Assembly: GCA_964499015.1 (NCBI GenBank)
Contig: CAZCJA010000004.1
Location: 1 to 58,815, forward strand
DNA length: 58,815 bases
Source of the DNA: an uncultured Elusimicrobia bacterium
GTDB lineage: Bacteria > Elusimicrobiota > Elusimicrobia > F11
Direction: 5' to 3'
In this document: one piece after another, positions 1 to 58,815 of the stretch
How positions within the stretch are numbered: the first letter of the stretch is position 1
How the letters are laid out: each line of letters begins with the position of its first letter
Position numbers and translations under genes: made by a program
Notes under the pieces: generated by a model
Told to the model about the DNA's origin: nothing
Seen by the model: the letters and a program-made list of their open reading frames with translations, nothing else
Database searches by the model: none

Positions 1-1
1 C

Positions 2-526
2 GATATTTTTGTGCTCAAGCCCGGGGAAACCAAGGAAGTGCCGTTTGAGGCCAAGGCGCATAAACAGGCCACCGGCGAATTGGTGGGCATGGTGTCGTTT
101 CAAATGGAGAGCGAATCGGAAAAATTTGTGACCAAGCTTTTCAGCTTGGCGGTCTATGTCGGTATTCAGGGGACGCTTAAACCGTCCGCTGAGATCAAAG
201 CCGTGATGGTGGATCTCTCGACCGGCAATGTTCTATCGGCCGGGTTTCTTCTGCGCAATCGTGGAAATTTCCATCTGCGGCCGGAAGGAACGATCGAAAT
301 CACGGATTCAAAAGAACAGGCTGTGGCGAACGTGACTGTGCGGCGCTCAAGTCCCGTTCAGCCGGGGCAAGACAAAGCTTTTATCGGCACAATTGAAAAA
401 TTTACGTTACAGCCCGGGGATTACACGGCGACCATTACGGTTGAAGACGTCGATCGCGGCGCGCCGATCCCGCGCACCGTTAAAAAATTTACCGTGACCA
501 AAGAAAAGAAGGTCATAGCCAAATAG
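2..526 (+). CDS. hypothetical secreted beta-rich protein (5' end cut by window edge)
   Basis: The frame is open from nt 2 to TAG 524-526; the track ORF 11..526 begins at an internal GTG. It is co-directional with the next secreted-protein gene and ends 4 nt upstream of it. The sequence alternates like beta strands; no catalytic motif recognised. Confidence 0.5.
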   Translation, partial: DIFVLKPGETKEVPFEAKAHKQATGELVGMVSFQMESESEKFVTKLFSLAVYVGIQGTLKPSAEIKAVMVDLSTGNVLSAGFLLRNRGNFHLRPEGTIEITDSKEQAVANVTVRRSSPVQPGQDKAFIGTIEKFTLQPGDYTATITVEDVDRGAPIPRTVKKFTVTKEKKVIAK

Positions 527-530
527 GGGA

Positions 531-1817
531 ATGGTGAAACAGCGTTTAATCAAAATAACGACGCTCTTGCTCTCGGCCATGCTCATCGCGCCGACGGCGC
601 GCCCGTTTACGTCCATGCAGGCCGAGTCGTTCACGGCCCGCGTGGTGATCGATAGTTTTTCGGCGCTGCCTGTGGAAATCCGCCACACGTCTCTGCAGGG
701 AATTTCACCGCTGACGCAGGAAGCGATCATTCAGGGCGAAGCGGGCCTGCGCCCGCGCGTTTCACCGGAATTCGCCGCTCGAATCACTCCCGAAGACGAC
801 CCGGTTATCGTGCCGCCCGATCGCGACGTTATTCGCGTCAGCCTGCGTTACCGCGTCGCTTATCCGGACGGCACGTACTCAGCAGTGGTCGAGCCGCCGT
901 TTGTCGAAGGCCCGGATCCGCTTCCTTTTGCGTTTGAAATTAACCCCGCGGATATTAATGATGGGTCCATTGAATACCAATTGAAAGCCGAGCGCTTTAC
1001 CGGCGATCCGCGTGTCGTGGTGAAAACGACCCATTTCCCCGTGGGCGCGGCGCTGGACCCGGCGAACGTGTGGGCGATCGTGGGACTTGAATCACAGGCC
1101 GCTCAAGTTTTCGACAGTGACGGCGGGCGTTTGACCATTCCCGACGGCAATCCGAACGACGGCTTAAGCGCGGTGGATGTGCCGGAAGGCGCGTTTGGCA
1201 CGCCGTCGCAGGTGACCTTCACCGAAGTGCCGCTGAACAGTCCGTTCGCGCCTCAGTCGGCTTCAGCAAATGGGCCGCTGGCGCTGTATCAATTCAACTC
1301 CGACCTTCCCTTCAATGGTACGCTGATGCTGACGCTGTTGTACCCGGACTTCACCTTTCCGAACGGCCAGGATGGAATCATCGACGGCACGCAAATTTCG
1401 GAGTCCGTTGTCGCCGTCGCCTGGTGGGACGGCAGCCGCTGGCGTCCGCTCGCCGCGCGGCGCAATGCCAATTTGAACACGTTGTCCTTCCGCATCGCCA
1501 ACGGCATGAAGCTATTCGCGATTCTGCCGTCCGCGGCGGCCTCACCCGACGACGCGCGGCCGAGCCAGAAGGTGATCACGCCGAACGGCGACGGCGCCAA
1601 TGACACCCTGATCTTTACGTTCTTCGACGCGGCGTCGAACATTCAAGTGGAGATTTTTGATATCACGGGCCGCCGCATTCGCTCGCTTTCCGGTGTTGGC
1701 ACGACCACATGGGACGGCCGCGACGATTCGGGTGACATCGTTGAAAGCGGTGTGTATATTTACCAATACTCCGACGGCGGCAAGCGCATCAGCGGCGCCG
1801 TGGCGGTGGCCAAATAA
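531..1817 (+). CDS. secreted protein with T9SS type-B-like (gliding-motility C-terminal) sorting domain
   Basis: Signal-like N-terminus MVKQRLIKITTLLLSAMLIAPTA. The C-terminal ~85 aa (ITPNGDGANDTLIF...VEIFDITGRRI...WDGRDDSGDIVESGVYIYQY) follows the TPNGDGxND...WDG...GxYxY consensus of type-B CTDs. TAATG stop/start overlap with the next gene. Confidence 0.7.
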   Translation: MVKQRLIKITTLLLSAMLIAPTARPFTSMQAESFTARVVIDSFSALPVEIRHTSLQGISPLTQEAIIQGEAGLRPRVSPEFAARITPEDDPVIVPPDRDVIRVSLRYRVAYPDGTYSAVVEPPFVEGPDPLPFAFEINPADINDGSIEYQLKAERFTGDPRVVVKTTHFPVGAALDPANVWAIVGLESQAAQVFDSDGGRLTIPDGNPNDGLSAVDVPEGAFGTPSQVTFTEVPLNSPFAPQSASANGPLALYQFNSDLPFNGTLMLTLLYPDFTFPNGQDGIIDGTQISESVVAVAWWDGSRWRPLAARRNANLNTLSFRIANGMKLFAILPSAAASPDDARPSQKVITPNGDGANDTLIFTFFDAASNIQVEIFDITGRRIRSLSGVGTTTWDGRDDSGDIVESGVYIYQYSDGGKRISGAVAVAK

Positions 1818-4800
1818 TGAAAAAGTTAACAGCCTTCATTGCTCTTATGATGTTCGGCGTTTCGGCGGTGTTCGCCGAAGCGACCAAGGAAATTTATTCC
1901 GATGGCGGATTGTATTCAGGCAATCCGCCCGGATCGTTTGTTATGGACATCAGTATGTTTTCTGCCAGCTCAATCAATGGCGATGCCAAATTTGCGGATG
2001 CCACGGCTCCAGAGGGCAAAACCAGTTTTCGCGTTCAAGTTAATAACACGGGCTTTGGCGGCGTTGGTATTTTCAATAAGGCAGATGTGGGCACCGGCAA
2101 TACGCCCCGTGATTACTCGGGGTATGAAAGCGGGGCGCTGCGTTTTTGGTTGAAGAGCGATCGGACATTGAAACTGGAAATCATCTATGGGTTGAATATC
2201 TCCAAGAGTGTGAACGTGAACAGCACGGGCAATCAATGGGTGGAGCAAGTCATTCCGTTTAGCGCGTTTGGAACTCTCAATTTCGCCCAGATCCGTGTTC
2301 CCTTTCAAATTTCCCATCAAGGCGGAGGCGTTTATCCCGTTGTTTTCTTTGTGGACCACGTGCGCTGGACAAAACCCGTCACCGCGATCAACGTGTTCCC
2401 GTCGAACGCGACGGCCTCGGCCGGCAAGCATGTTCTTTACACCTCCGAAGGCCGCGACGCGGCCAATGAATTGGTTTTAATTTATCCGTCATGGAGCGCG
2501 ACCGGCGGCGGTACGATTCCCGCGGCCAAAGCGTCGTCGGCGCTTTTAACCAAGGGCGCCAGCGGCAACGGCACCGTGACTGCGACCGATGGTGCGATCA
2601 GCGGCTCGGCCAATTTCACGCATGTTGCGGTGTCAAACGCTACGTTCGGCATTGTTAGCGAAACCGTTGCGGGCTTGGTTCTGGACACCGATTCGAAACT
2701 GCAGACGTTCCAAGGCGGCGGCGCCCAGGCCATTGTTCTGTCGGATGATTTTGCCAACGCCCCCGAAGGCTCCAAGAGCATTAAGGCGGTCGTCAATCAG
2801 CCGGCGGCCGGCTTCTCCGGCTGGACGGTGCAATGGGGTTTGGAAACGACCACCGATGCCTTTGTTAAAGACATGACCACTTATTACGACGGCTCGATCC
2901 GCTTCTGGTTTAAGGCTCCCGCGGCCCTGCAGAACGTCACCAATTTGGGCATTCGCTCCGGCAACGTTCCGGCGGGCAAGGAAACCTCGAAAGTGCTGTT
3001 GCGCAATTACACGACGTTCGACAACACGTGGCGCGCGGTGACGATCCCGATTGCGGACCTCGCGAAATCTCGGCCGTTCGCCGATATTTCGCGCACCAAA
3101 ATTTTCTTCGGCATCTACGTGGAAGGCTCCAGTGGCGGTTCACAGTCGTTCTGGGTGGACAACGTCCGCTGGGACACGACGCTGCCCGGTCCCATGACGT
3201 CGCTGACGGTTCAGCCGTCGGCGGTAACGATGCCGCCGTCGTCCAAACGCATTTTCTACGCCGTCGGACGCGACGCGGCCAATAATCCCATCGATGTGAG
3301 CCCCGCGTGGTCCATTACGGGAGGCATCGGCACCCTTTCCGCAACGTCGGGCCCGAACGTTCTTTTGACCGCGGCCGGCTCCAATGCCAGCGGCCAGGTG
3401 CGCGCCACGTTCGGCGCGCTGCCGGTCGCCGCGTCAAACGTGACAGTCCAGCCTATTTCCTTTAATCAGTCGTACAACGTGTACTCTGATGCCGGCGCCG
3501 GAGGCGATGTCGGTGTTTCCGCGGGCCCCGCTGGTTTTGGTTCAGCCATCACGTTGGATGAGCCCACGGCGGGCGCGATCGAAGGGGCGAAATTCATGCA
3601 GGCCACCTTCACGCTGCGTAACTCTGCGGCGGGCAACGACGCGTTTGCGGTCTGGTTCGTCGAACAGGCCAATTTCAGCCGCTTCATGCGCGCCTACGAA
3701 ACCGGCTATCTCCGCTTTAACGTGCGCACCACGCACGACTTGGAAGTGTCGGTGCGTTCCGAAAATATTTTACCGGACGCCAACACGGCCAAATTCCGCT
3801 TGAGCGAGCTGGGTATTCCGCGCGATGGCACATGGCAGGAAGTCATTATTCCGCTCGCCGACTTTAAGGCTCGTACCTCCGGCGCGAATCTTCTTAATTT
3901 TGACCAGATCAAAACGTTCTTCGCGATCGGTGCGTTATCGTCCGCGAGCGGCCAGGCCACCAACGCCACGTTCGACGTCGACAATGTGAAATGGCTCACG
4001 ACCGTCGCCGCCGGCACGGACAAGGTTTATCAGGGCTTGGTCGAGAAACAGCGGCCGAGCGGGCTTGTGCGCTCGTTTGAAACCTTGCCGCAGGCCGTCA
4101 CCTACGATCAGGCGCTGGCCGCGATGGCGTTCACGTATCGCCGCGATTTCACCAAAGCCAACGCGATCTTCACGTTCTACCGGAATTTAAATCAGGCCTC
4201 GAATGGCTTCCGCGACGAATACAACGTCGATACCGGCGCGATCATTGATCAAGACCGCTTGGTCGGCCCGAACGCCTGGATGCTTTTGGCCCTCATTCAC
4301 CATCGTGTTGTCAGCGGCTCGACAACCAACGACGCCATGATCGATCAATTGGCCGCTTGGCTGCGCAGCTTCCAGGATCCCGACGGCGGCGTTAAATTCG
4401 GCACGCCCGGTCCTGGCAACGGCACCAACCCCGGCATCAAGGCCACCGAATTCAATTTGGATTGTTACGCCGCCTTTAAAGCGTATGCGCAGCTGCGCAA
4501 CAATATTGTTTTCCGCACCGCCGCCAACCGCGTTCTTGATTGGTTGGGATCGCAGGTCTGGAATGCCGCCCAGGGACGTTTTAACTTGGGTGTTGAACCC
4601 GGCCGTGGCATTAACCCTGACAAGGCGTTGGACGCTTATTCATGGGGGGTCCTTGCGATAGCGCAGTCGACCCATTCCGTTTTAACACCGGCGGCCATCA
4701 ACGGCCTGCTCTCACGCGCTGAGACGGAGTTCCGCACGCAGAAGGCCGCCGATTTGACGGGCAACATTATCGATGGATTTGATTTCTCCGGCCAGCCGAA

Positions 4801-5743
4801 TTTTGCGCCGGACAAAGACGCCGTGTGGCTTGAAGGAACGGGGCAAATGTCGGTGGCCTATCGTGTCATGTCGAATGCGACCATGGCCGACCAGTTCGCA
4901 AACGAAATGGAAAAAGCGATCGTTGACACCTCGGCGACCGGCCAGGGCCTGCCGTACGCGACCAACGCCGGCACGGGGTACGGATTTATCATGGATTCAC
5001 TGCACCCTGCGGTCAGCGCTGCCGCGTGGTATTTGTTCGCGAAGTCCGGTTTCAATCCCATGCAACCGTTCCCCGTGTACGCGGCCAACGTGCGCAACGT
5101 GTCCAACAACGCGCCGGCGGAGGAAGTGACGTGGAACGCGACCGTGCCCAATTCCGGCTGGGTGCGCGGCAATCAATATGTGGAGCTGGCATATCAGCCC
5201 AATGATATTTCCGCGTGGGGCATTCAAATTTATACCGACAACAAGAACGTCGCGATTCAGACGCCGACGTATGTGGACCCGACGCCAGGCAATCTCACGA
5301 ATAGTGATTCCGACCCCGCCGGGTTGGTTCTTGTGACCGGCGGCGCGACGTCGTCTGAAAAACTGCCGATGGCCTGGAGCATCAAGGAATTGGTGACGGA
5401 CCTTCCCGCGCCGATGGAACCGAACAACACGGGCCTGCGCGGCTGTCCGTCGGATCCGAACGCGTTCCAGTGGTTCTACATGCTCGATAAAGGCACGCCG
5501 GCGGTGGATTTATTCGGCTGCGACAACGTCCCGTACACCGGCACCGCGTTCGTTGATGGGAACGATTATTCGCGCGTCGCCAAGGGCGTCAATTCCAGCC
5601 GTACCGCCCATTCCGCGCAAGGGCCGGACGGCTATTTCCCGACGATTTCGCCCGACTATATTTTCTTCCAGACCAACCTCGCCAACGCCGCTCCGCAAGA
5701 CGTTTTCGTCACCAAAGTGAACCTCGAGTTTTTCTTCGAATAG
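1817..5743 (+). CDS. large surface protein: 3 CBM-like modules, 2 Big_2-like Ig modules, (alpha/alpha)6 six-hairpin glycosidase-like region, beta-rich tail
   Basis: Signal peptide MKKLTAFIALMMFGVSAVFA. Three ~170-aa modules each end in FFVDHVRW / FWVDNVRW / FDVDNVKW. Two Ig-like modules share GRDAAN...P(S/A)WS(A/I)TGG, with an identical 15-nt cgcgacgcggccaat at about nt 2452 and 3267. The central region (YDQALAAMAF...GPNAWMLLAL...FQDPDGG...DAYSWGVLA) resembles an alpha/alpha toroid. Confidence 0.75.
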   Translation: MKKLTAFIALMMFGVSAVFAEATKEIYSDGGLYSGNPPGSFVMDISMFSASSINGDAKFADATAPEGKTSFRVQVNNTGFGGVGIFNKADVGTGNTPRDYSGYESGALRFWLKSDRTLKLEIIYGLNISKSVNVNSTGNQWVEQVIPFSAFGTLNFAQIRVPFQISHQGGGVYPVVFFVDHVRWTKPVTAINVFPSNATASAGKHVLYTSEGRDAANELVLIYPSWSATGGGTIPAAKASSALLTKGASGNGTVTATDGAISGSANFTHVAVSNATFGIVSETVAGLVLDTDSKLQTFQGGGAQAIVLSDDFANAPEGSKSIKAVVNQPAAGFSGWTVQWGLETTTDAFVKDMTTYYDGSIRFWFKAPAALQNVTNLGIRSGNVPAGKETSKVLLRNYTTFDNTWRAVTIPIADLAKSRPFADISRTKIFFGIYVEGSSGGSQSFWVDNVRWDTTLPGPMTSLTVQPSAVTMPPSSKRIFYAVGRDAANNPIDVSPAWSITGGIGTLSATSGPNVLLTAAGSNASGQVRATFGALPVAASNVTVQPISFNQSYNVYSDAGAGGDVGVSAGPAGFGSAITLDEPTAGAIEGAKFMQATFTLRNSAAGNDAFAVWFVEQANFSRFMRAYETGYLRFNVRTTHDLEVSVRSENILPDANTAKFRLSELGIPRDGTWQEVIIPLADFKARTSGANLLNFDQIKTFFAIGALSSASGQATNATFDVDNVKWLTTVAAGTDKVYQGLVEKQRPSGLVRSFETLPQAVTYDQALAAMAFTYRRDFTKANAIFTFYRNLNQASNGFRDEYNVDTGAIIDQDRLVGPNAWMLLALIHHRVVSGSTTNDAMIDQLAAWLRSFQDPDGGVKFGTPGPGNGTNPGIKATEFNLDCYAAFKAYAQLRNNIVFRTAANRVLDWLGSQVWNAAQGRFNLGVEPGRGINPDKALDAYSWGVLAIAQSTHSVLTPAAINGLLSRAETEFRTQKAADLTGNIIDGFDFSGQPNFAPDKDAVWLEGTGQMSVAYRVMSNATMADQFANEMEKAIVDTSATGQGLPYATNAGTGYGFIMDSLHPAVSAAAWYLFAKSGFNPMQPFPVYAANVRNVSNNAPAEEVTWNATVPNSGWVRGNQYVELAYQPNDISAWGIQIYTDNKNVAIQTPTYVDPTPGNLTNSDSDPAGLVLVTGGATSSEKLPMAWSIKELVTDLPAPMEPNNTGLRGCPSDPNAFQWFYMLDKGTPAVDLFGCDNVPYTGTAFVDGNDYSRVAKGVNSSRTAHSAQGPDGYFPTISPDYIFFQTNLANAAPQDVFVTKVNLEFFFE

Positions 5744-5848
5744 ACGCGATTTCTCCAGCCATAATTTACATCCCCGTTACAACTTCTTAAGGGCAATTTA
5801 AGACCTCGGTCGTATCCTGTCAGTATCAAAAAACCCAGGGGGATACTG

Positions 5849-8800
5849 ATGCAGCGCCGCATCGCCGGATTTTTAGTCGTCGTTTTTGCGTTCACCAACG
5901 TTTTGTTCGCTTACCAGCCGGAAACAAGCCTCTGGCAAGAGCGAAAAAATCAGGTGCAACTGGCATCTCTCACGCTTCCGGCGTTCCCGCCCGCTCCTCT
6001 TAAAACCGTTCCCGCTGTTTCTGCCCCCAAAAAAGTTCAACACATTGCGAATTTGCCGGCCACGATTTTTTCGCACGTCCGCTTAGCGGAGCGCCATGAG
6101 GCGTCCTCGCCCAACGGCCGCGTTCTCTTCCTCCAGGACGTCCACCAGAACGCCGACGCGCAAAACCATCTCGCGCAGGTCTTGAAGAAAATGTCGGCGG
6201 CCGGCGGTAAAACCGTCGCCGTCGGTTTGGAAGGCACCAATGGTGATTTGGGCGTCGCCGCGTATCACGCCGGCGGCGAGAGAGAAATAAGCGACGCCGT
6301 CGCCGAGTCGTTCTTCGCCAGTGGGGACTTGTCCGGCCCCATGTACGCCGCGCTGACCACGCATGCCGAGAAAAAGAATGCGCCCCTCGATTTTTACGGC
6401 GTCGATGATGCCGCGCTGCACGCGCAAAACGTCGCCGCTTACAAGGCCGCGCACAAAGACCAGGCTTCCGTTCTGAAATCGCTTAAAGCCCGCCGCAAAG
6501 AAATCGCCCGCAAAAAAGAATCCATCTACAACCCACTGCTTAAGGCATTTGATGCCCGCGTTCAGCAATATCGCTCCAATGAAGGGTCTCTGGCGGATTA
6601 TCTGCCGCTTTTGGCCAAGGGCAGCCATTCGCTGCAAGTGGAAATTTTCCTTGAAGCCTCGCGCCTTGAGAAAGAAATGGACCAGCGCCGCGTGGAAGCG
6701 GAGCGTGCCCATGTCCTGGAAAAATTAACGTCCAAGCTGAATAAGAGCGAGCTCGATACGCTGCTCGCGCGCAGCCTGCAGGTGCAGAACGGCGAAGAGA
6801 GCCACGCGTCGTACTACGGATTCTTTAAAACCATTTGCGAACGCCATGGGGTCGACTTAAATAAAACGCCGGCCTTCAACGATTATGTCCGCTACGTGAT
6901 TTTATCGGGCGAAATCAAACCCGAAACGCTTTTCGCCGAAACGCGCCGCATGGAAGAGAAAACCTTTGCCGCTCTGGTCAAAAACTCCGCCGAGCGAGCG
7001 CTGGTTCAACAGGACCGCCGCTTGTTCTTGTCCGAGAAGCTGGCCGATTTCGCGTTGGTTCCGGAAGAATGGTCGGAATATAAAACCCTCTCCCCAACCC
7101 CTCTCCCGGTGGGAGAGGGTCTCGGGGAGAGGGCGTTCCAACGCTTTTACGAACTGGCCGACGCTCGCAACGAGGCGATGGTGGACAATCTTTTGGCCTC
7201 GGCGAACAAATCCAAAACATCCACGATGGTTTTGGTCGCTGGCGGTTTCCACACGGCGGGCATCACCCGGCTTTTGAAGCAAAAAAATATTTCTTATATC
7301 ACCGCCGTCCCCAAAATCAACAACGTCGATACCGCCCAGGGCAGCGCTTATCTTTCCGTTTTCGACCGCGAAAAAACCCCGCTCGAACTGATTTTGTCCG
7401 GCCGCCAGCTGTTTTTGGCCGACAACCCAAATCGTTTCGTCCCGGAAGCGGCCATCACCAAACAGGCCATGATTGCCAGCGTTCGCCCGGACCACCAAGG
7501 TCCGGTCACGTTGCAGCGCGGCGGTGAGACGCTTAAATTTTATGCCGGCAAGCAGCCGCGCCTGTGGCAACGCGCTCTTTTGAGCCCCGTTACCGCCGTC
7601 CGGCGGATAGCCAACAAGGAAACCCGCTGGTTTCGCACGCGCCATATGCGCTTATGGATTGTGGCCGCCATTATGGCCACCGGTGGCGCTCTTTATACCG
7701 ATCTCATTTCGATCTCACCGAAAGTCCTGAGTTATTTGAGCATGGGCGCGGGCGCGCTTGCGATGGTTCGTTATTCGCAGACGCCTGAGCAGCACGCCGA
7801 CGAATTGGCGACGCTGGAGAAGCTTGATGAGGAATTGAAGAAAGAAGACGAAACGCCCGGCAGCGGTACGTTCGAGAGCATTGTTTATATTTCCGATCAG
7901 CACGGTACGATCGATAAATTTGACGCGCTTGTTTTGGACGCGCTGCGCCGCACGCCCGCGGGCAAAAGTATTTCCACGCATTTTAATTTTTCCCCGGATG
8001 TGCCGTATGAGCGCCAACTGAACGCCATTGGTAAAAGCCTCAATGATTTTAAGGGGGAAATTTTTTTCCATAACTTGGGCGATTTGCTGGACCGCGGCCC
8101 CAACGGTTTGCAGGTGTTCGAACATTCGGAAGAGCTGATAAATTTCGGCTTGTCCGACTTCGTCATGGGCAACCACGATTTATGGGCCTACATGAATCTT
8201 AAAGGGCTCCATTTGCCGTGGTACGAAACGTTCAACTTCTATGGATACATCGACGAATTCGACGCCCATTTTGGCAACGTGAAAGATTTGGCGATCCAGC
8301 AGACGAACAGCGGCGGTTTGCAGCCCGCATGGTGGGCAAAAAAGTGGGCGGAGTTCACGTCCTATCAGCAGGCGCGTCAGAAAAATTATTGGGGAAAAAC
8401 CGTGGATGTGCTCGTTAACGGCGAAATTGTTGACGGCAAGCAAAATCCTGCCACCGGGCTTTATGCGCGTGTTTCGTCCGGTTTGGACGCCAAACAGGTC
8501 AAGCTCTGGAACAAACTGCGCGGTGACAATGGAAATGATACCCGGATTCAAACCGGCACGCGGGCCGTCGGCGAAGTGTCATTGGTGTGGTGGAAAGACC
8601 TATTAAAAGAATTTAAGGCCGAATACAGCGTCATTCAAGAACAAGCCGGATTCGACGAAACTCTTCCTTCAAATGTGGCTTGGTCTGAAGCCATCGACAT
8701 GATGGAGGGCCTCATTATTCCGGAACTTCGTTCCGAAATCGAACAGCGTGTTAAGGCCGGCGATTGGTGGTGGCGTGTATTCGAGGCCATCAACTCCCAA

Positions 8801-11800
8801 AATTATTCCTCTCCGGAATGGTGGGCCAAAGATTGGCTGTTCCATGATAAGTGGGGCACGTCCGTCCTGAAGGAGCTGAACGCCATGGGCGATGAGGACG
8901 AGGAAATTGTAACGCCCGCCAATTATTTGCTTCATCCGATGATGCGCCGTTTGACCGACTTTTACGATAAAAACTTCAACCTTTACGTGCGCGATCAATA
9001 TCAAGACGTCGGTTTTCATGCCTACTTGCCGGTCGATCCAACGGGCCACTTTTCATTTACGTATAAAGGCGTCAAATACGTTGGCGTCGGAAGCAACGGC
9101 CGCAAGCGGGGTTGGGATGAAGGCTTAACGCGCATTGCGCGCGACGTCCGGGAAGCGGCGTGGATTTTTGACGTCTACGAAGCGTTTGCGCTCATTAATT
9201 ATTGGTACGCGGACAATACCACTCATGCCAAACGCGGCAGCGTCGCGGAGATCGAAAATAAATTTGGCCCGGAAAAAATCGCGCAGCGCAACGGAATGCT
9301 TAATCTTTATTTCTGGGGGCATATCCCTTTCCATGAATTCTATGGGCTTGGAAAGGCAACGCTCGGCATCATATGGTCGTTCATTACCAATAAGACCTCG
9401 GTAAAAACCGATCACGGCATGGGTGAGCGCTTTGGCGCGCGAGGCGCCTATGTATGGCGTACGCCCGTGCTCGCTCAGCTGATCGGCTACGAACACAAAG
9501 ATTCGCGAAAAATTGTCGAAAATCCGCGCACCGTTAAAACGGTGGCCGGAGTCGATACCGTCGCTGAGGAAGTTTTGTTTCAAAACCCGCCATTGGAACG
9601 CGAAGATTCGCTGCCGCGCGTGAAGTCCGCCGTTCAAAAGCGCATTCAGCAACTGCGCGACATGTTGAAACAGTCTTCGGGCGTGCAAAGCAATTTGTCC
9701 ATCGGCTTTGCGTTGTTCGGCGCGTCGATGGTCCAGCAGGGCAATCCATGGGGCTATCCGCTGCAGTTCCTGGGCATCGCGGGCATGGCGCTGATGGCGC
9801 TCGGCATGGTGTACGTGTCCGCGCCGGCCTCGACCGATTCGGCCGTCACGGAAGTGCAGAAGCATTATCCCAACTTGGATGGCAAAAATATTTTTGAAGT
9901 GGCGATGGAAATGTCGCTGACGCCGGACTTGTTCAAGAAGCTCGAAGCAAAATCCGCGGAATTCCAAAATTCAGACAACGTTTCATGGCACGAAATCATG
10001 CAGCGCGTGGCGATGGGGGAATCGATTGGCGGCATCGGGCCGCTTTTGTCCGAACGTTTCATGAAGCTCGCTGATTTGGGCGCGAAAGTGTACGCGGTGG
10101 CGCCGTTGTACAACCAGGTTTATTTCCAGCGCGTTAAAGACGGCCAGTTCACGATCGAGCGTTTGGATTCCGGCAAATATCTCCGCTCCGTTTTGGAAGA
10201 CACCAAGCACACGCTGCACGTGAAACTTTACAACGGCAATGTCGTGCACGTGAAGGTGTGGCAATCGATCTATAAAAACTCGGTTATTTATTATTTGGAC
10301 GCGCCGGAGATATTCACGGTCGCGTACGAGAAAAAAGAAGAGTCGGAAGAACGCACGCAGCAGAATTGGACGCTGGCCCGCGGCTCGCTGTACCTGGCCA
10401 AGGAATTCAATATTCAGCCGGACATTATGATCCAGAGCGAAACGCCGACGGTTTATGCCAACGCGCGCTTGTTCAGCGACGAATTGCAGAACGATCCGTT
10501 TTTCCATAACACGATCCGTATCTACAACGATCACACACCGGTTCCTTATGCGCATCCGCATCTTTCGCTGAAGCGCGTTCAAGAGCTTTTGCTTCGTCCG
10601 ATGTATTACCTGCGCTTTCCGTCGAAAGTAACGCAGGGCGGCGACGGGGAATATTATGTCGTTCCGCCGGAAACGCCTTTGGAAGAAGGCGGCCAGGCCA
10701 CCGTCGACATGACGAAAGTGCTTATTATCGCCTCGGACGACGCGTACGCGGTTTCGCGGGAACACAAAAAGGTCATGCAGTACATGCCGGTCCTTCGTGA
10801 CGTCGCCAACTTGGTGAGTCATATCACCAACGGCGTTCTTCCGGCACGCTGGCAGGCCCCGGAATTCGCCAACGCCGATAAAATGAGTGACGACGAGCTT
10901 ATTGCCGCCAAACAGGCGAAAAAAGAAATCCTTCTGAACTTTGTCAAAGACATGCTGGGCAAAGACGACGGTTGGAAAGAACGCGTCGCCGGCCTGACGG
11001 TCGTGCGTTTTATGCGCCGCATCACCGGCTACAAACGCTTCGATTTGATTAACGAAATTTTGACCGACTCGGCCAAGCTGGATGAATTCATCGCCTCCGA
11101 GACCATGCTGCTTTTGGGCGGCCGCGTTCACCAGGAAGACGATTGGAGCAAGCGCCAGGTGAATTTCTTGGCGTGGCTCGTTTACGCACCGGCCGATCAG
11201 CTCGTCAATCACGACAAGATGATGCTGTTGTCGCAGGGCGACGTGAGCAAATACGAAATGATTTCAACGACGCTGAAGCGTCTGGCGGCCGACGAGGAAC
11301 TATTGCAGAAAGTGCGCGACCGCGTGCTGTTCTTCCCGAACTACAACATCTACGACGCGCCCATTTTGGTTCAGGGCGCCGACGCGACCGTGATGATGGC
11401 CGACAAAGGAAAAGAGGCCGCGGCCACGGGCTTCCAAAAAGACCAAATGAACGGCAGTATCGTTCTGGCGGTCGGTGAAGAAGGCGCGATCGACGAATCC
11501 GTCTATTTCGCGCACGAGGAACGCCTGGATGTCTTGGTTGACGCTCTCAGCAAAGACCACAGCGACAAAGGCCGCAAAGATTTTGCTTATTTGGCCGGCA
11601 ACGGTTTTGAAATTCCGTCGAACGGTCCGAACGTCGACAACAACGGCAAATACACGGGCCCGACGTCACGCGGCCTGTTGGACACTATTATTAAGTTGAG
11701 CAACGTACGCCACGGCAAAACGCCGCTGGGCAAAGAAGGGCACCCTGAAATTTATCCGATGATGATGCGCAACGCGATTGCGACGACGCCGCAGGTGAGC

Positions 11801-13357
11801 GTTGAACGCACGGCGATGGACATGCTGGCGTTTATGTCGAATTTGGTGCGCCGTCACGACCACGAAGAGGACATGTACAACTTGGGCGCCCGTTTGGCGC
11901 GCAATCTGCACGACCGTCAATGGAAACTGCGCGAATGGTTAAGAGACGCGCGCAACGGCGAGCCGTTCACATGGACATATTTCGACGGCAAGGCCCGTCA
12001 TCAGCCGTTGTACCGCCATGAAGGTCCGCACGGGCATGACACGGGTATTCTCAATTTGATTGAAGGGTTCCATCAAATTATTCGCATGGGCCGTTTGGGA
12101 CGCTGGAGCATTCTTTTTCACACGGCCGATCCGGACAACAACCATCTAATCAACTATGTGCGCCATTTGGTGGCCAATTCGCCTGAGCTTCAAAAACAGG
12201 AAGAATTTAACCAATCGCTGACATTGCTTGAGTTGGAAATGAAAAGCATCGCCAATTCCATCCACAGTTTGGAGCGCACGATTGACGGTTTGCGTGTCGA
12301 TCTCGCGGTGGCCGCCGACCGCACGCTGATCAAAGGCGTTCAGGACAAATTGACGGAAGCGGAAAACCAGCTCACCACCAATCAAGACGCGTTGGTCGGC
12401 CAGGCGTATTATTTGTTCGGCTTCTTAGAAGCCACGGTGAAGCCGGCGTCGGAATTGCGCAAAAACACGCGTTGGGCCCTGCGCGACATTTTGCCGGCCG
12501 CGGCTATCGCCCCGATTTTCTTGCTGGGCAACACGAATATCGATTGGCTGGCGATTTCGTTCTACGGATTAACGGCGTTAATGATCGGCAGCACCGCCGC
12601 GGCGCTGTTTTATGTCGGGCGCTGGGCCGTGAAAGGCTACCTCAATCAGCAGCGCGACGTGACCGGCACGGCCATGCGCTTGAAACACAATCTTGGCGGC
12701 GTTTCTTCCGCGCGCAACGATGCGGAGCGCGCCGAAGCCGATGCCTCGCTCGCGGAATTGCTCGCGCCCATCGAAAAGCTGGGCGTGCGCGATTTGGGCC
12801 GTTTGAAACGCACTCCGACTGAGCGCCGCGCCGCTCTGTTTGAAATTTTCTTGGCGCTGAGCACCGATAAATACGCGCCGACCGTGCGTACCGCGGAGCA
12901 GTTCCAGGAAAACGACATGAACCTTATTATCCCGGGCACGATCAACTTGGACGAGATTCGTACCAAGCTGGACGGTTTCTACAGCAACGCGGGCAGCCGC
13001 AACATGGAAAACAAAGTTCTGCTCGCACCGGAGGCATACGCTCAGTATCGTCGCACGCTGAACGCGGAATTCAGCGGTCTAACGTTCTTGAATATCAACG
13101 ATATTCGCGATGTCAAAGAGCTAGCCACGCTGGCCAATGGCACGACGCCGCGGCAGGTGAACCTGCTGTTTGACGACGCCTCCTACTTGCCGACAAGTCT
13201 TGTGGACGCGCTCTATAGCCTCAGCGAGACGGACCGGGCGTTTAGGGACCGGATTGTCCTGCAGTACCTGAAAAACGGGTTTGCGGCGGCCAGCAGCTAC
13301 ATGTTCAAGCTCAATGAGATGATCGGCTTCGCCCTTCTGGCGGGCAGCCAGGCTTAA
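5849..13357 (+). CDS. 2502-aa membrane-tethered multi-module protein: ChaN/Tiki-like + class-3 FBPase-like metallophosphoesterase + GT35 alpha-glucan-phosphorylase-like + unknown C-terminal domain
   Basis: Single uninterrupted ORF with a GGGGGA SD 6 nt upstream of the ATG. N-terminal signal/anchor MQRRIAGFLVVVFAFTNVLFA. Hydrophobic helix pairs lie at nt ~7650-7770, ~9695-9830 and ~12487-12630. Metallophosphoesterase motifs: ISDQHG (~7890), GDLLDRGP (8078-8101), GNHD (8167-8178). GT35 motifs: GGIGPL..APLY (~10030), HTPVPYAHP, TNGVLPARW, RFMRRITGYKRFDL (~11003-11050), EAAATGFQKDQMNGS (~11413-11458). Confidence 0.85.
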   Translation: MQRRIAGFLVVVFAFTNVLFAYQPETSLWQERKNQVQLASLTLPAFPPAPLKTVPAVSAPKKVQHIANLPATIFSHVRLAERHEASSPNGRVLFLQDVHQNADAQNHLAQVLKKMSAAGGKTVAVGLEGTNGDLGVAAYHAGGEREISDAVAESFFASGDLSGPMYAALTTHAEKKNAPLDFYGVDDAALHAQNVAAYKAAHKDQASVLKSLKARRKEIARKKESIYNPLLKAFDARVQQYRSNEGSLADYLPLLAKGSHSLQVEIFLEASRLEKEMDQRRVEAERAHVLEKLTSKLNKSELDTLLARSLQVQNGEESHASYYGFFKTICERHGVDLNKTPAFNDYVRYVILSGEIKPETLFAETRRMEEKTFAALVKNSAERALVQQDRRLFLSEKLADFALVPEEWSEYKTLSPTPLPVGEGLGERAFQRFYELADARNEAMVDNLLASANKSKTSTMVLVAGGFHTAGITRLLKQKNISYITAVPKINNVDTAQGSAYLSVFDREKTPLELILSGRQLFLADNPNRFVPEAAITKQAMIASVRPDHQGPVTLQRGGETLKFYAGKQPRLWQRALLSPVTAVRRIANKETRWFRTRHMRLWIVAAIMATGGALYTDLISISPKVLSYLSMGAGALAMVRYSQTPEQHADELATLEKLDEELKKEDETPGSGTFESIVYISDQHGTIDKFDALVLDALRRTPAGKSISTHFNFSPDVPYERQLNAIGKSLNDFKGEIFFHNLGDLLDRGPNGLQVFEHSEELINFGLSDFVMGNHDLWAYMNLKGLHLPWYETFNFYGYIDEFDAHFGNVKDLAIQQTNSGGLQPAWWAKKWAEFTSYQQARQKNYWGKTVDVLVNGEIVDGKQNPATGLYARVSSGLDAKQVKLWNKLRGDNGNDTRIQTGTRAVGEVSLVWWKDLLKEFKAEYSVIQEQAGFDETLPSNVAWSEAIDMMEGLIIPELRSEIEQRVKAGDWWWRVFEAINSQNYSSPEWWAKDWLFHDKWGTSVLKELNAMGDEDEEIVTPANYLLHPMMRRLTDFYDKNFNLYVRDQYQDVGFHAYLPVDPTGHFSFTYKGVKYVGVGSNGRKRGWDEGLTRIARDVREAAWIFDVYEAFALINYWYADNTTHAKRGSVAEIENKFGPEKIAQRNGMLNLYFWGHIPFHEFYGLGKATLGIIWSFITNKTSVKTDHGMGERFGARGAYVWRTPVLAQLIGYEHKDSRKIVENPRTVKTVAGVDTVAEEVLFQNPPLEREDSLPRVKSAVQKRIQQLRDMLKQSSGVQSNLSIGFALFGASMVQQGNPWGYPLQFLGIAGMALMALGMVYVSAPASTDSAVTEVQKHYPNLDGKNIFEVAMEMSLTPDLFKKLEAKSAEFQNSDNVSWHEIMQRVAMGESIGGIGPLLSERFMKLADLGAKVYAVAPLYNQVYFQRVKDGQFTIERLDSGKYLRSVLEDTKHTLHVKLYNGNVVHVKVWQSIYKNSVIYYLDAPEIFTVAYEKKEESEERTQQNWTLARGSLYLAKEFNIQPDIMIQSETPTVYANARLFSDELQNDPFFHNTIRIYNDHTPVPYAHPHLSLKRVQELLLRPMYYLRFPSKVTQGGDGEYYVVPPETPLEEGGQATVDMTKVLIIASDDAYAVSREHKKVMQYMPVLRDVANLVSHITNGVLPARWQAPEFANADKMSDDELIAAKQAKKEILLNFVKDMLGKDDGWKERVAGLTVVRFMRRITGYKRFDLINEILTDSAKLDEFIASETMLLLGGRVHQEDDWSKRQVNFLAWLVYAPADQLVNHDKMMLLSQGDVSKYEMISTTLKRLAADEELLQKVRDRVLFFPNYNIYDAPILVQGADATVMMADKGKEAAATGFQKDQMNGSIVLAVGEEGAIDESVYFAHEERLDVLVDALSKDHSDKGRKDFAYLAGNGFEIPSNGPNVDNNGKYTGPTSRGLLDTIIKLSNVRHGKTPLGKEGHPEIYPMMMRNAIATTPQVSVERTAMDMLAFMSNLVRRHDHEEDMYNLGARLARNLHDRQWKLREWLRDARNGEPFTWTYFDGKARHQPLYRHEGPHGHDTGILNLIEGFHQIIRMGRLGRWSILFHTADPDNNHLINYVRHLVANSPELQKQEEFNQSLTLLELEMKSIANSIHSLERTIDGLRVDLAVAADRTLIKGVQDKLTEAENQLTTNQDALVGQAYYLFGFLEATVKPASELRKNTRWALRDILPAAAIAPIFLLGNTNIDWLAISFYGLTALMIGSTAAALFYVGRWAVKGYLNQQRDVTGTAMRLKHNLGGVSSARNDAERAEADASLAELLAPIEKLGVRDLGRLKRTPTERRAALFEIFLALSTDKYAPTVRTAEQFQENDMNLIIPGTINLDEIRTKLDGFYSNAGSRNMENKVLLAPEAYAQYRRTLNAEFSGLTFLNINDIRDVKELATLANGTTPRQVNLLFDDASYLPTSLVDALYSLSETDRAFRDRIVLQYLKNGFAAASSYMFKLNEMIGFALLAGSQA
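7086..7133. repeat. nested double-hairpin CT/GA-rich repeat inside the giant gene
   Basis: CCCTCTCCCC aac CCCTCTCCC ggt GGGAGAGGG tctc GGGGAGAGGG. Outer arms are 10 bp and inner arms 9 bp, all perfect. Translated in frame as SPTPLPVGEGLGER. Confidence 0.8.
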
Positions 13358-13664
13358 GGAAGAATTAACCGGATCTTAAGCGAATCTTAATCTGGCGGCG
13401 ATAGAGTCGTCAGGCATTCGAACACAACGTTGTGGGAGGAAGACCATGGTGTCTCGGCTCGATTTCGATGTTATTAAAGGCCTTTTTCAATGGGCCCCGA
13501 AGCAGGAGAAAAGAACAAGCGCCTCCTCCCCGCGCAGCGTGACCCTGCATATGGGACACCATAAACGCACCTGGAAGTTGAAACACAGCACCGATTCCTC
13601 GTCTCGCCCCTCCTTCTGTTGGACCAAAACCCGCGCTTCTTAAAAACCTGATAAACTTCGCCGC

Positions 13665-14390
13665 ATGCGGCGACCCACATTTCTTAAAACCCACGAAAAA
13701 ATTTTACGCCACCGGCCGTTGATCGTCGGCACCATTGCCGGTCCGCATTCCGTTAACGAACAAATTCAACTCGCCCGCAGGACCAAGCCTGACCTCGTCG
13801 AAATCCGTTTGGACACCTTGCCCGTGCGCGCATTCCAGGAAATCCGCGCCAAAACGAAATTGCCCGTCTTGCTGACGATACGCAGTCCCCGGGAAAATGG
13901 GGGGAAAGCCGCGTATCACGATTTAAGCGAGGCGGATCGCCGCGGGCTGTTCCAGTTTTTAATTCCGCTGTCCGACATGATCGACGTCGAACTGCGTCAT
14001 GAGCCGCTGATTAAGGCGCTGACGCCTTTGGCCCGCGCGTTCAACGTCGACGTGATGCATTCCGCCCACGATTTCCACGGCATCGGCACCGAGAAACGGC
14101 TCCAAACCCTGGCCAAGCGGTCGCAGCGCTTGCGCGGCGATGTTTTTAAAGCGGCGGTGATGCCGAAGACGGACGTGGAGTTGGAAAAATTTTTGGACTG
14201 GGGATTAAAGCTGGACCATCCGTGCCGGGTGCTGATTGGCATGGGCGCGGCCGGCCTGCCGTCGCGGTTCATGGGCTACAGCATGGGGTCGGTGTTTGCC
14301 TATGGCCATCTCGGTCGTTCCGCGGCGCCCGGCCAACCGTCGGTCGCGGACCTTAAAAATCAGATCCACCGGATTTATCGTGAAGCTTAG
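13665..14390 (+). CDS. aroD: 3-dehydroquinate dehydratase, type I
   Basis: LIVGTIAG, DLVEIRLD, LLTIRSPRENGG, SAHDFHG and FKAAVMP (Schiff-base lysine context) occur in the order typical of type I DHQase. Confidence 0.85.
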   Translation: MRRPTFLKTHEKILRHRPLIVGTIAGPHSVNEQIQLARRTKPDLVEIRLDTLPVRAFQEIRAKTKLPVLLTIRSPRENGGKAAYHDLSEADRRGLFQFLIPLSDMIDVELRHEPLIKALTPLARAFNVDVMHSAHDFHGIGTEKRLQTLAKRSQRLRGDVFKAAVMPKTDVELEKFLDWGLKLDHPCRVLIGMGAAGLPSRFMGYSMGSVFAYGHLGRSAAPGQPSVADLKNQIHRIYREA

Positions 14391-15042
14391 CGAAGTTGAC
14401 TTTTGCGTTGTGGATACGGAAACCACGGGCGGCCGTGCCGCCAGCAACCGCATTATTGATATCGCGGTGGTGCGCTATCGCGACGGCATCATTTATGAAA
14501 GATTCCACACGCTGGTGAACCCAGGCCATCCCATCCCGTCCTGGATCACGATGCTCACGGGCATCAATGATGAGATGGTGCGCCACGCGCCGCGTTTTGA
14601 AGACATCGCGCCGATGGTCAAGGGAATTTTGGGCCGTGGGGTTTTTACCGCGCACAACGCGCCGTTCGACCACGGTTTCCTGCGGCATGAATTTTTGCGG
14701 ACGGGCGAAGAGTTTGCGGGCCCAACTGTTTGTACCGTTAAGTTGGCGCGGCGTCTCTTGCCGGAGTTGCCGTCACGCAGCCTGGGGCCGCTGTGCCAAT
14801 ATCTTTTGATCGAGATTGAAAACCGCCACCGCGCGCTCGGCGATGCCGAAGCGACGGTGTACGTGCTTAAGAATTTACTGCAGAAACTTCAGCGGGAACA
14901 CGGCATCGATACATGGGCTGATTTTCAGACGTACTACCACTCGAGCTTGGTTAAAAGGCCGCGATCGAGCGCGACGCGCATGACCGCGGCGAAAATAAAG
15001 AAACCCAGCGCCAAAAAAACGCCGTTTAAAGCGAACGAGTAA
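14380..15042 (+). CDS. DnaQ/DEDDh-family 3'-5' exonuclease (DNA pol III epsilon-like)
   Basis: FCVVDTETTGG (Exo I), FTAHNAPFDHGFL (Exo II), HRALGDAEAT (Exo III). I placed the start at the in-frame GTG at 14380, just before the Exo I motif. The track start 14236 would overlap aroD by 155 nt. Start uncertain. Confidence 0.75.
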   Translation: MKLSEVDFCVVDTETTGGRAASNRIIDIAVVRYRDGIIYERFHTLVNPGHPIPSWITMLTGINDEMVRHAPRFEDIAPMVKGILGRGVFTAHNAPFDHGFLRHEFLRTGEEFAGPTVCTVKLARRLLPELPSRSLGPLCQYLLIEIENRHRALGDAEATVYVLKNLLQKLQREHGIDTWADFQTYYHSSLVKRPRSSATRMTAAKIKKPSAKKTPFKANE

Positions 15043-15734
15043 AAGAGCGGCCGCAGTAAGAGCCCCTTGCCTTCCAGCACCGCGCGCATGCCCTCAAACA
15101 CCCACGTCGGCGGCAGCGCCATGGCGACCGGCTGCGCCCACGGCGGCAGCGCGGACAGCGGATAAAACACGCAGGCAAACGGCTGCAAGACAAAGGCGAT
15201 GATCCAGGAGAGCGCCACCATTCCGCGCCCGAAGTAGATAATCACCGCGTTCACCACGAGCCCAATTGCCCAGCCGGTCAATAGAAGGCTCAAACAGAAG
15301 GGCAGCAATGCCGCGCCGATCTTTAGAAAATTAAAATCAAACAACAGCGCCACCAAACTGCCCATCAGCGCCAATTCGACGACCAATTTGGCCAAGCCGA
15401 AGCCGATCGAGGCGGTGAAGTACTCAAACATGCTCACCGGCGTCATCAAAATATTCTGCAGGTTGCGGCTCCAGGCCTCTTCCATGAAGGTGAAGGTGAT
15501 TTCGTGCTGGGCGCGGCGCAGGACCGTCCACAAAACCACCGCGCCGAGAAAAAACGAAACCAGCTTGTTCATTTCTGTGCTGGCCTTGCCCAAATAAAAA
15601 GAAAAGAAACCCCAAATCAGAACGTCCACGATCGGCTGCCAGAAGGTGTCGAAAAAGTATTCGGGATTTTTTATCCAGAGGTAGAAATGCCGGCGGAACA
15701 CGCCACGGATGCGCTGCAGCGGTTTGGCGATCAT
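14934..15734 (-). CDS. ABC-2 type transporter permease
   Basis: Six hydrophobic segments, ABC-2 permease-like. 4-nt overlap (15731-15734) with the upstream ATPase gene. Confidence 0.8.
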   Translation of the reverse strand: MIAKPLQRIRGVFRRHFYLWIKNPEYFFDTFWQPIVDVLIWGFFSFYLGKASTEMNKLVSFFLGAVVLWTVLRRAQHEITFTFMEEAWSRNLQNILMTPVSMFEYFTASIGFGLAKLVVELALMGSLVALLFDFNFLKIGAALLPFCLSLLLTGWAIGLVVNAVIIYFGRGMVALSWIIAFVLQPFACVFYPLSALPPWAQPVAMALPPTWVFEGMRAVLEGKGLLLRPLFYSFALNGVFLALGFFIFAAVMRVALDRGLLTKLEW

Positions 15735-16621
15735 GGTTTGTCCGCACCCGCGCCGCCCGAGCGCGCCGACTGAACGAAGAAATCTTCGAGCGTGGGTTCA
15801 TGGATCGACATGGCTTTGATGGTGTGGCCGTTGCGGACGAGCTTATTAATGTAGCCGCCCACTTCGTCGCGGTCCATTTCCACAACCATCGTTTTTTCTT
15901 CACTCCCGGGCGTGGTCGTGGTCACGGTTAGCCGCCACACGCGCACGCGCTGGGCCAGCTCCCGCGGCGTTCCCTCGGCCTGAATGCGGCCCAAATTGAT
16001 GAAGAGCACGCGGCTGCACACCTTTTCCACTTCCAGCATGTTGTGCGAGGTGAGAAAAACGGTGGTGTTCTCTTCGCGCACCGCGTCCATGAGAAAATTG
16101 CGCACCCGGTCGGCCACGTCCGGGTCGAGGCTGGCCGTGGGCTCATCGAGGAGGAGCAGCCGCGGCTTATTTATAAAGGCTTTGGCCAGTGAAACCCGGA
16201 CTTGCTGGCCGGTGGAGAGTGAGTAGAGCTGGCGATGGCGGTATTTAACCAGGTCGAACTTATAAAGAAGCTCCTCGATGCGCTTGTCGGGGCTATCCAG
16301 CCCATACAGATCGGCAAAAATATGCAGGTTATCGATAACCGAGAGCTTTCCGGGGAGGGTGAGCGAGCCGCTGGAAGCGTTCATCTGCTGCAGTATGTTT
16401 TTGCGGGAATGAGCGTAGGTTTCGCCGAAGATCTCGAGGTGACCGGCGTTGGGGCGAAGAATGTCCAGCAGCATGCGTATGGTGGTGGTCTTGCCGGCGC
16501 CGTTTGGGCCTAGAAAACCAACGATTTCACCGGGCCAGACTTCGAAGCTCACGTCGTCCACCGCTTTATGTGTGCCGAAGAGTTTGGTCAGGCCGCCTGC
16601 GCGCACGATGGGCATGGACAT
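15731..16621 (-). CDS. ABC transporter ATP-binding protein
   Basis: Walker A GPNGAGKTTT, signature LSTGQQVRVSLAKAF, Walker B LLLLDEPTASLD, H-loop TSHNM. Confidence 0.9.
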   Translation of the reverse strand: MSMPIVRAGGLTKLFGTHKAVDDVSFEVWPGEIVGFLGPNGAGKTTTIRMLLDILRPNAGHLEIFGETYAHSRKNILQQMNASSGSLTLPGKLSVIDNLHIFADLYGLDSPDKRIEELLYKFDLVKYRHRQLYSLSTGQQVRVSLAKAFINKPRLLLLDEPTASLDPDVADRVRNFLMDAVREENTTVFLTSHNMLEVEKVCSRVLFINLGRIQAEGTPRELAQRVRVWRLTVTTTTPGSEEKTMVVEMDRDEVGGYINKLVRNGHTIKAMSIHEPTLEDFFVQSARSGGAGADKP

Positions 16622-16669
16622 AAAGATAAGTTACAATTTTTTTATCACACGCCCGAAAAGGAGATCCCA

Positions 16670-17509
16670 GTGAAAAAGTTCATCTTGGCCGTTGGAATGT
16701 TAATGCTTGCCGGACAAAGTTTTGCCATCGACAAACCCCGTCTCGAAAAACATTTACGCAGCATGCTGGGGCTGGACGGCCGCACGCCGATGAATGTCGG
16801 CGAAGCCACTCAATCGGATTTTGCCGCTCTCCTTTCCGTGCCAGTCGAAATCGGCGGCAGCAGCTATGTGGTCTATATGACGCCGGACGAAAAGAAATAC
16901 TTTTGGGGCAATTTGAACGACCTGACCATCGATCCGGACCAGGCGAAGATGGAAAAAATTAATTTCAAGAACGCTTGGACCAAGGGATCGAAAAGCGCGC
17001 CCGTGACGATTGTTGAATACACGGACCTGCAGTGCCCGTATTGCAGCCGCGCGCATAGCGGCTTGAGCCAAGATCTTTATAAAAAATACACCAAAGACCA
17101 GGTGCGCGTCGTGTTCAAACATTTCCCTTTGCCGATGCACAATTGGGCGGAACCGGCGCATGTCGCGGCGGAATGCGCGGCCCAGCAATTGGGCGGCGAG
17201 GCGTTCTGGAAAGTCGCCGACTATTATTTCGTGAACCAGCAGAGCGTGAACAAGGCCAACTTTGACCAGAAAAACGCCGAGCTCGCCACGCAGCTTAAGC
17301 TGAATAAAACCAAGTTCAACCAATGCATGACGTCGATCGAGCCGTTGAACAAAGTGCGCGCCGACAAGCAGGAAGGCTCCGATATCGGCGTGTCTTCGAC
17401 CCCGACCATCTTCATCAACGGCCGTTTGCGCCGCGGTTTCTCCAAATTCGACGACCTGATCCCTCTGATCGACGAAAAACTCGCGGAGGCCAAAGCCCGT
17501 AAGAAATAA
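16670..17509 (+). CDS. DsbA-family thiol:disulfide oxidoreductase (secreted)
   Basis: GTG at 16670 is preceded by AAAAGGAG. Signal peptide VKKFILAVGMLMLAGQSFA. Thioredoxin-fold CPYC active site in EYTDLQCPYCSRAH. The track start 16568 would overlap the divergent ABC gene. Confidence 0.85.
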   Translation: MKKFILAVGMLMLAGQSFAIDKPRLEKHLRSMLGLDGRTPMNVGEATQSDFAALLSVPVEIGGSSYVVYMTPDEKKYFWGNLNDLTIDPDQAKMEKINFKNAWTKGSKSAPVTIVEYTDLQCPYCSRAHSGLSQDLYKKYTKDQVRVVFKHFPLPMHNWAEPAHVAAECAAQQLGGEAFWKVADYYFVNQQSVNKANFDQKNAELATQLKLNKTKFNQCMTSIEPLNKVRADKQEGSDIGVSSTPTIFINGRLRRGFSKFDDLIPLIDEKLAEAKARKK

Positions 17510-18351
17510 TGCGGACTGGAGTCCACTGCTCCGTCCGCAAAGGCTTCGTTGGCGCGCTGATTGAGGCGCGCGATTTGGGCTGCACGACGTTCCAGATGTT
17601 CACCCAAAGTCCGCGCGGGTGGAAAACGCGGGTTTACACCGACCAGGAGTTCGCCGATTTTCGGCGCGAGCGCGAGAAGAGCGGAATTTATCCCGTCATT
17701 GTGCATTCCCCGTACTTGCCCAACCTGTGCACCTCCAACGCCGAGCTCTACAAGAAATCCCTCGATTCCTTAAAGGCCGACCTGACGCGCTGTGAAAAAT
17801 TGGGCGCGGAATATTTGGTCATACACCCCGGCGCCTTTTCGCCTGAAAGCGACGTAAAAACGGGCGTGGATAAGCTCGTCGCGGCGTTCAACGAAGCGCT
17901 CGACGAGGTCCCGGGCAAAGCGATGGTGCTGATCGAGAACATGGCCGGCGGCGGCCGCCGCTTGGGCGGACGTTTTGCCGACATCGCCAGTATGTTGAAC
18001 GGCGTGCGCGACAAAAAACGCGTCGGCGTTTGCTTCGATACCTGTCACGCGTTGGCGGCGGGCTACGACATTCACACCAAAGACGGCGTCAACAAAACTC
18101 TCGATGAATTTGATCGTGAGATCGGGCTCGACCGCTTAAAAGTTTTTCATGTGAACGATTCAAAGGGGCCGCTCGGCTGCCATCGCGACCGCCACGAAAA
18201 TTTGGGCAAAGGGTACGTCGGGGTCGAAGGGTTTAAGTATTTATTCGGTGCCCACGACTTTTCGTCGCGCGCGTTCGTTTTGGAAACGCCCAAAGAGCCG
18301 ATGCCGCAGGCGGACCTTAAAAATCTCGAAATACTGCGTTCCTGTCTATGA
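17509..18351 (+). CDS. nfo: deoxyribonuclease IV (endonuclease IV)
   Basis: HSPYLPNL, LVIHPG, ENMAGGG, CFDTCHALAAGYD, HVNDSK and DRHENLGKG are the characteristic AP-endonuclease-2 family metal-ligand blocks. Confidence 0.9.
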   Translation: MRTGVHCSVRKGFVGALIEARDLGCTTFQMFTQSPRGWKTRVYTDQEFADFRREREKSGIYPVIVHSPYLPNLCTSNAELYKKSLDSLKADLTRCEKLGAEYLVIHPGAFSPESDVKTGVDKLVAAFNEALDEVPGKAMVLIENMAGGGRRLGGRFADIASMLNGVRDKKRVGVCFDTCHALAAGYDIHTKDGVNKTLDEFDREIGLDRLKVFHVNDSKGPLGCHRDRHENLGKGYVGVEGFKYLFGAHDFSSRAFVLETPKEPMPQADLKNLEILRSCL

Positions 18352-19610
18352 CCGACCAGCCGCTTCCCGCGCTTAAAGCATTAATCGACGTTGTGCAAAT
18401 TGAGCACGAAGGGAAACCCATGATGCTCCTGCGCGATCAGGAAGGCATGATCGATAAGCCGCTGGCGTTGTCGCCGGCGGGTTTTCTGCTGGCGCTGCTC
18501 ATGAACGGGCAGAACACGTTGTCCGCCGCGCAGAGCATTTTCGCCTCCAACACCGGGCAGTTGATCGATCCCAAGGAAATTCAGGGCTTGGTCGAACAGT
18601 TGGACCGCTGCTACTTGCTGGAAACGGAAACGCTCCATGCCAAGCGCCGCGAAATCCAAGAGGCGTTTTCAAAATCAAACGTGCGTCCGCCGATGCATTT
18701 GGACGGTTTCGGCACGGGCGATAAGTTGGAAGCGGCCGCGCGCTTGGGTGCGTTCTTCAAAGATCCGAAAGGCCCGGGCAAGGAATTCTCTTCGGCGCCG
18801 CTCGGGGACCCGCCGCTCGGGCTCGCCAGCCCGCACATCGATTTTCATCGAGGGGGTCCCGCGTACGCCTGGGCGTATCAGGCGCTGTCGCAAACCACGC
18901 CGCCGGACGTGATCGTCGCTTTCGGCGTCGCGCACATGTCGCCCAATTCGCCGTGGGTGATGACCGACAAAACATACGCCACGCCCTACGGCGACATGAG
19001 TGTGCATAAAGAAATCTACGGAGAGTTCGCCAAAGCGCTATGGTACGAGCCCAAGGCCGACGAGTGGACGCACCGGCTTGAGCACTCGCTTGAGTTCCAG
19101 GCGTTCTGGCTACGCTACTTGTGGCGCGAGAAAACGCCCGCCTGGGTGCCGATCCTGACCTCGAGTTTTGAGCGTTTCTGCAGCGATCGGGCGCCGTCCA
19201 CGATTGCGACAGTGGATGAGGCGATTGAGAAAATGGGCGCGGTCCTGAAAAAGCGGCAGGACAAGGGCGAAAAGATTTTGATTTTGGCCGGAATCGATCT
19301 GGCGCACGTCGGTCCGCGCTTTGGCGACGAAATACAGCTCACTCCGGAGGTTCGCCAGAAGATTGAAAAGGAAGACCGCGTCTCGCTGGAACACGCGATG
19401 AAGTTGGATGCCGATGGGTTCTATATGTCGGCGATTGTGGATAACCACTGGCGGAAAAATTGCGGTCTCTCGGCGCTGTACACGTCCTTGCGCCTGATTA
19501 AGATTCTTCAGGGTTCTCAGAAAAAAGACGGAGAACTTCTTACGTACGGTCAAGCCGACGATCCAATGGGCGGCGTGGTCTCATTTACAGGAGCTTTATG
19601 GAAACGATAG
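18348..19610 (+). CDS. MEMO1-family protein (AmmeMemoRadiSam system protein B-like) with ~150-aa N-terminal extension
   Basis: ASPHIDFHRGG, FGVAH and LAGIDLAHVGPRFGD motifs. ATGA overlap with nfo. Confidence 0.75.
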   Translation: MTDQPLPALKALIDVVQIEHEGKPMMLLRDQEGMIDKPLALSPAGFLLALLMNGQNTLSAAQSIFASNTGQLIDPKEIQGLVEQLDRCYLLETETLHAKRREIQEAFSKSNVRPPMHLDGFGTGDKLEAAARLGAFFKDPKGPGKEFSSAPLGDPPLGLASPHIDFHRGGPAYAWAYQALSQTTPPDVIVAFGVAHMSPNSPWVMTDKTYATPYGDMSVHKEIYGEFAKALWYEPKADEWTHRLEHSLEFQAFWLRYLWREKTPAWVPILTSSFERFCSDRAPSTIATVDEAIEKMGAVLKKRQDKGEKILILAGIDLAHVGPRFGDEIQLTPEVRQKIEKEDRVSLEHAMKLDADGFYMSAIVDNHWRKNCGLSALYTSLRLIKILQGSQKKDGELLTYGQADDPMGGVVSFTGALWKR

Positions 19611-20794
19611 CCATCTCCGCGCGCGCCGCGGCGTCCCTCGCGCGCAAAAACCTTTGGATTTTCTCCAACGAGATCAACCAAGCCAAAAAAATTCCGCTTA
19701 ACCCCGGCACATGGTGCAATTTTGAGAGCGGTGGGCGCCTGGTCGCCGCCGGCTATTACAATCCGCATTCGCTGATCGCGGGCCGCGTGGTCTCGTTTGA
19801 GTCGGCGGAAGATCGCGGCGCTCTTTTGCAGACGCGTCTGCGGGCCGCCTTTGAGCGCCGCCGCGAATTATTTAAAGACGGTTCCTGCCGGCTGGTGTTT
19901 TCCGAAGCCGATTTCCTGCCCGGTCTCATCATTGATTGCTACGGGCGCACGCTGGTTTTGCAAAGCAACACCGCCGGCATGGACGACGCGTTGGTGGATT
20001 TGGAGAAGCAGGTGCCGGCCGCGTTCGAGGCGGTGTTCATGCAGAAGCCGGAGGCGTTTATCGTTCGCGCCGACTCGGGAATCCGCACGTTGGAAGGCGT
20101 CCAGTCGTTCTCGAGAATTGTGTTTGGCGACGAAGAGAAGATCCATCACGGCGTTTTTTCTGAAGCCGGCGTTCGTTTTGCTGCCGACTATTTGGACGGG
20201 CAGAAGACCGGCTTTTTTCTGGATCAGCGCGACAACCGCCGCTATTTGAAAAACCTGACGTTCGGCCAGGGAGCCGAGGTGTTGGATTTGTTTTGTTATT
20301 CCGGCGGATGGGGGATGAACGCCTTAGCCGCCGGCGCCGCGAAGGTCACGTTCGTCGATCAGAGCGCTCCCGCGTTGGAGTTGGTGAAGCAAGGCCTCGC
20401 GCTCAATTCGTTCGGCGCGGAGCGGGCCAAGCTTGTGGAAAAAGACGCGTTCGATTTTTTGGAAAGCGATAAGGAGAAATACGACGTCGTGGTTCTCGAC
20501 CCGCCGGCGTTCGTTAAATCCAAGAAAAACATTCCCCAGGCGAAAAAAGCGTACGAAAAGTGCAATCGTTTGGCTTTGAAGCGCCTGAAACCGGGGGGGT
20601 TACTGCTGACATCGAGCTGCAGCTATCATTTATCACAGGCGGATTTTCTGGAGATCGTTCAGGCCGCTTTTGGCAAGGAAGAGGTGGCCGCCCACGTCGC
20701 GTATCAAGGCGCGCAAGCGACGGACCATCCGATTTTGCTGTCGATGCCGGAGACCCGGTACCTTAAGTGCTTGGGAATAAGGAAATTAATTTAA
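19598..20794 (+). CDS. rlmI: class I SAM-dependent rRNA (cytosine-C5) methyltransferase, RlmI-like
   Basis: PUA-like N-terminus, then VLDLFCYSGGWG (SAM motif I), VVLDPPAF (motif IV) and LLTSSCS. Confidence 0.75.
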   Translation: METIAISARAAASLARKNLWIFSNEINQAKKIPLNPGTWCNFESGGRLVAAGYYNPHSLIAGRVVSFESAEDRGALLQTRLRAAFERRRELFKDGSCRLVFSEADFLPGLIIDCYGRTLVLQSNTAGMDDALVDLEKQVPAAFEAVFMQKPEAFIVRADSGIRTLEGVQSFSRIVFGDEEKIHHGVFSEAGVRFAADYLDGQKTGFFLDQRDNRRYLKNLTFGQGAEVLDLFCYSGGWGMNALAAGAAKVTFVDQSAPALELVKQGLALNSFGAERAKLVEKDAFDFLESDKEKYDVVVLDPPAFVKSKKNIPQAKKAYEKCNRLALKRLKPGGLLLTSSCSYHLSQADFLEIVQAAFGKEEVAAHVAYQGAQATDHPILLSMPETRYLKCLGIRKLI

Positions 20795-20832
20795 GAACGT
20801 CATCCCGGCCAAAAGACATGCCGGGGCGACGA

Positions 20833-21717
20833 CTATGACTCGAGAAGCTGGAACAGCCGCGCCATCTGCTTGGCGCGGACCACGTCTTTGGCTTCGGTAT
20901 AGATGTTCAGCAAATTGGCCAATGTCCGCGCCAAAATCTGCCGGTTGTTAACGGCATCCAAATACTCTTCCTTAAACGGGATCCCCAGCCGCTTCACCAA
21001 CACTTCGCAGTCCTTCTTCCTTAATATGCGCCCGCTGTTGAAGGGGTCGATGTGCACCACTCCGCGCGGCACGCGGTGCCCGACGATAAAATGCCCCGGC
21101 AGGCCAATGCCGTGCACCAGCAAACCCAGCCGCCAGCCCACCAACAGATAAATGCACGACAGCGTGATCGGAATGCCCATGCGGCGCTCCAGAACCGTGT
21201 TGAGATAAATGTTGGCGGCATCGGCATAGTTTTCTTCGTTGCCGCGGAAATTAAGCTTTTCGAAAAAATAGCGGCGCATCGCGTTCACGGGGCGCGTCGG
21301 CAAGGGTTGTTCCGTGGTGATGAGATGGGCCACGTCTTCGGCCATTTTGTCGAGCGGCTTGGAGATGTCTTCCGGTTTTAAATCCGGGTTGGCGAGAAAC
21401 GAGATCAGGTAAAGGCCGCGCTCCAGATTGATTTCATTGGCGCTCGCCAGCGCTTGAAATTGGGCTTCGACGTCTTCAAAATGAAACTCCTCAATGACCG
21501 CCTTGGCAAGCTTTTGTACGGCGGCGTTGGAGATTTTCGAGACGGAGTGCTTCAGCTGCGGCTGGCTTTTGAGCAGCGCGCGCAGCTGCGAACGGACCAA
21601 CGCGGCCGTTTGCTCGTTTTTGTCGGCCAAAAACGAGACGAGCAGTAGAAAATCTTTCTCTTCAATCCGGTTCAGCTTCATGAAATTAAGCATAAACCCT
21701 ATGAACGGAATCGGCAA
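20833..21717 (-). CDS. transglutaminase-like/TPR protein of the SirB1 (UPF0162) type
   Basis: NIYLNTVLERRMGIPITLSCIYLLVGWRLGL..GLPGHFIV core plus a C-terminal TPR-like helix pair. Start may be an internal Met. Confidence 0.6.
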   Translation of the reverse strand: MPIPFIGFMLNFMKLNRIEEKDFLLLVSFLADKNEQTAALVRSQLRALLKSQPQLKHSVSKISNAAVQKLAKAVIEEFHFEDVEAQFQALASANEINLERGLYLISFLANPDLKPEDISKPLDKMAEDVAHLITTEQPLPTRPVNAMRRYFFEKLNFRGNEENYADAANIYLNTVLERRMGIPITLSCIYLLVGWRLGLLVHGIGLPGHFIVGHRVPRGVVHIDPFNSGRILRKKDCEVLVKRLGIPFKEEYLDAVNNRQILARTLANLLNIYTEAKDVVRAKQMARLFQLLES

Positions 21718-21753
21718 GGACGCGTTGGGGTAAAATTAATAACATCCTCCGCA

Positions 21754-22842
21754 ATGAAAAACGAATGGCGCGGCGTCGCGCTGCAGATTTTGGCCGTCAA
21801 AGCGGTGGTGTTGCTCGCCGGCACGATTATTTTTCTCGCCAAATCCAATAATAACGCCCTCTTTATGCAGAGCTGGTACAAGTGGGACGCCCTTCGCTAT
21901 CTCGCCATTGCCACCGAGGGATATGCGCGCACGGGCAAATACGTCGAAAATGTCGTGTTCTACCCGCTCTTCCCCGCTTTCATCCGTCTCTTTAGCTTTC
22001 CTGTATTCAATTTTCAATTGGGCGGTTTCATCGCCGCGCATTTTTTTTCGTTTGCCGGATTGATGACGTTCTATGCATTGGCCCGCCATGAGCTCGGCAC
22101 CGAAAACGCGCGCTTGTCATTGTTAGCGCTGCTCGTTTTCCCAACGGCATATTTCTTTCACGTTCCATACACCGAAGGTTTGTTTCTTTTATGCGCCGCG
22201 GGTTCGCTGTACGCGGCGCGAACGGGCCGCTGGTGGCTGGCTGGCGTGGCGGGCGCCGCGGCGGTGCTGACGCGCGTCACCGGTCTCGCTCTTTTTCCGG
22301 CGTTGGTCGTGGAGTTTTACATGCAGCGCCGCGAGACGGGCATTTCTTGGAAACATTCGGCCTGGCTTATGCTCCTGCCGATTGCCTGCGGCGTATATTT
22401 GCTGATCAATAAAACGATTACCGGGGACTGCTTTGCGTTTATGAAATTTCAAGCGTCGTCTTGGAACCGTCAACTGGCATTTCCGTGGATGGCGTTTTGG
22501 CGAAAGTTCATGATGATCATTACACAACGGCCCAGCGGGTATTGGTTCCACGTGGGCATCATGGAATTGGCGGCGGGGCTTTTGTTGATCGCGGGGGCGA
22601 TTCAGACGTTTCGTAAAGACCGTCCGACCTACGGCGTGTTCGTTCTAGGGGTGGCTCTGTTGAGTTTAAGTACGACATTCATGCTTAGCGTGCCGCGTTA
22701 TTTTCTGGGCGCGTTTCCCATTTTCTTTTTGCACCTTCGGACGGGGAAAAAGTCCCCGCTCGTCACGGCGGCCGCGCTGGCAATGGCCGTGTTGTATGGG
22801 TTTTACTTCACGCGCTATTTGAAAGGCGCGTGGGCGTTTTAG
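21754..22842 (+). CDS. GT-C fold membrane glycosyltransferase (PIG-V-like mannosyltransferase family)
   Basis: About 9 hydrophobic segments. WYKWDALRYLAIATEGY...FYPLFPAFIRL matches the WD..Y..IA..GY / FFPLYP signature of PIG-V-type mannosyltransferases. Confidence 0.6.
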   Translation: MKNEWRGVALQILAVKAVVLLAGTIIFLAKSNNNALFMQSWYKWDALRYLAIATEGYARTGKYVENVVFYPLFPAFIRLFSFPVFNFQLGGFIAAHFFSFAGLMTFYALARHELGTENARLSLLALLVFPTAYFFHVPYTEGLFLLCAAGSLYAARTGRWWLAGVAGAAAVLTRVTGLALFPALVVEFYMQRRETGISWKHSAWLMLLPIACGVYLLINKTITGDCFAFMKFQASSWNRQLAFPWMAFWRKFMMIITQRPSGYWFHVGIMELAAGLLLIAGAIQTFRKDRPTYGVFVLGVALLSLSTTFMLSVPRYFLGAFPIFFLHLRTGKKSPLVTAAALAMAVLYGFYFTRYLKGAWAF

Positions 22843-22844
22843 AT

Positions 22845-24350
22845 ATGGCCAAGCTGAAGCGTTTTTCTTTCCCGATAGCGCTTGGATTATTTCTTCTATT
22901 CGTTTCTTTTTACCTGTTCAACTGCGCTAAGTGGTTGCCGTTCGACTTCGATGAAATCGAGCACGCGCATGCCTCTTGGATGATCTCAGCGGGGCTTAAG
23001 CCTTATGCTGACTTTCATGAGATGCACACGCCATTCTTTTGGCTGCTTTATTCGCCATTTCTGCGCAATCTCCCGCCCGTTTTTGAATCCTTGATTGTCT
23101 TAAGGCAAATCAACATAGCCTTCTCGATATTGGCGCTGCTCTTTCTGGCTTTGTTGATTCGTAAAAGTGTCGCCGGCGCCCAAAAAGACTGGGCGGTGAT
23201 AGGCGCCTTGCTTTTAATGGTTGTTCAGCCCAACGTGGTTCAGGTGCTGACTGACTTTCGAGCGGACCATTTGTCTTTGGCTCTGGCATTGCTTGCGCTG
23301 TTGTTGGTGCCTGACGGAGATCGGCGTAATTATTTTCGAGCGTGGTTTTTTCCGGCGTTCATTATGACATCCGGCTTGTTGTTAGACAGCAAGCTGGTTT
23401 TTCTGGCGGTCGGCGGATTTGGCCTTCATTTCTTTTTCAATTTTCAAGAAAACCGGAATAGCTTCAAGCCTTTCGTGTTGGGTGTCGGTTGCGGAATCAT
23501 AGCCGCGATTGGCGGAGCCGTACTTCTCTGCGCGTTAAATGGGATTGATATTAAAAAACTTATTCAGCTGACATTTGTGTTCCACTACCGTCTTAATCAA
23601 TCCTTGTCCATGAACCAGGGCCTCGCGCAGGAGTTGGTGAGCCAGGTCACAAAACAATATGCGGCGCCGCTGGTGATTTTTTTATTGGGGCTAGGAGCCA
23701 TTTCCAGTGAGGTGTTTAAACACCGCGCTAAGACGGAGCGCCTTTCGTTGATTGTTGTCGGTTTTATTTTGGTCCAAGTAAGCTTGGTTAAATTTCCCTT
23801 TAAGCAATATGTCTACTCGATCTATTTGCTATGGGCCGCCCCCATGGCTTTGTTCTTATCCAGAGGCTTTCAGGGGCGATGGCGATGGGCCAGTGTTGGC
23901 TTACTATTGTTGCTTCTAATTCCCAGCGTAGGGTTTGAATGGGGGCGCTGGCAGCAAATAAAAAACAAGCAATACACCAAAGATCAGATTCAGACAGGTA
24001 ACCGGATTCTCCAATTGGTTCCCCCCGATGCCCATGTTTTTGCCCAGCCGCCATTTCATCCGATTTTTCGAAAAGATTCACTTTATTCTTGGATTGAACA
24101 TGTAGCACCTCAAGGGTCTTCAACCGAAGATCTAATGATGGGCTTTCCCGATTTCCGCGACCTGTTTACAGCGGAGGGGTATGAGAAGCAGTTAACAGAA
24201 CGCCCGCCTATGTTGGTCGTGATCGCCTCGGGGTCGGAGAGAGGATATGCGAAGGCGATTCGAAAATTCGTGACCCTTCCAGCGCACAGTTATCAGTCGT
24301 ATCCGATGGGGGGATACACGGTTTATTTATCCCAAGCAAGCGACCGGTAG
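22845..24350 (+). CDS. GT-C fold membrane glycosyltransferase (ArnT/PMT-like)
   Basis: Polytopic, with the acidic first-loop motif FDFDEIEHAHASWM and a soluble C-terminal domain. The ATG at 22845 lies 3 nt after the stop of the upstream gene; the track start is a GTG at 22830. Visibly more AT-rich than neighbouring genes. Confidence 0.55.
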   Translation: MAKLKRFSFPIALGLFLLFVSFYLFNCAKWLPFDFDEIEHAHASWMISAGLKPYADFHEMHTPFFWLLYSPFLRNLPPVFESLIVLRQINIAFSILALLFLALLIRKSVAGAQKDWAVIGALLLMVVQPNVVQVLTDFRADHLSLALALLALLLVPDGDRRNYFRAWFFPAFIMTSGLLLDSKLVFLAVGGFGLHFFFNFQENRNSFKPFVLGVGCGIIAAIGGAVLLCALNGIDIKKLIQLTFVFHYRLNQSLSMNQGLAQELVSQVTKQYAAPLVIFLLGLGAISSEVFKHRAKTERLSLIVVGFILVQVSLVKFPFKQYVYSIYLLWAAPMALFLSRGFQGRWRWASVGLLLLLLIPSVGFEWGRWQQIKNKQYTKDQIQTGNRILQLVPPDAHVFAQPPFHPIFRKDSLYSWIEHVAPQGSSTEDLMMGFPDFRDLFTAEGYEKQLTERPPMLVVIASGSERGYAKAIRKFVTLPAHSYQSYPMGGYTVYLSQASDR

Positions 24351-24398
24351 TCAGTTCAGGGTAAGTTTTCGTCGAAAATGCTATAGATATGGCCCTTC

Positions 24399-24482
24399 GG
24401 GTCGGTGGCAGAGCGGTCAAATGCACCAGACTGTAAATCTGGCGGGCTACGCCCTACGAAGGTTCGAATCCTTCCCGGCCCA
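24399..24482 (+). tRNA. tRNA-Tyr (anticodon GTA), class II with long variable arm
   Basis: Acceptor GGGTCGG/CCGGCCC (one U-G pair), D-arm GCAGAGCGGTCAAATGC, anticodon loop CTGTAAA, long variable arm GGCGGGCTACGCCCTAC, T-arm GAAGGTTCGAATCCTTC, discriminator A. CCA is not encoded. Confidence 0.9.
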
Positions 24483-24492
24483 TATCCAATTT

Positions 24493-25092
24493 ATGATTCA
24501 ACGCGCGTTACTCCTTATGTTTCCTCTAACCTTGGCCCTTCCGCTGCGCGCGGAACCCTTGACGTTTGCCTTATCGAGTGAGAACGGGCCGCGGCAAATC
24601 CGTTTTACCTCCCAAGCCCCGCTGGAAGTGGTTGAAGGATCGGCTGAAAGCTTTTCCGGAAGCGCCACGCTCGATTTCGATGCCGAACCGGTCATTTCGG
24701 AAGCGTCCGTGTACGTCGAAGTAAAAGGCATGCAGACCGGGGTGCCGCTGCGCGACACTCACATGAAGTCCGCCGAATGGCTGGATGCCGCGGCCTACCC
24801 CAACATTCTTTTCACGCTGACCAGCGTGGGCCTCGCCAAGAAAAAAAACAAAGACACATGGTTTGTGAACGCACAGGGGGGATTTTCAATGCGCGGCATC
24901 AACACAACGGTCGCGGTGCCGCTGACCATCACGCGCAAAAAACGCGGCAAGCAAGAAGAAATCACGGTTTCCGGGCGGTTTAACGTCAAACTTTCGGAAC
25001 ACGGCGTGCGGGGACCGGCGGGAATGCGCATGATCGGCGCGCGCGTCGCGGATGTGGTGCGCGTTGATTTAAAACTTATAGGAATTCGTTAG
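24493..25092 (+). CDS. YceI-family (polyisoprenoid-binding) periplasmic protein
   Basis: Signal peptide MIQRALLLMFPLTLALPLRA. YceI-like blocks VEVKGMQTGVPLRDTHMKSAEWLDAAAYPNILF. The start is set after tRNA-Tyr; the track ORF 24421 overlaps the tRNA. Confidence 0.8.
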   Translation: MIQRALLLMFPLTLALPLRAEPLTFALSSENGPRQIRFTSQAPLEVVEGSAESFSGSATLDFDAEPVISEASVYVEVKGMQTGVPLRDTHMKSAEWLDAAAYPNILFTLTSVGLAKKKNKDTWFVNAQGGFSMRGINTTVAVPLTITRKKRGKQEEITVSGRFNVKLSEHGVRGPAGMRMIGARVADVVRVDLKLIGIR

Positions 25093-26531
25093 TCGATAAC
25101 GACAAGCTTCCCATTTTTGGAAATTCCCGGCGCCCGTATCCGATACAGATAAACCCCCGGTCCCACGCGCGAGTTGCGCGAGTTCAGAGCGTTCCATTCG
25201 ATAAAATCCACCGCTAAGCCATTTGTGTACGTTGTTAATGTGCGCACGTCCTGCCCATTGGTTTCAAAAATATCCCAGATCACCTCGCCCGGTCCCGTCG
25301 CATTGAAATGAAGCTTTGCGGTCTCATTGCCGGCCGCGTTGATATAGCCATTGAGCCCGCCTTGAAGGCGATGCATCCCCGGAGAAAGCGCGAGCAATCC
25401 TTCCTTAACCGGCGGGTCGATAACCAATCTGTCCTGTGCGGGCGGCATTAGGAGAGTGTAAATACCGGTATTATCGGTCACGGCGGCCGCCCGTTCGGCG
25501 GAAACACCCCAGGCGTACACCGGGACGGCTCGCGCCGTGTGCACGGTTGACCCAAAGGTGGCCGCCGACGTTGACGGCACGACGCCCGGCTCGTTGGATG
25601 TGGCCGACACATTTAAATTTCCAGTCTCGTGATCGGACGTAACGATAATCAACGTGTCGTCGCGACCGGCGGCCCAATCCATCGCTGCCTGCACAGCGTT
25701 CGAAAATGACTCCATCTCGGTCACCAGATACATCAGCCGGCGGTTGGGGTCGGCGTTTGTTTCGTTGTGCCCGGCAACGTCGATACCTTCGTTTTCGACC
25801 AAAAGGAAAAAGCCGTTGGGGTTGTTGTCGAGAACGGACAGGGCGGATACGGTCATTTCCGTAAGCGACGGCTCATTGGGCGCGGTTGTGGAGCGCTTCG
25901 CTTCCCATTCCATCTGCGAATGAGGGCGAAAGTGGCCGGACAAAAAAGTTGTGTTCTCCGTGTCCAGTGCAAGCAGCTCCGCCCGCCGGGTGAGGGCCGT
26001 GTATCCGCTGCTCATGGCGCTGACGGAACTGAAATACAGGCTTGCGCCCATCACCACATTGGGCCGTGACTGAGTAAGGTAATGCGCGGCGATGGCGGCG
26101 CGAGAATTACGGTTTGCCGCGTGCGCACCGAATGCGGCGGGAGTGGCGTCAGTTACGTCGGCGTTGGTCACCAGTCCTGTATGTTTTCCGGCGGACTTGT
26201 AATATTCGAGCACTGTCGGTAAATCGGCGCCGTTGCCGGGAATCTGTTTGGAAATCACCCCATTGTTAACCTTCTGGCCGGTGGCCATTGCGGTCGCACT
26301 GGCTCCCGAATCCGTGACGGCGTTGTTGGCGGACGCGGTTGTCATCTGGGATTTTGTCGGGAATGCTTCAAAACGCAGAGTTCCCGCCGCTCCATGGAGA
26401 TACAGGCCGCCCGCTTTTACATGGTCAAACCCCATTCCATCGCCGATAAAGAGAATGATGTTCTTGGGAGTTTTTGCTTCTGCCCAGCACAGGGCCTGCA
26501 TTAAGAAGAAAAACAGGGCAATTTTTTTCAC
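25089..26531 (-). CDS. phoA: alkaline phosphatase (PhoA family) with FlgD-Ig/T9SS-like C-terminal domain
   Basis: FIGDGMG, active-site TDSGASATA, ENEGIDVAGHNE, TSDHETG, HTARAVPVYAWG. The extra ~100-aa C-terminal beta domain ends in GPGVYLYRIRAPGISKNGKLVVID. Confidence 0.9.
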   Translation of the reverse strand: MKKIALFFFLMQALCWAEAKTPKNIILFIGDGMGFDHVKAGGLYLHGAAGTLRFEAFPTKSQMTTASANNAVTDSGASATAMATGQKVNNGVISKQIPGNGADLPTVLEYYKSAGKHTGLVTNADVTDATPAAFGAHAANRNSRAAIAAHYLTQSRPNVVMGASLYFSSVSAMSSGYTALTRRAELLALDTENTTFLSGHFRPHSQMEWEAKRSTTAPNEPSLTEMTVSALSVLDNNPNGFFLLVENEGIDVAGHNETNADPNRRLMYLVTEMESFSNAVQAAMDWAAGRDDTLIIVTSDHETGNLNVSATSNEPGVVPSTSAATFGSTVHTARAVPVYAWGVSAERAAAVTDNTGIYTLLMPPAQDRLVIDPPVKEGLLALSPGMHRLQGGLNGYINAAGNETAKLHFNATGPGEVIWDIFETNGQDVRTLTTYTNGLAVDFIEWNALNSRNSRVGPGVYLYRIRAPGISKNGKLVVID

Positions 26532-27427
26532 GGGCGCCCTCCAGAGTCGCGAAATTGATAAGTGAGACTGACGCGGTGCAGGTCGTTGAATTGGCTGGCC
26601 AGTCCGAACGCGTAGCCGATTTCCATGCTTTGAAACGCGAAGCCGATGCCAGCCGAAAAACCTTTCGCCGCGTAGCCTGTTTGGTAGCCGGCGCGTAGAG
26701 TGAGAGGCGCAAGCCCGATTTCGAGGCCGAGCGCCGGGCGCAGTTTTTCTTCGTTAATGTCGTACGGCGCATCAAGGAGTAGCAGAGCGGGATTCGACCG
26801 TTTGCCGATTTGCCGAGTCACGCCGATACGCGCCACGCGCGGCAACGCGTGTTCATGGCGGATGTACTGCAGGCGCTTGCCGAAATTTTGCAGCGCGCCG
26901 CCCACAGTGTATTTACGGCCAAGAAAAATTTGGACGCCGGCGTCGACGGCCATGGTGCTGGCTTTTCTGGATTCGGCCAGTTCCGATGATAAATATTTAC
27001 CGCTCACGCCCGCTTTGAACCCGCCGACGCTGCGCGCATAGCTTAAGCCCGCCATGAGATCTTTTTGGGCGGTCACAGTTCGCGCCGATACGCCATCGAA
27101 CAGTTCGACGTCCCCGCCGTTGTAGTAGCCGATGGAAATTCCGAGCGCGTGATGCGGGGTTGCCGCGCCGTACAACACTTGCCCGAAGGCGTCATCCGAC
27201 AGGCCTTTTTTATAAAGCAGGGACGCTTGCGGGAAAGCGAGGGTGGCGAGTGAGGCCGGGTTGTAAGTTTGCGCCGAAACATCGTTATTCGCGGCGGTAA
27301 AGGCTTCGCCGAGCGCGGATGCGCGCGCACTGGGCGATTCGAGCAGCGTCAGCCCCGCCGCATGCAGCGTGTATGCGTTTGAAATCAGAGCCCCAAACAA
27401 AAAGCTGCCGAGCCAACGTCTCGCCAT
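26528..27427 (-). CDS. PorV/PorQ-like outer-membrane beta-barrel
   Basis: The signal peptide is followed by SARASALGEAFTAANNDVSAQTYNPASLA, matching the PorV/PorQ-type pattern gARa.alGgAf.A..dD..a...NPAgL. Alternating beta-strand pattern throughout. 4-nt overlap with phoA. Confidence 0.6.
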   Translation of the reverse strand: MARRWLGSFLFGALISNAYTLHAAGLTLLESPSARASALGEAFTAANNDVSAQTYNPASLATLAFPQASLLYKKGLSDDAFGQVLYGAATPHHALGISIGYYNGGDVELFDGVSARTVTAQKDLMAGLSYARSVGGFKAGVSGKYLSSELAESRKASTMAVDAGVQIFLGRKYTVGGALQNFGKRLQYIRHEHALPRVARIGVTRQIGKRSNPALLLLDAPYDINEEKLRPALGLEIGLAPLTLRAGYQTGYAAKGFSAGIGFAFQSMEIGYAFGLASQFNDLHRVSLTYQFRDSGGRP

Positions 27428-27505
27428 AATGAAAGGATGACAGGCGTTCTCTTAAGAAGACTTTAAGAGCGGGTTAAGAGGTGATGAACAGGGTTTGCCG
27501 CGTGT

Positions 27506-28804
27506 TTACGGTAGGAAGCGCTCGCGCGCGAAAAGGTTAAACAGCACCTTGCTGCGCAGCGCGGCAAGTTTCGGATCTTCAAATTGTTTGTCCCGTTTCT
27601 TGTCGCGCGGGCTCTCCGTGTAACTCCGCAATAATATCCGCCGCACCACAGGCTCCTTCTCTTTCTTTTTATTTTTTTTGGTGTCGGCGAATGGCGGACG
27701 GTCGCGTTCGGCGCGGACGCGGGCCAGCGCCGCGGCCAGTTGCGGAAGGGCGGCGTCGCGCAAATAAGCGCTGCCGGGCAAGAAGAGCCGGTCGTGCTGC
27801 ATTTCAATCATCATCACCTGTTCGTTCTCGCGAACCGAAATCCATTCGGCGGTCGATTCCAAGTGCGGCACGGGCGGAGAGATTTTGCCGTGCATCAGCG
27901 GCTCATCTTTCAGCGTAACGCCCGGCATCATAATTTCGACGCCGCTTTCAGCGGAGGCTTTCACCGTGATACGGTCGTCGGCAAATTTGCGTCCCAGTGA
28001 TTTTTCCAAATAGGTTTTCCACAGGCGCCGCCGCGCCTCCGCCAAGATTTCGTCGCTCGCGGGTTCGGCCAGCGTCACCGTCCACGAGGACGGATAAAGC
28101 GAGAGCAAGCGCGCCGCATCTTCCAAATACAGCTTGGCTTCGTCGCGGAAGTCGGCGCGGTCTTTTTTGTAAACGCGCGAAGAGAATAAAACCGCGGCTC
28201 CTTCCTCATCGCGCTTAAGCACCGACATAAAGCGGAACGCCTCACCCGGCCAGCTTTCCGCAACGCCGGACGAATGAATAACGATAAAGGAAACATAGGC
28301 GCGGTTGGGGTTCAAAATGAATTGACCGTCGGCCATGCCATCCCACGATTGCTCCGGGACGGGGAAATTTTCACCTTTCTGCTCGTAAACGACGCGGTCG
28401 TTCTCATCCACCACACGGAATTCCCAATACGGCGCTTTCACGTTGGCTGAAGGGGGGGCTGGTAGGGCTTTTCGTTTGGCGCCGGGATCGTTTTTAAACG
28501 GCAGAGCTTGGGCGATAAAAGGGGCGGCGGGAATCATGGGCAAACCGTAGCGGGTGTTGTTGGACAGCGTCGCTTCTTTTACGGCTTCGTCAATACTGAG
28601 CGGAATGACTTCGGATTCAACGGCGGATTTGCCCCCATCCAGCGAGAACGTCAATTCATCGGCGTTGGGAATGTCGGGGTTGGGAGAGAGAGTTTCGAGT
28701 TTCACTTTGCCATGCGCTTCGCCGGAAATGGTGACGTCCAGCGGAGCCGCGGCGGCGTGTGTGTAGAGTGCGAAAACGGTCAAAACGGCGAAGCCGATTT
28801 TCAT
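27506..28804 (-). CDS. hypothetical secreted protein (possible degenerate OmpA-like C-terminal region)
   Basis: Signal peptide MKIGFAVLTVFALYTHAAA. LFLPGSAYLRDAALPQLAAALARV resembles the start of an OmpA/MotB C-domain. 4-nt overlap with the upstream TPR gene. Confidence 0.55.
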   Translation of the reverse strand: MKIGFAVLTVFALYTHAAAAPLDVTISGEAHGKVKLETLSPNPDIPNADELTFSLDGGKSAVESEVIPLSIDEAVKEATLSNNTRYGLPMIPAAPFIAQALPFKNDPGAKRKALPAPPSANVKAPYWEFRVVDENDRVVYEQKGENFPVPEQSWDGMADGQFILNPNRAYVSFIVIHSSGVAESWPGEAFRFMSVLKRDEEGAAVLFSSRVYKKDRADFRDEAKLYLEDAARLLSLYPSSWTVTLAEPASDEILAEARRRLWKTYLEKSLGRKFADDRITVKASAESGVEIMMPGVTLKDEPLMHGKISPPVPHLESTAEWISVRENEQVMMIEMQHDRLFLPGSAYLRDAALPQLAAALARVRAERDRPPFADTKKNKKKEKEPVVRRILLRSYTESPRDKKRDKQFEDPKLAALRSKVLFNLFARERFLP

Positions 28805-31437
28805 TGCACGTCGAGGGGAAGGTCGGCGGCGGTTTGTTCAACGAGCGCTTTGGGCGCCGGCAGCGTCATCTCGGCGACCCGCGCGCCGCTATCGGCCGCG
28901 GGGCGGCTTGGCACGCCGACGTTGGCGTATTGAACAAGCGTCGCGTCCGCCGCGGCGAAGTCTCCGGTGTTGCGGTAGCAGAGAGAAAGGTTTTCACGGG
29001 CGTCGGTGGCCAGTTGGTGAGAGGCGTTCTGAGCTAGAAAGCGTTCAAAGAGTTTGGCCGAGTCGAGCAGGCGGTCCTGCTGGTAAACGGCCACGGCCTG
29101 GTGAAACAGAGCGTTCGCGCTGTTGGCATCGGCGTCACCGTTGGCGAGAAAATGACCGAGCGTTTTCTCGGCATCGAACCATGACTGTGCGAGGTAAAGG
29201 CTTTCGCCGCGATAGAAAAGCACGCTGCGCGATTGTTCGCCGATTGGAAGCGCGCTCAAAACGCCGCTGAACTGCGCGGCGGCCTCATTATATTTTCTCT
29301 CGTTATAAAGTTTCGCGCCTTCCTGCCATTTCAGGTCCGCAATGATTTCCGTCGGCGGCAGGCCTTTCATGGCGAGTTCGATCTCCTCCAGCGCCTTGCC
29401 GCTCTGCGCTTGAGCCGCCGCGAGGTACGGGGTCACCGTCACCATGTCTTCCGTGTCGCGGAATCTCTGCAGGTATGCCGCGTACAAGGGCGCCGCGGCT
29501 TTCATGTCGCCCGCATTGTAGAGAGCGTGCGCCGATTGGAGCATGGCTTCTTTCACACGCGGACTGTTTGGATAGGTTTCGATGTAGTGGGCGAACGTGG
29601 CCACCGCTTCGGCCGCTTTGCCCATTTCAAATTGCGTGCGGCCTGAACGGAACAGCCCGTCTTCGGCCAGCGGGCTTTGCGGATGCAGTGCGGCGAGCTT
29701 GGTCCATACCTCTATGGCGTCGGTGAAGTAATCCAAGCGGTGCAGCGCCAAGCCCTGTTGGAAAAGAGATTTATCGGAGGTGCCCGATTCGCGGTACGCG
29801 GCGATCGCCGGTTCGTACTGGCGGTTGTTGAAAAAAATGTGGCCGCGCTGCAGGTGCGCGAGCGCTTCCCATTCCTTGCGGCCGATATCTTTGGCCGACT
29901 TGGAAAATTCGGCGAGCAGGACCACGGCCTCGCTGGTTTTGTCCAACTGTGCGAGTGCCGCGGCACGTTCAAACTGTGCGTACGGCGTCAGCTCGTGGTC
30001 GGGCAGCGCGGCGGTGAGGAACGAATCGAAGTGGCGGTCTGCTTCGCGCGGGCGGCCCAAGCGCAGGGCGGCTTCGCCGAGCCAAAAAGCCGTGTCGGGC
30101 TGGGCGCGGCGGTTATCGTTCGACAAATTATTCCAGAGGTAGCCGGCGTGCGTGAGAGCTTCCTGGTAGCGGCCGAGGCGGACATAGGCGAGCGTCAGCC
30201 AGTGCGTGGCCTGCGCGGCCGGGATCGAATTAGGGAAACGGTCGGCGATGGTTTGGTAGGTGGCCATCGCGCCGGCGGTCTCGTCTTGTTTTTCCAGCGC
30301 GATGCCTTCCAGAAGAAGCAGGCGCGGAGTCACGTCGGCGTCATAAAAATTTTCGAGGCCTTTTTCGGCTTCGAAAAAGGCGCGCTGGTGTTTGTCGGAC
30401 AGAAGCGCGGCCCACGCGAGATGGTACTGCGATTCGGCGGACGCTTGCGGCGCGCGTTTATCGTCGAGCATGGCCAGCACTTCTTTGTGTTTGCCTGTTT
30501 TCACATAGCTCTCGGCCATCAGCACCGTCATGCGGCCGTCCAGTGTCCCGCGATTCTTGATGAGGGCCAGGCGCGCCAGCGCGTCGTCGTACTTCTTCTC
30601 AGCCATATCTATGGACGCGAGACGAAACACCAGGGAATCCGTGGTCGCGTTTTCCGGATGTGCTGCGAGCGCGGTTTCGCACACTTTGCGCGAGAGGGCG
30701 TGGTCGCCCAGTGAGAAATAAGTTTCGGCGATTTGGTAGTCGGCCAATTCGGTCCAGCGGCCGGTTGCCGATTTTTGTTTGATGCCCTGCCACGCGAGAA
30801 GCGCCTCCGCCGGTTTGTCCATCGCCCGCAGCGTTAGGCCCGTGAAATACTGGGAGCGGCTGTTGTCGGCATCGGCTTTGAAAAGAGGAAGGGCGGCGGC
30901 GTGGTCTTCATTTACGAACGCGGCCAACGCCAAGGGGAACGCGGCGCGGGGGAATTCACTTTCGGTGCCGACGATAGCCTTGAGTTCGGCGGCGCGGATT
31001 TTGGCTTGGGCGGCATCGTTCTTGCGCAAATCACAGAGCAGCAGGTTCGCCACCGCGTCGGCTTTGCGCGGGCTGTCGGTGGCCGCGATTTGAGCGAACA
31101 TTTCTTCGGCGGTTTTCAGGTCGCCGTTCTGGAAAGCGGTTTCGCCGCGGCGCAGGCGGATCTCGTCGCCCAAGGCCGGCGTGATCATTGGGTGTTGGGC
31201 GAGTTCGTTCCATGCTTTTTGCGCGAACGGGATTTGATTTTCAGACAAAATTTCGGCCCAGGTCATGAGCGTGGGCACGTCGGCGTCGGCGCTGGGATAG
31301 GATTTGGCTAGACCGCTGTAGCCCGCGGACGTTTCCACGAGCGCCTGCGGCTCCATTAACAACTGATAGCCCTTTTTAAGGGCCCAATCGTCCGTGGGGC
31401 TGAAGAGGAATGATAAGAAGGCGATCAGTGGATGCAT
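28801..31437 (-). CDS. large TPR-repeat protein (YbgF-like repeats)
   Basis: Numerous 34-aa TPR-like repeats along the whole length. I chose the ATG at 31437, which precedes the hydrophobic MHPLIAFLSFLF. The longest ORF would start at 31557. Confidence 0.7.
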   Translation of the reverse strand: MHPLIAFLSFLFSPTDDWALKKGYQLLMEPQALVETSAGYSGLAKSYPSADADVPTLMTWAEILSENQIPFAQKAWNELAQHPMITPALGDEIRLRRGETAFQNGDLKTAEEMFAQIAATDSPRKADAVANLLLCDLRKNDAAQAKIRAAELKAIVGTESEFPRAAFPLALAAFVNEDHAAALPLFKADADNSRSQYFTGLTLRAMDKPAEALLAWQGIKQKSATGRWTELADYQIAETYFSLGDHALSRKVCETALAAHPENATTDSLVFRLASIDMAEKKYDDALARLALIKNRGTLDGRMTVLMAESYVKTGKHKEVLAMLDDKRAPQASAESQYHLAWAALLSDKHQRAFFEAEKGLENFYDADVTPRLLLLEGIALEKQDETAGAMATYQTIADRFPNSIPAAQATHWLTLAYVRLGRYQEALTHAGYLWNNLSNDNRRAQPDTAFWLGEAALRLGRPREADRHFDSFLTAALPDHELTPYAQFERAAALAQLDKTSEAVVLLAEFSKSAKDIGRKEWEALAHLQRGHIFFNNRQYEPAIAAYRESGTSDKSLFQQGLALHRLDYFTDAIEVWTKLAALHPQSPLAEDGLFRSGRTQFEMGKAAEAVATFAHYIETYPNSPRVKEAMLQSAHALYNAGDMKAAAPLYAAYLQRFRDTEDMVTVTPYLAAAQAQSGKALEEIELAMKGLPPTEIIADLKWQEGAKLYNERKYNEAAAQFSGVLSALPIGEQSRSVLFYRGESLYLAQSWFDAEKTLGHFLANGDADANSANALFHQAVAVYQQDRLLDSAKLFERFLAQNASHQLATDARENLSLCYRNTGDFAAADATLVQYANVGVPSRPAADSGARVAEMTLPAPKALVEQTAADLPLDVQ

Positions 31438-31613
31438 ATAATGTCCTTGATGAAACGTGCTTGCCAAAAACAGCTTAGCCGCAGGATCCGTGTTTTGCCG
31501 CATGACTTTTGGCACAATAAATTGACTTTTAGGGCTTATCAAGCCAAATTGATCCATGGCAAAGCTGTGACAAGGCTATGGCACGGTTCAATTGTTGCAT
31601 GAGGGTTCCCGGA

Positions 31614-32642
31614 ATGAACTCAATAATGACCAAACAAGCGTTTATAACTCTCTTTTTGGCCGGATTCGTCTCCCTTGCTGAGGGAGCGTATGTGGCCAGC
31701 CGCGACTTTTTGTCCATTGGCCATGGGGCTCGTGCGAATGCCATGGGCGAGGCTTTTGTCGCGGTGGCGGATGATAACACGGCCATCTATTGGAATCCAG
31801 CGGGATTAACACAGCTGAAAGAAGACGAGCTTTCCCTCTCTTACTCCGACCGATTTGACGGACTCGCCAATGAAGCCCAGGTTCACTACGCGCGCCGCAC
31901 CCGCAAGGCGATGTGGGGCTTTGGCTACGCCGGTTCCTTTATAAGTGACATCGCCGTTACTCCGTCGTTAACGCAGGCGGATATCGACGCCATTGGCGCC
32001 GGTACCTTCGCGCCGAACGACCACGACCAGCGCAGCGTCTCCGACAACGCTTTTCTCTTTAGTTACGGCCGGCCGATGAGCGTCGATAGTCCACACTCGA
32101 TGGGCGCCACCGTGAAAATCATTTACCGCGATATTTTGGGCATGGTCAAAGGGTATGGTTCGGCGGTCGACGTCGGGTATCACTACGCGTCGCCGCGCAG
32201 CAACTGGCGCTTCGGCACCAATGTGCAGAACGCGGCGAGCATCACCAGTTTCGTCGGTGACATCGACAATTTGGGCGTGCGCGCGACCGCAACCGAGTCC
32301 TATTTACCGACGGCCAAGGTGGGCGTTGCCTATCAGCCGAACATGCGTCTATTAAGCGGAAAACTTTTGTTCGCGTTCGACGCGACGACGCTGTTTTCCT
32401 TTGACGTGGAAGATTACCGGGCGGGCATTGAATACGGCTTCGGCGACGTGGTGACGCTGCGCGCCGGGAAAATTTTCGGACGGCAGGATGATTCGGGCGA
32501 CGACTACACCCTCGGCATGGGCATCGGCATCAAAAGTTTAATTCTCGATTTTTCATTTCTCTCCAACGAGCTGGGAGAGACGACGCGGGCCACCTTGCGC
32601 TGGCGCTTGGGCGGCAATTATTACGAACCGCCGCGATATTAG
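31614..32642 (+). CDS. PorV/PorQ-like outer-membrane beta-barrel
   Basis: Signal-like MNSIMTKQAFITLFLAGFVSLAEG, then GARANAMGEAFVAVADDNTAIYWNPAGL, the same motif as in the 26528..27427 protein. Beta-barrel-like alternation. Start could be 31578, 31614 or 31626. Confidence 0.6.
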   Translation: MNSIMTKQAFITLFLAGFVSLAEGAYVASRDFLSIGHGARANAMGEAFVAVADDNTAIYWNPAGLTQLKEDELSLSYSDRFDGLANEAQVHYARRTRKAMWGFGYAGSFISDIAVTPSLTQADIDAIGAGTFAPNDHDQRSVSDNAFLFSYGRPMSVDSPHSMGATVKIIYRDILGMVKGYGSAVDVGYHYASPRSNWRFGTNVQNAASITSFVGDIDNLGVRATATESYLPTAKVGVAYQPNMRLLSGKLLFAFDATTLFSFDVEDYRAGIEYGFGDVVTLRAGKIFGRQDDSGDDYTLGMGIGIKSLILDFSFLSNELGETTRATLRWRLGGNYYEPPRY

Positions 32643-32688
32643 ATTTGACTTGGAAATTTTTCGTTCTTTGAATCATACTTGAGGACAC

Positions 32689-33420
32689 ATGAAACTCCTC
32701 AAAAAATCAACGTTATTTGTGTTTCTGGCGGCCGCGCCGTTTCGACTTTGGGCGGCCAACGGAATTTTGGATTACGACCGATTTATGCGAGACATTGAGC
32801 CGATCATAACGACGACGACGTTCAGCAGCCCCGGGCCGACGCAGATGTCGTGCTTCAGCTGCCACGGCATTTCCACGCACGCGGCGTACACGGCGTTCCC
32901 GCTCGTCTTGGGTCAATCGCGCGCCAATTTCACGGAAGCGGCCCGCCAGGTTTCCATTGAAGACCCCGACGTGAGCCTGTTGCTTTTGAAACCGTTGGCC
33001 TTGGCGGCGGGCGGCGTGCCGCACGGTCAGTTGGCCAATGATGGCGGCGAACAATTCTCGACGACGCAGAGCGCGCATTTCCGGGTGATCCAGCAGTGGA
33101 TAGTTGACGCCACCCGCGCCAGTGTGGGCGCGCGCGTCACGCGTTCGGCCGCGTACCCGAATCCGTTTCGCGCCGAAACGAAAATCGTTTACTTCCTCAC
33201 CACCGAAGCGATCGAAACCGAAGTCACTCTTTTCTCCATGGAAGGCCGCGTGCTGCGCCGCTATGACGGCACGACGCGTGTTGGCGCCAATTTCGTGACC
33301 TGGGACGGACGCGATGAGGAACTTGAACCGTTGCCGACCGGCGTATATGTTTACCAGGTCCGCGCCAAATTTGACGATGGGACGTTCGTGCATAAAGGAA
33401 GCTGCGTCTACACGCCGTAG
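32689..33420 (+). CDS. secreted CxxCH-module protein with T9SS type-A-like CTD
   Basis: Signal peptide, CFSCH (nt 32851-32865), later VIQQWIVDA. The C-terminal AYPNPFRAETKIVYFL...VTLFSMEGRVL...WDGRDE...GVYVYQV matches the Por secretion tail consensus. Confidence 0.7.
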   Translation: MKLLKKSTLFVFLAAAPFRLWAANGILDYDRFMRDIEPIITTTTFSSPGPTQMSCFSCHGISTHAAYTAFPLVLGQSRANFTEAARQVSIEDPDVSLLLLKPLALAAGGVPHGQLANDGGEQFSTTQSAHFRVIQQWIVDATRASVGARVTRSAAYPNPFRAETKIVYFLTTEAIETEVTLFSMEGRVLRRYDGTTRVGANFVTWDGRDEELEPLPTGVYVYQVRAKFDDGTFVHKGSCVYTP

Positions 33421-33428
33421 GAGAACGA

Positions 33429-36400
33429 ATGATCAAACGGTTTAACATCAAGACATGGTTCATGCCCGCTCTGGTGGTGGTGTTCATCGGCGGCCTTCTG
33501 GGCGTGCGCGGCAAGACCGAAAAGGTTGAAGCCTATCCGGGCAGTAATTTGCGGCGCATGGTCGATGAGACCTGCGGCGCCTGCCATAACAATATGCACG
33601 TGCGGGCTCCCGGCGACTACAGTTTGGATTCGGGCGCTCTGGCCAAAACGCCGGGCGTGCTCGCAACCTCGCTCGGCATTGCCGATCCCACCGCTTTCGC
33701 CGCCGGCAGCACCGATCCCTTGACCGCGCTCATTATTCAGAAACCGATGGACGGCTCCGTCATGCCGCACGGCGGCATAAAAATTTCTTCGACCACGGCG
33801 GTAATGCAGGCGCTCATTGATTGGGTGAATAACGGTGCGCCTGCGGTGGACATGAACCGCGCGGCCCAACCGGCGGTTGCCTATCGTGCCGGCGTTGGCG
33901 CGGGCGAACACGAGATTGTCTACAGCCGCCGCACTTATCGCCGCCAGGGTTTCAACAGTTTGACCAATTATATGGCCGGTGGCGATTTGTACCGGATGCG
34001 TTTTACCCATGACGTCAGCACGACAACTCCAAACCCAATTACTCCCGGACAGCACGTCAATTTAACCGGCGGCGTTTGCTCCGATGTTCAGAACCCGACC
34101 GTATCGCTGGATGGAACAATGGTGGCGTTTGCCTGCAAACAAGGCGGACAGCCGTGGCAGATTTGGGAAATCGGCATTGACGGTACCGGCGCGCGCGCCA
34201 TCACCTCGGGCCCGGGCAATAAAATTCAGCCGGTGTATTTGCCGTATCTTCCCGACGGCACCGAAGCGGGCGACGGTTCTGGCGGCGTCGCTTACTTAAG
34301 CGACGTGGTCGGCTTCCGTGACGAATACGACCAGGGGGCCACGCTTGCCTTGTTTGTTTGCGATACCAACGGCAATAACACGCGCCAAATCGATTTCAAT
34401 CCGAGCCACGGCCTTCACCCGACGCTGCATTCCAGCGGCATGCTGATCTTCACGCGCTGGCAGCACAACGAACACCAGGGCCATAACTTCATGCCGCTGC
34501 ATCAAATGTCTATTTCCGACTACGCGACGGCCGGCACCAATTTATTCGGCGCGTACGGCGAACACGGCAGTTTGGGCCCGAGCGGCACCAATTCTTTGCA
34601 CGAAAGCGCCGAAATGATCGATCCGGCGGACGCGGCACAGGCGGGCTACATGATTGCGCGCGGCAGCGGCCGTGATGACGACGGCGGATCCATCGTCGGC
34701 CCGTTCTTGCCGAAGCTGGTCGGCTCCGTGGCGGCGCCGCCGACCACGAACGTGATCATGCGCGGGGAAAACGTTAATCGCCGCGGTGAAATGGGAATGA
34801 TGGCGTATATGAGCTCCGTCACTTTTCGCGAGCCGACGTCGCTTTTGGAAGACCTTTTTGTCGTGAGCGTGGCGACGCTGACGCACGTGACGGAAGAATT
34901 CAACACGTTCACGATGACCACCGAAACCACGCGCCACTTCGGCCATTTCGCTTTGCAGACGTTTACGCTTTCCGCGTCGAGCCAGCAAGTGTTGACGCAG
35001 ACGCCGCTTTTGGAAGTCGCGGGCATGACCGTGGACGAAGCGGTCCCCGTTTTGGTGCGGCCGATGCCGCCCAAAATCGGCAAACCGGTCGACCTCACAA
35101 AATTTACGGGCACATTTACCAGCGGTAACGTCACCGACCGCCAAAACGACAACCAACCCCGCGGCTTTACTGTGGATGACGTCTCTGTCGTGCGCTTTAT
35201 CCGTTCACTCCAGCTTTCGCAAGGCCGAATCGATACGGGCAAGCGGCGCGGCATCTCCACTCAAATTGTGGGCGAAGCCACGATTTCCAGCGACGGCTCA
35301 TTCTCGGCGCTGGTGCCGGCGAATGTGCCGATGCAATTCCAATTGATTGATAAAAACGGCCGCGTGCTGGTGAACCATAAGCCGTGGATCCACGTCGCCC
35401 CGGGCGCGACCGAACGCTGCGTGGGCTGCCATGCGACGCACAATCAAGCGCCGGCCGTGCAAACGCTTGAGGCGCGCCAGTTGCCCTCTCAGAACATCGA
35501 GGCGCGCCGCGTTACGCAATTCCATTTCCATCAGGACATTCAGCCGATTTTGAACGAGAACTGCATTTCCTGTCATGACAGCGCCAACGTGCAGGGCGCC
35601 TCCGGCTACAACCCCAACCGCGCGGGCAGCCAGGCCATCAGCTTGGTCGGCCGCTTCACGCCGGCAAACGTGACCGAGTCGTATCAGACACTGACCGGCA
35701 TCTCGCGCGACCGCAGCAACAGCGCGCTTGTGCGCACGCAGAATTCGCGCGGCAGCCCACTGATGCACTGGCTCACAGGCTCTTTGTTGACGGCGACGCC
35801 GCCCACCCCGTTCCCGAACCCGGCGGCGTTGGTCGACCACTCGCAAATGCTGGACGAAGATGAGCTCGATAAGATTGCCCGCTGGATCGACACCGGCACC
35901 AATTTCCGCGTCGTCGAAGACAACACGGCGAACGCTTTGCAGGCGCTCAGCACCAGCACGTACGCCAACGTCATCTGGCCGATTATGGAGGGCCGCGGCT
36001 GCGCCACGTGTCATGGAGACGGCGGAGCGGGACAGAACGCGATGGATTTGTCGGAAGGAGACGCCGAAGACGAAGAAGAGGCGATGGAAATGCGCATGGA
36101 GGCGCTCGCCGAACAAATGAATTTCATGATTCCTGAGGCAAGCCCGCTGCTGCGCAAGCCGCTTGGCGAAGCCTTGGGCGGAGTGTCCCACGTCGGCGGC
36201 CAGATCTGGACCGGTGTTAACGACCCCGATTACCTTTCGATCTATCAATGGATCGCCACCAGCAATCCGCAGCTTAACCCCGCGGCTGCTCCGAACGTCA
36301 GCGACCTGACGAACGTGGAAAATTATCCGAATCCGTTCCGCGACACCACGCAGTTCGTGTATCGCTTAAACGGTGTGGTGGCGACCAAGGTGGACCTCGA

Positions 36401-36611
36401 AATTTATTCCGTTAACGGGAAGCTCGTGCGGGAGTTGAGCGGTTCCACGATGACCGGCGGAGCGACGATGGGCTGGAATTCAATACCCTGGGACGGCAAG
36501 GATAAAAACGGTAAAGTGGTTTCCAATGATGTTTATTTCTTCGTGCTTAAGGCCGAATTCGGTGACGGGGCCAAAAAGAAAATCCGCGGCAAATGCGTAA
36601 AAGTCAACTAA
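33429..36611 (+). CDS. 1060-aa secreted protein: four CxxCH modules + PD40/TolB-like beta-propeller region + T9SS type-A-like CTD
   Basis: CGACH (33573-33587), CVGCH (35418-35432), CISCH (35562-35576), CATCH (35999-36013). Each is followed 60-100 aa later by a xxWIxxG motif (LIDWVNNGAP, IARWIDTGT, IYQWIATS). PD40-like DGTMVAFACKQGGQPWQIWEIGIDGTGARAITSG. CTD NYPNPFRDTTQFVYRL...LEIYSVNGKLV...WDGKDKNG...DVYFFVL. Confidence 0.8.
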   Translation: MIKRFNIKTWFMPALVVVFIGGLLGVRGKTEKVEAYPGSNLRRMVDETCGACHNNMHVRAPGDYSLDSGALAKTPGVLATSLGIADPTAFAAGSTDPLTALIIQKPMDGSVMPHGGIKISSTTAVMQALIDWVNNGAPAVDMNRAAQPAVAYRAGVGAGEHEIVYSRRTYRRQGFNSLTNYMAGGDLYRMRFTHDVSTTTPNPITPGQHVNLTGGVCSDVQNPTVSLDGTMVAFACKQGGQPWQIWEIGIDGTGARAITSGPGNKIQPVYLPYLPDGTEAGDGSGGVAYLSDVVGFRDEYDQGATLALFVCDTNGNNTRQIDFNPSHGLHPTLHSSGMLIFTRWQHNEHQGHNFMPLHQMSISDYATAGTNLFGAYGEHGSLGPSGTNSLHESAEMIDPADAAQAGYMIARGSGRDDDGGSIVGPFLPKLVGSVAAPPTTNVIMRGENVNRRGEMGMMAYMSSVTFREPTSLLEDLFVVSVATLTHVTEEFNTFTMTTETTRHFGHFALQTFTLSASSQQVLTQTPLLEVAGMTVDEAVPVLVRPMPPKIGKPVDLTKFTGTFTSGNVTDRQNDNQPRGFTVDDVSVVRFIRSLQLSQGRIDTGKRRGISTQIVGEATISSDGSFSALVPANVPMQFQLIDKNGRVLVNHKPWIHVAPGATERCVGCHATHNQAPAVQTLEARQLPSQNIEARRVTQFHFHQDIQPILNENCISCHDSANVQGASGYNPNRAGSQAISLVGRFTPANVTESYQTLTGISRDRSNSALVRTQNSRGSPLMHWLTGSLLTATPPTPFPNPAALVDHSQMLDEDELDKIARWIDTGTNFRVVEDNTANALQALSTSTYANVIWPIMEGRGCATCHGDGGAGQNAMDLSEGDAEDEEEAMEMRMEALAEQMNFMIPEASPLLRKPLGEALGGVSHVGGQIWTGVNDPDYLSIYQWIATSNPQLNPAAAPNVSDLTNVENYPNPFRDTTQFVYRLNGVVATKVDLEIYSVNGKLVRELSGSTMTGGATMGWNSIPWDGKDKNGKVVSNDVYFFVLKAEFGDGAKKKIRGKCVKVN

Positions 36612-37036
36612 TCGCAATCGCGGCCCTCTTCCTTTTTTCCTGCACCAAAGAAAAACGAAGCGCAATCTCGAACAACTCCATTACCAACCCACCCGGCGCC
36701 GCTAACTTCACGAGTTTGCAGACGGACATTTTCGCGCTGAGCTGCGCGGTTTCCGGCTGCCACGATAACCGCGCCACGCCCGCCGGCAATTTAAATTTGT
36801 CCAGCGTCGATAAAAGCCACGCGGCGATTGTCAATATCGCCAGCGTTCAGGTGCCCTCGAAAGCGTTGGTTGTGCCCAACGATCCGGCCAATAGCTACTT
36901 CTTGGCGAAATTAGACGGGACGTATTCGGCTCTGGGGGGGAACGGCGTTCGCATGCCGCAGTTTGCGGCGGCGCTGTCTCAGGAAGATTTGGACCGGATT
37001 ATCACGTGGATTAACAACGGCGCGCCGAAGGATTAA
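36593..37036 (+). CDS. small lipoprotein consisting of one Cx4CH...WIxxGAP module
   Basis: Lipobox LFLFSC. SCAVSGCH (36743-36763)...LVVPNDPANSYFLAKL...RMP...LSQEDLDRIITWINNGAPKD is collinear with Planctomycete-type cytochrome-c-like (PSCyt1-like) domains. Overlaps the end of the upstream gene by 19 nt. Confidence 0.7.
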   Translation: MRKSQLIAIAALFLFSCTKEKRSAISNNSITNPPGAANFTSLQTDIFALSCAVSGCHDNRATPAGNLNLSSVDKSHAAIVNIASVQVPSKALVVPNDPANSYFLAKLDGTYSALGGNGVRMPQFAAALSQEDLDRIITWINNGAPKD

Positions 37037-37040
37037 GACG

Positions 37041-38138
37041 CTAAAAGAAGAAGTGGGTTTGTATGGCTACGTCGTCGTTGGAACGTTCCGTTGGTTGTTC
37101 GCGATTGTTACGGTAAAACGCCTCAATATTCAAATGATCGGCCGGCGACACCTGCAGGCTGGCCACCCACCGCTCCAATAAATCCGCCGACAGCGAACGA
37201 TTGGGATCCAGACGCTCGTAGCGAATTTTGGCGTAGCTTCGCCATTTTTTGACGGGCGTTTGAAAATTGTACACGAGTTCGGCGTACGACGCGGAGCTTT
37301 GCGTCGAGCCTGTCACCGTGAATTGTTCGTCCTCGCCCTCGTCGTGTTCAAATAATAACGCGAACGGCCCCGCTCTCAGCCAGCCGAATCCGCCGTAGCG
37401 CAAAATCCGCCGGTCTTCCACTTCGTTGTCGTTGGTGTACATCGATCCGCCGAGGCTGGCGTGTTTGGTGATGAAGCCCGCGCGGCGCGTCACCGCGCGT
37501 TTGTTGCCGCCCTGGCTGTTCGGCAGGGAGCGCGATTCTTGTCCGATCACACCGGCCGTCATGGCAATGTTCACGAACCAGGGGCGGCCGTTGTAGCCGG
37601 CTTCGATGCCCGAATCTTTGTAGCGCACGCCGAAAAGCTTGGCGCCAATGCCGCGTTCTTCGAAATTGCGGGAGCTCGTTTCCACGCGGCCTTCCTTAAT
37701 GAACGATGTGTGGTCGGCAAACAGGAGGCCGTAAGGAAGAGTGAAGAAGCCGGCGCGGACGTACAGGCTCTGATTGACGTTGTGCAGCATCGCCCACATC
37801 TCGCGCAGCGTGCCGAAATCCTGGCTGGCCGAAATGGTGAGCGTGTCTTTAAGGAGATAGCCGAAATGGAGCGCGCCTTCCATGGGGAAAAGCACCACGC
37901 GGTCGTCGGCCGGGTCGCGCGCGTCATAGAGGAACATGAAGCGCAGGTCGCCGCTCATGAAGAACTTATCGGTGATGTAGCCGGGGTCCATCTGGCTGGT
38001 CGGCTTGCGGCCAAAACCGCCCATCGGGCCGACGTGACAGGCCATACAATTCGAACCGCTGAACGCGGAATATTCGGGATAGGCAAAAAGAGGGGAAGCG
38101 CAGGTGAAAAATAAAATCGCGGCGATTAGGTGTCTCAC
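37041..38138 (-). CDS. outer-membrane beta-barrel protein with N-terminal CxxCH motif
   Basis: Signal peptide MRHLIAAILFFTCASPLFA. CMACH at aa ~31-35 (nt ~38034-38048). Alternating-strand pattern with a C-terminal ...AIQTHFFF aromatic terminus typical of OMPs. Confidence 0.7.
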   Translation of the reverse strand: MRHLIAAILFFTCASPLFAYPEYSAFSGSNCMACHVGPMGGFGRKPTSQMDPGYITDKFFMSGDLRFMFLYDARDPADDRVVLFPMEGALHFGYLLKDTLTISASQDFGTLREMWAMLHNVNQSLYVRAGFFTLPYGLLFADHTSFIKEGRVETSSRNFEERGIGAKLFGVRYKDSGIEAGYNGRPWFVNIAMTAGVIGQESRSLPNSQGGNKRAVTRRAGFITKHASLGGSMYTNDNEVEDRRILRYGGFGWLRAGPFALLFEHDEGEDEQFTVTGSTQSSASYAELVYNFQTPVKKWRSYAKIRYERLDPNRSLSADLLERWVASLQVSPADHLNIEAFYRNNREQPTERSNDDVAIQTHFFF

Positions 38139-38226
38139 GGCTGGTGAGTATAAACGAAGTGAACGCGCCCAAGCAAGAAGTGCGTTGCGTTAATGTAGGG
38201 GCTTGAATTTTCCTCGATATGGGGTC

Positions 38227-38655
38227 ATGTTTAAGAACAAACAACCTATGGTCCAACGAAAATTAACACGTTTTTTCGTCATTAACCCGCGTCCTGACCG
38301 CCGCATCGAATCGCGCTATTCCGCGCGGACGGACGTGGTGGTCAAATTGGCAGATGGGCCGTCCGACAATAAAATCCAGCCGGCCGTGGCCTATGAAGTG
38401 GGACAATTCGGCATGAGGTTGGAGATTGCAGCTAAACTCGCTCCCGGAACCCAAATCCAAGTGGCGTTTCCAAACACGCTCGACAACGTGCGCTGTTTCG
38501 GCCGCGTGATTTGGACTCAGGTCTCCAAGGCGGGGCCCGGACACGAGTCCGGGTTGGCTATCGATAACTGGTACGGCATTACCGACGGGCCGGCCTCGTG
38601 GAAAAAATTCGTCGGGCCCCACCCCAAAAAAGACCGCCGCATTATTAAACGCTAG
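38227..38655 (+). CDS. PilZ-domain protein (c-di-GMP receptor candidate)
   Basis: RRIESR (RxxxR) followed about 30 aa later by YEVGQFGMRL (DxSxxG-like). ATG at 38227 chosen; the track start is a TTG at 38203. Confidence 0.65.
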   Translation: MFKNKQPMVQRKLTRFFVINPRPDRRIESRYSARTDVVVKLADGPSDNKIQPAVAYEVGQFGMRLEIAAKLAPGTQIQVAFPNTLDNVRCFGRVIWTQVSKAGPGHESGLAIDNWYGITDGPASWKKFVGPHPKKDRRIIKR

Positions 38656-38673
38656 GTATCAATGCCTGCGCGC

Positions 38674-39123
38674 TCAGCGCGTTTTAAGCTGAACTGAATC
38701 TCCCGCCTTGAGGCTGCCGATCCGCGTCCGTTTTCCGTTAACCGTCATCGACGTGCGGTTGTTGAGCGTAACGTCATGTACTTGGCCGCTGGCATCACGA
38801 ATGCTCACGCGATTGTTTGCCGAGTCGACGGTTTCAACGGTTCCGTTAATGTTGCCGGTTCCAGCCGATCTGCCTTTTGGGGTGCTTTTATTGATTCCAC
38901 CTTCAGTGGGAACCATTCCGGTTTCCGGAGATGTTTTTGAGTTTCCGGTATCGCTGACGTTTGGTTCAACGCCTGTCGCATCGTTCTGCCGTACCGGATT
39001 TATTTCGCGCGGCGACACCTGCCCCGGGGGATTGGTGGTTGGGCTGTCGGCGGATTTAGCGGTCACGTTCAGGCCCAATAAAGCGAAGCTGGTTAGAACG
39101 GTCCATTTTGTTGAGTTCTTCAT
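38674..39123 (-). CDS. hypothetical secreted protein (disordered P/T/N-rich linker + small beta domain)
   Basis: AAGGAGG SD 4 nt upstream of the ATG. Signal peptide MKNSTKWTVLTSFALLGLNVTA. Confidence 0.55.
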   Translation of the reverse strand: MKNSTKWTVLTSFALLGLNVTAKSADSPTTNPPGQVSPREINPVRQNDATGVEPNVSDTGNSKTSPETGMVPTEGGINKSTPKGRSAGTGNINGTVETVDSANNRVSIRDASGQVHDVTLNNRTSMTVNGKRTRIGSLKAGDSVQLKTR

Positions 39124-39153
39124 ACGTCCTCCTTGTTTATGTTTGGCTTAAAG

Positions 39154-39261
39154 TTAAAGAGTTCCGGCTTCGGCGGCGCGTTTTAGTTTTTCGTTGGCAA
39201 TGATGGCCACTTCGACGCGTCGGTTAGCGGTGCGCACGGCGTCCACCCGCGCAGCCTGTTC
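39154..39261 (-). pseudogene. possible relic of an OmpA-family C-terminus
   Basis: The minus-strand frame reads EQAARVDAVRTANRRVEVAIIANEKLKRAAEAGTL*, where NRRVEV is the hallmark end of OmpA/MotB domains. It is preceded by an in-frame TAG (39262-39264), and no OmpA-like sequence lies upstream in any frame. Confidence 0.3.
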
Positions 39262-39319
39262 CTAATTATTAATGAAATGAAAATTGGTGCGGTCGTTGCT
39301 TTTGTGTTCATGCCAGAAA

Positions 39320-39343
39320 TACGCGGGCCGCACGTGAAAGTTC
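39320..39343 (-). promoter_or_regulatory. putative ECF-sigma-type promoter GAACT-N15-CGTA (leftward)
   Basis: The minus strand reads GAAC tttcacgtgcggcccg CGTA with a 16-nt spacer. It lies back-to-back with the rightward copy, 23 bp away. Confidence 0.45.
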
Positions 39344-39366
39344 AACGTAAATTTCGCGCGTGGTTC

Positions 39367-39390
39367 GAACTAGTTTTAACACGCCACGTA
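39367..39390 (+). promoter_or_regulatory. putative ECF-sigma-type promoter GAACT-N15-CGTA (rightward, lipoprotein-dps operon)
   Basis: GAAC tagttttaacacgcca CGTA. It lies about 40 nt upstream of the ATG at 39431. Confidence 0.45.
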
Positions 39391-39430
39391 GTTTCCGTGT
39401 AGGCAACGAAATGACAGGAGGGATAATGAA

Positions 39431-39616
39431 ATGGACAAACGCAAAAACAAAACAAATCTCTGGATGATTTTAACCGCGCTCGCGCTCGTGCAGATCGGCG
39501 TGGGCTGCAAACCGCAGATGACGGGGCAAAAAATTGAAGATAAAGCGGAAGACGTCGGCCATGAAGTGGAACAAGGCATCGAGCGAGCCAAAGAAAATGT
39601 CAAAGAGGCGAAATAA
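39431..39616 (+). CDS. small lipoprotein (61 aa), K/E-rich helical tail
   Basis: GGAGGG SD 8 nt upstream of the ATG. Lipobox IGVGC. Confidence 0.5.
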   Translation: MDKRKNKTNLWMILTALALVQIGVGCKPQMTGQKIEDKAEDVGHEVEQGIERAKENVKEAK

Positions 39617-39639
39617 CGATTCAGACAGAAGGAGAGCAT

Positions 39640-40116
39640 ATGACCACGGAAACGAAGGAAAGAGAAAAAACGGCCACAAACGAAGTGGCCCAGAAAATGC
39701 AGGAATTTTTGGCGGGCATCTACACGCTTTACGTCAAAACGCAAAACTTTCACTGGAACGTAACGGGGCCGCTTTTTCCGCAGCTGCATGAGCTCTTCGA
39801 TAAGCAATATAAGGAACTGGCCGTGGAGATTGATGAGGTCGCCGAGCAGATCCGGTCCATGGGGTTTTTCGTACCGGCTTCTTTGGTCGCTTTCGAAGAA
39901 ATTTCCCACGTCCAGGATCAGAAGGGGGCTCCCATGCCTGCGCAGGAAATGATCCGAATTTTGGTTCAAGACCATCAGGCGATCGTCGAAGAAGGCAAGG
40001 AGCTCTTTAATTTGCTGGAAGATCATAATGATCCGGCAACGTCCGATTTGGTGATTGATTCGGTGAAGCGCCACCAGAAAAACGCATGGATGCTGCGCAG
40101 TTCATTAGAAAAATAA
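39640..40116 (+). CDS. dps: Dps-family DNA-protection/ferritin-like protein
   Basis: LYVKTQNFHWNVTGPLFPQLHELFDKQY...IDEVAEQIRSMG ferroxidase-site pattern of Dps. Confidence 0.9.
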   Translation: MTTETKEREKTATNEVAQKMQEFLAGIYTLYVKTQNFHWNVTGPLFPQLHELFDKQYKELAVEIDEVAEQIRSMGFFVPASLVAFEEISHVQDQKGAPMPAQEMIRILVQDHQAIVEEGKELFNLLEDHNDPATSDLVIDSVKRHQKNAWMLRSSLEK

Positions 40117-40135
40117 ACAACGGGAGGAGTTAAAC

Positions 40136-40720
40136 GTGACCAAATACATAAAGACGACATTCTTATCGGTTCTGGCGCTATCCGCATTCGCGGTGATCAC
40201 GCCGGCCGCTAACGCACAAGAAGGCGATGACCGTGGTTTTTCCATCGGCGGCCGTGGTTCGCATTTTGATCCAAAGGACGGAGACGGTCAGTGGAGCGGC
40301 GGCGCGCAGCTGCGCTTCTTTTTATCCGACACGTTCGCGCTCGAAGGTTCGGCGGATTTCCGCCGCGACGAATACGACACCATTCTCGGCGAAACCGAGG
40401 TGCAAACCATCCCGGTGCAGGCGTCCATCCTGGGTTATTTGATTAAAGCCAATCCCGTCGGCGTTTTTTTCCTCGCGGGTCCCGGTTGGTATTACACGCG
40501 CATCGAACCGCCGTCGCCATTCGACGACAAAACCGATCATCGGTTCGGATTCCATGCGGGCGGCGGTGTTGAAGTCCGTTTGAATGAATCCTGGTCCATT
40601 GACGGCACGTATCGCCACATCTGGCTGGAAGAATTTGAATCGCAGGATTCGAGCGTGAGTGAAAAAGAGTTTGACGACAGCGGTGAGATGATCACCGTCG
40701 GTTTAAACCTTAGCTTCTAA
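40136..40720 (+). CDS. outer-membrane beta-barrel protein (OmpA-like TM barrel/OmpW-size)
   Basis: GTG start. Signal peptide ending AANAQ. Alternating strands with a C-terminal ...VGLNLSF. Confidence 0.7.
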   Translation: MTKYIKTTFLSVLALSAFAVITPAANAQEGDDRGFSIGGRGSHFDPKDGDGQWSGGAQLRFFLSDTFALEGSADFRRDEYDTILGETEVQTIPVQASILGYLIKANPVGVFFLAGPGWYYTRIEPPSPFDDKTDHRFGFHAGGGVEVRLNESWSIDGTYRHIWLEEFESQDSSVSEKEFDDSGEMITVGLNLSF

Positions 40721-40742
40721 CGAAACAAACACAGGAGGGCAT

Positions 40743-41096
40743 ATGAACATTGAGAAAACGATCAATAATGTGGATAAAAAGCTTAAAGCTGGGGAAGACG
40801 CGGCCTACGATAAAGTTGACGCGGCGCGCCGCCAGGGCAAAGAGTGGGCAGAAGACGCCGCTGGCGCGGCTGAAGAGCGCATGGACTTGGTGCGTGAAAC
40901 CCTTGAGGAATCATGGGACAAAGCCAAAAAAACCGGCGCGAACATTGAGAAAAAAATCGAGGAATACGGCAAGCAGGGCCTGAAAAGCGCCCAGCAGTAC
41001 ACGCAGAAGAACCCGTTGAAAGTCGTGGGCATCGCGCTCGCGCTCGGCGTCGTTCTCGGCGGCGCCCTTTGGGCCGCGGCTTCGTCCAAAGAATAA
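40743..41096 (+). CDS. ElaB/YqjD/DUF883-family membrane-anchored stress protein
   Basis: Charged helical N-region plus the C-terminal anchor NPLKVVGIALALGVVLGGAL. Confidence 0.75.
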   Translation: MNIEKTINNVDKKLKAGEDAAYDKVDAARRQGKEWAEDAAGAAEERMDLVRETLEESWDKAKKTGANIEKKIEEYGKQGLKSAQQYTQKNPLKVVGIALALGVVLGGALWAAASSKE

Positions 41097-41554
41097 TGAA
41101 AAAAATACTCACGCTGTTGTTTGCCGTGAGCTGCCTTGGCGCCTCGCCCGTTCTGGCGGACTCCGCCGGAAAACTGGGCTTGGGCGTCGTGGTGGGCAGT
41201 CCCATCGGCCCGACGATGAAGTATTGGATCGATAACACCATGGCCTTTGACGTGGGCGTTGGGTTCGATGAGGACCCTGTTTTTTACGGGGACCTCTTAT
41301 TTCACAATTGGGGAATGGTGAACCAGCCGGCCAACGGACGACTGGGTTTTTATGCAGGAGTGGGCCCGCGCTTCGAATCCATTGATCATCATGACGACGA
41401 ATTCGGCATTCGCGTGCCCCTCGGGGTGGACTTTCTCTTTAATAATTCACCGGTGGAGATCTTTCTAGAGCTTGCCCCTGTGTTTGTCGTCAGTCCGGAT
41501 ACCGATGCCGCATTGGATGGCGGCGTTGGCGTGCGATTCCTGCTCGGAAATTAA
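41096..41554 (+). CDS. small outer-membrane beta-barrel-like protein
   Basis: TAATG overlap with the upstream gene. Signal peptide MKKILTLLFAVSCLGASPVLA. G/V-rich alternating strands. Confidence 0.55.
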   Translation: MKKILTLLFAVSCLGASPVLADSAGKLGLGVVVGSPIGPTMKYWIDNTMAFDVGVGFDEDPVFYGDLLFHNWGMVNQPANGRLGFYAGVGPRFESIDHHDDEFGIRVPLGVDFLFNNSPVEIFLELAPVFVVSPDTDAALDGGVGVRFLLGN

Positions 41555-41565
41555 CTAAAAGCCCC

Positions 41566-41589
41566 GAACTCTTTACTTCATGTGCCGTA
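41566..41589 (+). promoter_or_regulatory. putative ECF-sigma-type promoter GAACT-N15-CGTA (sod-sigma operon)
   Basis: GAAC tctttacttcatgtgc CGTA. It lies about 38 nt upstream of the ATG at 41627. Confidence 0.45.
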
Positions 41590-41626
41590 ACTTGGGTGTA
41601 GAAAACAGTGTAATAGAGGGTTAAAA

Positions 41627-42256
41627 ATGAATCAAACAGACTTAAAATCAACGGTTTCTGAGCAGCTAAAGCCCCAGGATTTCTCCTTCCTTTTGGGGAC
41701 GAAAGGGTTTTCGGAAAAGATGCTCAAAGACCACTTTAAACTCTATGAGGCCTATGTAAAAAACACCAATGATCTCACGGAGCAAATTCAAGAACTGGTG
41801 AAAAAAGGGGAAGCGGGTAAACCCGTTTTTTCTGAATTAAAGCGCCGGTTCGGGTGGGAGTACAACAGCGTGAAACTACACGAATTGTATTTCCATAATT
41901 TTGGCGGCGATAACCAAAGCAAGGTACGTTCGTTCTTCCAGGAAGAAATCAAGGCCGCCTTTGGCAGCTGGGACCAGTGGAAGAATGATTTCCTTGGCAC
42001 CGCCGCCATGCGCGGTATTGGCTGGTCGGTCTTGTATAAAGACCCGGGCTCAGGCCGCTTGACCAACGCTTGGATTGACGAGCATAACGACGGCCACTTG
42101 ATCGGCGAGCAGCCGATTTTGGTGTTGGACGTTTTTGAACACGCCTTTATGACCGACTATGGAACTGACCGCAAAACGTATCTGTCGAATTTTTTTGAAC
42201 AGATTAATTGGAAGGTTGTTGAAAACCGCTATATCGGCGAACTGAAAACGGAATGA
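41627..42256 (+). CDS. Fe/Mn superoxide dismutase family protein (divergent)
   Basis: LKDHFKLYEAYV (first His-ligand context), LHELYFHNFGG, GWSVL, and VLDVFEHAFMTDYG (Asp/His ligands; the canonical block is DVWEHAYY) followed by INW. Confidence 0.75.
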   Translation: MNQTDLKSTVSEQLKPQDFSFLLGTKGFSEKMLKDHFKLYEAYVKNTNDLTEQIQELVKKGEAGKPVFSELKRRFGWEYNSVKLHELYFHNFGGDNQSKVRSFFQEEIKAAFGSWDQWKNDFLGTAAMRGIGWSVLYKDPGSGRLTNAWIDEHNDGHLIGEQPILVLDVFEHAFMTDYGTDRKTYLSNFFEQINWKVVENRYIGELKTE

Positions 42257-42311
42257 CCGCGCTCGCTGAGTATAATGGCGGGCACTGGTTCATGCTGTAA
42301 AAGGGGAAACG

Positions 42312-42872
42312 ATGCCGCAAATGTTGCCGGATAATTTTCCAGCGCTCGTCAGGAAGCACGGTGAGAAAGCGTATGCGTTCGCTTACCGTCTGACAGGCAA
42401 TGACTCGGACGCGCGCGATCTTGTGCAGGATGCGTTTACGCGAGCGCTGAACAATTTGGATAAGTACGATCCGTCGCGGGCTTTCGAGCCGTGGTTTTTC
42501 AGGATTATGAAAAACATTTTCCTCGACTGGATGCGCCGGTATGAGCGGAAACATACCACCTCGTTGGAAGTCGTTTCACCGATCGAAGACGGTTCATGGG
42601 AAGACATACTTCCCAGCGACGAGAATACCCCGCCGGAAGAGCTGGAAAAACAGGAAGAACACAATTTGCTGGGCAAGGCCTTGAGTTCGCTTCCCACCCA
42701 CTATAGGACCGCGATCTCACTGTGCGACATAGAAGAGTATTCGTACGAAGAGATCGCGAAAATTATGGATTGCCCCGTCGGAACGATCCGCTCGCGAATT
42801 CACCAAGGCCGGATGCTTTTAAGACAGGCATACGAGAAATTAATCGGGAAGCGAGAAGCGTTTCAAAATTAA
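42312..42872 (+). CDS. ECF (sigma-70 group IV) RNA polymerase sigma factor
   Basis: Region 2 DARDLVQDAFTRA...WFFRIMKNIFLDWMRR. Region 4 YRTAISLCDIEEYSYEEIAKIMDCPVGTIRSRIHQGR. Confidence 0.9.
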   Translation: MPQMLPDNFPALVRKHGEKAYAFAYRLTGNDSDARDLVQDAFTRALNNLDKYDPSRAFEPWFFRIMKNIFLDWMRRYERKHTTSLEVVSPIEDGSWEDILPSDENTPPEELEKQEEHNLLGKALSSLPTHYRTAISLCDIEEYSYEEIAKIMDCPVGTIRSRIHQGRMLLRQAYEKLIGKREAFQN

Positions 42873-42886
42873 GGAGAGGTAAATTT

Positions 42887-43360
42887 ATGTCGAGAGAGGA
42901 TGAGGAAAATATGGAACTACTTTCAGCGTATATCGATGAGGAGTTGACGCCGGCGGAAAAACGGCGCGTGGAGCTTTTTCTGGCCACATCGACCGAAGGT
43001 AAAAAAGCCGTCGACGAGCTGAACAAGACCAAGGCGCTGTTGTTGAGTTCGGCGGCCGTGAAAGCGCCGGCGGATTTCCTGGATGCGCTGGAAGCCCAGG
43101 CGGAGGACGCCGTCGCGGCTCTGCCGGCCCGCCGTTCGTTTTGGCATCGCTCGAATCCGTGGGCGTGGGCAACGCCGTTTGTGACGGCTTCTCTGCTCTT
43201 GGTCGCTGGTCTCGGCTTGCGTCCGCAAAAAAGCATCTCACTTGATACACTTGTGGCCGCGCATATGGGTTTGCAAACCAAGAGTGGTCTTCATCAGCGC
43301 GTATTAAGAGCGGCGCACTACACGCCGCCAGCGGGGGAAAGGTCAAATGCGGCCATTTAA
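42887..43360 (+). CDS. anti-sigma factor (single-pass membrane)
   Basis: AAGGAGAGG SD. N-terminal LLSAYIDEELTPAEKRRVELFL anti-sigma-domain pattern (no Zn cysteines). One TM segment WAWATPFVTASLLLVAGLGL. The track start 42722 overlaps the sigma gene. Confidence 0.65.
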   Translation: MSREDEENMELLSAYIDEELTPAEKRRVELFLATSTEGKKAVDELNKTKALLLSSAAVKAPADFLDALEAQAEDAVAALPARRSFWHRSNPWAWATPFVTASLLLVAGLGLRPQKSISLDTLVAAHMGLQTKSGLHQRVLRAAHYTPPAGERSNAAI

Positions 43361-44378
43361 AACCATCGCCGGTTTTTTGGTTCTTAGCGCAGCGATATCT
43401 CATGCCGCGGAAACAGCGACGAAGGTTTTCGCCGAGAAGATGTCGCCTGCGGCCATTAAAGACTTGGCCATTGCCGCATTTCAGCCGCCCAAGGTCCCGT
43501 TTGAGGCCCGCCTGATGCTCACTGAATGGCGTCAAGGAAAAACAAACGCCGAAGAAGTGCAACTTTATTTCACGCCGCCCGAAGCGTACCGCATTGAATT
43601 TTTATCGTTTAACGGACAGATTCAGAAAACCGTTTTAACGAACGAAAAAACCGCCTATATCAGATCCACCGGAGATGCGAAGACTTTGCCCGTGGACACG
43701 CCGCTACAAATTTCCAGCTTGCTGACCGATGAGCAAGTCGAGGATTTGTTGACCAAGAACTATATTTTCGAAGTGAAAGGCACTGATATGTTTATCGGCC
43801 GCTCGGTATGGCTTCTGCAGCTATCGCCGCGCGTTTCGGGGAAACCGATTCATGAGCTAAAAGTAGACCGTGAGACGCAGGTCGTTCTCGAGCATCGCCG
43901 CTACCTGACAAAAGAAGACGCCGGGTCTTTGACGCGCTTCTCGACATTCCGGCCCAATAAAAAATTTGCCGAAGACGTTTTCCTGCCGGTGGAAGCGATC
44001 ACCGGTTTTACCACCTCCGCCGCGCATGATTTAGATTCGCCCACGTTTAAAACGATGTCACCGCCGCCGGATTCCTATTTGCAGTTGCCGGCCGGTTTCT
44101 TTTTGCGCGGCTACCGTTCGTTCCAAGTGCAGGGAACGACAGCCAATTATTTCAGCTACACGGACGGCGCCACGCCCTTGTCCGTGTTTAAGACCACGCT
44201 GCCGGTCAAGTTTCCACAGGGCACGTCCGTGTCGGACAAGCTGACCGTTTTGCCCACGGAGGTCGGGCTCTCCAGCGCCGACCAGATATACTACGGGCGC
44301 AGCGGACAGGATTACTACACGCTGATCGGCGAGATCTCGCCGGATTTGCTCAATAACATCGCGAATCACTTCCAATAA
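43347..44378 (+). CDS. RseB/MucB-like (LolA-fold) periplasmic protein
   Basis: Signal peptide. Its position after the sigma/anti-sigma pair and its beta-rich N-domain fit RseB-type regulators. This call rests mostly on context. Confidence 0.45.
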   Translation: MRPFKTIAGFLVLSAAISHAAETATKVFAEKMSPAAIKDLAIAAFQPPKVPFEARLMLTEWRQGKTNAEEVQLYFTPPEAYRIEFLSFNGQIQKTVLTNEKTAYIRSTGDAKTLPVDTPLQISSLLTDEQVEDLLTKNYIFEVKGTDMFIGRSVWLLQLSPRVSGKPIHELKVDRETQVVLEHRRYLTKEDAGSLTRFSTFRPNKKFAEDVFLPVEAITGFTTSAAHDLDSPTFKTMSPPPDSYLQLPAGFFLRGYRSFQVQGTTANYFSYTDGATPLSVFKTTLPVKFPQGTSVSDKLTVLPTEVGLSSADQIYYGRSGQDYYTLIGEISPDLLNNIANHFQ

Positions 44379-44402
44379 TATTTTCCTAACATAGCCGCCA
44401 TC

Positions 44403-46193
44403 ATGCGGTGGCCTTCTCTTCGTGATGTCTCCAGGAAAACAGCGGTGTCGGCTCTCCGTTTTCCGCTGACCTATATCTCCGTTGTCTCTTGTTTTGGGCT
44501 TGCGTTGTGGATGACTCATACGTCTGCAAGAGACAACGCGCTGTTTGCGCGCCTGCTGTTCGTCGGTGTTCTTGGCATTCCTCTCTTCATTGGAACGCGG
44601 CTATTGTCCGAATCGCGTTTCACTTTGGTCCGCCGATCTTACATTCCTATCTATTCTGTTGCCGCCGTTGTGCTCGTTCTTTTTTATTTTTCATACGCCG
44701 AAGATACGCTTATGTATTTTTTTCGTTTTTGGCAGCTGATGTTGGCCGCACATTTGCTGGTCGCGCTTTCGGGAGCTGCGCCCCAATCGAAGGATGGCGT
44801 CTTTTGGCGGTTTAATGCACATCTCTTCGCACGTGCCTGTACGACAGTATTGTTTTCATGGACGCTTTTTTTGGGGCTTGCGTTCGCATTATGGGCAGTT
44901 GATAAGCTCCTCGGCGTTAAAATTCATCATAAGGCCTATACTGATCTTGGGATTTTCATTGCGTTTATCTACAGCGCGTGGTTTTTCCTGATTGGGTTAC
45001 CACAAAATCTGTCCGTTTACGAAGAGGAGACAGCATATCCCGGCGGTCTCCGTGTGTTTGCTCAATTCGTGTTGATGCCGCTCGTGATTATCTATCTCAT
45101 CATCTTCTATTTGTATGTTGGCAAGATCTGTATCCAGTGGGCATGGCCGGAAGGCCGAATCGGATACTTGGTCTGTGGCGTGGCCACGGTGGGTATTTTC
45201 ACACATCTTCTGCTCGACCCCCTGCGCAACGACGAACGCCACCCCGCGGTCGAGGTATATGTGCGCTGGTATTATCGCGTGCTGTTTCCTCTGGCAATTC
45301 TGCTGGCGATGGCCGCGTCGCGGCGCGTCGCCGAGTACGGGCTCACTGAGAAACGGTACTTCCTGTACGTGATCGCGGTATGGATCACCGGTTTGTCTGT
45401 TTACTTTGGCTGGCTGAACCGCCGGAATCTCAAAGTAATTCCATTTTCCATGTTCGTTCTTGCCGTGATGACGATTGCCGGTCCGTGGAGCGCGTATTCG
45501 GTTTCAAAATGGAACCAAACCGGTCGCTTAGGGGCACTCCTCGAGAAAAATGGATTGCTCAAAGAGGGGAAAGTTCAGAAGGCGACAAGTGAAGTCTCCA
45601 TTGAGGATCGCGGGAAAATCAGCCGGACGCTGGACTACTTGACGCGCATGCACGGCGCCAATGGCGTGAAGCCTTATTTTGAGGCGGACAAGAAGCCGTC
45701 GGCGGCGGTCCTTATGAAAGATCAGTTGGGACTGGACTATATCGTCTATCAGCGCCGTTATGATGACGGCCCGCTTGGCGAGGAGAATGTTTATGTCAAC
45801 GGGAAAATGAGCGACGCCATTAACATCGAGGGCTATTCAGGGCTGCATCAATTTTATTTGTACCCGGGCGATCGGCAGGGCCGCCGCTTTACACATGCCG
45901 GCGTGGATTACACGCTGGCTTACAGCAGCGCGGCGTCGTCGCTTGAGTTGAAGGCGAAAGACGAACTGTTGGTCACGGTGCCGCTCGCGCCGGTTGCGGA
46001 GCGCGCGTTGCAATATCTTAAAGATGGGAATCTGGCTTCATACTCCGAGGTCCCTGGGGAAGTTGTCTCAGTTGAGACGGACGCGCCGAAGATGAAGGTG
46101 AAAGTAATCATCCAAAACATGGGGATGAAGCGCTCCGGTCACGCGGTGCAAATTCAAAACGCCAACGGTTATTTGTTGCTCAAGCCGAAGTAA
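44403..46193 (+). CDS. polytopic membrane protein with C-terminal soluble domain (DUF4153-like), function unknown
   Basis: About 10 hydrophobic segments in the first ~370 aa, then a soluble ~220-aa tail. Confidence 0.55.
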   Translation: MRWPSLRDVSRKTAVSALRFPLTYISVVSCFGLALWMTHTSARDNALFARLLFVGVLGIPLFIGTRLLSESRFTLVRRSYIPIYSVAAVVLVLFYFSYAEDTLMYFFRFWQLMLAAHLLVALSGAAPQSKDGVFWRFNAHLFARACTTVLFSWTLFLGLAFALWAVDKLLGVKIHHKAYTDLGIFIAFIYSAWFFLIGLPQNLSVYEEETAYPGGLRVFAQFVLMPLVIIYLIIFYLYVGKICIQWAWPEGRIGYLVCGVATVGIFTHLLLDPLRNDERHPAVEVYVRWYYRVLFPLAILLAMAASRRVAEYGLTEKRYFLYVIAVWITGLSVYFGWLNRRNLKVIPFSMFVLAVMTIAGPWSAYSVSKWNQTGRLGALLEKNGLLKEGKVQKATSEVSIEDRGKISRTLDYLTRMHGANGVKPYFEADKKPSAAVLMKDQLGLDYIVYQRRYDDGPLGEENVYVNGKMSDAINIEGYSGLHQFYLYPGDRQGRRFTHAGVDYTLAYSSAASSLELKAKDELLVTVPLAPVAERALQYLKDGNLASYSEVPGEVVSVETDAPKMKVKVIIQNMGMKRSGHAVQIQNANGYLLLKPK

Positions 46194-46969
46194 GACAGGA
46201 ACCGTTTTGTTTCTTTAATGTCATGCGTGCGCACCCAGGCCGCGCCGTTGCGCACGCCGGCCACCGTCGCCGCCAATGAACCTGCCAGCCGCTTTTCCGG
46301 CGGAACCCCGCCCATCATGTGCCCGATGAATGATTTGCGCGACACGCCGATTAGAAGAGGGCATTTTAAAGTTGTTAGTTGATTAAGGCCGCGCAATGTT
46401 TCGACGTCCCACCGCCACCAGGGTCGTTTTTCATTGCGAAAAAAACCGATGCCGGGATCGAGGATGAGATTCTTGCGTGAAACCCCGTTTTTAAGCGCAA
46501 TATCCACGGAGTTTCGCAGGATTTTTTTTATTTTTTCCAGCGGACGGTCCGTTGGCGCCGGGCTGGCGATGGGATGGGCCATCAGGAAGACTTTTTTGAA
46601 ATAGCGCGCGTGTTTGGCCAGGCGCGGGTCTCCGTGCAGTCCGGTCACGTCGTTTAAATACGTTGCGCCTGCGTTTAAGCCCGCCAGCGCGGGCCCAAGA
46701 CGTGCGGTGTCGATGGAAAGGGGCAGGCGCACGCTGGCGCGGACGATGTTCACCGCCCAGCTGAGCCGCTTGGCTTCTTCAATTTCCGAAATACGGGTTT
46801 GCAAATACGGGGCGGTGGACATGGCGCCCACATCGATCGCATCCGCGCCGTCTTTCTCCAGTTTGCGGGCCTGCTGCATGAGCGCGCGCGCGTTTTTCGG
46901 CACCGAACCTTTATAAAACGATTCGGGACTCACGTTGATTACGCCCATGAGAAAGGGCCCTTTTTTCAT
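46169..46969 (-). CDS. folP: dihydropteroate synthase
   Basis: MGVINVSPESFY, GADAIDVGAMSTAP, LSIDT, NDVTG, DPGIGF, SRKSF. Confidence 0.9.
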   Translation of the reverse strand: MKKGPFLMGVINVSPESFYKGSVPKNARALMQQARKLEKDGADAIDVGAMSTAPYLQTRISEIEEAKRLSWAVNIVRASVRLPLSIDTARLGPALAGLNAGATYLNDVTGLHGDPRLAKHARYFKKVFLMAHPIASPAPTDRPLEKIKKILRNSVDIALKNGVSRKNLILDPGIGFFRNEKRPWWRWDVETLRGLNQLTTLKCPLLIGVSRKSFIGHMMGGVPPEKRLAGSLAATVAGVRNGAAWVRTHDIKETKRFLSYFGLSNK

Positions 46970-46998
46970 GGCGGTATCATATGTGTTAGGATGGCCGA

Positions 46999-47427
46999 AT
47001 GAAAGCCAAGCTCATCACGAAGAAGGATTTTTCGTCGGGCGGAGTCGTCTGGGACGCGAAGAAAAAGAAGCTGCTGATGGTTTACGTCGAAAATTTGAGC
47101 GGTTCACGCACCTGGACGTTTCCCAAGGGCCACCCCGAAAAAAAAGAAACCGACCGGGAGGCGGCGGTGCGCGAAGTGCGCGAGGAAACCGGCTGGGCTT
47201 GCACGGCCGGTAAATTCCTCATGGATGTAAAATACACGTACGTGCACGGCCGCATTCGCTACAACAAGACCGTTCGCTGGTTCATGATGGAGCCCGTGGA
47301 AAAAGTAGGATCGTTTCAGGAAGAGGAAGTGCTGCGCACGCGTTGGACAAGCTTCGCCATGGCGAAAAAAAGCGTCACCTATGATTCTGATAAAGCGCTT
47401 CTCACCAAATTGAAATCCGTCCTATAA
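46999..47427 (+). CDS. NUDIX hydrolase
   Basis: Nudix box GHPEKKETDREAAVREVREETG. Confidence 0.85.
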   Translation: MKAKLITKKDFSSGGVVWDAKKKKLLMVYVENLSGSRTWTFPKGHPEKKETDREAAVREVREETGWACTAGKFLMDVKYTYVHGRIRYNKTVRWFMMEPVEKVGSFQEEEVLRTRWTSFAMAKKSVTYDSDKALLTKLKSVL

Positions 47428-47436
47428 TCGACCTTT

Positions 47437-48909
47437 ATGGAAACCGCAACTCAAAAGAAATATGAAACCGTCATCGGCCTGGAAGTTCACGTCCAGCTGA
47501 AGACCAATTCGAAATTGTTCTGTTCCTGCGAAACGGATTTTGGCGCCGTGCCCAATTCGCACGTGTGCCCCGTGTGCACGGGCCAGCCCGGCGTTTTGCC
47601 CGTTTTAAACAAGAAAGCGGTGGAAGGCATCGTGAAGGCGGGCCTTGCGCTCGGCTGCCGCGTGAATGAAAAATCGTTTTTTGCCCGCAAACAGTATTTT
47701 TATCCGGACCTGCCCAAGGCGTACCAGATTTCCCAATCGGACCAGCCGGTGTGCAGCGATGGGCAAATCGTTATTTCCGGCCCGAACGGGCCCAAGACCA
47801 TTCGCGTGCAGCGCATCCATTTGGAAGAAGACGCGGGCAAGCTGATCCACGCGATCGGTTCCACGGATTTGCCGTATTCCCTGGTGGATTTAAACCGTTC
47901 GAGCATTCCGCTGATCGAAATCGTTTCTCATCCGGATTTGTCGTCCTCCGACGAGGCCCATGAATATTTATCCAAGCTGAAAGCCAACGTTCAGTACGTG
48001 GGCGTTTCGGATTGCGACATGGAAAAAGGCTCGCTGCGCTGCGATGCTAACGTTTCCATCCGTTTGCCCGGAGCGCCGCTCGGCACGCGCGTGGAAATTA
48101 AAAACATGAACAGCTTCCGTGCGGTGAAAGACGCCATCGAGCACGAAATCGAACGGCAGATCGAATTGGTGGAAGGCGGCGGCCGTGTGACGCAAGAAAC
48201 CCGTTTGTGGAACGAAGCGCAGGGCACCACCGCGCCGATGCGTTCCAAGGAGGAAGCGCACGACTACCGTTACTTCCCGGACCCGGACCTTGTGCCGCTG
48301 AACTTGACCGCCGATTTTTTGGCCGGCATAAAAAAAGGATTGCCTGAATTGCCGGAGCCGCGCCGCGCGCGTTTGGTAAAGGACCTTTTGCTCAGCGACT
48401 ACGACGCCGGTGTTTTGGTGTCGCAGAAAGAGCTGGTCGACTTTTTTGAAGATGGTTTGAAAAATATGGCGGCCGATAAGCGCGCCGCCGTGGCCAAGCC
48501 GCTGGCCAACTGGATCATCACGGAACTCCTCGGCCGTCTGAACGCCGAGAAAAAGACCGTACAGGAGTCGCCCGTTTCGTCGGCCTATTTGGCGGAATTG
48601 GTTGAGCTGATTAATGCGGGCACGATCAACGGCAAGATGGCCAAGGATATTTTTGCGGAAATCTACGCCGCGCCGCAATCGCCGAGGGCCTTGGTGCAGA
48701 AAAAAGGTCTGAGCCAAGTCAGCGACGAAGGCGAACTGTTGAAATTTATAGACGAAGTGATTAAGGAAAACGTGAAAATCGTCGAAGACGTCAAAGGCGG
48801 CAAGGAGGCGGCCATCGGCTCGCTGGTCGGCGCGCTAATGAAAAAAACGAAAGGCCGCGCTAACCCGAAGCTCGCCAACGAGCTGCTTAAGAAAAGGATC
48901 CTCGGTTAG
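47437..48909 (+). CDS. gatB: Asp-tRNA(Asn)/Glu-tRNA(Gln) amidotransferase subunit B
   Basis: YETVIGLEVHVQLKTNSKLFCSC, CPVCTGQPGVLPV, HLEEDAGK, RCDANVS, plus the C-terminal YqeY-like tail. Confidence 0.95.
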   Translation: METATQKKYETVIGLEVHVQLKTNSKLFCSCETDFGAVPNSHVCPVCTGQPGVLPVLNKKAVEGIVKAGLALGCRVNEKSFFARKQYFYPDLPKAYQISQSDQPVCSDGQIVISGPNGPKTIRVQRIHLEEDAGKLIHAIGSTDLPYSLVDLNRSSIPLIEIVSHPDLSSSDEAHEYLSKLKANVQYVGVSDCDMEKGSLRCDANVSIRLPGAPLGTRVEIKNMNSFRAVKDAIEHEIERQIELVEGGGRVTQETRLWNEAQGTTAPMRSKEEAHDYRYFPDPDLVPLNLTADFLAGIKKGLPELPEPRRARLVKDLLLSDYDAGVLVSQKELVDFFEDGLKNMAADKRAAVAKPLANWIITELLGRLNAEKKTVQESPVSSAYLAELVELINAGTINGKMAKDIFAEIYAAPQSPRALVQKKGLSQVSDEGELLKFIDEVIKENVKIVEDVKGGKEAAIGSLVGALMKKTKGRANPKLANELLKKRILG

Positions 48910-49277
48910 TGGGCGGCCCGCTGGATTTGGGCGTCGACATCGAGGAGGTGGCGCGGTTTCGCGCGCTGGTGCGCAACAAACGCTTTCTGAAACGCATTTA
49001 CACGCCCAGCGAAGTGGCCTATTGCCGCGCCAAGAAAAACCAGCTTCAGCATTTCGCGGTGCGATTCGCCGCGAAGGAAGCAGTGTGGAAATGTTTGAGC
49101 GATACGCTGCGTAATCTGAAGAAGAAGCTCGGCCACCGCGATATCGGCATTAAAAATTCGGCGTCGGGCAAGCCGCAGATCACACTGCCCAAAGCGCTTA
49201 AAAAGATTGAAAAGCGCATCCATGTTTCGCTTTCGCACAGCACGTCGCACGTTGTGGCCGTCGCCGTTCTCGGCTGA
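48909..49277 (+). CDS. acpS: holo-[acyl-carrier-protein] synthase
   Basis: LGVDIEEVARF, FAAKEAVWK, SLSHS. GTG start overlaps the gatB stop (TAGTG). Confidence 0.85.
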   Translation: MGGPLDLGVDIEEVARFRALVRNKRFLKRIYTPSEVAYCRAKKNQLQHFAVRFAAKEAVWKCLSDTLRNLKKKLGHRDIGIKNSASGKPQITLPKALKKIEKRIHVSLSHSTSHVVAVAVLG

Positions 49278-50146
49278 TGGCCCGTCTTCTGACCCGCCAA
49301 CAGATTCGCCGGTGGATTCCCAAACGGAGCAAGAACGCGCATAAAGGCGATATGGGTCGCGTTTATATCGCGGCGGGTTCGCGCGGCATGGCGGGCGCGG
49401 CGATTTTGTCGTCCTTGGGCGCTGTGCGAGCGGGCGCGGGCCTCGTGCGCGTCGGCATCGTAGAGAGCCGGCAGATTGTGGCCGCCAAACGCGCGCCGTT
49501 GGAAGCCACCACGGACGCGCTGCCGGAAGGAAAAGACGGGATGCTTTCACCGGCGGCGTTTTCCGCTCTGAGCGCGGCGGTCAAAAAATTTCAGACGGAC
49601 GTTGTGGCGATGGGCCCGGGACTTGGGATCGGAGCGGGCCCGAAACATGTGGTGAAGCGCTTCGTGTGTTCCTATCGGGGCATTCTGGTTCTGGACGCGG
49701 ACGGACTAAACGTATTCGCCAAAACTGATTTATTGCGCAAGCACGGCGGTGAAATGGTGATCACGCCGCACGAAGGGGAACTCGCGCGGCTTTTAAATAA
49801 GCCCGCGTCGTGGGTCAAGGCGCATCGGGAAGAAGCGGCTCGCACGGCCGCCAAAAAATTCCGCTGCGTATGCCTGTTAAAAGGCGCGGGAACATTGGTG
49901 ACGGATGGGGCGGTAATGTGGAAAAATCCCACCGGCAACCCCGGAATGGCCACGGGCGGCATGGGCGACGTGCTCACGGGCGTCATCGCCGCCTTTTGCG
50001 CGCGAATGGTTCCGCTGCACGCGGCCTGCGCGGGGGCGTATGTGCATGGGCTGGCGGGGGACATCGCCGCTGCAACGATTTCGAAAGTCGGTTATTTGGC
50101 GTCGGACCTGGCGGGTTTTATTCCAACGGCGCTGGCAAAGATTTAA
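49277..50146 (+). CDS. nnrD: ADP-dependent NAD(P)H-hydrate dehydratase (YjeF C-terminal type only)
   Basis: KGDMGRVYIAAGSRGMAGAAILS, ITPHEGE, GGMGDVLTG. TGATG overlap with acpS. Confidence 0.9.
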   Translation: MARLLTRQQIRRWIPKRSKNAHKGDMGRVYIAAGSRGMAGAAILSSLGAVRAGAGLVRVGIVESRQIVAAKRAPLEATTDALPEGKDGMLSPAAFSALSAAVKKFQTDVVAMGPGLGIGAGPKHVVKRFVCSYRGILVLDADGLNVFAKTDLLRKHGGEMVITPHEGELARLLNKPASWVKAHREEAARTAAKKFRCVCLLKGAGTLVTDGAVMWKNPTGNPGMATGGMGDVLTGVIAAFCARMVPLHAACAGAYVHGLAGDIAAATISKVGYLASDLAGFIPTALAKI

Positions 50147-50165
50147 AAAATCGGGAGGACACACT

Positions 50166-50348
50166 ATGGCAATTGTCGTCGGCATCGTTTTCATCGCGTT
50201 GGGACTCGCGGGGCTTCTGCGCTGGTTCCATGAGTTCGTGTTCATGGTCAAAGGTTTCGGCCCGGCGATTCTTCTGACCAGCGGCGTGTTGGCCGTGGTG
50301 GTCGGCATCGCGTCGCTCGGATCGCGTCGCGGCGATGGCAAATCTTAA
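50166..50348 (+). CDS. small (60 aa) two-TM membrane protein
   Basis: GGGAGGA SD 7 nt upstream of the ATG. Two hydrophobic helices. The track ORF 50040 overlaps nnrD. Confidence 0.45.
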   Translation: MAIVVGIVFIALGLAGLLRWFHEFVFMVKGFGPAILLTSGVLAVVVGIASLGSRRGDGKS

Positions 50349-51330
50349 AACACAGGGTGAATGGGGCTTCCTAAACCGCCTTCTCCCGCGTCTGCGCCGC
50401 CTGGGCCGCGGCCGTTTCCTCGTTCCGCCCGGCGACGACGCCGCCGTCCTTAAAAACGCCGCGCGCGCGGTTCTCTCCATCGACGGTCTCACCGACGGCA
50501 CGCATTTCAAATCCAGCTGGGCTTCTTCCGTTAAAGCCATTTTGGGCGTGGGCCTTGGCCGGGCGCTCGGTTGGAAACTTCTGGGCAGCGGCCTTTCCGA
50601 TTTGGCGGCGATGGGGCGGACCAAATCCCGCTGGGCGATGGTTTATCTGGCCGCTCCATCCAATACGTCGATGGATTTCTTGATGGATTTGCAAAAAGGC
50701 GTGGGCGAAACGGCTCAGGCCTGCGGCACTGCGCTCGCGGGCGGCGACACGGTTCGCGGCCGCGACCTTTCGCTGGTCGTGGCGGTGGGCGGAGACGCGA
50801 TGGGCACGCCGCTGACGCGCACGGGCGCTAAGTCGGGAGACCTCCTGTGTGTGACCGGTTTTGTCGGCGACGCCGACATGGGTTTGCGCTATCTGCTCAA
50901 GAAAAAACCGTTGAACAAGAGCGATCGCCGCTACTTTGTCGAACGCTTCTTCAAAGCGACGCCGCTGTTTAAAGAGGGGGAAGTCCTCGCCTCGACACCG
51001 GGCGTCACCGCGCTGATGGATTTGTCCGATCCGCTCGGGTCGTCAGTGAATATTTTGACCGCGGCCTCCGGTGTGGGCGCGCAAATCAGTGTCGACGATA
51101 TTCCTGTTTCACCGCGGCTGAAAAAAATCGGCGTTTCACCGGTTTCCTTATTGGAAGCGGGCGAAGATTATGGGCTTTTGTTTACCATTCGGCCCGGCGC
51201 GCTGGCGGCGCTGCGCAAGAAAATGAAATTGACTGTCATCGGCAACGTGCGCCCACGCGCGTACCGCGTGCGCTTTTATTCCAAGGGGAAACAAGTGAGG
51301 AAGAATGAATTTTTTGAGCACTTCGCCTGA
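50335..51330 (+). CDS. thiL: thiamine-monophosphate kinase
   Basis: GEWGFLNRL, PPGDDAAVL, IDGLTDGTHF, LSDLAAMG, GGDT. AIR-synthase-like fold pattern. Confidence 0.85.
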   Translation: MANLKTQGEWGFLNRLLPRLRRLGRGRFLVPPGDDAAVLKNAARAVLSIDGLTDGTHFKSSWASSVKAILGVGLGRALGWKLLGSGLSDLAAMGRTKSRWAMVYLAAPSNTSMDFLMDLQKGVGETAQACGTALAGGDTVRGRDLSLVVAVGGDAMGTPLTRTGAKSGDLLCVTGFVGDADMGLRYLLKKKPLNKSDRRYFVERFFKATPLFKEGEVLASTPGVTALMDLSDPLGSSVNILTAASGVGAQISVDDIPVSPRLKKIGVSPVSLLEAGEDYGLLFTIRPGALAALRKKMKLTVIGNVRPRAYRVRFYSKGKQVRKNEFFEHFA

Positions 51331-51808
51331 GCAAACCCGGAAATTGGGCGGCGCTCTCGGCAAGAAACTGCGCGAGGGCGACGTGGTTTTGTTGACCGCC
51401 GACTTGGGCGCGGGCAAAACCACGTTCACGCAAGGGCTCGCGCGCGCACTCGGCGTGAAAGAAGAAACCATGAGCCCCACGTTCATCATCGCGCAGACGT
51501 TGCACGGCCGCCGCGCGCTGCATCATCTCGATTTTTACCGGCTGTCCAAAAAAGAAATCCTCGATATGGGCGTGGAAGATTATTTCACGGGCGGCGGATT
51601 GGTCGGCCCCGGTGTTTTGGTCGTGGAATGGGCGGACCGTTTTCCGGAACTGTGGCCGGCCGATCACTTGCGCATCTCCATCAAGATCGAACAGGAATCC
51701 AAAGCGCGTCGCTTCACGCTCAGCGGCACCGGCCCGCGCTCGCGCGCTGTACTGAAGGGGTTGGGGAATTTTGGGGAGGCAAGGAGGGGTCATGGTGACC
51801 CCTCCTAA
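51305..51808 (+). CDS. tsaE: tRNA t6A37 biosynthesis ATPase TsaE
   Basis: LLTADLGAGKTTFTQGLARALGV, SPTF, HLDFYRL. The C-terminal tail is encoded by the palindrome at 51773-51815. Confidence 0.85.
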   Translation: MNFLSTSPEQTRKLGGALGKKLREGDVVLLTADLGAGKTTFTQGLARALGVKEETMSPTFIIAQTLHGRRALHHLDFYRLSKKEILDMGVEDYFTGGGLVGPGVLVVEWADRFPELWPADHLRISIKIEQESKARRFTLSGTGPRSRAVLKGLGNFGEARRGHGDPS

Positions 51809-51815
51809 CCTCCCC
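51773..51815. promoter_or_regulatory. nested 7+11-bp hairpin enclosing the tsaB SD and start codon and the tsaE stop
   Basis: GGGGAGG ca AGGAGGGGTCA tgg TGACCCCTCCT aa CCTCCCC; both arm pairs are perfect reverse complements. SD AGGAGG at 51782-51787, ATG at 51792-51794, tsaE TAA at 51806-51808. Confidence 0.6.
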
Positions 51816-52424
51816 GTCGTCGCCATCGAAACCACGGGCCTGCATTTGGGTTTGGGCCTTTACGCGGTGGACCCGCACAAGAAAACGGTCCGCCGCCAAG
51901 GTGAAGTTTTCCTCCAGGCCGCGCTGAAGCAGTCCGATCTGCTGTTTCCGCTTTTAACGAAGCTTTTGAAGAAAGCGCGCGTGCCGAAGGAAAAAATCGG
52001 CCTGTTCATCGTCGATGTGGGGCCGGGCAGCTTCACCGGCGTGCGCGTCGGCGTCGCCGCGGCGCGCGCGATGGCTCAGGCGCTCAAGGCTCCGCTCATC
52101 GGCGTCTCCAGCTTGGAAGCGATCGCGCGCACCAAGAAGGGGAACGTTGTTGCGTGGATGCCCGCGCTCTCGGGCGAGGCGTACTACCGCGTGGGCATGG
52201 AGCCGCGCTGGGGCACGCAGGCGGAGTTTGACGCCGCGGTGGCGCAACAAAAGAAGCGTGACAAGCGTACGGTTGTTGTCACCGGCGCTCCGCACGTGCG
52301 CGACGTGGCCGCCATCGGCATTGAAACGTTTTTAAAAAAACCGCGCGCCTCCGCGTTTCCCTATTTAAACGTCACGCCGCTTTATCTACAGCCCAGTTGG
52401 GCCGAGAGGAAAAAATCGCGTTGA
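51792..52424 (+). CDS. tsaB: tRNA t6A37 biosynthesis protein TsaB
   Basis: VVAIETTG, GPGSFTGVRVGVAAARAMAQAL. The ATG at 51792 is preferred over the track start 51771 because of the AGGAGG SD. Confidence 0.8.
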   Translation: MVTPPNLPVVAIETTGLHLGLGLYAVDPHKKTVRRQGEVFLQAALKQSDLLFPLLTKLLKKARVPKEKIGLFIVDVGPGSFTGVRVGVAAARAMAQALKAPLIGVSSLEAIARTKKGNVVAWMPALSGEAYYRVGMEPRWGTQAEFDAAVAQQKKRDKRTVVVTGAPHVRDVAAIGIETFLKKPRASAFPYLNVTPLYLQPSWAERKKSR

Positions 52425-52840
52425 GCACGTCCGTGCTGCGGGAAATGCGTCCGGCCGACGCCGAGTGGATGAGCGCGTGGGAATCAGCCGAGCGGCCGTA
52501 TCCGTGGCGGCGAGAGCAATTTAAGCAGGCTTGGGTCCACGAAGAGAACAATAAGCCGGCCGGATACGTTGTTGTGAACATCGTGGAAGCTGAAGCGTAT
52601 GTGCAGAACATCATGGTGCGGCGTGATTTGCGGCGTCACGGCATCGGCGAAAAAATTTTGAAAGAAGCGGAAACGCTCTCTCTGGCCCGCGGCGCGCGCT
52701 ATATGGTATTGGATGTGGATCCGCTGAATAAATCCGCGGTTTCGTTGTATCGGAAGATGGGCTTTGAGTTGATGGAGCAGCGCAAAAAATCATATCCACG
52801 CGGTGAAGACGCCTTGGTGATGAAAAAGGAGCTGTCGTGA
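52421..52840 (+). CDS. rimI: ribosomal-protein-alanine N-acetyltransferase (GNAT)
   Basis: NIMVRRDLRRHGIGEKIL (acetyl-CoA motif A), LDVDPLNKSAVSLYRKMGF, and synteny tsaE-tsaB-rimI. Start uncertain (TTG 52421, GTG 52433 or ATG 52445). Confidence 0.75.
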   Translation: MSTSVLREMRPADAEWMSAWESAERPYPWRREQFKQAWVHEENNKPAGYVVVNIVEAEAYVQNIMVRRDLRRHGIGEKILKEAETLSLARGARYMVLDVDPLNKSAVSLYRKMGFELMEQRKKSYPRGEDALVMKKELS

Positions 52841-55002
52841 AAAAACGCCTTTCAATCGTTGTTGTCCTTGCGGGGTTCGTCTCCGCGGCCCACGCCGCTC
52901 CGTCGTCGGTGCGCAATATCGACGCCTATCAGCACTATCTGAAAGCGGTTCTCTACGACACCCAAGGCAACTTGGTTCTCGCGCAAGACGAACTCACCAA
53001 AGCCATCAAGCTTTCGCCCGATAACGCTTTCCTCTATAAAACCGCGGCTGAGCTGTATTTCCGCCAGGGCAGCTTAACCGAGGCGCAAACGTCGGTCGAC
53101 AAATCCATCGAGCTCGATCCGGAAAACACGCGCGCCTACATTTTGGCCGGACAAATTTATTGGTCGCTCGGCAACAGCGCGGGCGCGGAAAAGCATTTCA
53201 AAAAAGCGGTCGACTTGGCGCCGGACGAAGCCGAGCCGCTGATGAATTTGGCGATGGCGGTGACGCCGAAAGAGCCGCGCCGGGCGATTCAGCTTTACAA
53301 CAGTTACCTCGCGCGCCATCCGGGAGAAGTGGATATTCGCGAGCGCGTCGCCCAGCTGCAGCAAAGTTTGGGCGATATCGACGACGCCGAGAAAACGTGG
53401 GAAAAAGTTTTGGAGTGGGACCCGTCGTCCTTGCGCGCGCATTTGTCGCTCGCGCAGATTGCCGAAGTCCGCTACGACACCGCGACCGCGATCAGCCATT
53501 ACGATGCAGTGGTTAAACAAGACCCGACCAACCTTTCGCTTCTTCTCCGCTTGGGGGAACTGCAGTACCGCACCAACGACATGGTAAAAGCCCAGGAAGC
53601 GTTCACCAAGGCGCAGGCGATCGCGCCGGCCAGCGTGGCCGCCAGCTTTTGGCTCGCATTGCTCAGCGAACACCGCGGCGAATGGGACGCCGCCATAACG
53701 CATTTAAACCAAGTGGCCGCCAAAGCCTCCGATCCGGGCGTCTATTTGCGTCTCTCCTATTATTACTCGCAGGCCGGCCGCTACAAAGAGGCCACCGGCG
53801 TTCTGGAAAAGCTGGTCGCAACCGAGCCCAATAACCCCGATTTTTTAAATTACCTGGCGATCGCTTACGATCAAGACAAAAATTACGCGAAGGCTGAAAA
53901 GACGCTGCTGCGCCGCATCCAGCTCGACCCGCAGGATTACGAGGCGCATTTTCAGTTGGCCAGCGTTTACGACCGGATGAAAAAATTCGGACAGGCCGAG
54001 GAATCTCTTTTGCGCGCGATCGATATCAAGCCCGACTATGCGATGGCGTTGAATTACCTCGGCTATTCGTATGCCGACCGAAACGTGAATTTAAAGGAAG
54101 CGGAAAAACTCATTTCGCACGCCATATCGCTCGATCCGCAAAACCCCGCGTACTTGGATTCGATGGGCTGGGTTTTTTATCGTTTGGGGAAATATCAAAG
54201 CGCGGAAGATTTTCTGCGCCAAGCGGCGGCGCTGGCGCGCGACCCGCTCATCTGGAGCCATTTGGGCGACGTTCAAGCGTCCCAACAGAAAACGATTGAC
54301 GCGATACTATCGTGGGACGAATCTTTGCGTATCGACGTTCATCAAAAAGAACTTTTGGGGAAAGTGCGTAAAAACGTGCGCGGCTTAAGCGACCGTCAAA
54401 AAATGGGCCTGTTCGTAAAGCGCGCGGTTACCAACGCGAGCGACGTTAAAAACATCAAGTCACTGGTCGAAATCAGCGTCTGCGACAAGAAACCCTGCGT
54501 AAAAAACAAAGCGCAGTTCCAATACGCCAGCGGGGGCGAACTGCGCGTGGAAATCGCCGGCCCTCTTGGCGGCCCGCTGATGCTGATGACCAAGCCCTTT
54601 GGCAAGCCCAGCCAATACGGCGCGCTGCATCCCGTTTTTCAGTCGCTGGAGAGGCCGGTCACGCGGGCCTTTGACCGTTACGAGAGCGTCCTTAGCGGCG
54701 GTTTGCTGCGTTCGCTGGACATCAACGATTTGGGCGACACCGTCGTTAAAAAATCCGGAACGCTGATCGGTAAATCCGGAAACGTGGAAGTGACGTTTGA
54801 GCCGGTGGACGGGCATGTGCAGTCGGTCCGCTGGACGGGCAGCGATTCCGACGTGCTGACGCTCTCCGGCTACAAAGCGTCGCGTTCGGTCACGCTGCCG
54901 GAAGCGTTCGAATGGCGCGACGCCGACGGATTCGGCATTAAAATGATGCTGCTCGACCCGACGGTCGCCTCGGCGTCACCCACCGCCGCACATGGCAAAT
55001 AA
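52837..55002 (+). CDS. TPR-repeat protein with beta-rich C-terminal (possibly LolB/DUF4292-like) domain
   Basis: Signal peptide, then about 12 TPR repeats through aa ~500, then a non-TPR domain containing RVEIAGPLGGPLMLM. GTG start overlaps the rimI stop. Confidence 0.7.
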   Translation: MKKRLSIVVVLAGFVSAAHAAPSSVRNIDAYQHYLKAVLYDTQGNLVLAQDELTKAIKLSPDNAFLYKTAAELYFRQGSLTEAQTSVDKSIELDPENTRAYILAGQIYWSLGNSAGAEKHFKKAVDLAPDEAEPLMNLAMAVTPKEPRRAIQLYNSYLARHPGEVDIRERVAQLQQSLGDIDDAEKTWEKVLEWDPSSLRAHLSLAQIAEVRYDTATAISHYDAVVKQDPTNLSLLLRLGELQYRTNDMVKAQEAFTKAQAIAPASVAASFWLALLSEHRGEWDAAITHLNQVAAKASDPGVYLRLSYYYSQAGRYKEATGVLEKLVATEPNNPDFLNYLAIAYDQDKNYAKAEKTLLRRIQLDPQDYEAHFQLASVYDRMKKFGQAEESLLRAIDIKPDYAMALNYLGYSYADRNVNLKEAEKLISHAISLDPQNPAYLDSMGWVFYRLGKYQSAEDFLRQAAALARDPLIWSHLGDVQASQQKTIDAILSWDESLRIDVHQKELLGKVRKNVRGLSDRQKMGLFVKRAVTNASDVKNIKSLVEISVCDKKPCVKNKAQFQYASGGELRVEIAGPLGGPLMLMTKPFGKPSQYGALHPVFQSLERPVTRAFDRYESVLSGGLLRSLDINDLGDTVVKKSGTLIGKSGNVEVTFEPVDGHVQSVRWTGSDSDVLTLSGYKASRSVTLPEAFEWRDADGFGIKMMLLDPTVASASPTAAHGK

Positions 55003-55837
55003 GCCGCTCGCTCGTCTCGCCCGCGCCAAAATCAATCTTCATCTCCACGTGGGCCCGCGCCGCGCCGACGGCTATCATTCCCTCGACACGCTCTTTCAGG
55101 AAATTTCCCTTCACGACAGGCTGACGTTCCGTGTGGCGCCAAAAAAAATCACGCTGCGCGTTAAGGGCGCCAGGCTCACCGCCGGTCCCGATAACTTGAT
55201 TGTTCGCGCGTTGGAGATGCTGCGGGGCAAGTTGGGAATTTCCGAGGGCATGGACGTGACACTGGAGAAAAACATACCGATGGGCGCGGGCCTGGGCGGC
55301 GGCTCGTCCGATGCGGCGGCCGCTTTGCTGGCCGGCTATAAATTGTGGACCGGAAAAAAAGGAATCCCCAAAATTCTTTTCGACTGCGCGGCGAAGCTCG
55401 GAGCGGACGTCGCTTTTTTTCTGCGCGGCGGCCGGGCGCAGGCCAAAGGGATCGGGGAAAAACTTTCCAAGCCGACGTTTGGCCCAAAAAAATGGCTGGT
55501 CGTGGTTTATCCGCGCGTGCACGTGGCCACGCCGCTCGCATATCGCTGGATTGATGAGTCGCGGCACAATCCCTCTCCCGTAGCCCTCTCCCTCAAGGGA
55601 GAGGGTTGGGAGAGGGGAAAGGCCGCGCGTAATGATTTTGAAAAAGTCGTTTTGCCGCGCTTCCCCGCGATCCGCAAAGCCAAAGAAGAGCTGCGGCGGC
55701 TGGGCTGCACAGGCGTGATGATGTCGGGCTCGGGCTCGAGCGTTTTTGGGTTTGCCGACGGAAAAGCCGCGGCGGAAAAAGTGCAGCGTTCGCTGCGGCT
55801 AAAACCGTGGGACGTTTTTGTGGCGCATACGATTTGA
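54992..55837 (+). CDS. ispE: 4-(cytidine 5'-diphospho)-2-C-methyl-D-erythritol kinase
   Basis: AKINLHLHVGPRRADGYH, IPMGAGLGGGSSDAAAAL (GHMP motif), MSGSGSSVFG. Confidence 0.9.
   Translation: MANKPLARLARAKINLHLHVGPRRADGYHSLDTLFQEISLHDRLTFRVAPKKITLRVKGARLTAGPDNLIVRALEMLRGKLGISEGMDVTLEKNIPMGAGLGGGSSDAAAALLAGYKLWTGKKGIPKILFDCAAKLGADVAFFLRGGRAQAKGIGEKLSKPTFGPKKWLVVVYPRVHVATPLAYRWIDESRHNPSPVALSLKGEGWERGKAARNDFEKVVLPRFPAIRKAKEELRRLGCTGVMMSGSGSSVFGFADGKAAAEKVQRSLRLKPWDVFVAHTI
55571..55616. repeat. second copy of the nested CT/GA-rich double hairpin, inside ispE
   Basis: CCCTCTCCC gtag CCCTCTCCC tcaa GGGAGAGGG tt GGGAGAGGG. Translated in frame as PSPVALSLKGEGWERG. Confidence 0.8.
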
Positions 55838-55851
55838 TAGGATTCCCGCCT

Positions 55852-55922
55852 TCCCGGATCGTCCAATGGTAGGACATCGGACTTTGAATCCGGTAATCCT
55901 GGTTCGAATCCAGGTCCGGGAA
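55852..55922 (+). tRNA. tRNA-Gln (anticodon TTG)
   Basis: Acceptor TCCCGGA/TCCGGGA, D-arm GTCCAATGGTAGGAC, anticodon stem-loop TCGGA-CTTTGAA-TCCGG, T-arm CCTGGTTCGAATCCAGG, discriminator A. Confidence 0.9.
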
Positions 55923-55931
55923 TTCGACTCA

Positions 55932-55953
55932 ACCCGTTACATTCGTAACGGGT
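55932..55953 (+). terminator. hairpin after tRNA-Gln (no U-tract)
   Basis: ACCCGTTAC attc GTAACGGGT, a perfect 9-bp stem. The absence of a T-run makes an intrinsic-terminator role uncertain. Confidence 0.3.
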
Positions 55954-56051
55954 CTCGCTCATTCCAGGGAACTGGAAACCCTTTCAGCGAGTGTAAACAT
56001 GCGAATTCCCCTGAGCGGAGGCCGTAGGGCCGAAGTCGAAGGGGCAAATGG

Positions 56052-56074
56052 CCCCCTCCATTTTAAGGAGGGGG
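56052..56074 (+). promoter_or_regulatory. 8-bp hairpin sequestering the SD of the GIY-YIG gene
   Basis: CCCCCTCC attttaa GGAGGGGG. The 3' arm is the SD, 3 nt upstream of the ATG at 56078. Confidence 0.45.
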
Positions 56075-56077
56075 CAC

Positions 56078-56362
56078 ATGTTTCAAGATCCCCGTAATTC
56101 TTGGTTTGTCTATATTGCCCAATGTGCCGATGGCTCACTGTATACCGGTATTACACAAAACGTCGAAAAACGAATCGAACGTCACAATTCCGGTTCAGGC
56201 GCACTCCATGTTCGAGCCCACGGACCGTTGAATTTTTTGTGGAAAGAAACTCAGCCGGATTTGTCAAAAGCCAGGCAGAGAGAAATGCAAATAAAAGGCT
56301 GGACTCGGCGAAAGAAGTTGGCTTTAGCAAAAGGCGACATGGAGCTTTTAAAGAAATTGTGA
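56078..56362 (+). CDS. GIY-YIG nuclease family protein (small, UPF0213/YhbQ-like)
   Basis: WFVYIAQCADGSLYTGITQNVEKRIERHNSG...REMQIKGW carries the GIY, YIG, Arg and Glu blocks. Start chosen at the ATG with the SD; the track start is 56048. Confidence 0.8.
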   Translation: MFQDPRNSWFVYIAQCADGSLYTGITQNVEKRIERHNSGSGALHVRAHGPLNFLWKETQPDLSKARQREMQIKGWTRRKKLALAKGDMELLKKL

Positions 56363-56368
56363 GAGTGT

Positions 56369-57430
56369 TTAAAAACGCTCTTCTTTTAAAACCGTCACCC
56401 GCCGATAATTTTCCTTCACCAACGCTCGAAACTCCTCGTCCGTCTTCATCCGTTTCACCAGCTCGCGCGCGATGTTGCGCGTGTCGCCCAGTTGATGGGA
56501 GAACATCACCAGATTGTGCCCGGCTTTGATCGCCGCGACGGTTCCGTCCGCCTTCGTCATGGCGGGGTCGGTTGTGTAAACCATTTCCGATATGTCGTCG
56601 GAGAGAATAAGGCCGCTGAATTGAAACAGGCCGCGCAGCAAATCGCGGGTCACGAGCGGTGAGAGAGTCGCCGTGCGCGTCGGGTCGATGTTCTCGTAGA
56701 CGCCGTGGCCGGTCATAACAAAGTCCGCGCCCGCGTCGATGCCGATCTTAAACGCGGAGAGCGATTCGGCAAATGTATTGGCGTCGACGTTCATGCGCGG
56801 CAGTTTTTGATGCGGGTCGTCGCGAAAAACGCCCAGGCCCGGAAAGTGTTTGAGTGTGGTCGAGATGCCGCGTTGCCGCGCGGCGGCGATAAAAGTGCGG
56901 TTCAACGTGTTCATCGTTTTCATGTCCTTGTAGAAACGCATGCGCTTTGCCATGAACGTGCGATCGTTAAATGCAAAATCCGTTAGCGGACCCAGGATTA
57001 CGTTTACACCCAGATCGTTCAGGACGGTGAGCCCGTCGTCGATGGATTTCTTGTCCGGATAGTGAGTGGAAGTGGAGCCGCCGAACAGTCCCAGGCGTTG
57101 TACGCCGCCCGGTTCCTCGTCGATCATGATGAAATAATTATGCGACGTCGTTTCCAGCGCGATTTGCTGAAGATCGTAAACGAGCTGCTTGTATTGATCA
57201 TGTGACTGAAAATTGCGTTTGTAGAGGATGATGCCGGCGGGTTTTATTTCCATCAGAAGGTCGCGCACCGAATCGGTGAGATTCTCCGGTGGAATGCCGA
57301 CCACGATATTTTGCCCGAGCCACGTGTCCCAGGGTTCCTTGTAAACTGGTTTGGAGCGGCACGCGGCCATAAAAAGGAGTGCGGAAAGCCCAAAAAGGCT
57401 GATTTTGCGGTGCATGCGACTATCGTACAT
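56369..57430 (-). CDS. nagZ: GH3 beta-N-acetylhexosaminidase (NagZ-like), probable lipoprotein
   Basis: IMIDEEPGGVQRL, KHFPGLGVFRDDPH, MTGHGVY. Lipobox LFMAAC. Start uncertain (57448 GTG, 57430 ATG or 57415 ATG). Confidence 0.8.
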   Translation of the reverse strand: MYDSRMHRKISLFGLSALLFMAACRSKPVYKEPWDTWLGQNIVVGIPPENLTDSVRDLLMEIKPAGIILYKRNFQSHDQYKQLVYDLQQIALETTSHNYFIMIDEEPGGVQRLGLFGGSTSTHYPDKKSIDDGLTVLNDLGVNVILGPLTDFAFNDRTFMAKRMRFYKDMKTMNTLNRTFIAAARQRGISTTLKHFPGLGVFRDDPHQKLPRMNVDANTFAESLSAFKIGIDAGADFVMTGHGVYENIDPTRTATLSPLVTRDLLRGLFQFSGLILSDDISEMVYTTDPAMTKADGTVAAIKAGHNLVMFSHQLGDTRNIARELVKRMKTDEEFRALVKENYRRVTVLKEERF

Positions 57431-57454
57431 ATTTGCTAAAAAGCCCACCTTCCC

Positions 57455-58815
57455 ATGAGCTCAATATCCGTCCTCATCCTGGCCGCCGGTAAAGGCGTGC
57501 GCATGAAATCGGCTAAGCCGAAAGTCCTCCACACGGTGGGCGGACGGCCGATGGTTGACGTTGTTTTGGGCCTGGCCTCGTCGCTAAAACCCGCGCAGAC
57601 CGCGGTCATTATCGGTCATCAAGGCGCGGAGGTTCGCGGCCACATTCAAAAAAACTGGAAAACCGTTTTTTTCACCCAGTCCGTTCTCGATGGTTCGGGC
57701 GGCGCGGTGCGCCGGGCTTTATCGTGGCTGAAAAAACAGCGAGGAAACGTTTTGGTCACGTGCGGCGACATGCCGCTCCAGCAAGCGGAGAGTTTGCGTG
57801 CCCTAATTAAGGAACACAACAAGTCGAAAAGCATGGCCACTGTGCTTACGGCCAACGTGGACAATCCCGGCAGTTACGGCCGCATCGTCCGCCGCCGCGA
57901 TGGAACGGTCGAGCGTATCGTCGAGGCATTGGACGCCAGCCCACGCGAAAAAACGATCAACGAGATCAACACGGGTACCTATTGTTTTAACGCCAAGGCG
58001 CTCGCCAAGATGCTGCCCCGCCTCAAGAACAACAACGCCAAAAAAGAATATTACCTGACCGACGTTTTGGAGCTGCTACAGAAGGATGGCGGGAAAGTCA
58101 GCGCCGTCGTGTGCTTGGACGCCAATGAATCCCTGGGCGTGAACCGCCGCCGCGACCTGGCGCTGGTCGAAAACGCGCTGCGGCACCGCAAGCTGCACGA
58201 ACTCATGGACGCGGGCGTCACCATCGTCGACCCGGCCACCACCTACATTGACGCCGCCGCCAAAATCGGTCCCGATACCGTCATTTTGCCCCAAACCTAT
58301 ATTTTTGGCGCCACCAAAATTGGCACCGGCTGCCGCATCGGCCCGTGGGCGCATATCACCAATTCAATAATCGAAAACGACGTGATTTTACAGGCCAGTT
58401 TCGTGGAAGAGGCCCGCATCCGCAACGGCGCTTTGGTGGGCCCGTATTCCCGCGTGCGCACCGGCAGCGACATTGGTGAAAAAGCGCATTTGGGGAACTT
58501 CTCGGAGATGAAAAAGACGCGCCTCGGCGCCGGCGCCAAGGCCAACCACCTCTCGTATTTAGGGGATGCAAAAATAGGTAAAAATGTTAATATCGGCGCC
58601 GGAACAATCACCTGCAACTACGACGGCATTCGCAAATCTCCAACCATTATTGAAGATAACGCGTTTATCGGCTCGAACAGTAATTTAATTGCTCCTGTTC
58701 GCGTGGGGGCCCATTCTGTTGTCGGAGCGGGTTCCAGCATCACGCGCAATGTGCCGGCCTGGGCGCTCGCGGTGGAGCGGTCTCAGACCGTGACCAAGCG
58801 CGGTTGGGCCAAGAA
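57455..58815 (+). CDS. glmU: bifunctional UDP-GlcNAc pyrophosphorylase / GlcN-1-P N-acetyltransferase (3' end beyond window)
   Basis: This gene is absent from the ORF track because there is no stop in the window. My own translation from ATG 57455 gives MSSISVLILAAGKGVRMKSAKPKVLHTVGGRPM..., YGRIVR, EINTGTYCF, then left-handed beta-helix hexapeptide repeats to the window end. Confidence 0.9.
   Translation, partial: MSSISVLILAAGKGVRMKSAKPKVLHTVGGRPMVDVVLGLASSLKPAQTAVIIGHQGAEVRGHIQKNWKTVFFTQSVLDGSGGAVRRALSWLKKQRGNVLVTCGDMPLQQAESLRALIKEHNKSKSMATVLTANVDNPGSYGRIVRRRDGTVERIVEALDASPREKTINEINTGTYCFNAKALAKMLPRLKNNNAKKEYYLTDVLELLQKDGGKVSAVVCLDANESLGVNRRRDLALVENALRHRKLHELMDAGVTIVDPATTYIDAAAKIGPDTVILPQTYIFGATKIGTGCRIGPWAHITNSIIENDVILQASFVEEARIRNGALVGPYSRVRTGSDIGEKAHLGNFSEMKKTRLGAGAKANHLSYLGDAKIGKNVNIGAGTITCNYDGIRKSPTIIEDNAFIGSNSNLIAPVRVGAHSVVGAGSSITRNVPAWALAVERSQTVTKRGWAK

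Follow-up and report, generated by a model that had tools for sequence, protein, structure and literature searches.

Multi-enzyme giants of Omnitrophota and the present gene

The closest precedent for the architecture described here, compared by Pfam content and architecture, is provided by the multi-enzyme giant proteins of Omnitrophota (bioRxiv 10.64898/2026.06.07.730766; 10.1101/2023.11.21.568195). As in our query, a single chain is tiled with diverse enzyme domains, transmembrane helices punctuate the chains and a signal-peptide-like start is frequent. The likeness extends to recurrent Pfams such as starch synthase (PF08323), GT1 (PF00534), PGM and ROK, as well as signal peptidase II, HEAT/Adaptin and methyltransferases. 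The function and topology of these 'multi-enzyme metabolic cluster' giants are unsettled (bioRxiv 10.64898/2026.06.07.730766). They differ from the query in size, reaching at least 10,000 aa, whereas the query has 2502 aa and its family, mainly from Elusimicrobiota, mostly lies between 1,400 and 6,100 aa. The original prediction knew of no description of such an architecture; comparable transmembrane-punctuated multi-enzyme giants were reported from Omnitrophota in the 2026 preprint. The text of that preprint contains neither 'Tiki' nor, as a family name, 'ChaN', and the West-Roberts et al. 2023 preprint makes no relevant mention of Tiki/ChaN family names.

The gene lies in a window of 58,815 nt, the whole stretch of DNA that was analysed. 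A complete, uninterrupted ORF on the plus strand (5849..13357), the strand of every coordinate given below, runs from the ATG at 5849 to the stop at 13357 and encodes 2502 aa. Direct reading of the sequence places a Shine-Dalgarno-like AGGGGGA (5837..5843) 5 nt 5' of this ATG. Since 2502 codons pass without a stop, the ORF is not a product of chance. The hydrophobicity scan and the sequence agree on the predicted layout, in which one ORF encodes four soluble modules with three hydrophobic helix pairs between them.

That an assembly or gene-calling artefact fused separate genes has a negligible probability, its sole support being the odd architecture. The frame is continuous across the ORF, the same build is found in thousands of relatives, and all three junctions recur in independent assemblies. 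The ortholog P0002, assembled from two other samples and encoded at a locus syntenic with that of the query, begins with the identical MQRRIA and is collinear with query aa 1 to ~1300 (48% identity) and aa 2211-2502. The BLAST alignment formally reaches aa 1476, with similarity fading beyond hairpin 2, and P0002 carries an additional transaldolase module that is absent from the query. Junctions 1 and 2 are seen again in P0002, and junction 3 in both P0002 and the JGI fragment P0074, which is collinear with query aa 1683-2502 at 55% identity. Together, and as far as sequence data allow, P0002 and P0074 exclude an assembly chimera, a concern raised with the original prediction.

The neighbours of the query are an ABC-2 transporter, aroD, RNase T and CBM/T9SS surface proteins. 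The adjacency of CBM-rich surface proteins had been pointed out before; it is true at this locus and is kept at the P0002 locus, but was not seen as a family feature at the other loci examined. Family paralogs lie among housekeeping genes, with many per genome.

A conserved head and tail enclose variable enzymes

A HMMER profile of the head retrieved 10,207 cluster representatives, 7,089 of them at E<=1e-30, with family size counted as protein clusters at 50% identity. The query is one of more than 7,000 clusters with a conserved head, variable enzymes and a conserved tail, and not a unique fusion. The head is always N-terminal and single copy, in proteins that span 550 to 6142 aa; in 55 giant relatives, similarity to the query is confined to aa 1 to ~527. 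The best 80 genomic matches all fell in MAGs of Elusimicrobiota, and each MAG has at least 5-8 loci. The bulk of the family belongs to this phylum; outlying members come from Omnitrophota and Auribacterota, and the annotation of some proteins related to the query's head reads Omnitrophica. Searches of plasmids and phages returned no matches to the family.

Every member opens with the shared ~550-aa head, composed of a hydrophobic helix and a TIKI/ChaN-fold domain, and nearly all complete members close with a ~35-aa tail whose last residue is Ala. The interval between them is occupied by variable enzymes of normally cytoplasmic type, commonly split by short hydrophobic helical hairpins. This cargo includes sigma-70, PGK, class-I aldolase, PutA, GT5 with glpX FBPase, transaldolase and PPDK; further types are GH77, PGM, kinases, Lon, glycogen synthase, PEP synthase and AAA. 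Module sharing among members is patchy. Sigma factors, glycolytic/gluconeogenic and glycogen enzymes, kinases and proteases are packed between one head and one tail across these clusters. We found no description of the family, or of its head and tail signature, in the literature, and Pfam/NCBIfam coverage of the head amounts to a marginal ChaN match. The signature offers a testable way into the multi-enzyme giants of Omnitrophota, which are so far unexplained.

In the query, the family-wide tail comprises the last ~34 aa (13253..13354; ...GFALLAGSQA-COOH), as recognised with a tail HMM and in sampled members. Its conserved positions are P(-21), D(-16), L(-15), L(-11), A(-8), R(-7), I/V(-5), A(-4) and A(-1), and a terminal Ala is present in 124 of the 188 members sampled. 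The tail HMM matched 78 true C-termini, compared with three weak internal sites. The tail forms the end of module 4 (aa 2262-2502; 12632..13354), which is common only to the orthologs P0002 and P0074. The C-terminal module had been described as unrecognisable; this is correct insofar as it has no Pfam match, but its end is the tail found throughout the family.

Head, hairpins and enzyme modules

The N-terminal hydrophobic helix (aa 5-23, MQRR-IAGFLVVVFAFTNVLFA-YQPE; 5861..5917) is conserved family-wide and resembles a signal peptide or a signal anchor. The N-terminal segment contains a conserved c-region, TNxxFA, and a family-conserved E..W.ER(R/K) motif comes after the helix. The TIKI/ChaN-fold hydrolase core (aa 90-495; 6116..7333), which defines the family, is supported by Pfam PF04187, invariant columns and an AF2 model. 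Module 1 matched PF04187 (Cofac_haem_bdg/ChaN) marginally, at 28.2 bits (cut-off 27.7); among 18 relatives, nine matched PF04187 and one PF01963. The alpha/beta core, modelled at pLDDT 80-95, is interrupted at about aa 186-455 by an insert of ~270 aa that is helical throughout. Columns D97, H99, Q105, E128, R440, G465, G466 and H468 are invariant across the family, with D97, H99, E128, R440 and H468 as the predicted catalytic residues.

TIKI enzymes use a 2His/2Glu set with a conserved Arg, RRSP uses E3900-x-H3902, E3930, R4001 and H4030, and both are endopeptidases (PMC6254334). Residue spacings in the head are close to those of RRSP (29 vs 28 and 28 vs 29), with the first Glu changed to Asp. 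The alpha/beta core and the D/E-x-H, E, R and H residues with matching spacing are likewise shared with TIKI, TraB/PrgY, ChaN and erythromycin-esterase proteins. In PrgY, the TIKI domain is followed by membrane helices, and the same holds for the TIKI domain of the query. The head differs from the superfamily in its large helical insert, in having Asp as the first acidic residue and in its fusion to kilobases of enzyme cargo. Considering the intact D-x-H / E / R / H set, module 1 is a predicted TIKI/ChaN-type hydrolase, so that the ChaN/Tiki-like assignment of the original prediction emerges strengthened. A fold search of the head against the PDB gave no significant match, with EreC, BcR135 and HopBA1 at E 1.2-1.7 and TM-scores of 0.12-0.28. 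An hhalign comparison with E. coli YbaP (TraB family) detected nothing (probability 0.2%). The size of the insert and a template of only one sequence lower the power of these comparisons.

Adjoining the TIKI core is a junction peptide (aa 497-527, GSAYLSVFDREKTPLELILSGRQLFLADNPN; 7337..7429), the most conserved peptide of the family, with the consensus YLSVFTQEKTPLEKLFxGEKLFLA. The junction region was modelled poorly by AF2, with pLDDT <50 at aa 497-510 and aa 515-603. The peptide might possibly act as an autoprocessing site or as a pseudosubstrate.

Hydrophobic helix pair 1 (aa 602-640; 7652..7768) has a K/R-rich N-flank (RRIANKETRWFRTRHMR), and its hydrophobicity is kept in P0002. Pair 2 (aa 1283-1325; 9695..9823), also kept in P0002, begins with a weak helix of 13 aa, continues with the loop QQGNPWGYP and ends in a strong helix (aa 1307-1325). 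Pair 3 (aa 2213-2256; 12485..12616), kept in P0002 and P0074, has K/R-rich flanks on both sides, two conserved prolines in its first helix and a strong helix at aa 2236-2254. These calls were made with simple hydrophobicity scales; each pair contains one short or weak helix (13-15 aa), and several of these 'helices' may be too short to span the bilayer.

Module 2 (aa 642-1282; 7772..9694) is a predicted binuclear metallophosphoesterase on the basis of its Metallophos match, motifs and fold match. It carries SDQHG (aa 682-686), GDLLDRG (aa 744-750) and GNHD (aa 774-777), followed by H1057, GH (aa 1157-1158) and DHG (aa 1188-1190). It belongs to a family of ~670-aa proteins, remote kin of class-3 FBPase, in which the metal-binding residues of the D-x-H / GD..DR / GNH(D/E) / H / GH motifs are invariant. 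The match to Metallophos (PF00149) reached 22.2-23.1 bits (cut-off 21.5), and 12 out of 12 family members matched this profile. The FBPase_2 profile (PF06874) gave 10.6 bits (E 0.16), far under its cut-off of 27, and seven of the 12 members matched it weakly (best E 0.0012). An AF2 model of the module (pLDDT 77, pTM 0.79) had a single significant Foldseek match in the PDB, 9a7j_A (641 aa, F16PC; E 1.1e-5, prob 1.0), aligned over the full length with a TM-score of only 0.30 to what is itself an integrative, predicted model. The label F16PC presumably denotes the B. subtilis class-3 FBPase, following UniProt naming. With this enzyme (Fbp), module 2 shares a length of ~640 aa, the order of the metallophosphoesterase motifs and the fold match. 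The class-3-FBPase-like assignment therefore holds for the modelled fold but not for FBPase_2 membership. Stand-alone homologues of module 2 (40-45% identity) have classical cleavable signal peptides, unlike class-3 FBPase; the original prediction had an enzyme type in mind that is normally cytoplasmic and gluconeogenic, whereas these relatives are apparently secreted. Their gene neighbourhoods were uninformative. As a by-product, they reveal in Proteobacteria a family of secreted phosphoesterases that resemble class-3 FBPase.

Module 3 (aa 1329-2212; 9833..12484) is a short-type GT35 alpha-glucan-phosphorylase-like domain, recognised with TIGR02094, PF00343 and the family profile A3. Its core (about aa 1330-1985) is followed by a helical extension of ~230 aa. 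The motifs GGIGPL (aa 1394-1399), DHTP (about aa 1561-1564), TNG (aa 1660-1662), RRITGYKR (aa 1723-1730) and EAAATGFQK (aa 1856-1864) are present, with K1864 at the position of the PLP lysine. The match to TIGR02094 (more_P_ylases) is significant (E 4.9e-20, 71.8 bits) and misses the NCBIfam cut-off of 191.7; PF00343 (Phosphorylase, cut-off 27) gave 29.4 bits with the isolated module and 25.7, under the cut-off, in the whole-protein scan. Comparison of profile A3 with the PDB retrieved alpha-glucan phosphorylase (8.9e-24) and glycogen phosphorylase (5e-16) with every motif aligned; EAAATGFQK and RRITGYKR are invariant within the subfamily, and their aligned counterparts in chain 20yr_A are EASGTSGEK and RRFATYKR. 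The GG.G loop, HTP, TNG..W, RR..YKR and EA..T...K of GT35 phosphorylases are thus all kept. The module differs from classical enzymes in its core of ~650 aa, compared with ~800-850 aa, and in its position between membrane hairpins; its nearest short stand-alone relatives (~570 aa) are only 33-36% identical. These relatives lack signal peptides, and two of them carry the NCBI annotation Elusimicrobiota. The alignments support the original prediction of a GT35 domain that has kept its PLP lysine. They further show that the phosphate motifs are kept and that the domain is short and divergent, in a distinct subfamily beside TIGR02094; this short subfamily is another by-product of the analysis. At the level of aligned residues, the predicted catalytic positions are retained in both module 2 and module 3.

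Membrane side and possible roles

We tentatively favour, at slightly less than an even chance, the reading that this member of the modular giant family is an array of enzymes tethered to the membrane and facing the cytoplasm. Its hairpins would act as in-out-in membrane anchors keeping every module at the cytoplasmic face, where the tethered array would turn over alpha-glucan and sugar-phosphate, while the head, junction peptide and tail would provide a handle, common to the family, by which members are assembled, processed or turned over. It is reasonable to place all modules on one side of the membrane. In 116 isolated hairpins, K+R per residue was 0.057 in the loops and 0.144 and 0.153 in the flanks, and D+E was not depleted in the loops. 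Loops low in K+R and flanks rich in them form a positive-inside pattern, which fits cytoplasmic flanks; all three hairpins of the query have a K/R-rich N-flank. If the modules are active and membrane-tethered, small-celled phyla would arrange central metabolism on the membrane, unlike model bacteria.

A less probable arrangement is an extracytoplasmic array, exported by a true signal peptide or N-in anchor and held in the periplasm by out-in-out or re-entrant hairpins, with extracellular or periplasmic glucans and phosphate esters as substrates. The N-terminus, with its conserved TNxxFA c-region, has the look of an N-in anchor or of a signal peptide for Sec; this would make the head and the parts contiguous with it extracytoplasmic, and ChaN, PrgY and TIKI proteins typically are. 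The secretion of stand-alone module 2 homologues and the T9SS/CBM surface-protein neighbours, found also at the ortholog locus, point the same way, as does the equivalent topology call for Omnitrophota giants with signal peptides and transmembrane segments (bioRxiv 10.64898/2026.06.07.730766). However, it is the hairpin loops and not the flanks that are K/R-depleted, and the conserved K/R-rich stretch right behind the N-terminal helix would be odd for an exported mature N-terminus. Sigma-70, PGK, PEP synthase, kinases, AAA/Lon and PutA would have no cofactor supply outside, and the GT35 relatives are cytoplasmic. Were the modules exported or processed after all, they would represent a new polyprotein or secretion principle.

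In either topology, the TIKI-like head might be an endopeptidase that cuts the chain, at YLSVF.QEKTPLEKLF or at module linkers, and so frees or activates the enzymes, with the tail flagging uncut precursor. We regard such self-processing as unlikely. The catalytic set is intact, TIKI and RRSP are endopeptidases, the head is single-copy and invariably N-terminal, and conservation across the family peaks in a poorly structured peptide behind the protease-like core. Yet esterases and non-enzymes share the TIKI fold as well, no conserved cleavage motif was found at the remaining module boundaries, the family offers no split-gene evidence, and the hairpins would keep cut pieces membrane-bound regardless. 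Rather improbable is a polyprotein or cargo-delivery system, in which a signal-peptide-led TIKI-fold protease head and a dedicated Ala-ending tail bracket swappable modules that are exported and proteolytically freed into the periplasm or a partner or prey cell, the hairpins serving as membrane-insertion or translocation elements. It would amount to a new secretion and processing logic exporting housekeeping-type enzymes, even sigma-70. Very improbable is an exported MARTX-like or AB-toxin-like effector, whose hairpins would enter the target-cell membrane and whose tail would be the secretion signal. Its enzyme modules would cross into a host or prey cell, with the TIKI-like protease cutting them free. 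MARTX toxins do resemble the query in their conserved ends, internal mosaic of enzyme modules and processing-type protease domain, and one MARTX effector, RRSP, is a peptidase of the TIKI fold; the marginal hydrophobicity of the hairpins and the related giants of predatory or episymbiotic Omnitrophota would also fit. Against this, a Pfam scan of the whole protein found neither a CPD nor RTX repeats nor any other domain of MARTX toxins, and no T1SS genes adjoin the query locus or three others. The cargo consists of housekeeping-type enzymes with no known toxins among them, and the many chromosomal paralogs per genome, set among housekeeping genes and with no plasmid or phage copies found, are equally unlike MARTX.

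For the cytoplasm-facing array, further support comes from the cargo, most of which requires ATP, NAD or RNA polymerase, and from the stand-alone GT35 relatives, which have no signal peptides. Cargo of this kind comes after the head in P0007, P0039, P0047 and P0054, and no transmembrane segment clearly separates the two; the sole candidate segment, P0039 aa 803-821 (simple score 4.2), falls within the PutA N-terminal domain.

The giant gene and its head family

The giant ORF (window 5849-13357, + strand) runs for 2502 codons without interruption, as originally predicted, and is preceded by a ribosome-binding-like AGGGGGA site 5 nt before the ATG (+). No terminator was found 3' of the gene. The original prediction also took it for a fusion of a kind not known to have been described. 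Its domain identities were largely right, and the reading as a unique fusion gives way to a family picture: judged from sequence, this protein belongs to a very large family of giants sharing an N-terminal head, a unit of about 550 aa with a TIKI/ChaN-fold domain. A whole-protein search retrieved 55 giant proteins of 1,400-4,300 aa, which, except for the ortholog, share with the query only aa 1 to ~527. A HMMER profile of the head, searched against 1.84 billion cluster representatives, matched 10,207 proteins at E ≤ 1e-3, of which 7,089 also passed E ≤ 1e-30, always in N-terminal position and in proteins of up to 6,142 aa. One-genome-per-species GTDB data were scanned with a 100-aa head sub-alignment; the best 80 of the 148 matches all belonged to Elusimicrobiota MAGs, each with at least 5-8 separate family loci. 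A handful of relatives carry an Omnitrophica or Auribacterota annotation. Judged from its relatives, the window itself probably comes from Elusimicrobiota. The window holds no other head-family member. The giant genes are embedded among housekeeping genes, and no conserved partner genes were found near three of them (P0002, P0024 and P0015). A mobile-element origin was rejected, as plasmid and phage searches returned no copy of the family.

Behind the head lies a varied cargo of enzymes, whose catalytic motifs appear intact in the aligned sequences. It includes PGK, class-I aldolase, full-length PutA, GT5 glycogen synthase with glpX FBPase, transaldolase, PEP synthase/PPDK, PGM with a nucleotidyltransferase, GH77, GT4, histidine phosphatase, inositol monophosphatase, epimerases, methyltransferases, kinases, Lon/AAA, HPr, Fic, subtilase and signal peptidase II. 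One member of 2087 aa (P0007) carries a complete sigma-70 (regions 1.2-4, aa 764-1018); this comes straight after the head, without an intervening hydrophobic segment, and JGI annotates the protein as the primary sigma factor. In an all-against-all comparison, module sharing among members was patchy and mosaic. The FBPase-like and GT35 modules occur only in the query and its ortholog P0002 among 188 sampled members, and P0002 has an additional transaldolase module between them.

Two other sequencing runs yielded independent assemblies of P0002 (3190 aa), whose locus is syntenic (CHU_C protein, CBM protein, giant gene, aroD, RNase T). It is collinear with the query over aa 1 to ~1300 (48% identity) and again over aa 2211-2502; the BLAST alignment formally reaches aa 1476, with similarity fading past the second hairpin. 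A JGI fragment (P0074) is collinear with query aa 1683-2502 at 55% identity. Between them, these two proteins show all three module junctions outside the query's own assembly, and an assembly artefact was rejected. Where positions 5743-5849 of the window separate the CBM protein gene from the giant gene, the P0002 locus (5930-9920) has two additional genes, one for an FlgD_ig protein of 1031 aa and the other for a protein of 269 aa. Together with the transaldolase module, these point to recent module and gene turnover.

Identity of the four modules

The first module had been predicted, at lower confidence, to be ChaN/Tiki-like, and this reading is supported. Its match to Pfam Cofac_haem_bdg/ChaN is marginal (28.2 bits, cut-off 27.7), is the only one that Pfam and NCBIfam gave for the head, and recurs in 9 of 18 relatives. 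In the alignment of 18 heads, D97, H99, E128, R440 and H468 are invariant, reproducing the 2His/2Glu + Arg set of TIKI-fold hydrolases. Residue spacings agree with those of the TIKI-fold RRSP, whose catalytic set is E3900/H3902, E3930, R4001 and H4030 (PMC6254334): 29 in the head against 28 in RRSP, and 28 against 29. By its residues, the head is thus a predicted hydrolase of catalytically intact appearance. The AlphaFold model is confident over aa 90-495 and has a parallel-sheet core interrupted by a helical insert of ~270 aa. Foldseek with this model returned nothing significant, the insignificant matches including EreC, BcR135 and HopBA1, all of the TIKI superfamily, and hhalign gave no match between the head profile and the E. 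coli TraB-family protein YbaP. Searched against PDB sequences, the head profile gave only insignificant matches, all to the helical insert (window 6404-7213, aa 186-455), whose weak profile similarity is to calmodulin/EF-hand pairs (E 0.03-0.2). A Tat signal was rejected, as the query's QRRIAGF is not conserved across the family.

Module 2 (aa 642-1282) matches PF00149 above threshold, and its metal-binding motifs are all invariant in the 12 relatives compared; it is a predicted binuclear metallophosphoesterase. The original prediction of a class-3-FBPase-like module stands at the level of fold and fails at that of family membership. The AlphaFold model (pLDDT 77, pTM 0.79) had a single significant PDB match in Foldseek, 9a7j_A (E 1.1e-5, probability 1.0, TM 0.30), a 641-residue integrative model labelled F16PC, which we take to be the B. 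subtilis class-3 FBPase. The module missed the Pfam FBPase_2 threshold (10.6 bits vs 27), a profile matched weakly by 7 of the 12 relatives. Against PDB sequences, the module-2 profile matched nothing beyond the generic GD..DR/GNHD core of PnkP and ApaH, and no class-3 FBPase chain even at E 10. Since there is one structural match but the FBPase_2 threshold is missed, the module is, on the modelled structure, class-3-FBPase-like in fold, yet a member of a separate family of ~670 aa. Stand-alone relatives, such as one from a Propionivibrio MAG, have textbook cleavable signal peptides. Nine of them (P0060, P0063 and P0065-P0071) are signal-peptide-bearing metallophosphoesterases of ~676 aa with a class-3-FBPase-like fold, which appear to form an unnamed secreted enzyme family; their gene neighbourhoods offered neither a conserved partner nor a clue to the substrate.

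Module 3 (aa 1329-2212) is, by its motifs and profile matches, a divergent GT35 phosphorylase, in agreement with the predicted GT35 module with a retained PLP lysine. It matches TIGR02094 (E 4.9e-20) and, in isolation, PF00343 (29.4 bits, cut-off 27). Its GGIGPL, HTP, TNG..W, RRITGYKR and EAAATGFQK each line up with a canonical motif, the last containing the PLP lysine position, K1864. A subfamily profile compared with solved structures matched alpha-glucan phosphorylases (8.9e-24) and glycogen phosphorylases (5e-16). About 85 stand-alone relatives (P0075-P0159, homologous to window 9833-11800) share 33-36% identity, lack signal peptides and form a short GT35 subfamily of ~570 aa; NCBI annotates two of them as glucan phosphorylases from Elusimicrobiota. 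This subfamily scores well under the TIGR02094 cut-off, and that size has no solved structure. The C-terminal module (aa 2262-2502), left unassigned originally, likewise had no match in Pfam.

Topology and conserved peptides

Simple hydrophobicity scales, the basis of all hairpin and transmembrane assignments, place a hydrophobic helix at the N-terminus (aa 5-23) and hydrophobic pairs at aa 602-640, 1283-1325 and 2213-2256, where helix pairs had been predicted. Each pair has one short or weak helix of 13-15 residues; the strongly hydrophobic ones are those at aa 1307-1325 and aa 2236-2254. The hairpins may be in-out-in anchors; all modules would then lie on the cytoplasmic side, forming an array of enzymes tethered to the membrane. 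Across 116 isolated hairpins, K+R per residue was 0.057 in loops, 0.144 and 0.153 in flanks and 0.118 in the background, with no depletion of acidic residues in loops, which together indicate a positive-inside pattern. This pattern argues for the cytoplasmic face, as do the K/R-rich N-flanks of all three query hairpins, the requirement of most cargo for ATP, NAD or RNA polymerase, and the several members in which cofactor-requiring cargo adjoins the head without a clear hydrophobic segment. The cytoplasm-facing array is our tentative preference, at somewhat below an even chance. The same array outside the cytoplasm is rather unlikely on this evidence, and it draws support from an N-terminus resembling a Sec signal peptide, from the secretion of free-standing module-2 relatives and from the usual extracytoplasmic location of ChaN, PrgY and TIKI domains. 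Self-processing of a polyprotein, compatible with either topology, seems improbable, and a MARTX-like delivered effector very much so.

Directly after the TIKI core lies a junction peptide (window 7337-7429, aa 497-527, +), which is the family's most highly conserved segment (consensus YLSVFTQEKTPLEKLFxGEKLFLA). It is poorly modelled (pLDDT below 50) and is possibly a cis-cleavage site or a pseudosubstrate. Nearly all apparently complete members also have in common a C-terminal tail of ~35 residues, with the pattern ...P(-21)..D(-16)L(-15)...L(-11)..A(-8)R(-7).[IV](-5)A(-4)..A-COOH, read also from the C-termini of P0001-P0055 and P0166-P0298. In the query it spans window 13253-13354 (aa 2469-2502, +) and ends ...GFALLAGSQA; Ala is the last residue in 124 of 188 sampled members. 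Internal copies were rejected, the tail HMM matching 78 true C-termini and only three internal positions, weakly. A universal C-terminal domain beyond the tail was also rejected: when the last 300 aa were clustered by BLAST, they fell into many small families, the query grouping with P0002 only. Possible roles for the tail are those of an export signal, a degron or a ligand bound by the head. Endings in ..SQA and ..GQA are also seen in two non-giant module-2 homologues (P0058 and P0061).

Precedent and neighbouring genes

The closest precedent is a class of giants from Omnitrophota, at least 10 kAA long, punctuated by transmembrane helices and containing many enzyme Pfams, among which 'multi-enzyme metabolic cluster' giants are reported to pose the same topology paradox (2026 preprint, bioRxiv 10.64898/2026.06.07.730766). 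Their cargo Pfams recur in the query's family. Neither 'Tiki' nor 'ChaN' as a family name occurs in the preprint's text. Literature searches for the head family found no description. We rate the query's family as a variant of this recently noticed kind of giant protein.

Elsewhere in the window, T9SS-related genes (531-5743 and 26528-27427) encode a CHU_C C-terminal-domain protein, a 1308-aa protein with weak CBM30/SGBP matches and a PorV-like protein, the gene for the last adjoining an alkaline phosphatase family gene (25089-26531, -). A 1060-aa protein (33429-36611) has multi-haem cytochrome c matches and a match to the hydrazine-synthase-alpha middle domain (E 2e-16). Strong negative AT skew at 22001-24000 (-0.27) and 44001-46000 (-0.19) coincides with Phe/Leu-codon-rich genes that, where searched, had no Pfam match and that encode polytopic membrane proteins (ORFs 22830-24350 and 44403-46193).

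Follow-up and report, generated by a model that had tools for sequence, protein, structure and literature searches.

Do four adjacent genes of an uncultured Elusimicrobia bacterium, each carrying a c-type heme motif, encode a means of moving electrons across the outer membrane? We analysed the whole 58,815-nucleotide contig on which they lie (CAZCJA010000004.1; hereafter the window), and the cluster looks like a previously undescribed route of this kind. The four open reading frames have the coordinates and strands given in an initial annotation of this DNA: on the plus strand a putative secreted monoheme cytochrome of 243 aa (32689-33420), a predicted tetraheme protein of 1060 aa (33429-36611) and a putative lipoprotein monoheme cytochrome of 147 aa (36593-37036), whose gene overlaps the one upstream by 19 nt, and on the minus strand a 365-aa barrel with a GTG start (37041-38138). 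The motifs are CFSCH at residue 55 of the 243-aa protein (nt 32851, +), CGACH, CVGCH, CISCH and CATCH at residues 49, 664, 712 and 858 of the 1060-aa protein (nt 33573, 35418, 35562 and 36000, all +), CAVSGCH (CX4CH) at residues 51-57 of the 147-aa protein (nt 36743, +) and CMACH at residues 31-35 of the barrel (nt 38048-38034, -). All lie where they had been recorded, except that CATCH had been placed at nt 35999. The four genes (1,815 aa) hold six CxxCH motifs and one CX4CH, where 0.0012 CxxCH would be expected by chance from composition, and the remaining 40 genes of the window (16,104 aa) hold no CxxCH at all; the clustering is confirmed as real and not due to chance. Export signals were present in all four proteins, and the nearest relatives of the cluster were found in Elusimicrobiota genome bins.

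That the motifs are sites of c-type heme is almost certain, since they lie within predicted domains homologous to the solved cytochromes HzsA (5c2v) and FoxE (5mab), and since the heme cysteines and histidines and the candidate distal ligands are invariant; the same evidence supports the heme binding proposed in the initial annotation. Conservation held across 6 to 19 orthologues: the heme Cys/His residues were invariant in 19 orthologues of the barrel, in six each of the 243-aa and 147-aa proteins and in 15 of the 1060-aa protein (identity 47-70%), with the exception of C858, C861 and H862 in the last, which were at least 90% conserved.

On profile comparison, the repeated "CxxCH...WIxxGA" unit is one real domain, whose best solved relative is FoxE, an iron oxidase of Rhodobacter. 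Copies of the module matched each other at 89-99% in hhalign, and the residues C, C, H, P, H, G and W were invariant across paralogues. The best PDB match was FoxE 5mab (E = 4e-6, both heme domains aligned end to end), with significance limited to the whole sequence, as the two domain matches taken singly gave E = 0.16 and E = 1.9. The unit had earlier been likened to PSCyt1 domains, a label which we do not retain: the best Pfam score was 13.9 bits against a cut-off of 22, and came from the 147-aa protein only. A WIxxGA tail had also been described after each plus-strand motif; this stands for five of the six, at a distance of 82-105 aa, and is slightly overstated because CVGCH sits in the beta-rich HZS_alpha middle domain, which has no such tail. 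At the distal-ligand position, three of the five WIxxGA modules carry an invariant histidine, and these three appear to be bis-His.

The 243-aa protein consists of a FoxE-like module (residues 24-146; nt 32758-33126, +) and a type IX secretion system (T9SS) type-A-like C-terminal domain (residues ~150-243; nt 33136-33417, +). Within the module, C55, C58, H59 and the candidate distal ligand H112 were invariant in the six orthologues, and it was homologous to both extra modules of the 1060-aa protein (hhalign 95-99%). The 147-aa protein was correctly described as a lipoprotein with its own heme motif, having the lipobox LFSC with an invariant C17; C51, C56, H57 and M121 were likewise invariant, and the heme is probably ligated by His and Met, judging from Met121 in the motif RMPQ. 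It was homologous to the A5 module (95.7%) and, in an Ignavibacteriales genome bin, to a canonical-CxxCH cytochrome encoded beside a related barrel (96.8%).

The 1060-aa protein is, by profile and predicted fold, an HzsA (hydrazine-synthase-alpha)-like propeller/heme protein that also has two further heme modules and ends in a T9SS type-A-like tail. In the initial annotation this main identity figured only among the searches suggested as checks. Its family profile matched HzsA 5c2v_A with E = 8.6e-30, in an alignment that takes in the propeller as well as the middle and C-terminal domains, and 5c2v_A was also the top Foldseek match (E = 1.6e-23 over 828 columns) of an AF2 model of moderate confidence only (pLDDT 60.6), followed by TolB at about 1e-5. 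From the N-terminus, the protein begins with a FoxE-like module (residues 36-146; 33534..33866, +; hhalign against the other modules 95%) with C49, C52, H53 and H114 invariant. A HzsA-/TolB-like beta-propeller follows (residues ~150-560; 33876..35108, +), part of which (profile positions 211-341) aligned with HzsA residues 76-247; residues 150-290 are the best-modelled segment (pLDDT about 70-90), and the PD40/TolB-like repeats reported earlier are borne out by a weak NCBIfam match and the TolB matches. The HZS_alpha middle domain (35226..35507, +; PF18582 60.7 bits, cut-off 26.6) contains the heme-alphaI-type CVGCH (664-668) and then His671, with C664, C667, H668 and H671 invariant in the 15 orthologues. 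Next come a HzsA heme-alphaII-like domain (35508..35918, +) with CISCH (712-716) and the tail ARWIDTG, which aligned with HzsA residues 636-767 (E = 8.4e-14) and partially matched NF052339 (68.6 bits), and a C-terminal FoxE-like module (residues 838-950; 35940..36278, +) with CATCH at 858 and His921, which matched the 243-aa module at 99% (E = 9e-18). The T9SS type-A-like domain occupies 36306..36611 (+, stop codon included).

The 365-aa protein, which is convergent with the operon and belongs to a large separate family, is a predicted fused monoheme cytochrome-porin of Cyc2-like architecture. Its AF2 model, again of moderate confidence only (pLDDT 60.1), is a beta-barrel whose top Foldseek matches were 16-strand porins, including OprP (2o4v) and OprO (4rjw), templates also used for Cyc2 (PMC8406198). 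Residues P21, E22, A25, N30, C31, C34, H35, G37, P38, G40, G41, G43 and R44 were invariant in the 19 orthologues. Like Cyc2, a fused cytochrome-porin iron oxidase, it combines a porin fold with a heme motif in the N-terminal segment; this segment has an A-x-P-x-aromatic-A-x5-C spacing identical to that of 63 Cyc2-motif proteins and aligned with them at 94.8%, compared with 38% for a control with other cytochrome modules. Unlike Cyc2, it lacks the defining R[Q/K][T/Y] and PxL motifs. As the barrel without its N-terminus had no significant similarity to Cyc2-motif proteins (15.8%) and these motifs are missing, the Cyc2 homology rests on about 22 columns and the shared architecture. The initial annotation's outer-membrane barrel with its own heme motif therefore stands, though not as an unrelated barrel; its distinction from Mtr/Pcc porin-cytochrome systems was supported, and the architecture of Cyc2 brings the system close to a known kind. 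One Elusimicrobiota genome bin is reported to contain a Cyc2 homologue (PMC8357290). Beside related barrels elsewhere we observed the same parts list, including a diheme cytochrome together with a cupredoxin, a P460/cytochrome c protein, small cytochromes of the WIxxGA type, CxxCH proteins that combine choice-of-anchor-V domains with T9SS tails, and a PorV/PorQ gene.

Both sorting tails are type-A-like, as had been claimed. The tail of the 243-aa protein scored 32.8 bits against TIGR04183 (cut-off 23) and 28.0 bits against Pfam FlgD_ig (cut-off 27), whereas that of the 1060-aa protein fell just under the TIGR04183 cut-off with 21.4 bits; it matched the PorU C-terminal region (44.2 bits, NF033707 positions 995-1091), and its family profile matched the PorU C-terminal domain (CTD) in PDB 6za2 (E = 5.8e-5). 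The first gene of the plus-strand operon (31578..32642, +), which probably starts a few codons downstream of 31578, encodes a PorV/PorQ-family outer-membrane barrel (NF033709 117.9 bits, cut-off 90; Pfam UPF0164 23.2 bits, cut-off 21.4), with syntenic orthologues of 61-77% identity. A second PorV/PorQ gene in the window is paired with a CTD-tagged alkaline phosphatase. PorV-like (UPF0164/FadL-like) barrels are also known from bacteria without a T9SS. We found no cytochrome c maturation system (Ccm/Ccs) in the window, which is the whole contig. Enzymes of the c-type-cytochrome kind, among them NrfAH, NirS and cytochrome c oxidase, have been reported from free-living Elusimicrobia (10.1101/765248).

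We favour, about as readily as we doubt it, the reading of the cluster as a module for electron transfer across the outer membrane or outside the cell, with Fe(II) oxidation as a possible function, and we infer heme loading, surface location, partner contacts, substrate and electron direction as follows. The 365-aa porin would hold one c-type heme through its N-terminal segment in the Cyc2 arrangement, with the 147-aa lipoprotein cytochrome as its periplasmic partner. The 243-aa and 1060-aa proteins would be exported by Sec, receive heme in the periplasm, be carried to the cell surface by their C-terminal domains along a T9SS-type route and remain docked on the operon's PorV/PorQ-family barrel, in the way that PorV and PorQ hold PorU and PorZ. 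An extracellular redox substrate would then meet the surface hemes and, in the HzsA-like protein, the propeller/heme-alphaI site, and electrons would pass from it to the periplasm via the porin heme. Fe(II), and hence electron uptake, is the preferred substrate because two of the parts have an iron oxidase, Cyc2 or FoxE, as their closest characterised relative. A single heme in a 16-strand porin may be too little to connect protein partners on the two faces of the membrane.

The whole system could instead be periplasmic. The FlgD-Ig-like tails would then only attach the two cytochromes to the PorV-like barrel from its periplasmic side, or to some other partner; the Cyc2-like porin would admit dissolved Fe2+ or similar to its heme, and the HzsA-like protein would serve as a periplasmic redox enzyme or electron sink. 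We regard this as rather unlikely, since the 243-aa tail passes a curated T9SS type-A model, both tails resemble PorU/PorZ C-terminal domains, which bind PorV/PorQ at the surface, three CTD-bearing proteins and two PorV/PorQ genes occur on one 59-kb contig, and the choice-of-anchor-V proteins beside related barrels belong to a class defined by alternative surface-anchoring signals. It should be noted, however, that no T9SS core gene was found either in the window or in the flanking sequence read on related contigs and that we found no literature report of a T9SS in Elusimicrobia. The sub-threshold 1060-aa tail also fits a periplasmic location, as does the UPF0164 match of the PorV-like protein, a family defined on Treponema proteins. 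HzsA and FoxE, moreover, are soluble and not on the cell surface (PMC12758564, PMC10654088).

It is about equally improbable that the module exports respiratory electrons to an extracellular acceptor (Fe(III)/Mn(IV) minerals, humic substances or a partner cell), reproducing the MtrCAB topology from different parts. Bis-His ligation usually means low potentials, and because three modules with an invariant distal-position histidine appear bis-His, export fits at least as well as Fe(II) oxidation on this point; the tetraheme HzsA-like protein and a monoheme partner could also make a short surface wire. The C-terminal FoxE-like module (M4) passes Pfam PccH (26.2 bits, cut-off 24.4), but PccH is linked to electron uptake, not export. 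Against export, a more distant relative of the barrel has a cupredoxin and a c4-like diheme cytochrome as neighbours, a setting similar to that of the rus operon in Fe(II) oxidisers, and the block has no inner-membrane quinol dehydrogenase of the CymA/NrfH/ImcH type. The iron-oxidase relatives of the barrel and the module also count against it (PMC8406198).

A catalytic HzsA-like protein which converts or detoxifies, for example, NO, hydroxylamine or hydrazine, with the small cytochromes as redox partners and the barrel as a substrate porin, seems very unlikely. In the 1060-aa protein the domains follow each other throughout as in HzsA, with both the propeller and the catalytic-site motif of heme alphaI retained, and some free-living Elusimicrobia encode nitrogen-oxide enzymes (10.1101/765248), but neither the window nor the syntenic contigs hold an HzsB/HzsC (gamma-type, CCP-like) partner. 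Tyr591, the proximal ligand which characterises heme alphaI of HzsA (PMC12758564), has no counterpart in the aligned 1060-aa sequence, where CVGCHAxH is found instead, and according to the same survey non-anammox HzsA homologues are missing the key residues and have no known function. That the CxxCH motifs are metal-binding or disulfide motifs, the non-heme alternative raised in the initial annotation, can practically be dismissed: the Pfam cytochrome matches of single sequences are weak, but the motifs lie in domains homologous to c-type heme domains that are defined by crystal structures in HzsA and FoxE, Cys, Cys, His and a distal His or Met are invariant among orthologues and paralogues, and all four proteins have export signals.

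The four-gene cluster stands as first delimited, but the unit is larger, as the PorV/PorQ-family gene and two further genes are syntenic with it, and the whole block and its gene order were present again on five other contigs. A 918-aa TPR protein (28801..31557, -), divergent from the cytochrome operon and syntenic on all five related contigs, has YbgF/BamD-type matches (TIGR02795 123.7 bits; TIGR03302 86.2 bits) and a weak PorW/SprE-like match (NF052312 46.9 bits against a cut-off of 250). The adjoining 432-aa secreted protein (27506..28804, -) has a signal-peptide-like N-terminus and no Pfam or NCBIfam match, and a gene of 421-449 aa occupies the same position on the five contigs. On the other side, a 150-aa PilZ-domain protein (38203..38655, +; PF07238 22.1 bits, cut-off 22.5) neighbours the barrel, as it does on four of the five. 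A YceI-like gene (24421..25092, +; PF04264 75.3 bits) lies directly beside the ~430-aa gene on all five related contigs; in the window, a phosphatase/PorV cassette stands between it and the block.

We found that the heme motifs of the window were confined to a cluster of three tightly packed, co-directional genes and one gene convergent with them. The first plus-strand gene (32689–33420) encodes a 243-aa cytochrome with a sorting tail, the second (33429–36611) a 1060-aa protein resembling hydrazine synthase alpha (HzsA) and the third (36593–37036) a 147-aa lipoprotein cytochrome, with a 19-nt overlap between the last two; the minus-strand gene (37041–38138) encodes a 365-aa protein, here called the barrel. 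The 1,815 aa of these four proteins contain six CxxCH motifs and one CX4CH, while CxxCH was absent from the remaining 40 genes (0 in 16,104 aa; 0.0012 expected from amino-acid composition). A motif scan recovered all of the motifs listed in the initial annotation to within one base of the positions reported there, and the heme-binding Cys and His residues were invariant or nearly so among orthologues of all four proteins (15 for the 1060-aa protein, 19 for the barrel and 6 each for the other two). His112 was also kept in the six orthologues of the 243-aa protein, as was Met121 in those of the 147-aa protein. These data show that the four genes encode predicted exported proteins with conserved c-type heme sites. 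Promoter and terminator scans of the cluster gave counts no higher than those of shuffled controls.

The conserved unit extends beyond these four genes. A block with identical gene order was found on five other contigs: YceI, a ~430-aa protein (−), a ~900-aa TPR protein (−), a PorV-like barrel (+), a ~245-aa tailed cytochrome (+), an HzsA-like protein (+), a ~150-aa lipoprotein (+) and a ~370-aa barrel (−), with a PilZ gene coming next after the barrel on four of the five. By synteny, the counterparts in the window are 27506–28804 (−) for the ~430-aa protein, 28801–31557 (−) for the TPR protein and 38203–38655 (+) for the PilZ gene, while the PorV-like barrel at 31578–32642 (+) was assigned by synteny and by a PorV/PorQ family model. 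The species-representative genomes bearing the cluster are labelled as Elusimicrobia or Elusimicrobiota bins (~51% identity), which probably places the source of the window in or close to this phylum.

Several features of the flanking genes were also recorded. The YceI gene adjoins the block on all five related contigs; the YceI family binds polyisoprenoids or quinones, and a link to redox function is conceivable. The 5′ end of the longest YceI ORF in the window (24421–25092) lies within a tRNA-Tyr gene (24399–24482), so the true start of YceI must be farther downstream. The 432-aa secreted protein at 27506–28804 (−) is conserved and matched no family; judged by eye, the last ~100 residues of the protein are putatively OmpA-like and peptidoglycan-binding ('LFLPGSAYL...ILLRSYTES...LAALRSKVLFNLF'). 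Between the PilZ gene and folP lies a block of stress-type genes and genes of no assigned role (38674–44378), which includes a 149-aa secreted protein of no known family, a Dps/ferritin-like protein (39640–40116), a small outer-membrane beta-barrel (40136–40720), a DUF883 protein, an Fe/Mn superoxide dismutase (41627–42256), an ECF sigma factor (42312–42872) and a 343-aa protein with no family match (43347–44378). This block looks like a lineage-specific insertion, as folP directly follows the PilZ gene on two of the related contigs (L003 and L005).

The heme domains of the cluster are largely built from one repeated module, in which the heme motif is followed by a WIxxGA helix. Profile–profile comparison placed a single domain family behind the module of the 243-aa protein and the modules at the two ends of the 1060-aa protein (95–99%), to which the alphaII-like domain of the latter and the 147-aa protein relate at 89–96%. 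Invariant across these paralogous modules are both Cys and the His of the heme motif, a Pro (usually Lys-Pro), a second His, a Gly and the Trp of 'WI'. The initial annotation had placed a WIxxGA motif after each heme motif of the plus-strand proteins, which holds with the exception of CVGCH, the single motif without a trailing 'WI' because it sits in a beta-rich middle domain. Its description of the modules as PSCyt1-like had to be abandoned: PF07635 was matched by the 147-aa protein only, at 13.9 bits (cut-off 22, E = 0.085), and by none of the other modules, and PSCyt1 membership was rejected on scores under the Pfam gathering threshold.

Judged from profile searches, the best solved relative of the module is FoxE, the diheme iron oxidase of Rhodobacter ferrooxidans SW2 (5MAB). 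A profile of the module (A5) had FoxE as its top match in the PDB (5mab_A, E = 4e-6 over the full sequence, with weak values of E = 0.16 and E = 1.9 for its two domain matches taken alone), followed by PccH (E = 0.079) and HzsA (E = 0.23), and both FoxE heme domains align end to end with the module, 'WIxxGA' helices included. The same profile recovered one fragment only in a large protein search, and the profile of the 147-aa protein matched nothing in the PDB. FoxE and the 147-aa protein share an RMP-type Met ligand region (RMPQ in the latter), whereas three modules of the cluster have a His at the position of the FoxE Met. FoxE is also a soluble, periplasmic diheme protein with His/Met hemes, while the modules of the cluster are single and fused to a sorting tail, a lipid anchor or an HzsA-like core, and one of them uses CX4CH. 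This CX4CH, in the 147-aa lipoprotein, appears to be a variant of the usual heme site; the 147-aa profile aligns at 96.8% to a protein with a canonical CxxCH which adjoins a related barrel in an Ignavibacteriales genome bin.

A search for hydrazine-synthase-alpha-like domains, which had been proposed with the initial annotation, was positive for the 1060-aa protein. The HZS_alpha middle domain (PF18582) was found at 60.7 bits (Pfam cut-off 26.6), and the family profile matched HzsA of Kuenenia stuttgartiensis (PDB 5c2v_A) at E = 8.6e-30, from the propeller through the middle domain with heme alphaI to the C-terminal domain with heme alphaII. An AlphaFold2 model of moderate confidence (pLDDT 60.6) also had 5c2v_A as its best Foldseek match (E = 1.6e-23, 828 columns), with TolB propellers far behind (~1e-5). 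The two proteins thus share the order of a propeller, a middle domain with the heme-alphaI CxxCH and a heme-alphaII cytochrome domain ending in a WIxxGA helix. The 1060-aa protein differs in adding FoxE-like heme modules at both ends and in bearing a T9SS-type tail, HzsA being a soluble enzyme of the anammoxosome. Among its 15 full or partial orthologues (47–70% identity), the four CxxCH were invariant or nearly so, and His114 (in 'PHGG') and His921 (in 'SHVGG'), which are candidate distal ligands, were likewise conserved. A 2025 survey reported many 'HZS_alpha domain-containing' proteins (>600) which do not have the key residues, none of them of known function (PMC12758564).

The barrel matched no Pfam or NCBIfam model, and a search of its sequence against the PDB returned nothing meaningful. 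Its AlphaFold2 model is a beta-barrel (pLDDT 60.1, pTM 0.65) which Foldseek matched with probability 1.0 to 16-strand porins including OprP (2o4v, TM 0.57) and OprO (4rjw). The N-terminus reads MRHLIAAILFFTCASPLFA followed by YPEY...C31MACH35, that is, a signal peptide and then the sole CxxCH of the protein. We found 36 close relatives, of which 19 were aligned, and thirteen N-terminal residues from P21 to R44, including C31, C34 and H35, were invariant in the 19. It should be noted that the public gene calls for the barrel and several of its orthologues (P0017, P0019, P0026 and P0038) are only 333–334 aa long: by taking the Met of CMACH as the start they lose the signal peptide and the first heme Cys, so that automated annotation hides the heme motif. 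Since the upstream sequence is conserved in 19 orthologues, the 365-aa reading with a GTG start is supported.

This architecture is that of Cyc2, the fused cytochrome-porin iron oxidase of Acidithiobacillus ferrooxidans and Mariprofundus PV-1 (Keffer et al. 2021, PMC8406198), for which OprO and OprP have also been reported as structural templates (PMC8406198). The published definition requires a signal peptide and a single CXXCH, with AXPXFAR[Q/K][T/Y] upstream and PXL downstream, and the criteria of that paper further include a 16-strand OprO/OprP-like porin domain and a length of at least 365 aa (PMC8406198), the exact length of the barrel. For comparison, genes with the Cyc2 motif were taken from metagenomes by DNA pattern, giving 63 full-length proteins of roughly 390–545 aa which read 'AvPsFARQTGxxCxxCHtxfPeLTpFGRxFK'. 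At 365 aa the barrel is shorter, the length comparison having been made with collected proteins of 420–530 aa. In both the barrel and Cyc2, a signal peptide is followed by a single CxxCH a few residues past the cleavage site, fused directly to a ~16-strand porin, small periplasmic cytochromes adjoin the gene and the pre-heme spacing A-x-P-x-aromatic-A-x5-C is common. In the motif region of the barrel, 'AYPEYSAFSGSNCMACHVGPMGGFGRKP', the A, P, aromatic, A and G stand at the same positions and the spacing to the first Cys is unchanged; upstream it reads A-Y-P-E-Y-S-A-F-S, with the A, P, aromatic, A and spacing kept and R[Q/K][T/Y] absent, and after the heme motif it reads CH-VG-P-M-G-G-F-G-R, with a Pro and no Leu, where the Cyc2-motif proteins have CH-T-x-F-P-E-L-T-P-F-G-R. 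The barrel, reading AYPEYSAFSGSNCMACHVGPMGGFGR, is therefore not Cyc2 by the published definition.

Profile comparison suggested similarity in the heme segment. The barrel family matched the Cyc2 set at 98.5% over its full length (E = 2e-15, 334 columns) and the orthologues of the window protein did so at 94.9% over only 44 N-terminal columns, and the heme segment alone, without the signal peptide, matched Cyc2 at 91–95%, compared with 38% for a control of other cytochrome modules against the Cyc2 heme segment. When only the barrel region was compared the values were 15.8% for the family and 0.2% for the window orthologues, neither of them significant, and for this reason full-length homology with Cyc2 is not claimed. 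On these comparisons the protein has a predicted Cyc2 architecture with a specifically similar heme segment, and its membership in a sister family of Cyc2 is probable.

That family is large: an exhaustive profile search gave at least 570 clusters at 50% identity with E ≤ 1e-3, including 171 with E ≤ 1e-10. Its porins are roughly 350–415 aa long, with named members from Nitrospiraceae, Ignavibacteria and Ignavibacteriales genome bins. Of the 148 top members (P0053–P0200), 130 carry a CxxCH at the N-terminal end, usually as part of 'A.P[RY]FA..TG..C..CHVNPTGGG.RN', and none of the 148 has the strict Cyc2 motif P.FAR[QK][TY], so that Cyc2 screens requiring this motif would discard the family.

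Other redox proteins were found beside related barrels. At five such loci (L129–L133) the neighbours were a cupredoxin-like protein and a diheme cytochrome c (L129); a 542-aa P460/cytochrome c protein with three CxxCH (L130); two small cytochromes ending 'WINEGAP' and 'WIAQGAKK' (L131); an 877-aa protein (3174–5807) with a choice-of-anchor-V domain, one CxxCH and a T9SS type-A tail (L132); and a 1287-aa choice-of-anchor-V CxxCH protein (3297–7160) with a PorZ-like tail, together with a PorV/PorQ-family gene (142.8 bits) and a GEGP-diheme-like protein (L133). The choice-of-anchor V domain (NCBIfam) carries a conserved 'GRTGSPGDG..CA.CH' motif at L132 and L133, and these proteins, which appear to be uncharacterised, may be surface heme proteins. 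The same set of parts thus recurs with interchangeable cargo: a porin with a heme, a PorV/PorQ-type barrel, a heme protein bearing a sorting tail and a small cytochrome. This recurrence is the strongest argument for joint action of the genes and for a role of both the tails and the PorV-like gene in the redox function.

Two T9SS type-A tails had been assigned to the cluster from the outset. That of the 243-aa protein, which also has an N-terminal Sec signal, passed TIGR04183 (32.8 bits, cut-off 23) and also Pfam FlgD_ig; that of the 1060-aa protein fell just under the TIGR04183 cut-off (21.4 bits), though it gave 44.2 bits to the C-terminal region of PorU, and the profile of the 1060-aa family matched the PorU CTD in 6za2 at E = 5.8e-5. 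Both tails resemble PorU/PorZ C-termini as well as the type-A model. PorU and PorZ retain their tails and are kept at the surface by PorV and PorQ, and in the cluster, as in the PorU–PorV and PorZ–PorQ pairs of Bacteroidota, a PorV/PorQ-family gene (31578–32642) accompanies the tailed proteins, adjoining their genes. It scored 117.9 bits to NF033709 (cut-off 90) and was under the equivalog cut-offs for PorV (56.6 vs 250), PorQ (55.3 vs 220) and PorV2 (108.5 vs 325). A second PorV/PorQ-family gene (26528–27427, −; NF033709 126.9 bits) has directly downstream of it an alkaline phosphatase (25089–26531, −) with a weak C-terminal TIGR04183 match (20.0 bits, cut-off 23), and a further protein with a T9SS-type tail (428 aa) is encoded at 531–1817. 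Pairing of dedicated PorV/PorQ paralogues with tail-tagged cargo may be a habit of the lineage. The cluster differs from the T9SS of Bacteroidota in that its cargo consists of c-type cytochromes, the cargo operon has a PorV/PorQ paralogue of its own and the relatives bearing the cluster are labelled Elusimicrobiota. Our literature search turned up no report of a T9SS in Elusimicrobiota, and no paper in the literature searched described T9SS-tagged c-type cytochromes or a T9SS together with extracellular electron transfer.

In the mechanism we propose, heme would be attached to the cluster proteins in the periplasm, the two tailed proteins would traverse the outer membrane, with the PorV/PorQ-type barrel as their docking site, and the porin heme would connect these proteins, or a dissolved substrate in the pore, to the periplasmic lipoprotein cytochrome. 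Neither ccm nor ccs genes were found in the window. Free-living Elusimicrobia have been reported to have NrfAH, NirS, alternative complex III and cytochrome c oxidases (10.1101/765248), and a cytochrome maturation system is therefore plausible in the phylum; one Elusimicrobiota genome bin was reported with a Cyc2 homologue (PMC8357290). As Cyc2 and FoxE are both iron oxidases, extracellular Fe(II) oxidation would be our preferred function, with the direction of electron flow left free. Electron export instead of uptake would also suit the cluster, and the apparent bis-His ligation in three of the modules fits export.

One of the two main rivals to this mechanism is that the cluster proteins are arranged purely in the periplasm. 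The T9SS core genes SprA/Sov, PorK/L/M/N and PorU were all absent from the window, which is the entire 58.8-kb contig and where only two PorV/PorQ-family genes represented the system. The tails, the second PorV/PorQ–phosphatase cassette and the further tail-bearing protein nevertheless lead us to favour a T9SS-like route with cargo-specific anchors as the probable path to the surface.

The other main rival is that the HzsA-like protein is an enzyme acting on nitrogen compounds, as its match to HzsA would allow. Against a hydrazine synthase stand the absence of HzsB/HzsC (beta-gamma) partner genes from the window and from the five syntenic contigs, a score of 68.6 bits to the hydrazine synthase equivalog NF052339 (cut-off 800) and the missing proximal ligand: HzsA has Tyr591 (CSGCHYGSY), whereas the 1060-aa family reads CVGCHAxH[S/D/N], with no Tyr and an invariant His671. 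These three points rule out a true hydrazine synthase.

The claim that the cluster is distinct from the Mtr/Pcc porin-cytochromes stood, as an Mtr/Pcc-type conduit, with a periplasmic multiheme cytochrome of 8–10 hemes in a separate 20–26-strand barrel, was rejected on heme counts (at most four heme motifs per block protein) and barrel size (~16 strands); a Pfam MtrC/MtrF domain match was under its cut-off (26.7 vs 30). The topology we propose from the genes, with a periplasmic cytochrome, an outer-membrane barrel and surface cytochromes, is like that of MtrCAB, PioAB and PcoAB, while the cluster has no decaheme and no 26-strand MtrB-type barrel, its heme lies within the porin polypeptide and its cytochromes carry T9SS-type tails. 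Shewanella surface cytochromes are delivered by the type II secretion system.

No single part is new in kind. The novelty lies in how the parts are combined, in cytochromes that bear sorting tails and have a PorV/PorQ gene of their own, in the occurrence of an HzsA-like protein in such a context and in how large a barrel family falls outside the Cyc2 definition; the NCBI 'choice-of-anchor V' model shows that annotators had already met CxxCH domains joined to such tails. Tentatively, and with more doubt than confidence, we suggest that the cluster is one instance of a widespread, undescribed class of extracellular electron transfer, in which T9SS-tailed c-type heme proteins would sit on dedicated PorV/PorQ-type anchors and be wired to the periplasm via Cyc2-sister monoheme porins, the displayed cargo being an HzsA-like tetraheme and a FoxE-like monoheme protein here and choice-of-anchor V CxxCH proteins elsewhere. 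If this were true, it would give the large orphan HZS_alpha family its first functional setting and a surface redox role open to testing, and descent of hydrazine synthase alpha from a cell-surface redox enzyme would be suggested. There would also be a new route for redox cofactors to the surface, via a T9SS-type tail and a PorV/PorQ anchor, and the Cyc2-type principle would extend to the at least 570 clusters at 50% identity which current Cyc2 definitions filter out, so the iron- and electron-cycling potential of Ignavibacteria, Nitrospiraceae and Elusimicrobiota-like lineages may be underestimated.

Elsewhere in the window, the 428-aa tail-bearing protein (531–1817) is followed at 1817–13357 (+) by two giant ORFs of 1308 aa and 2502 aa, with only weak carbohydrate-binding, phosphoesterase and ChaN-like matches; this region may be a surface or adhesin locus. 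AT skew was strongly negative at 22001–24000 (−0.27) and 44001–46000 (−0.19). These stretches coincide with genes at 22830–24350 (weak PMT_2 glycosyltransferase match) and 44403–46193 (DUF4153), and the skew may be a codon-composition effect of membrane proteins.
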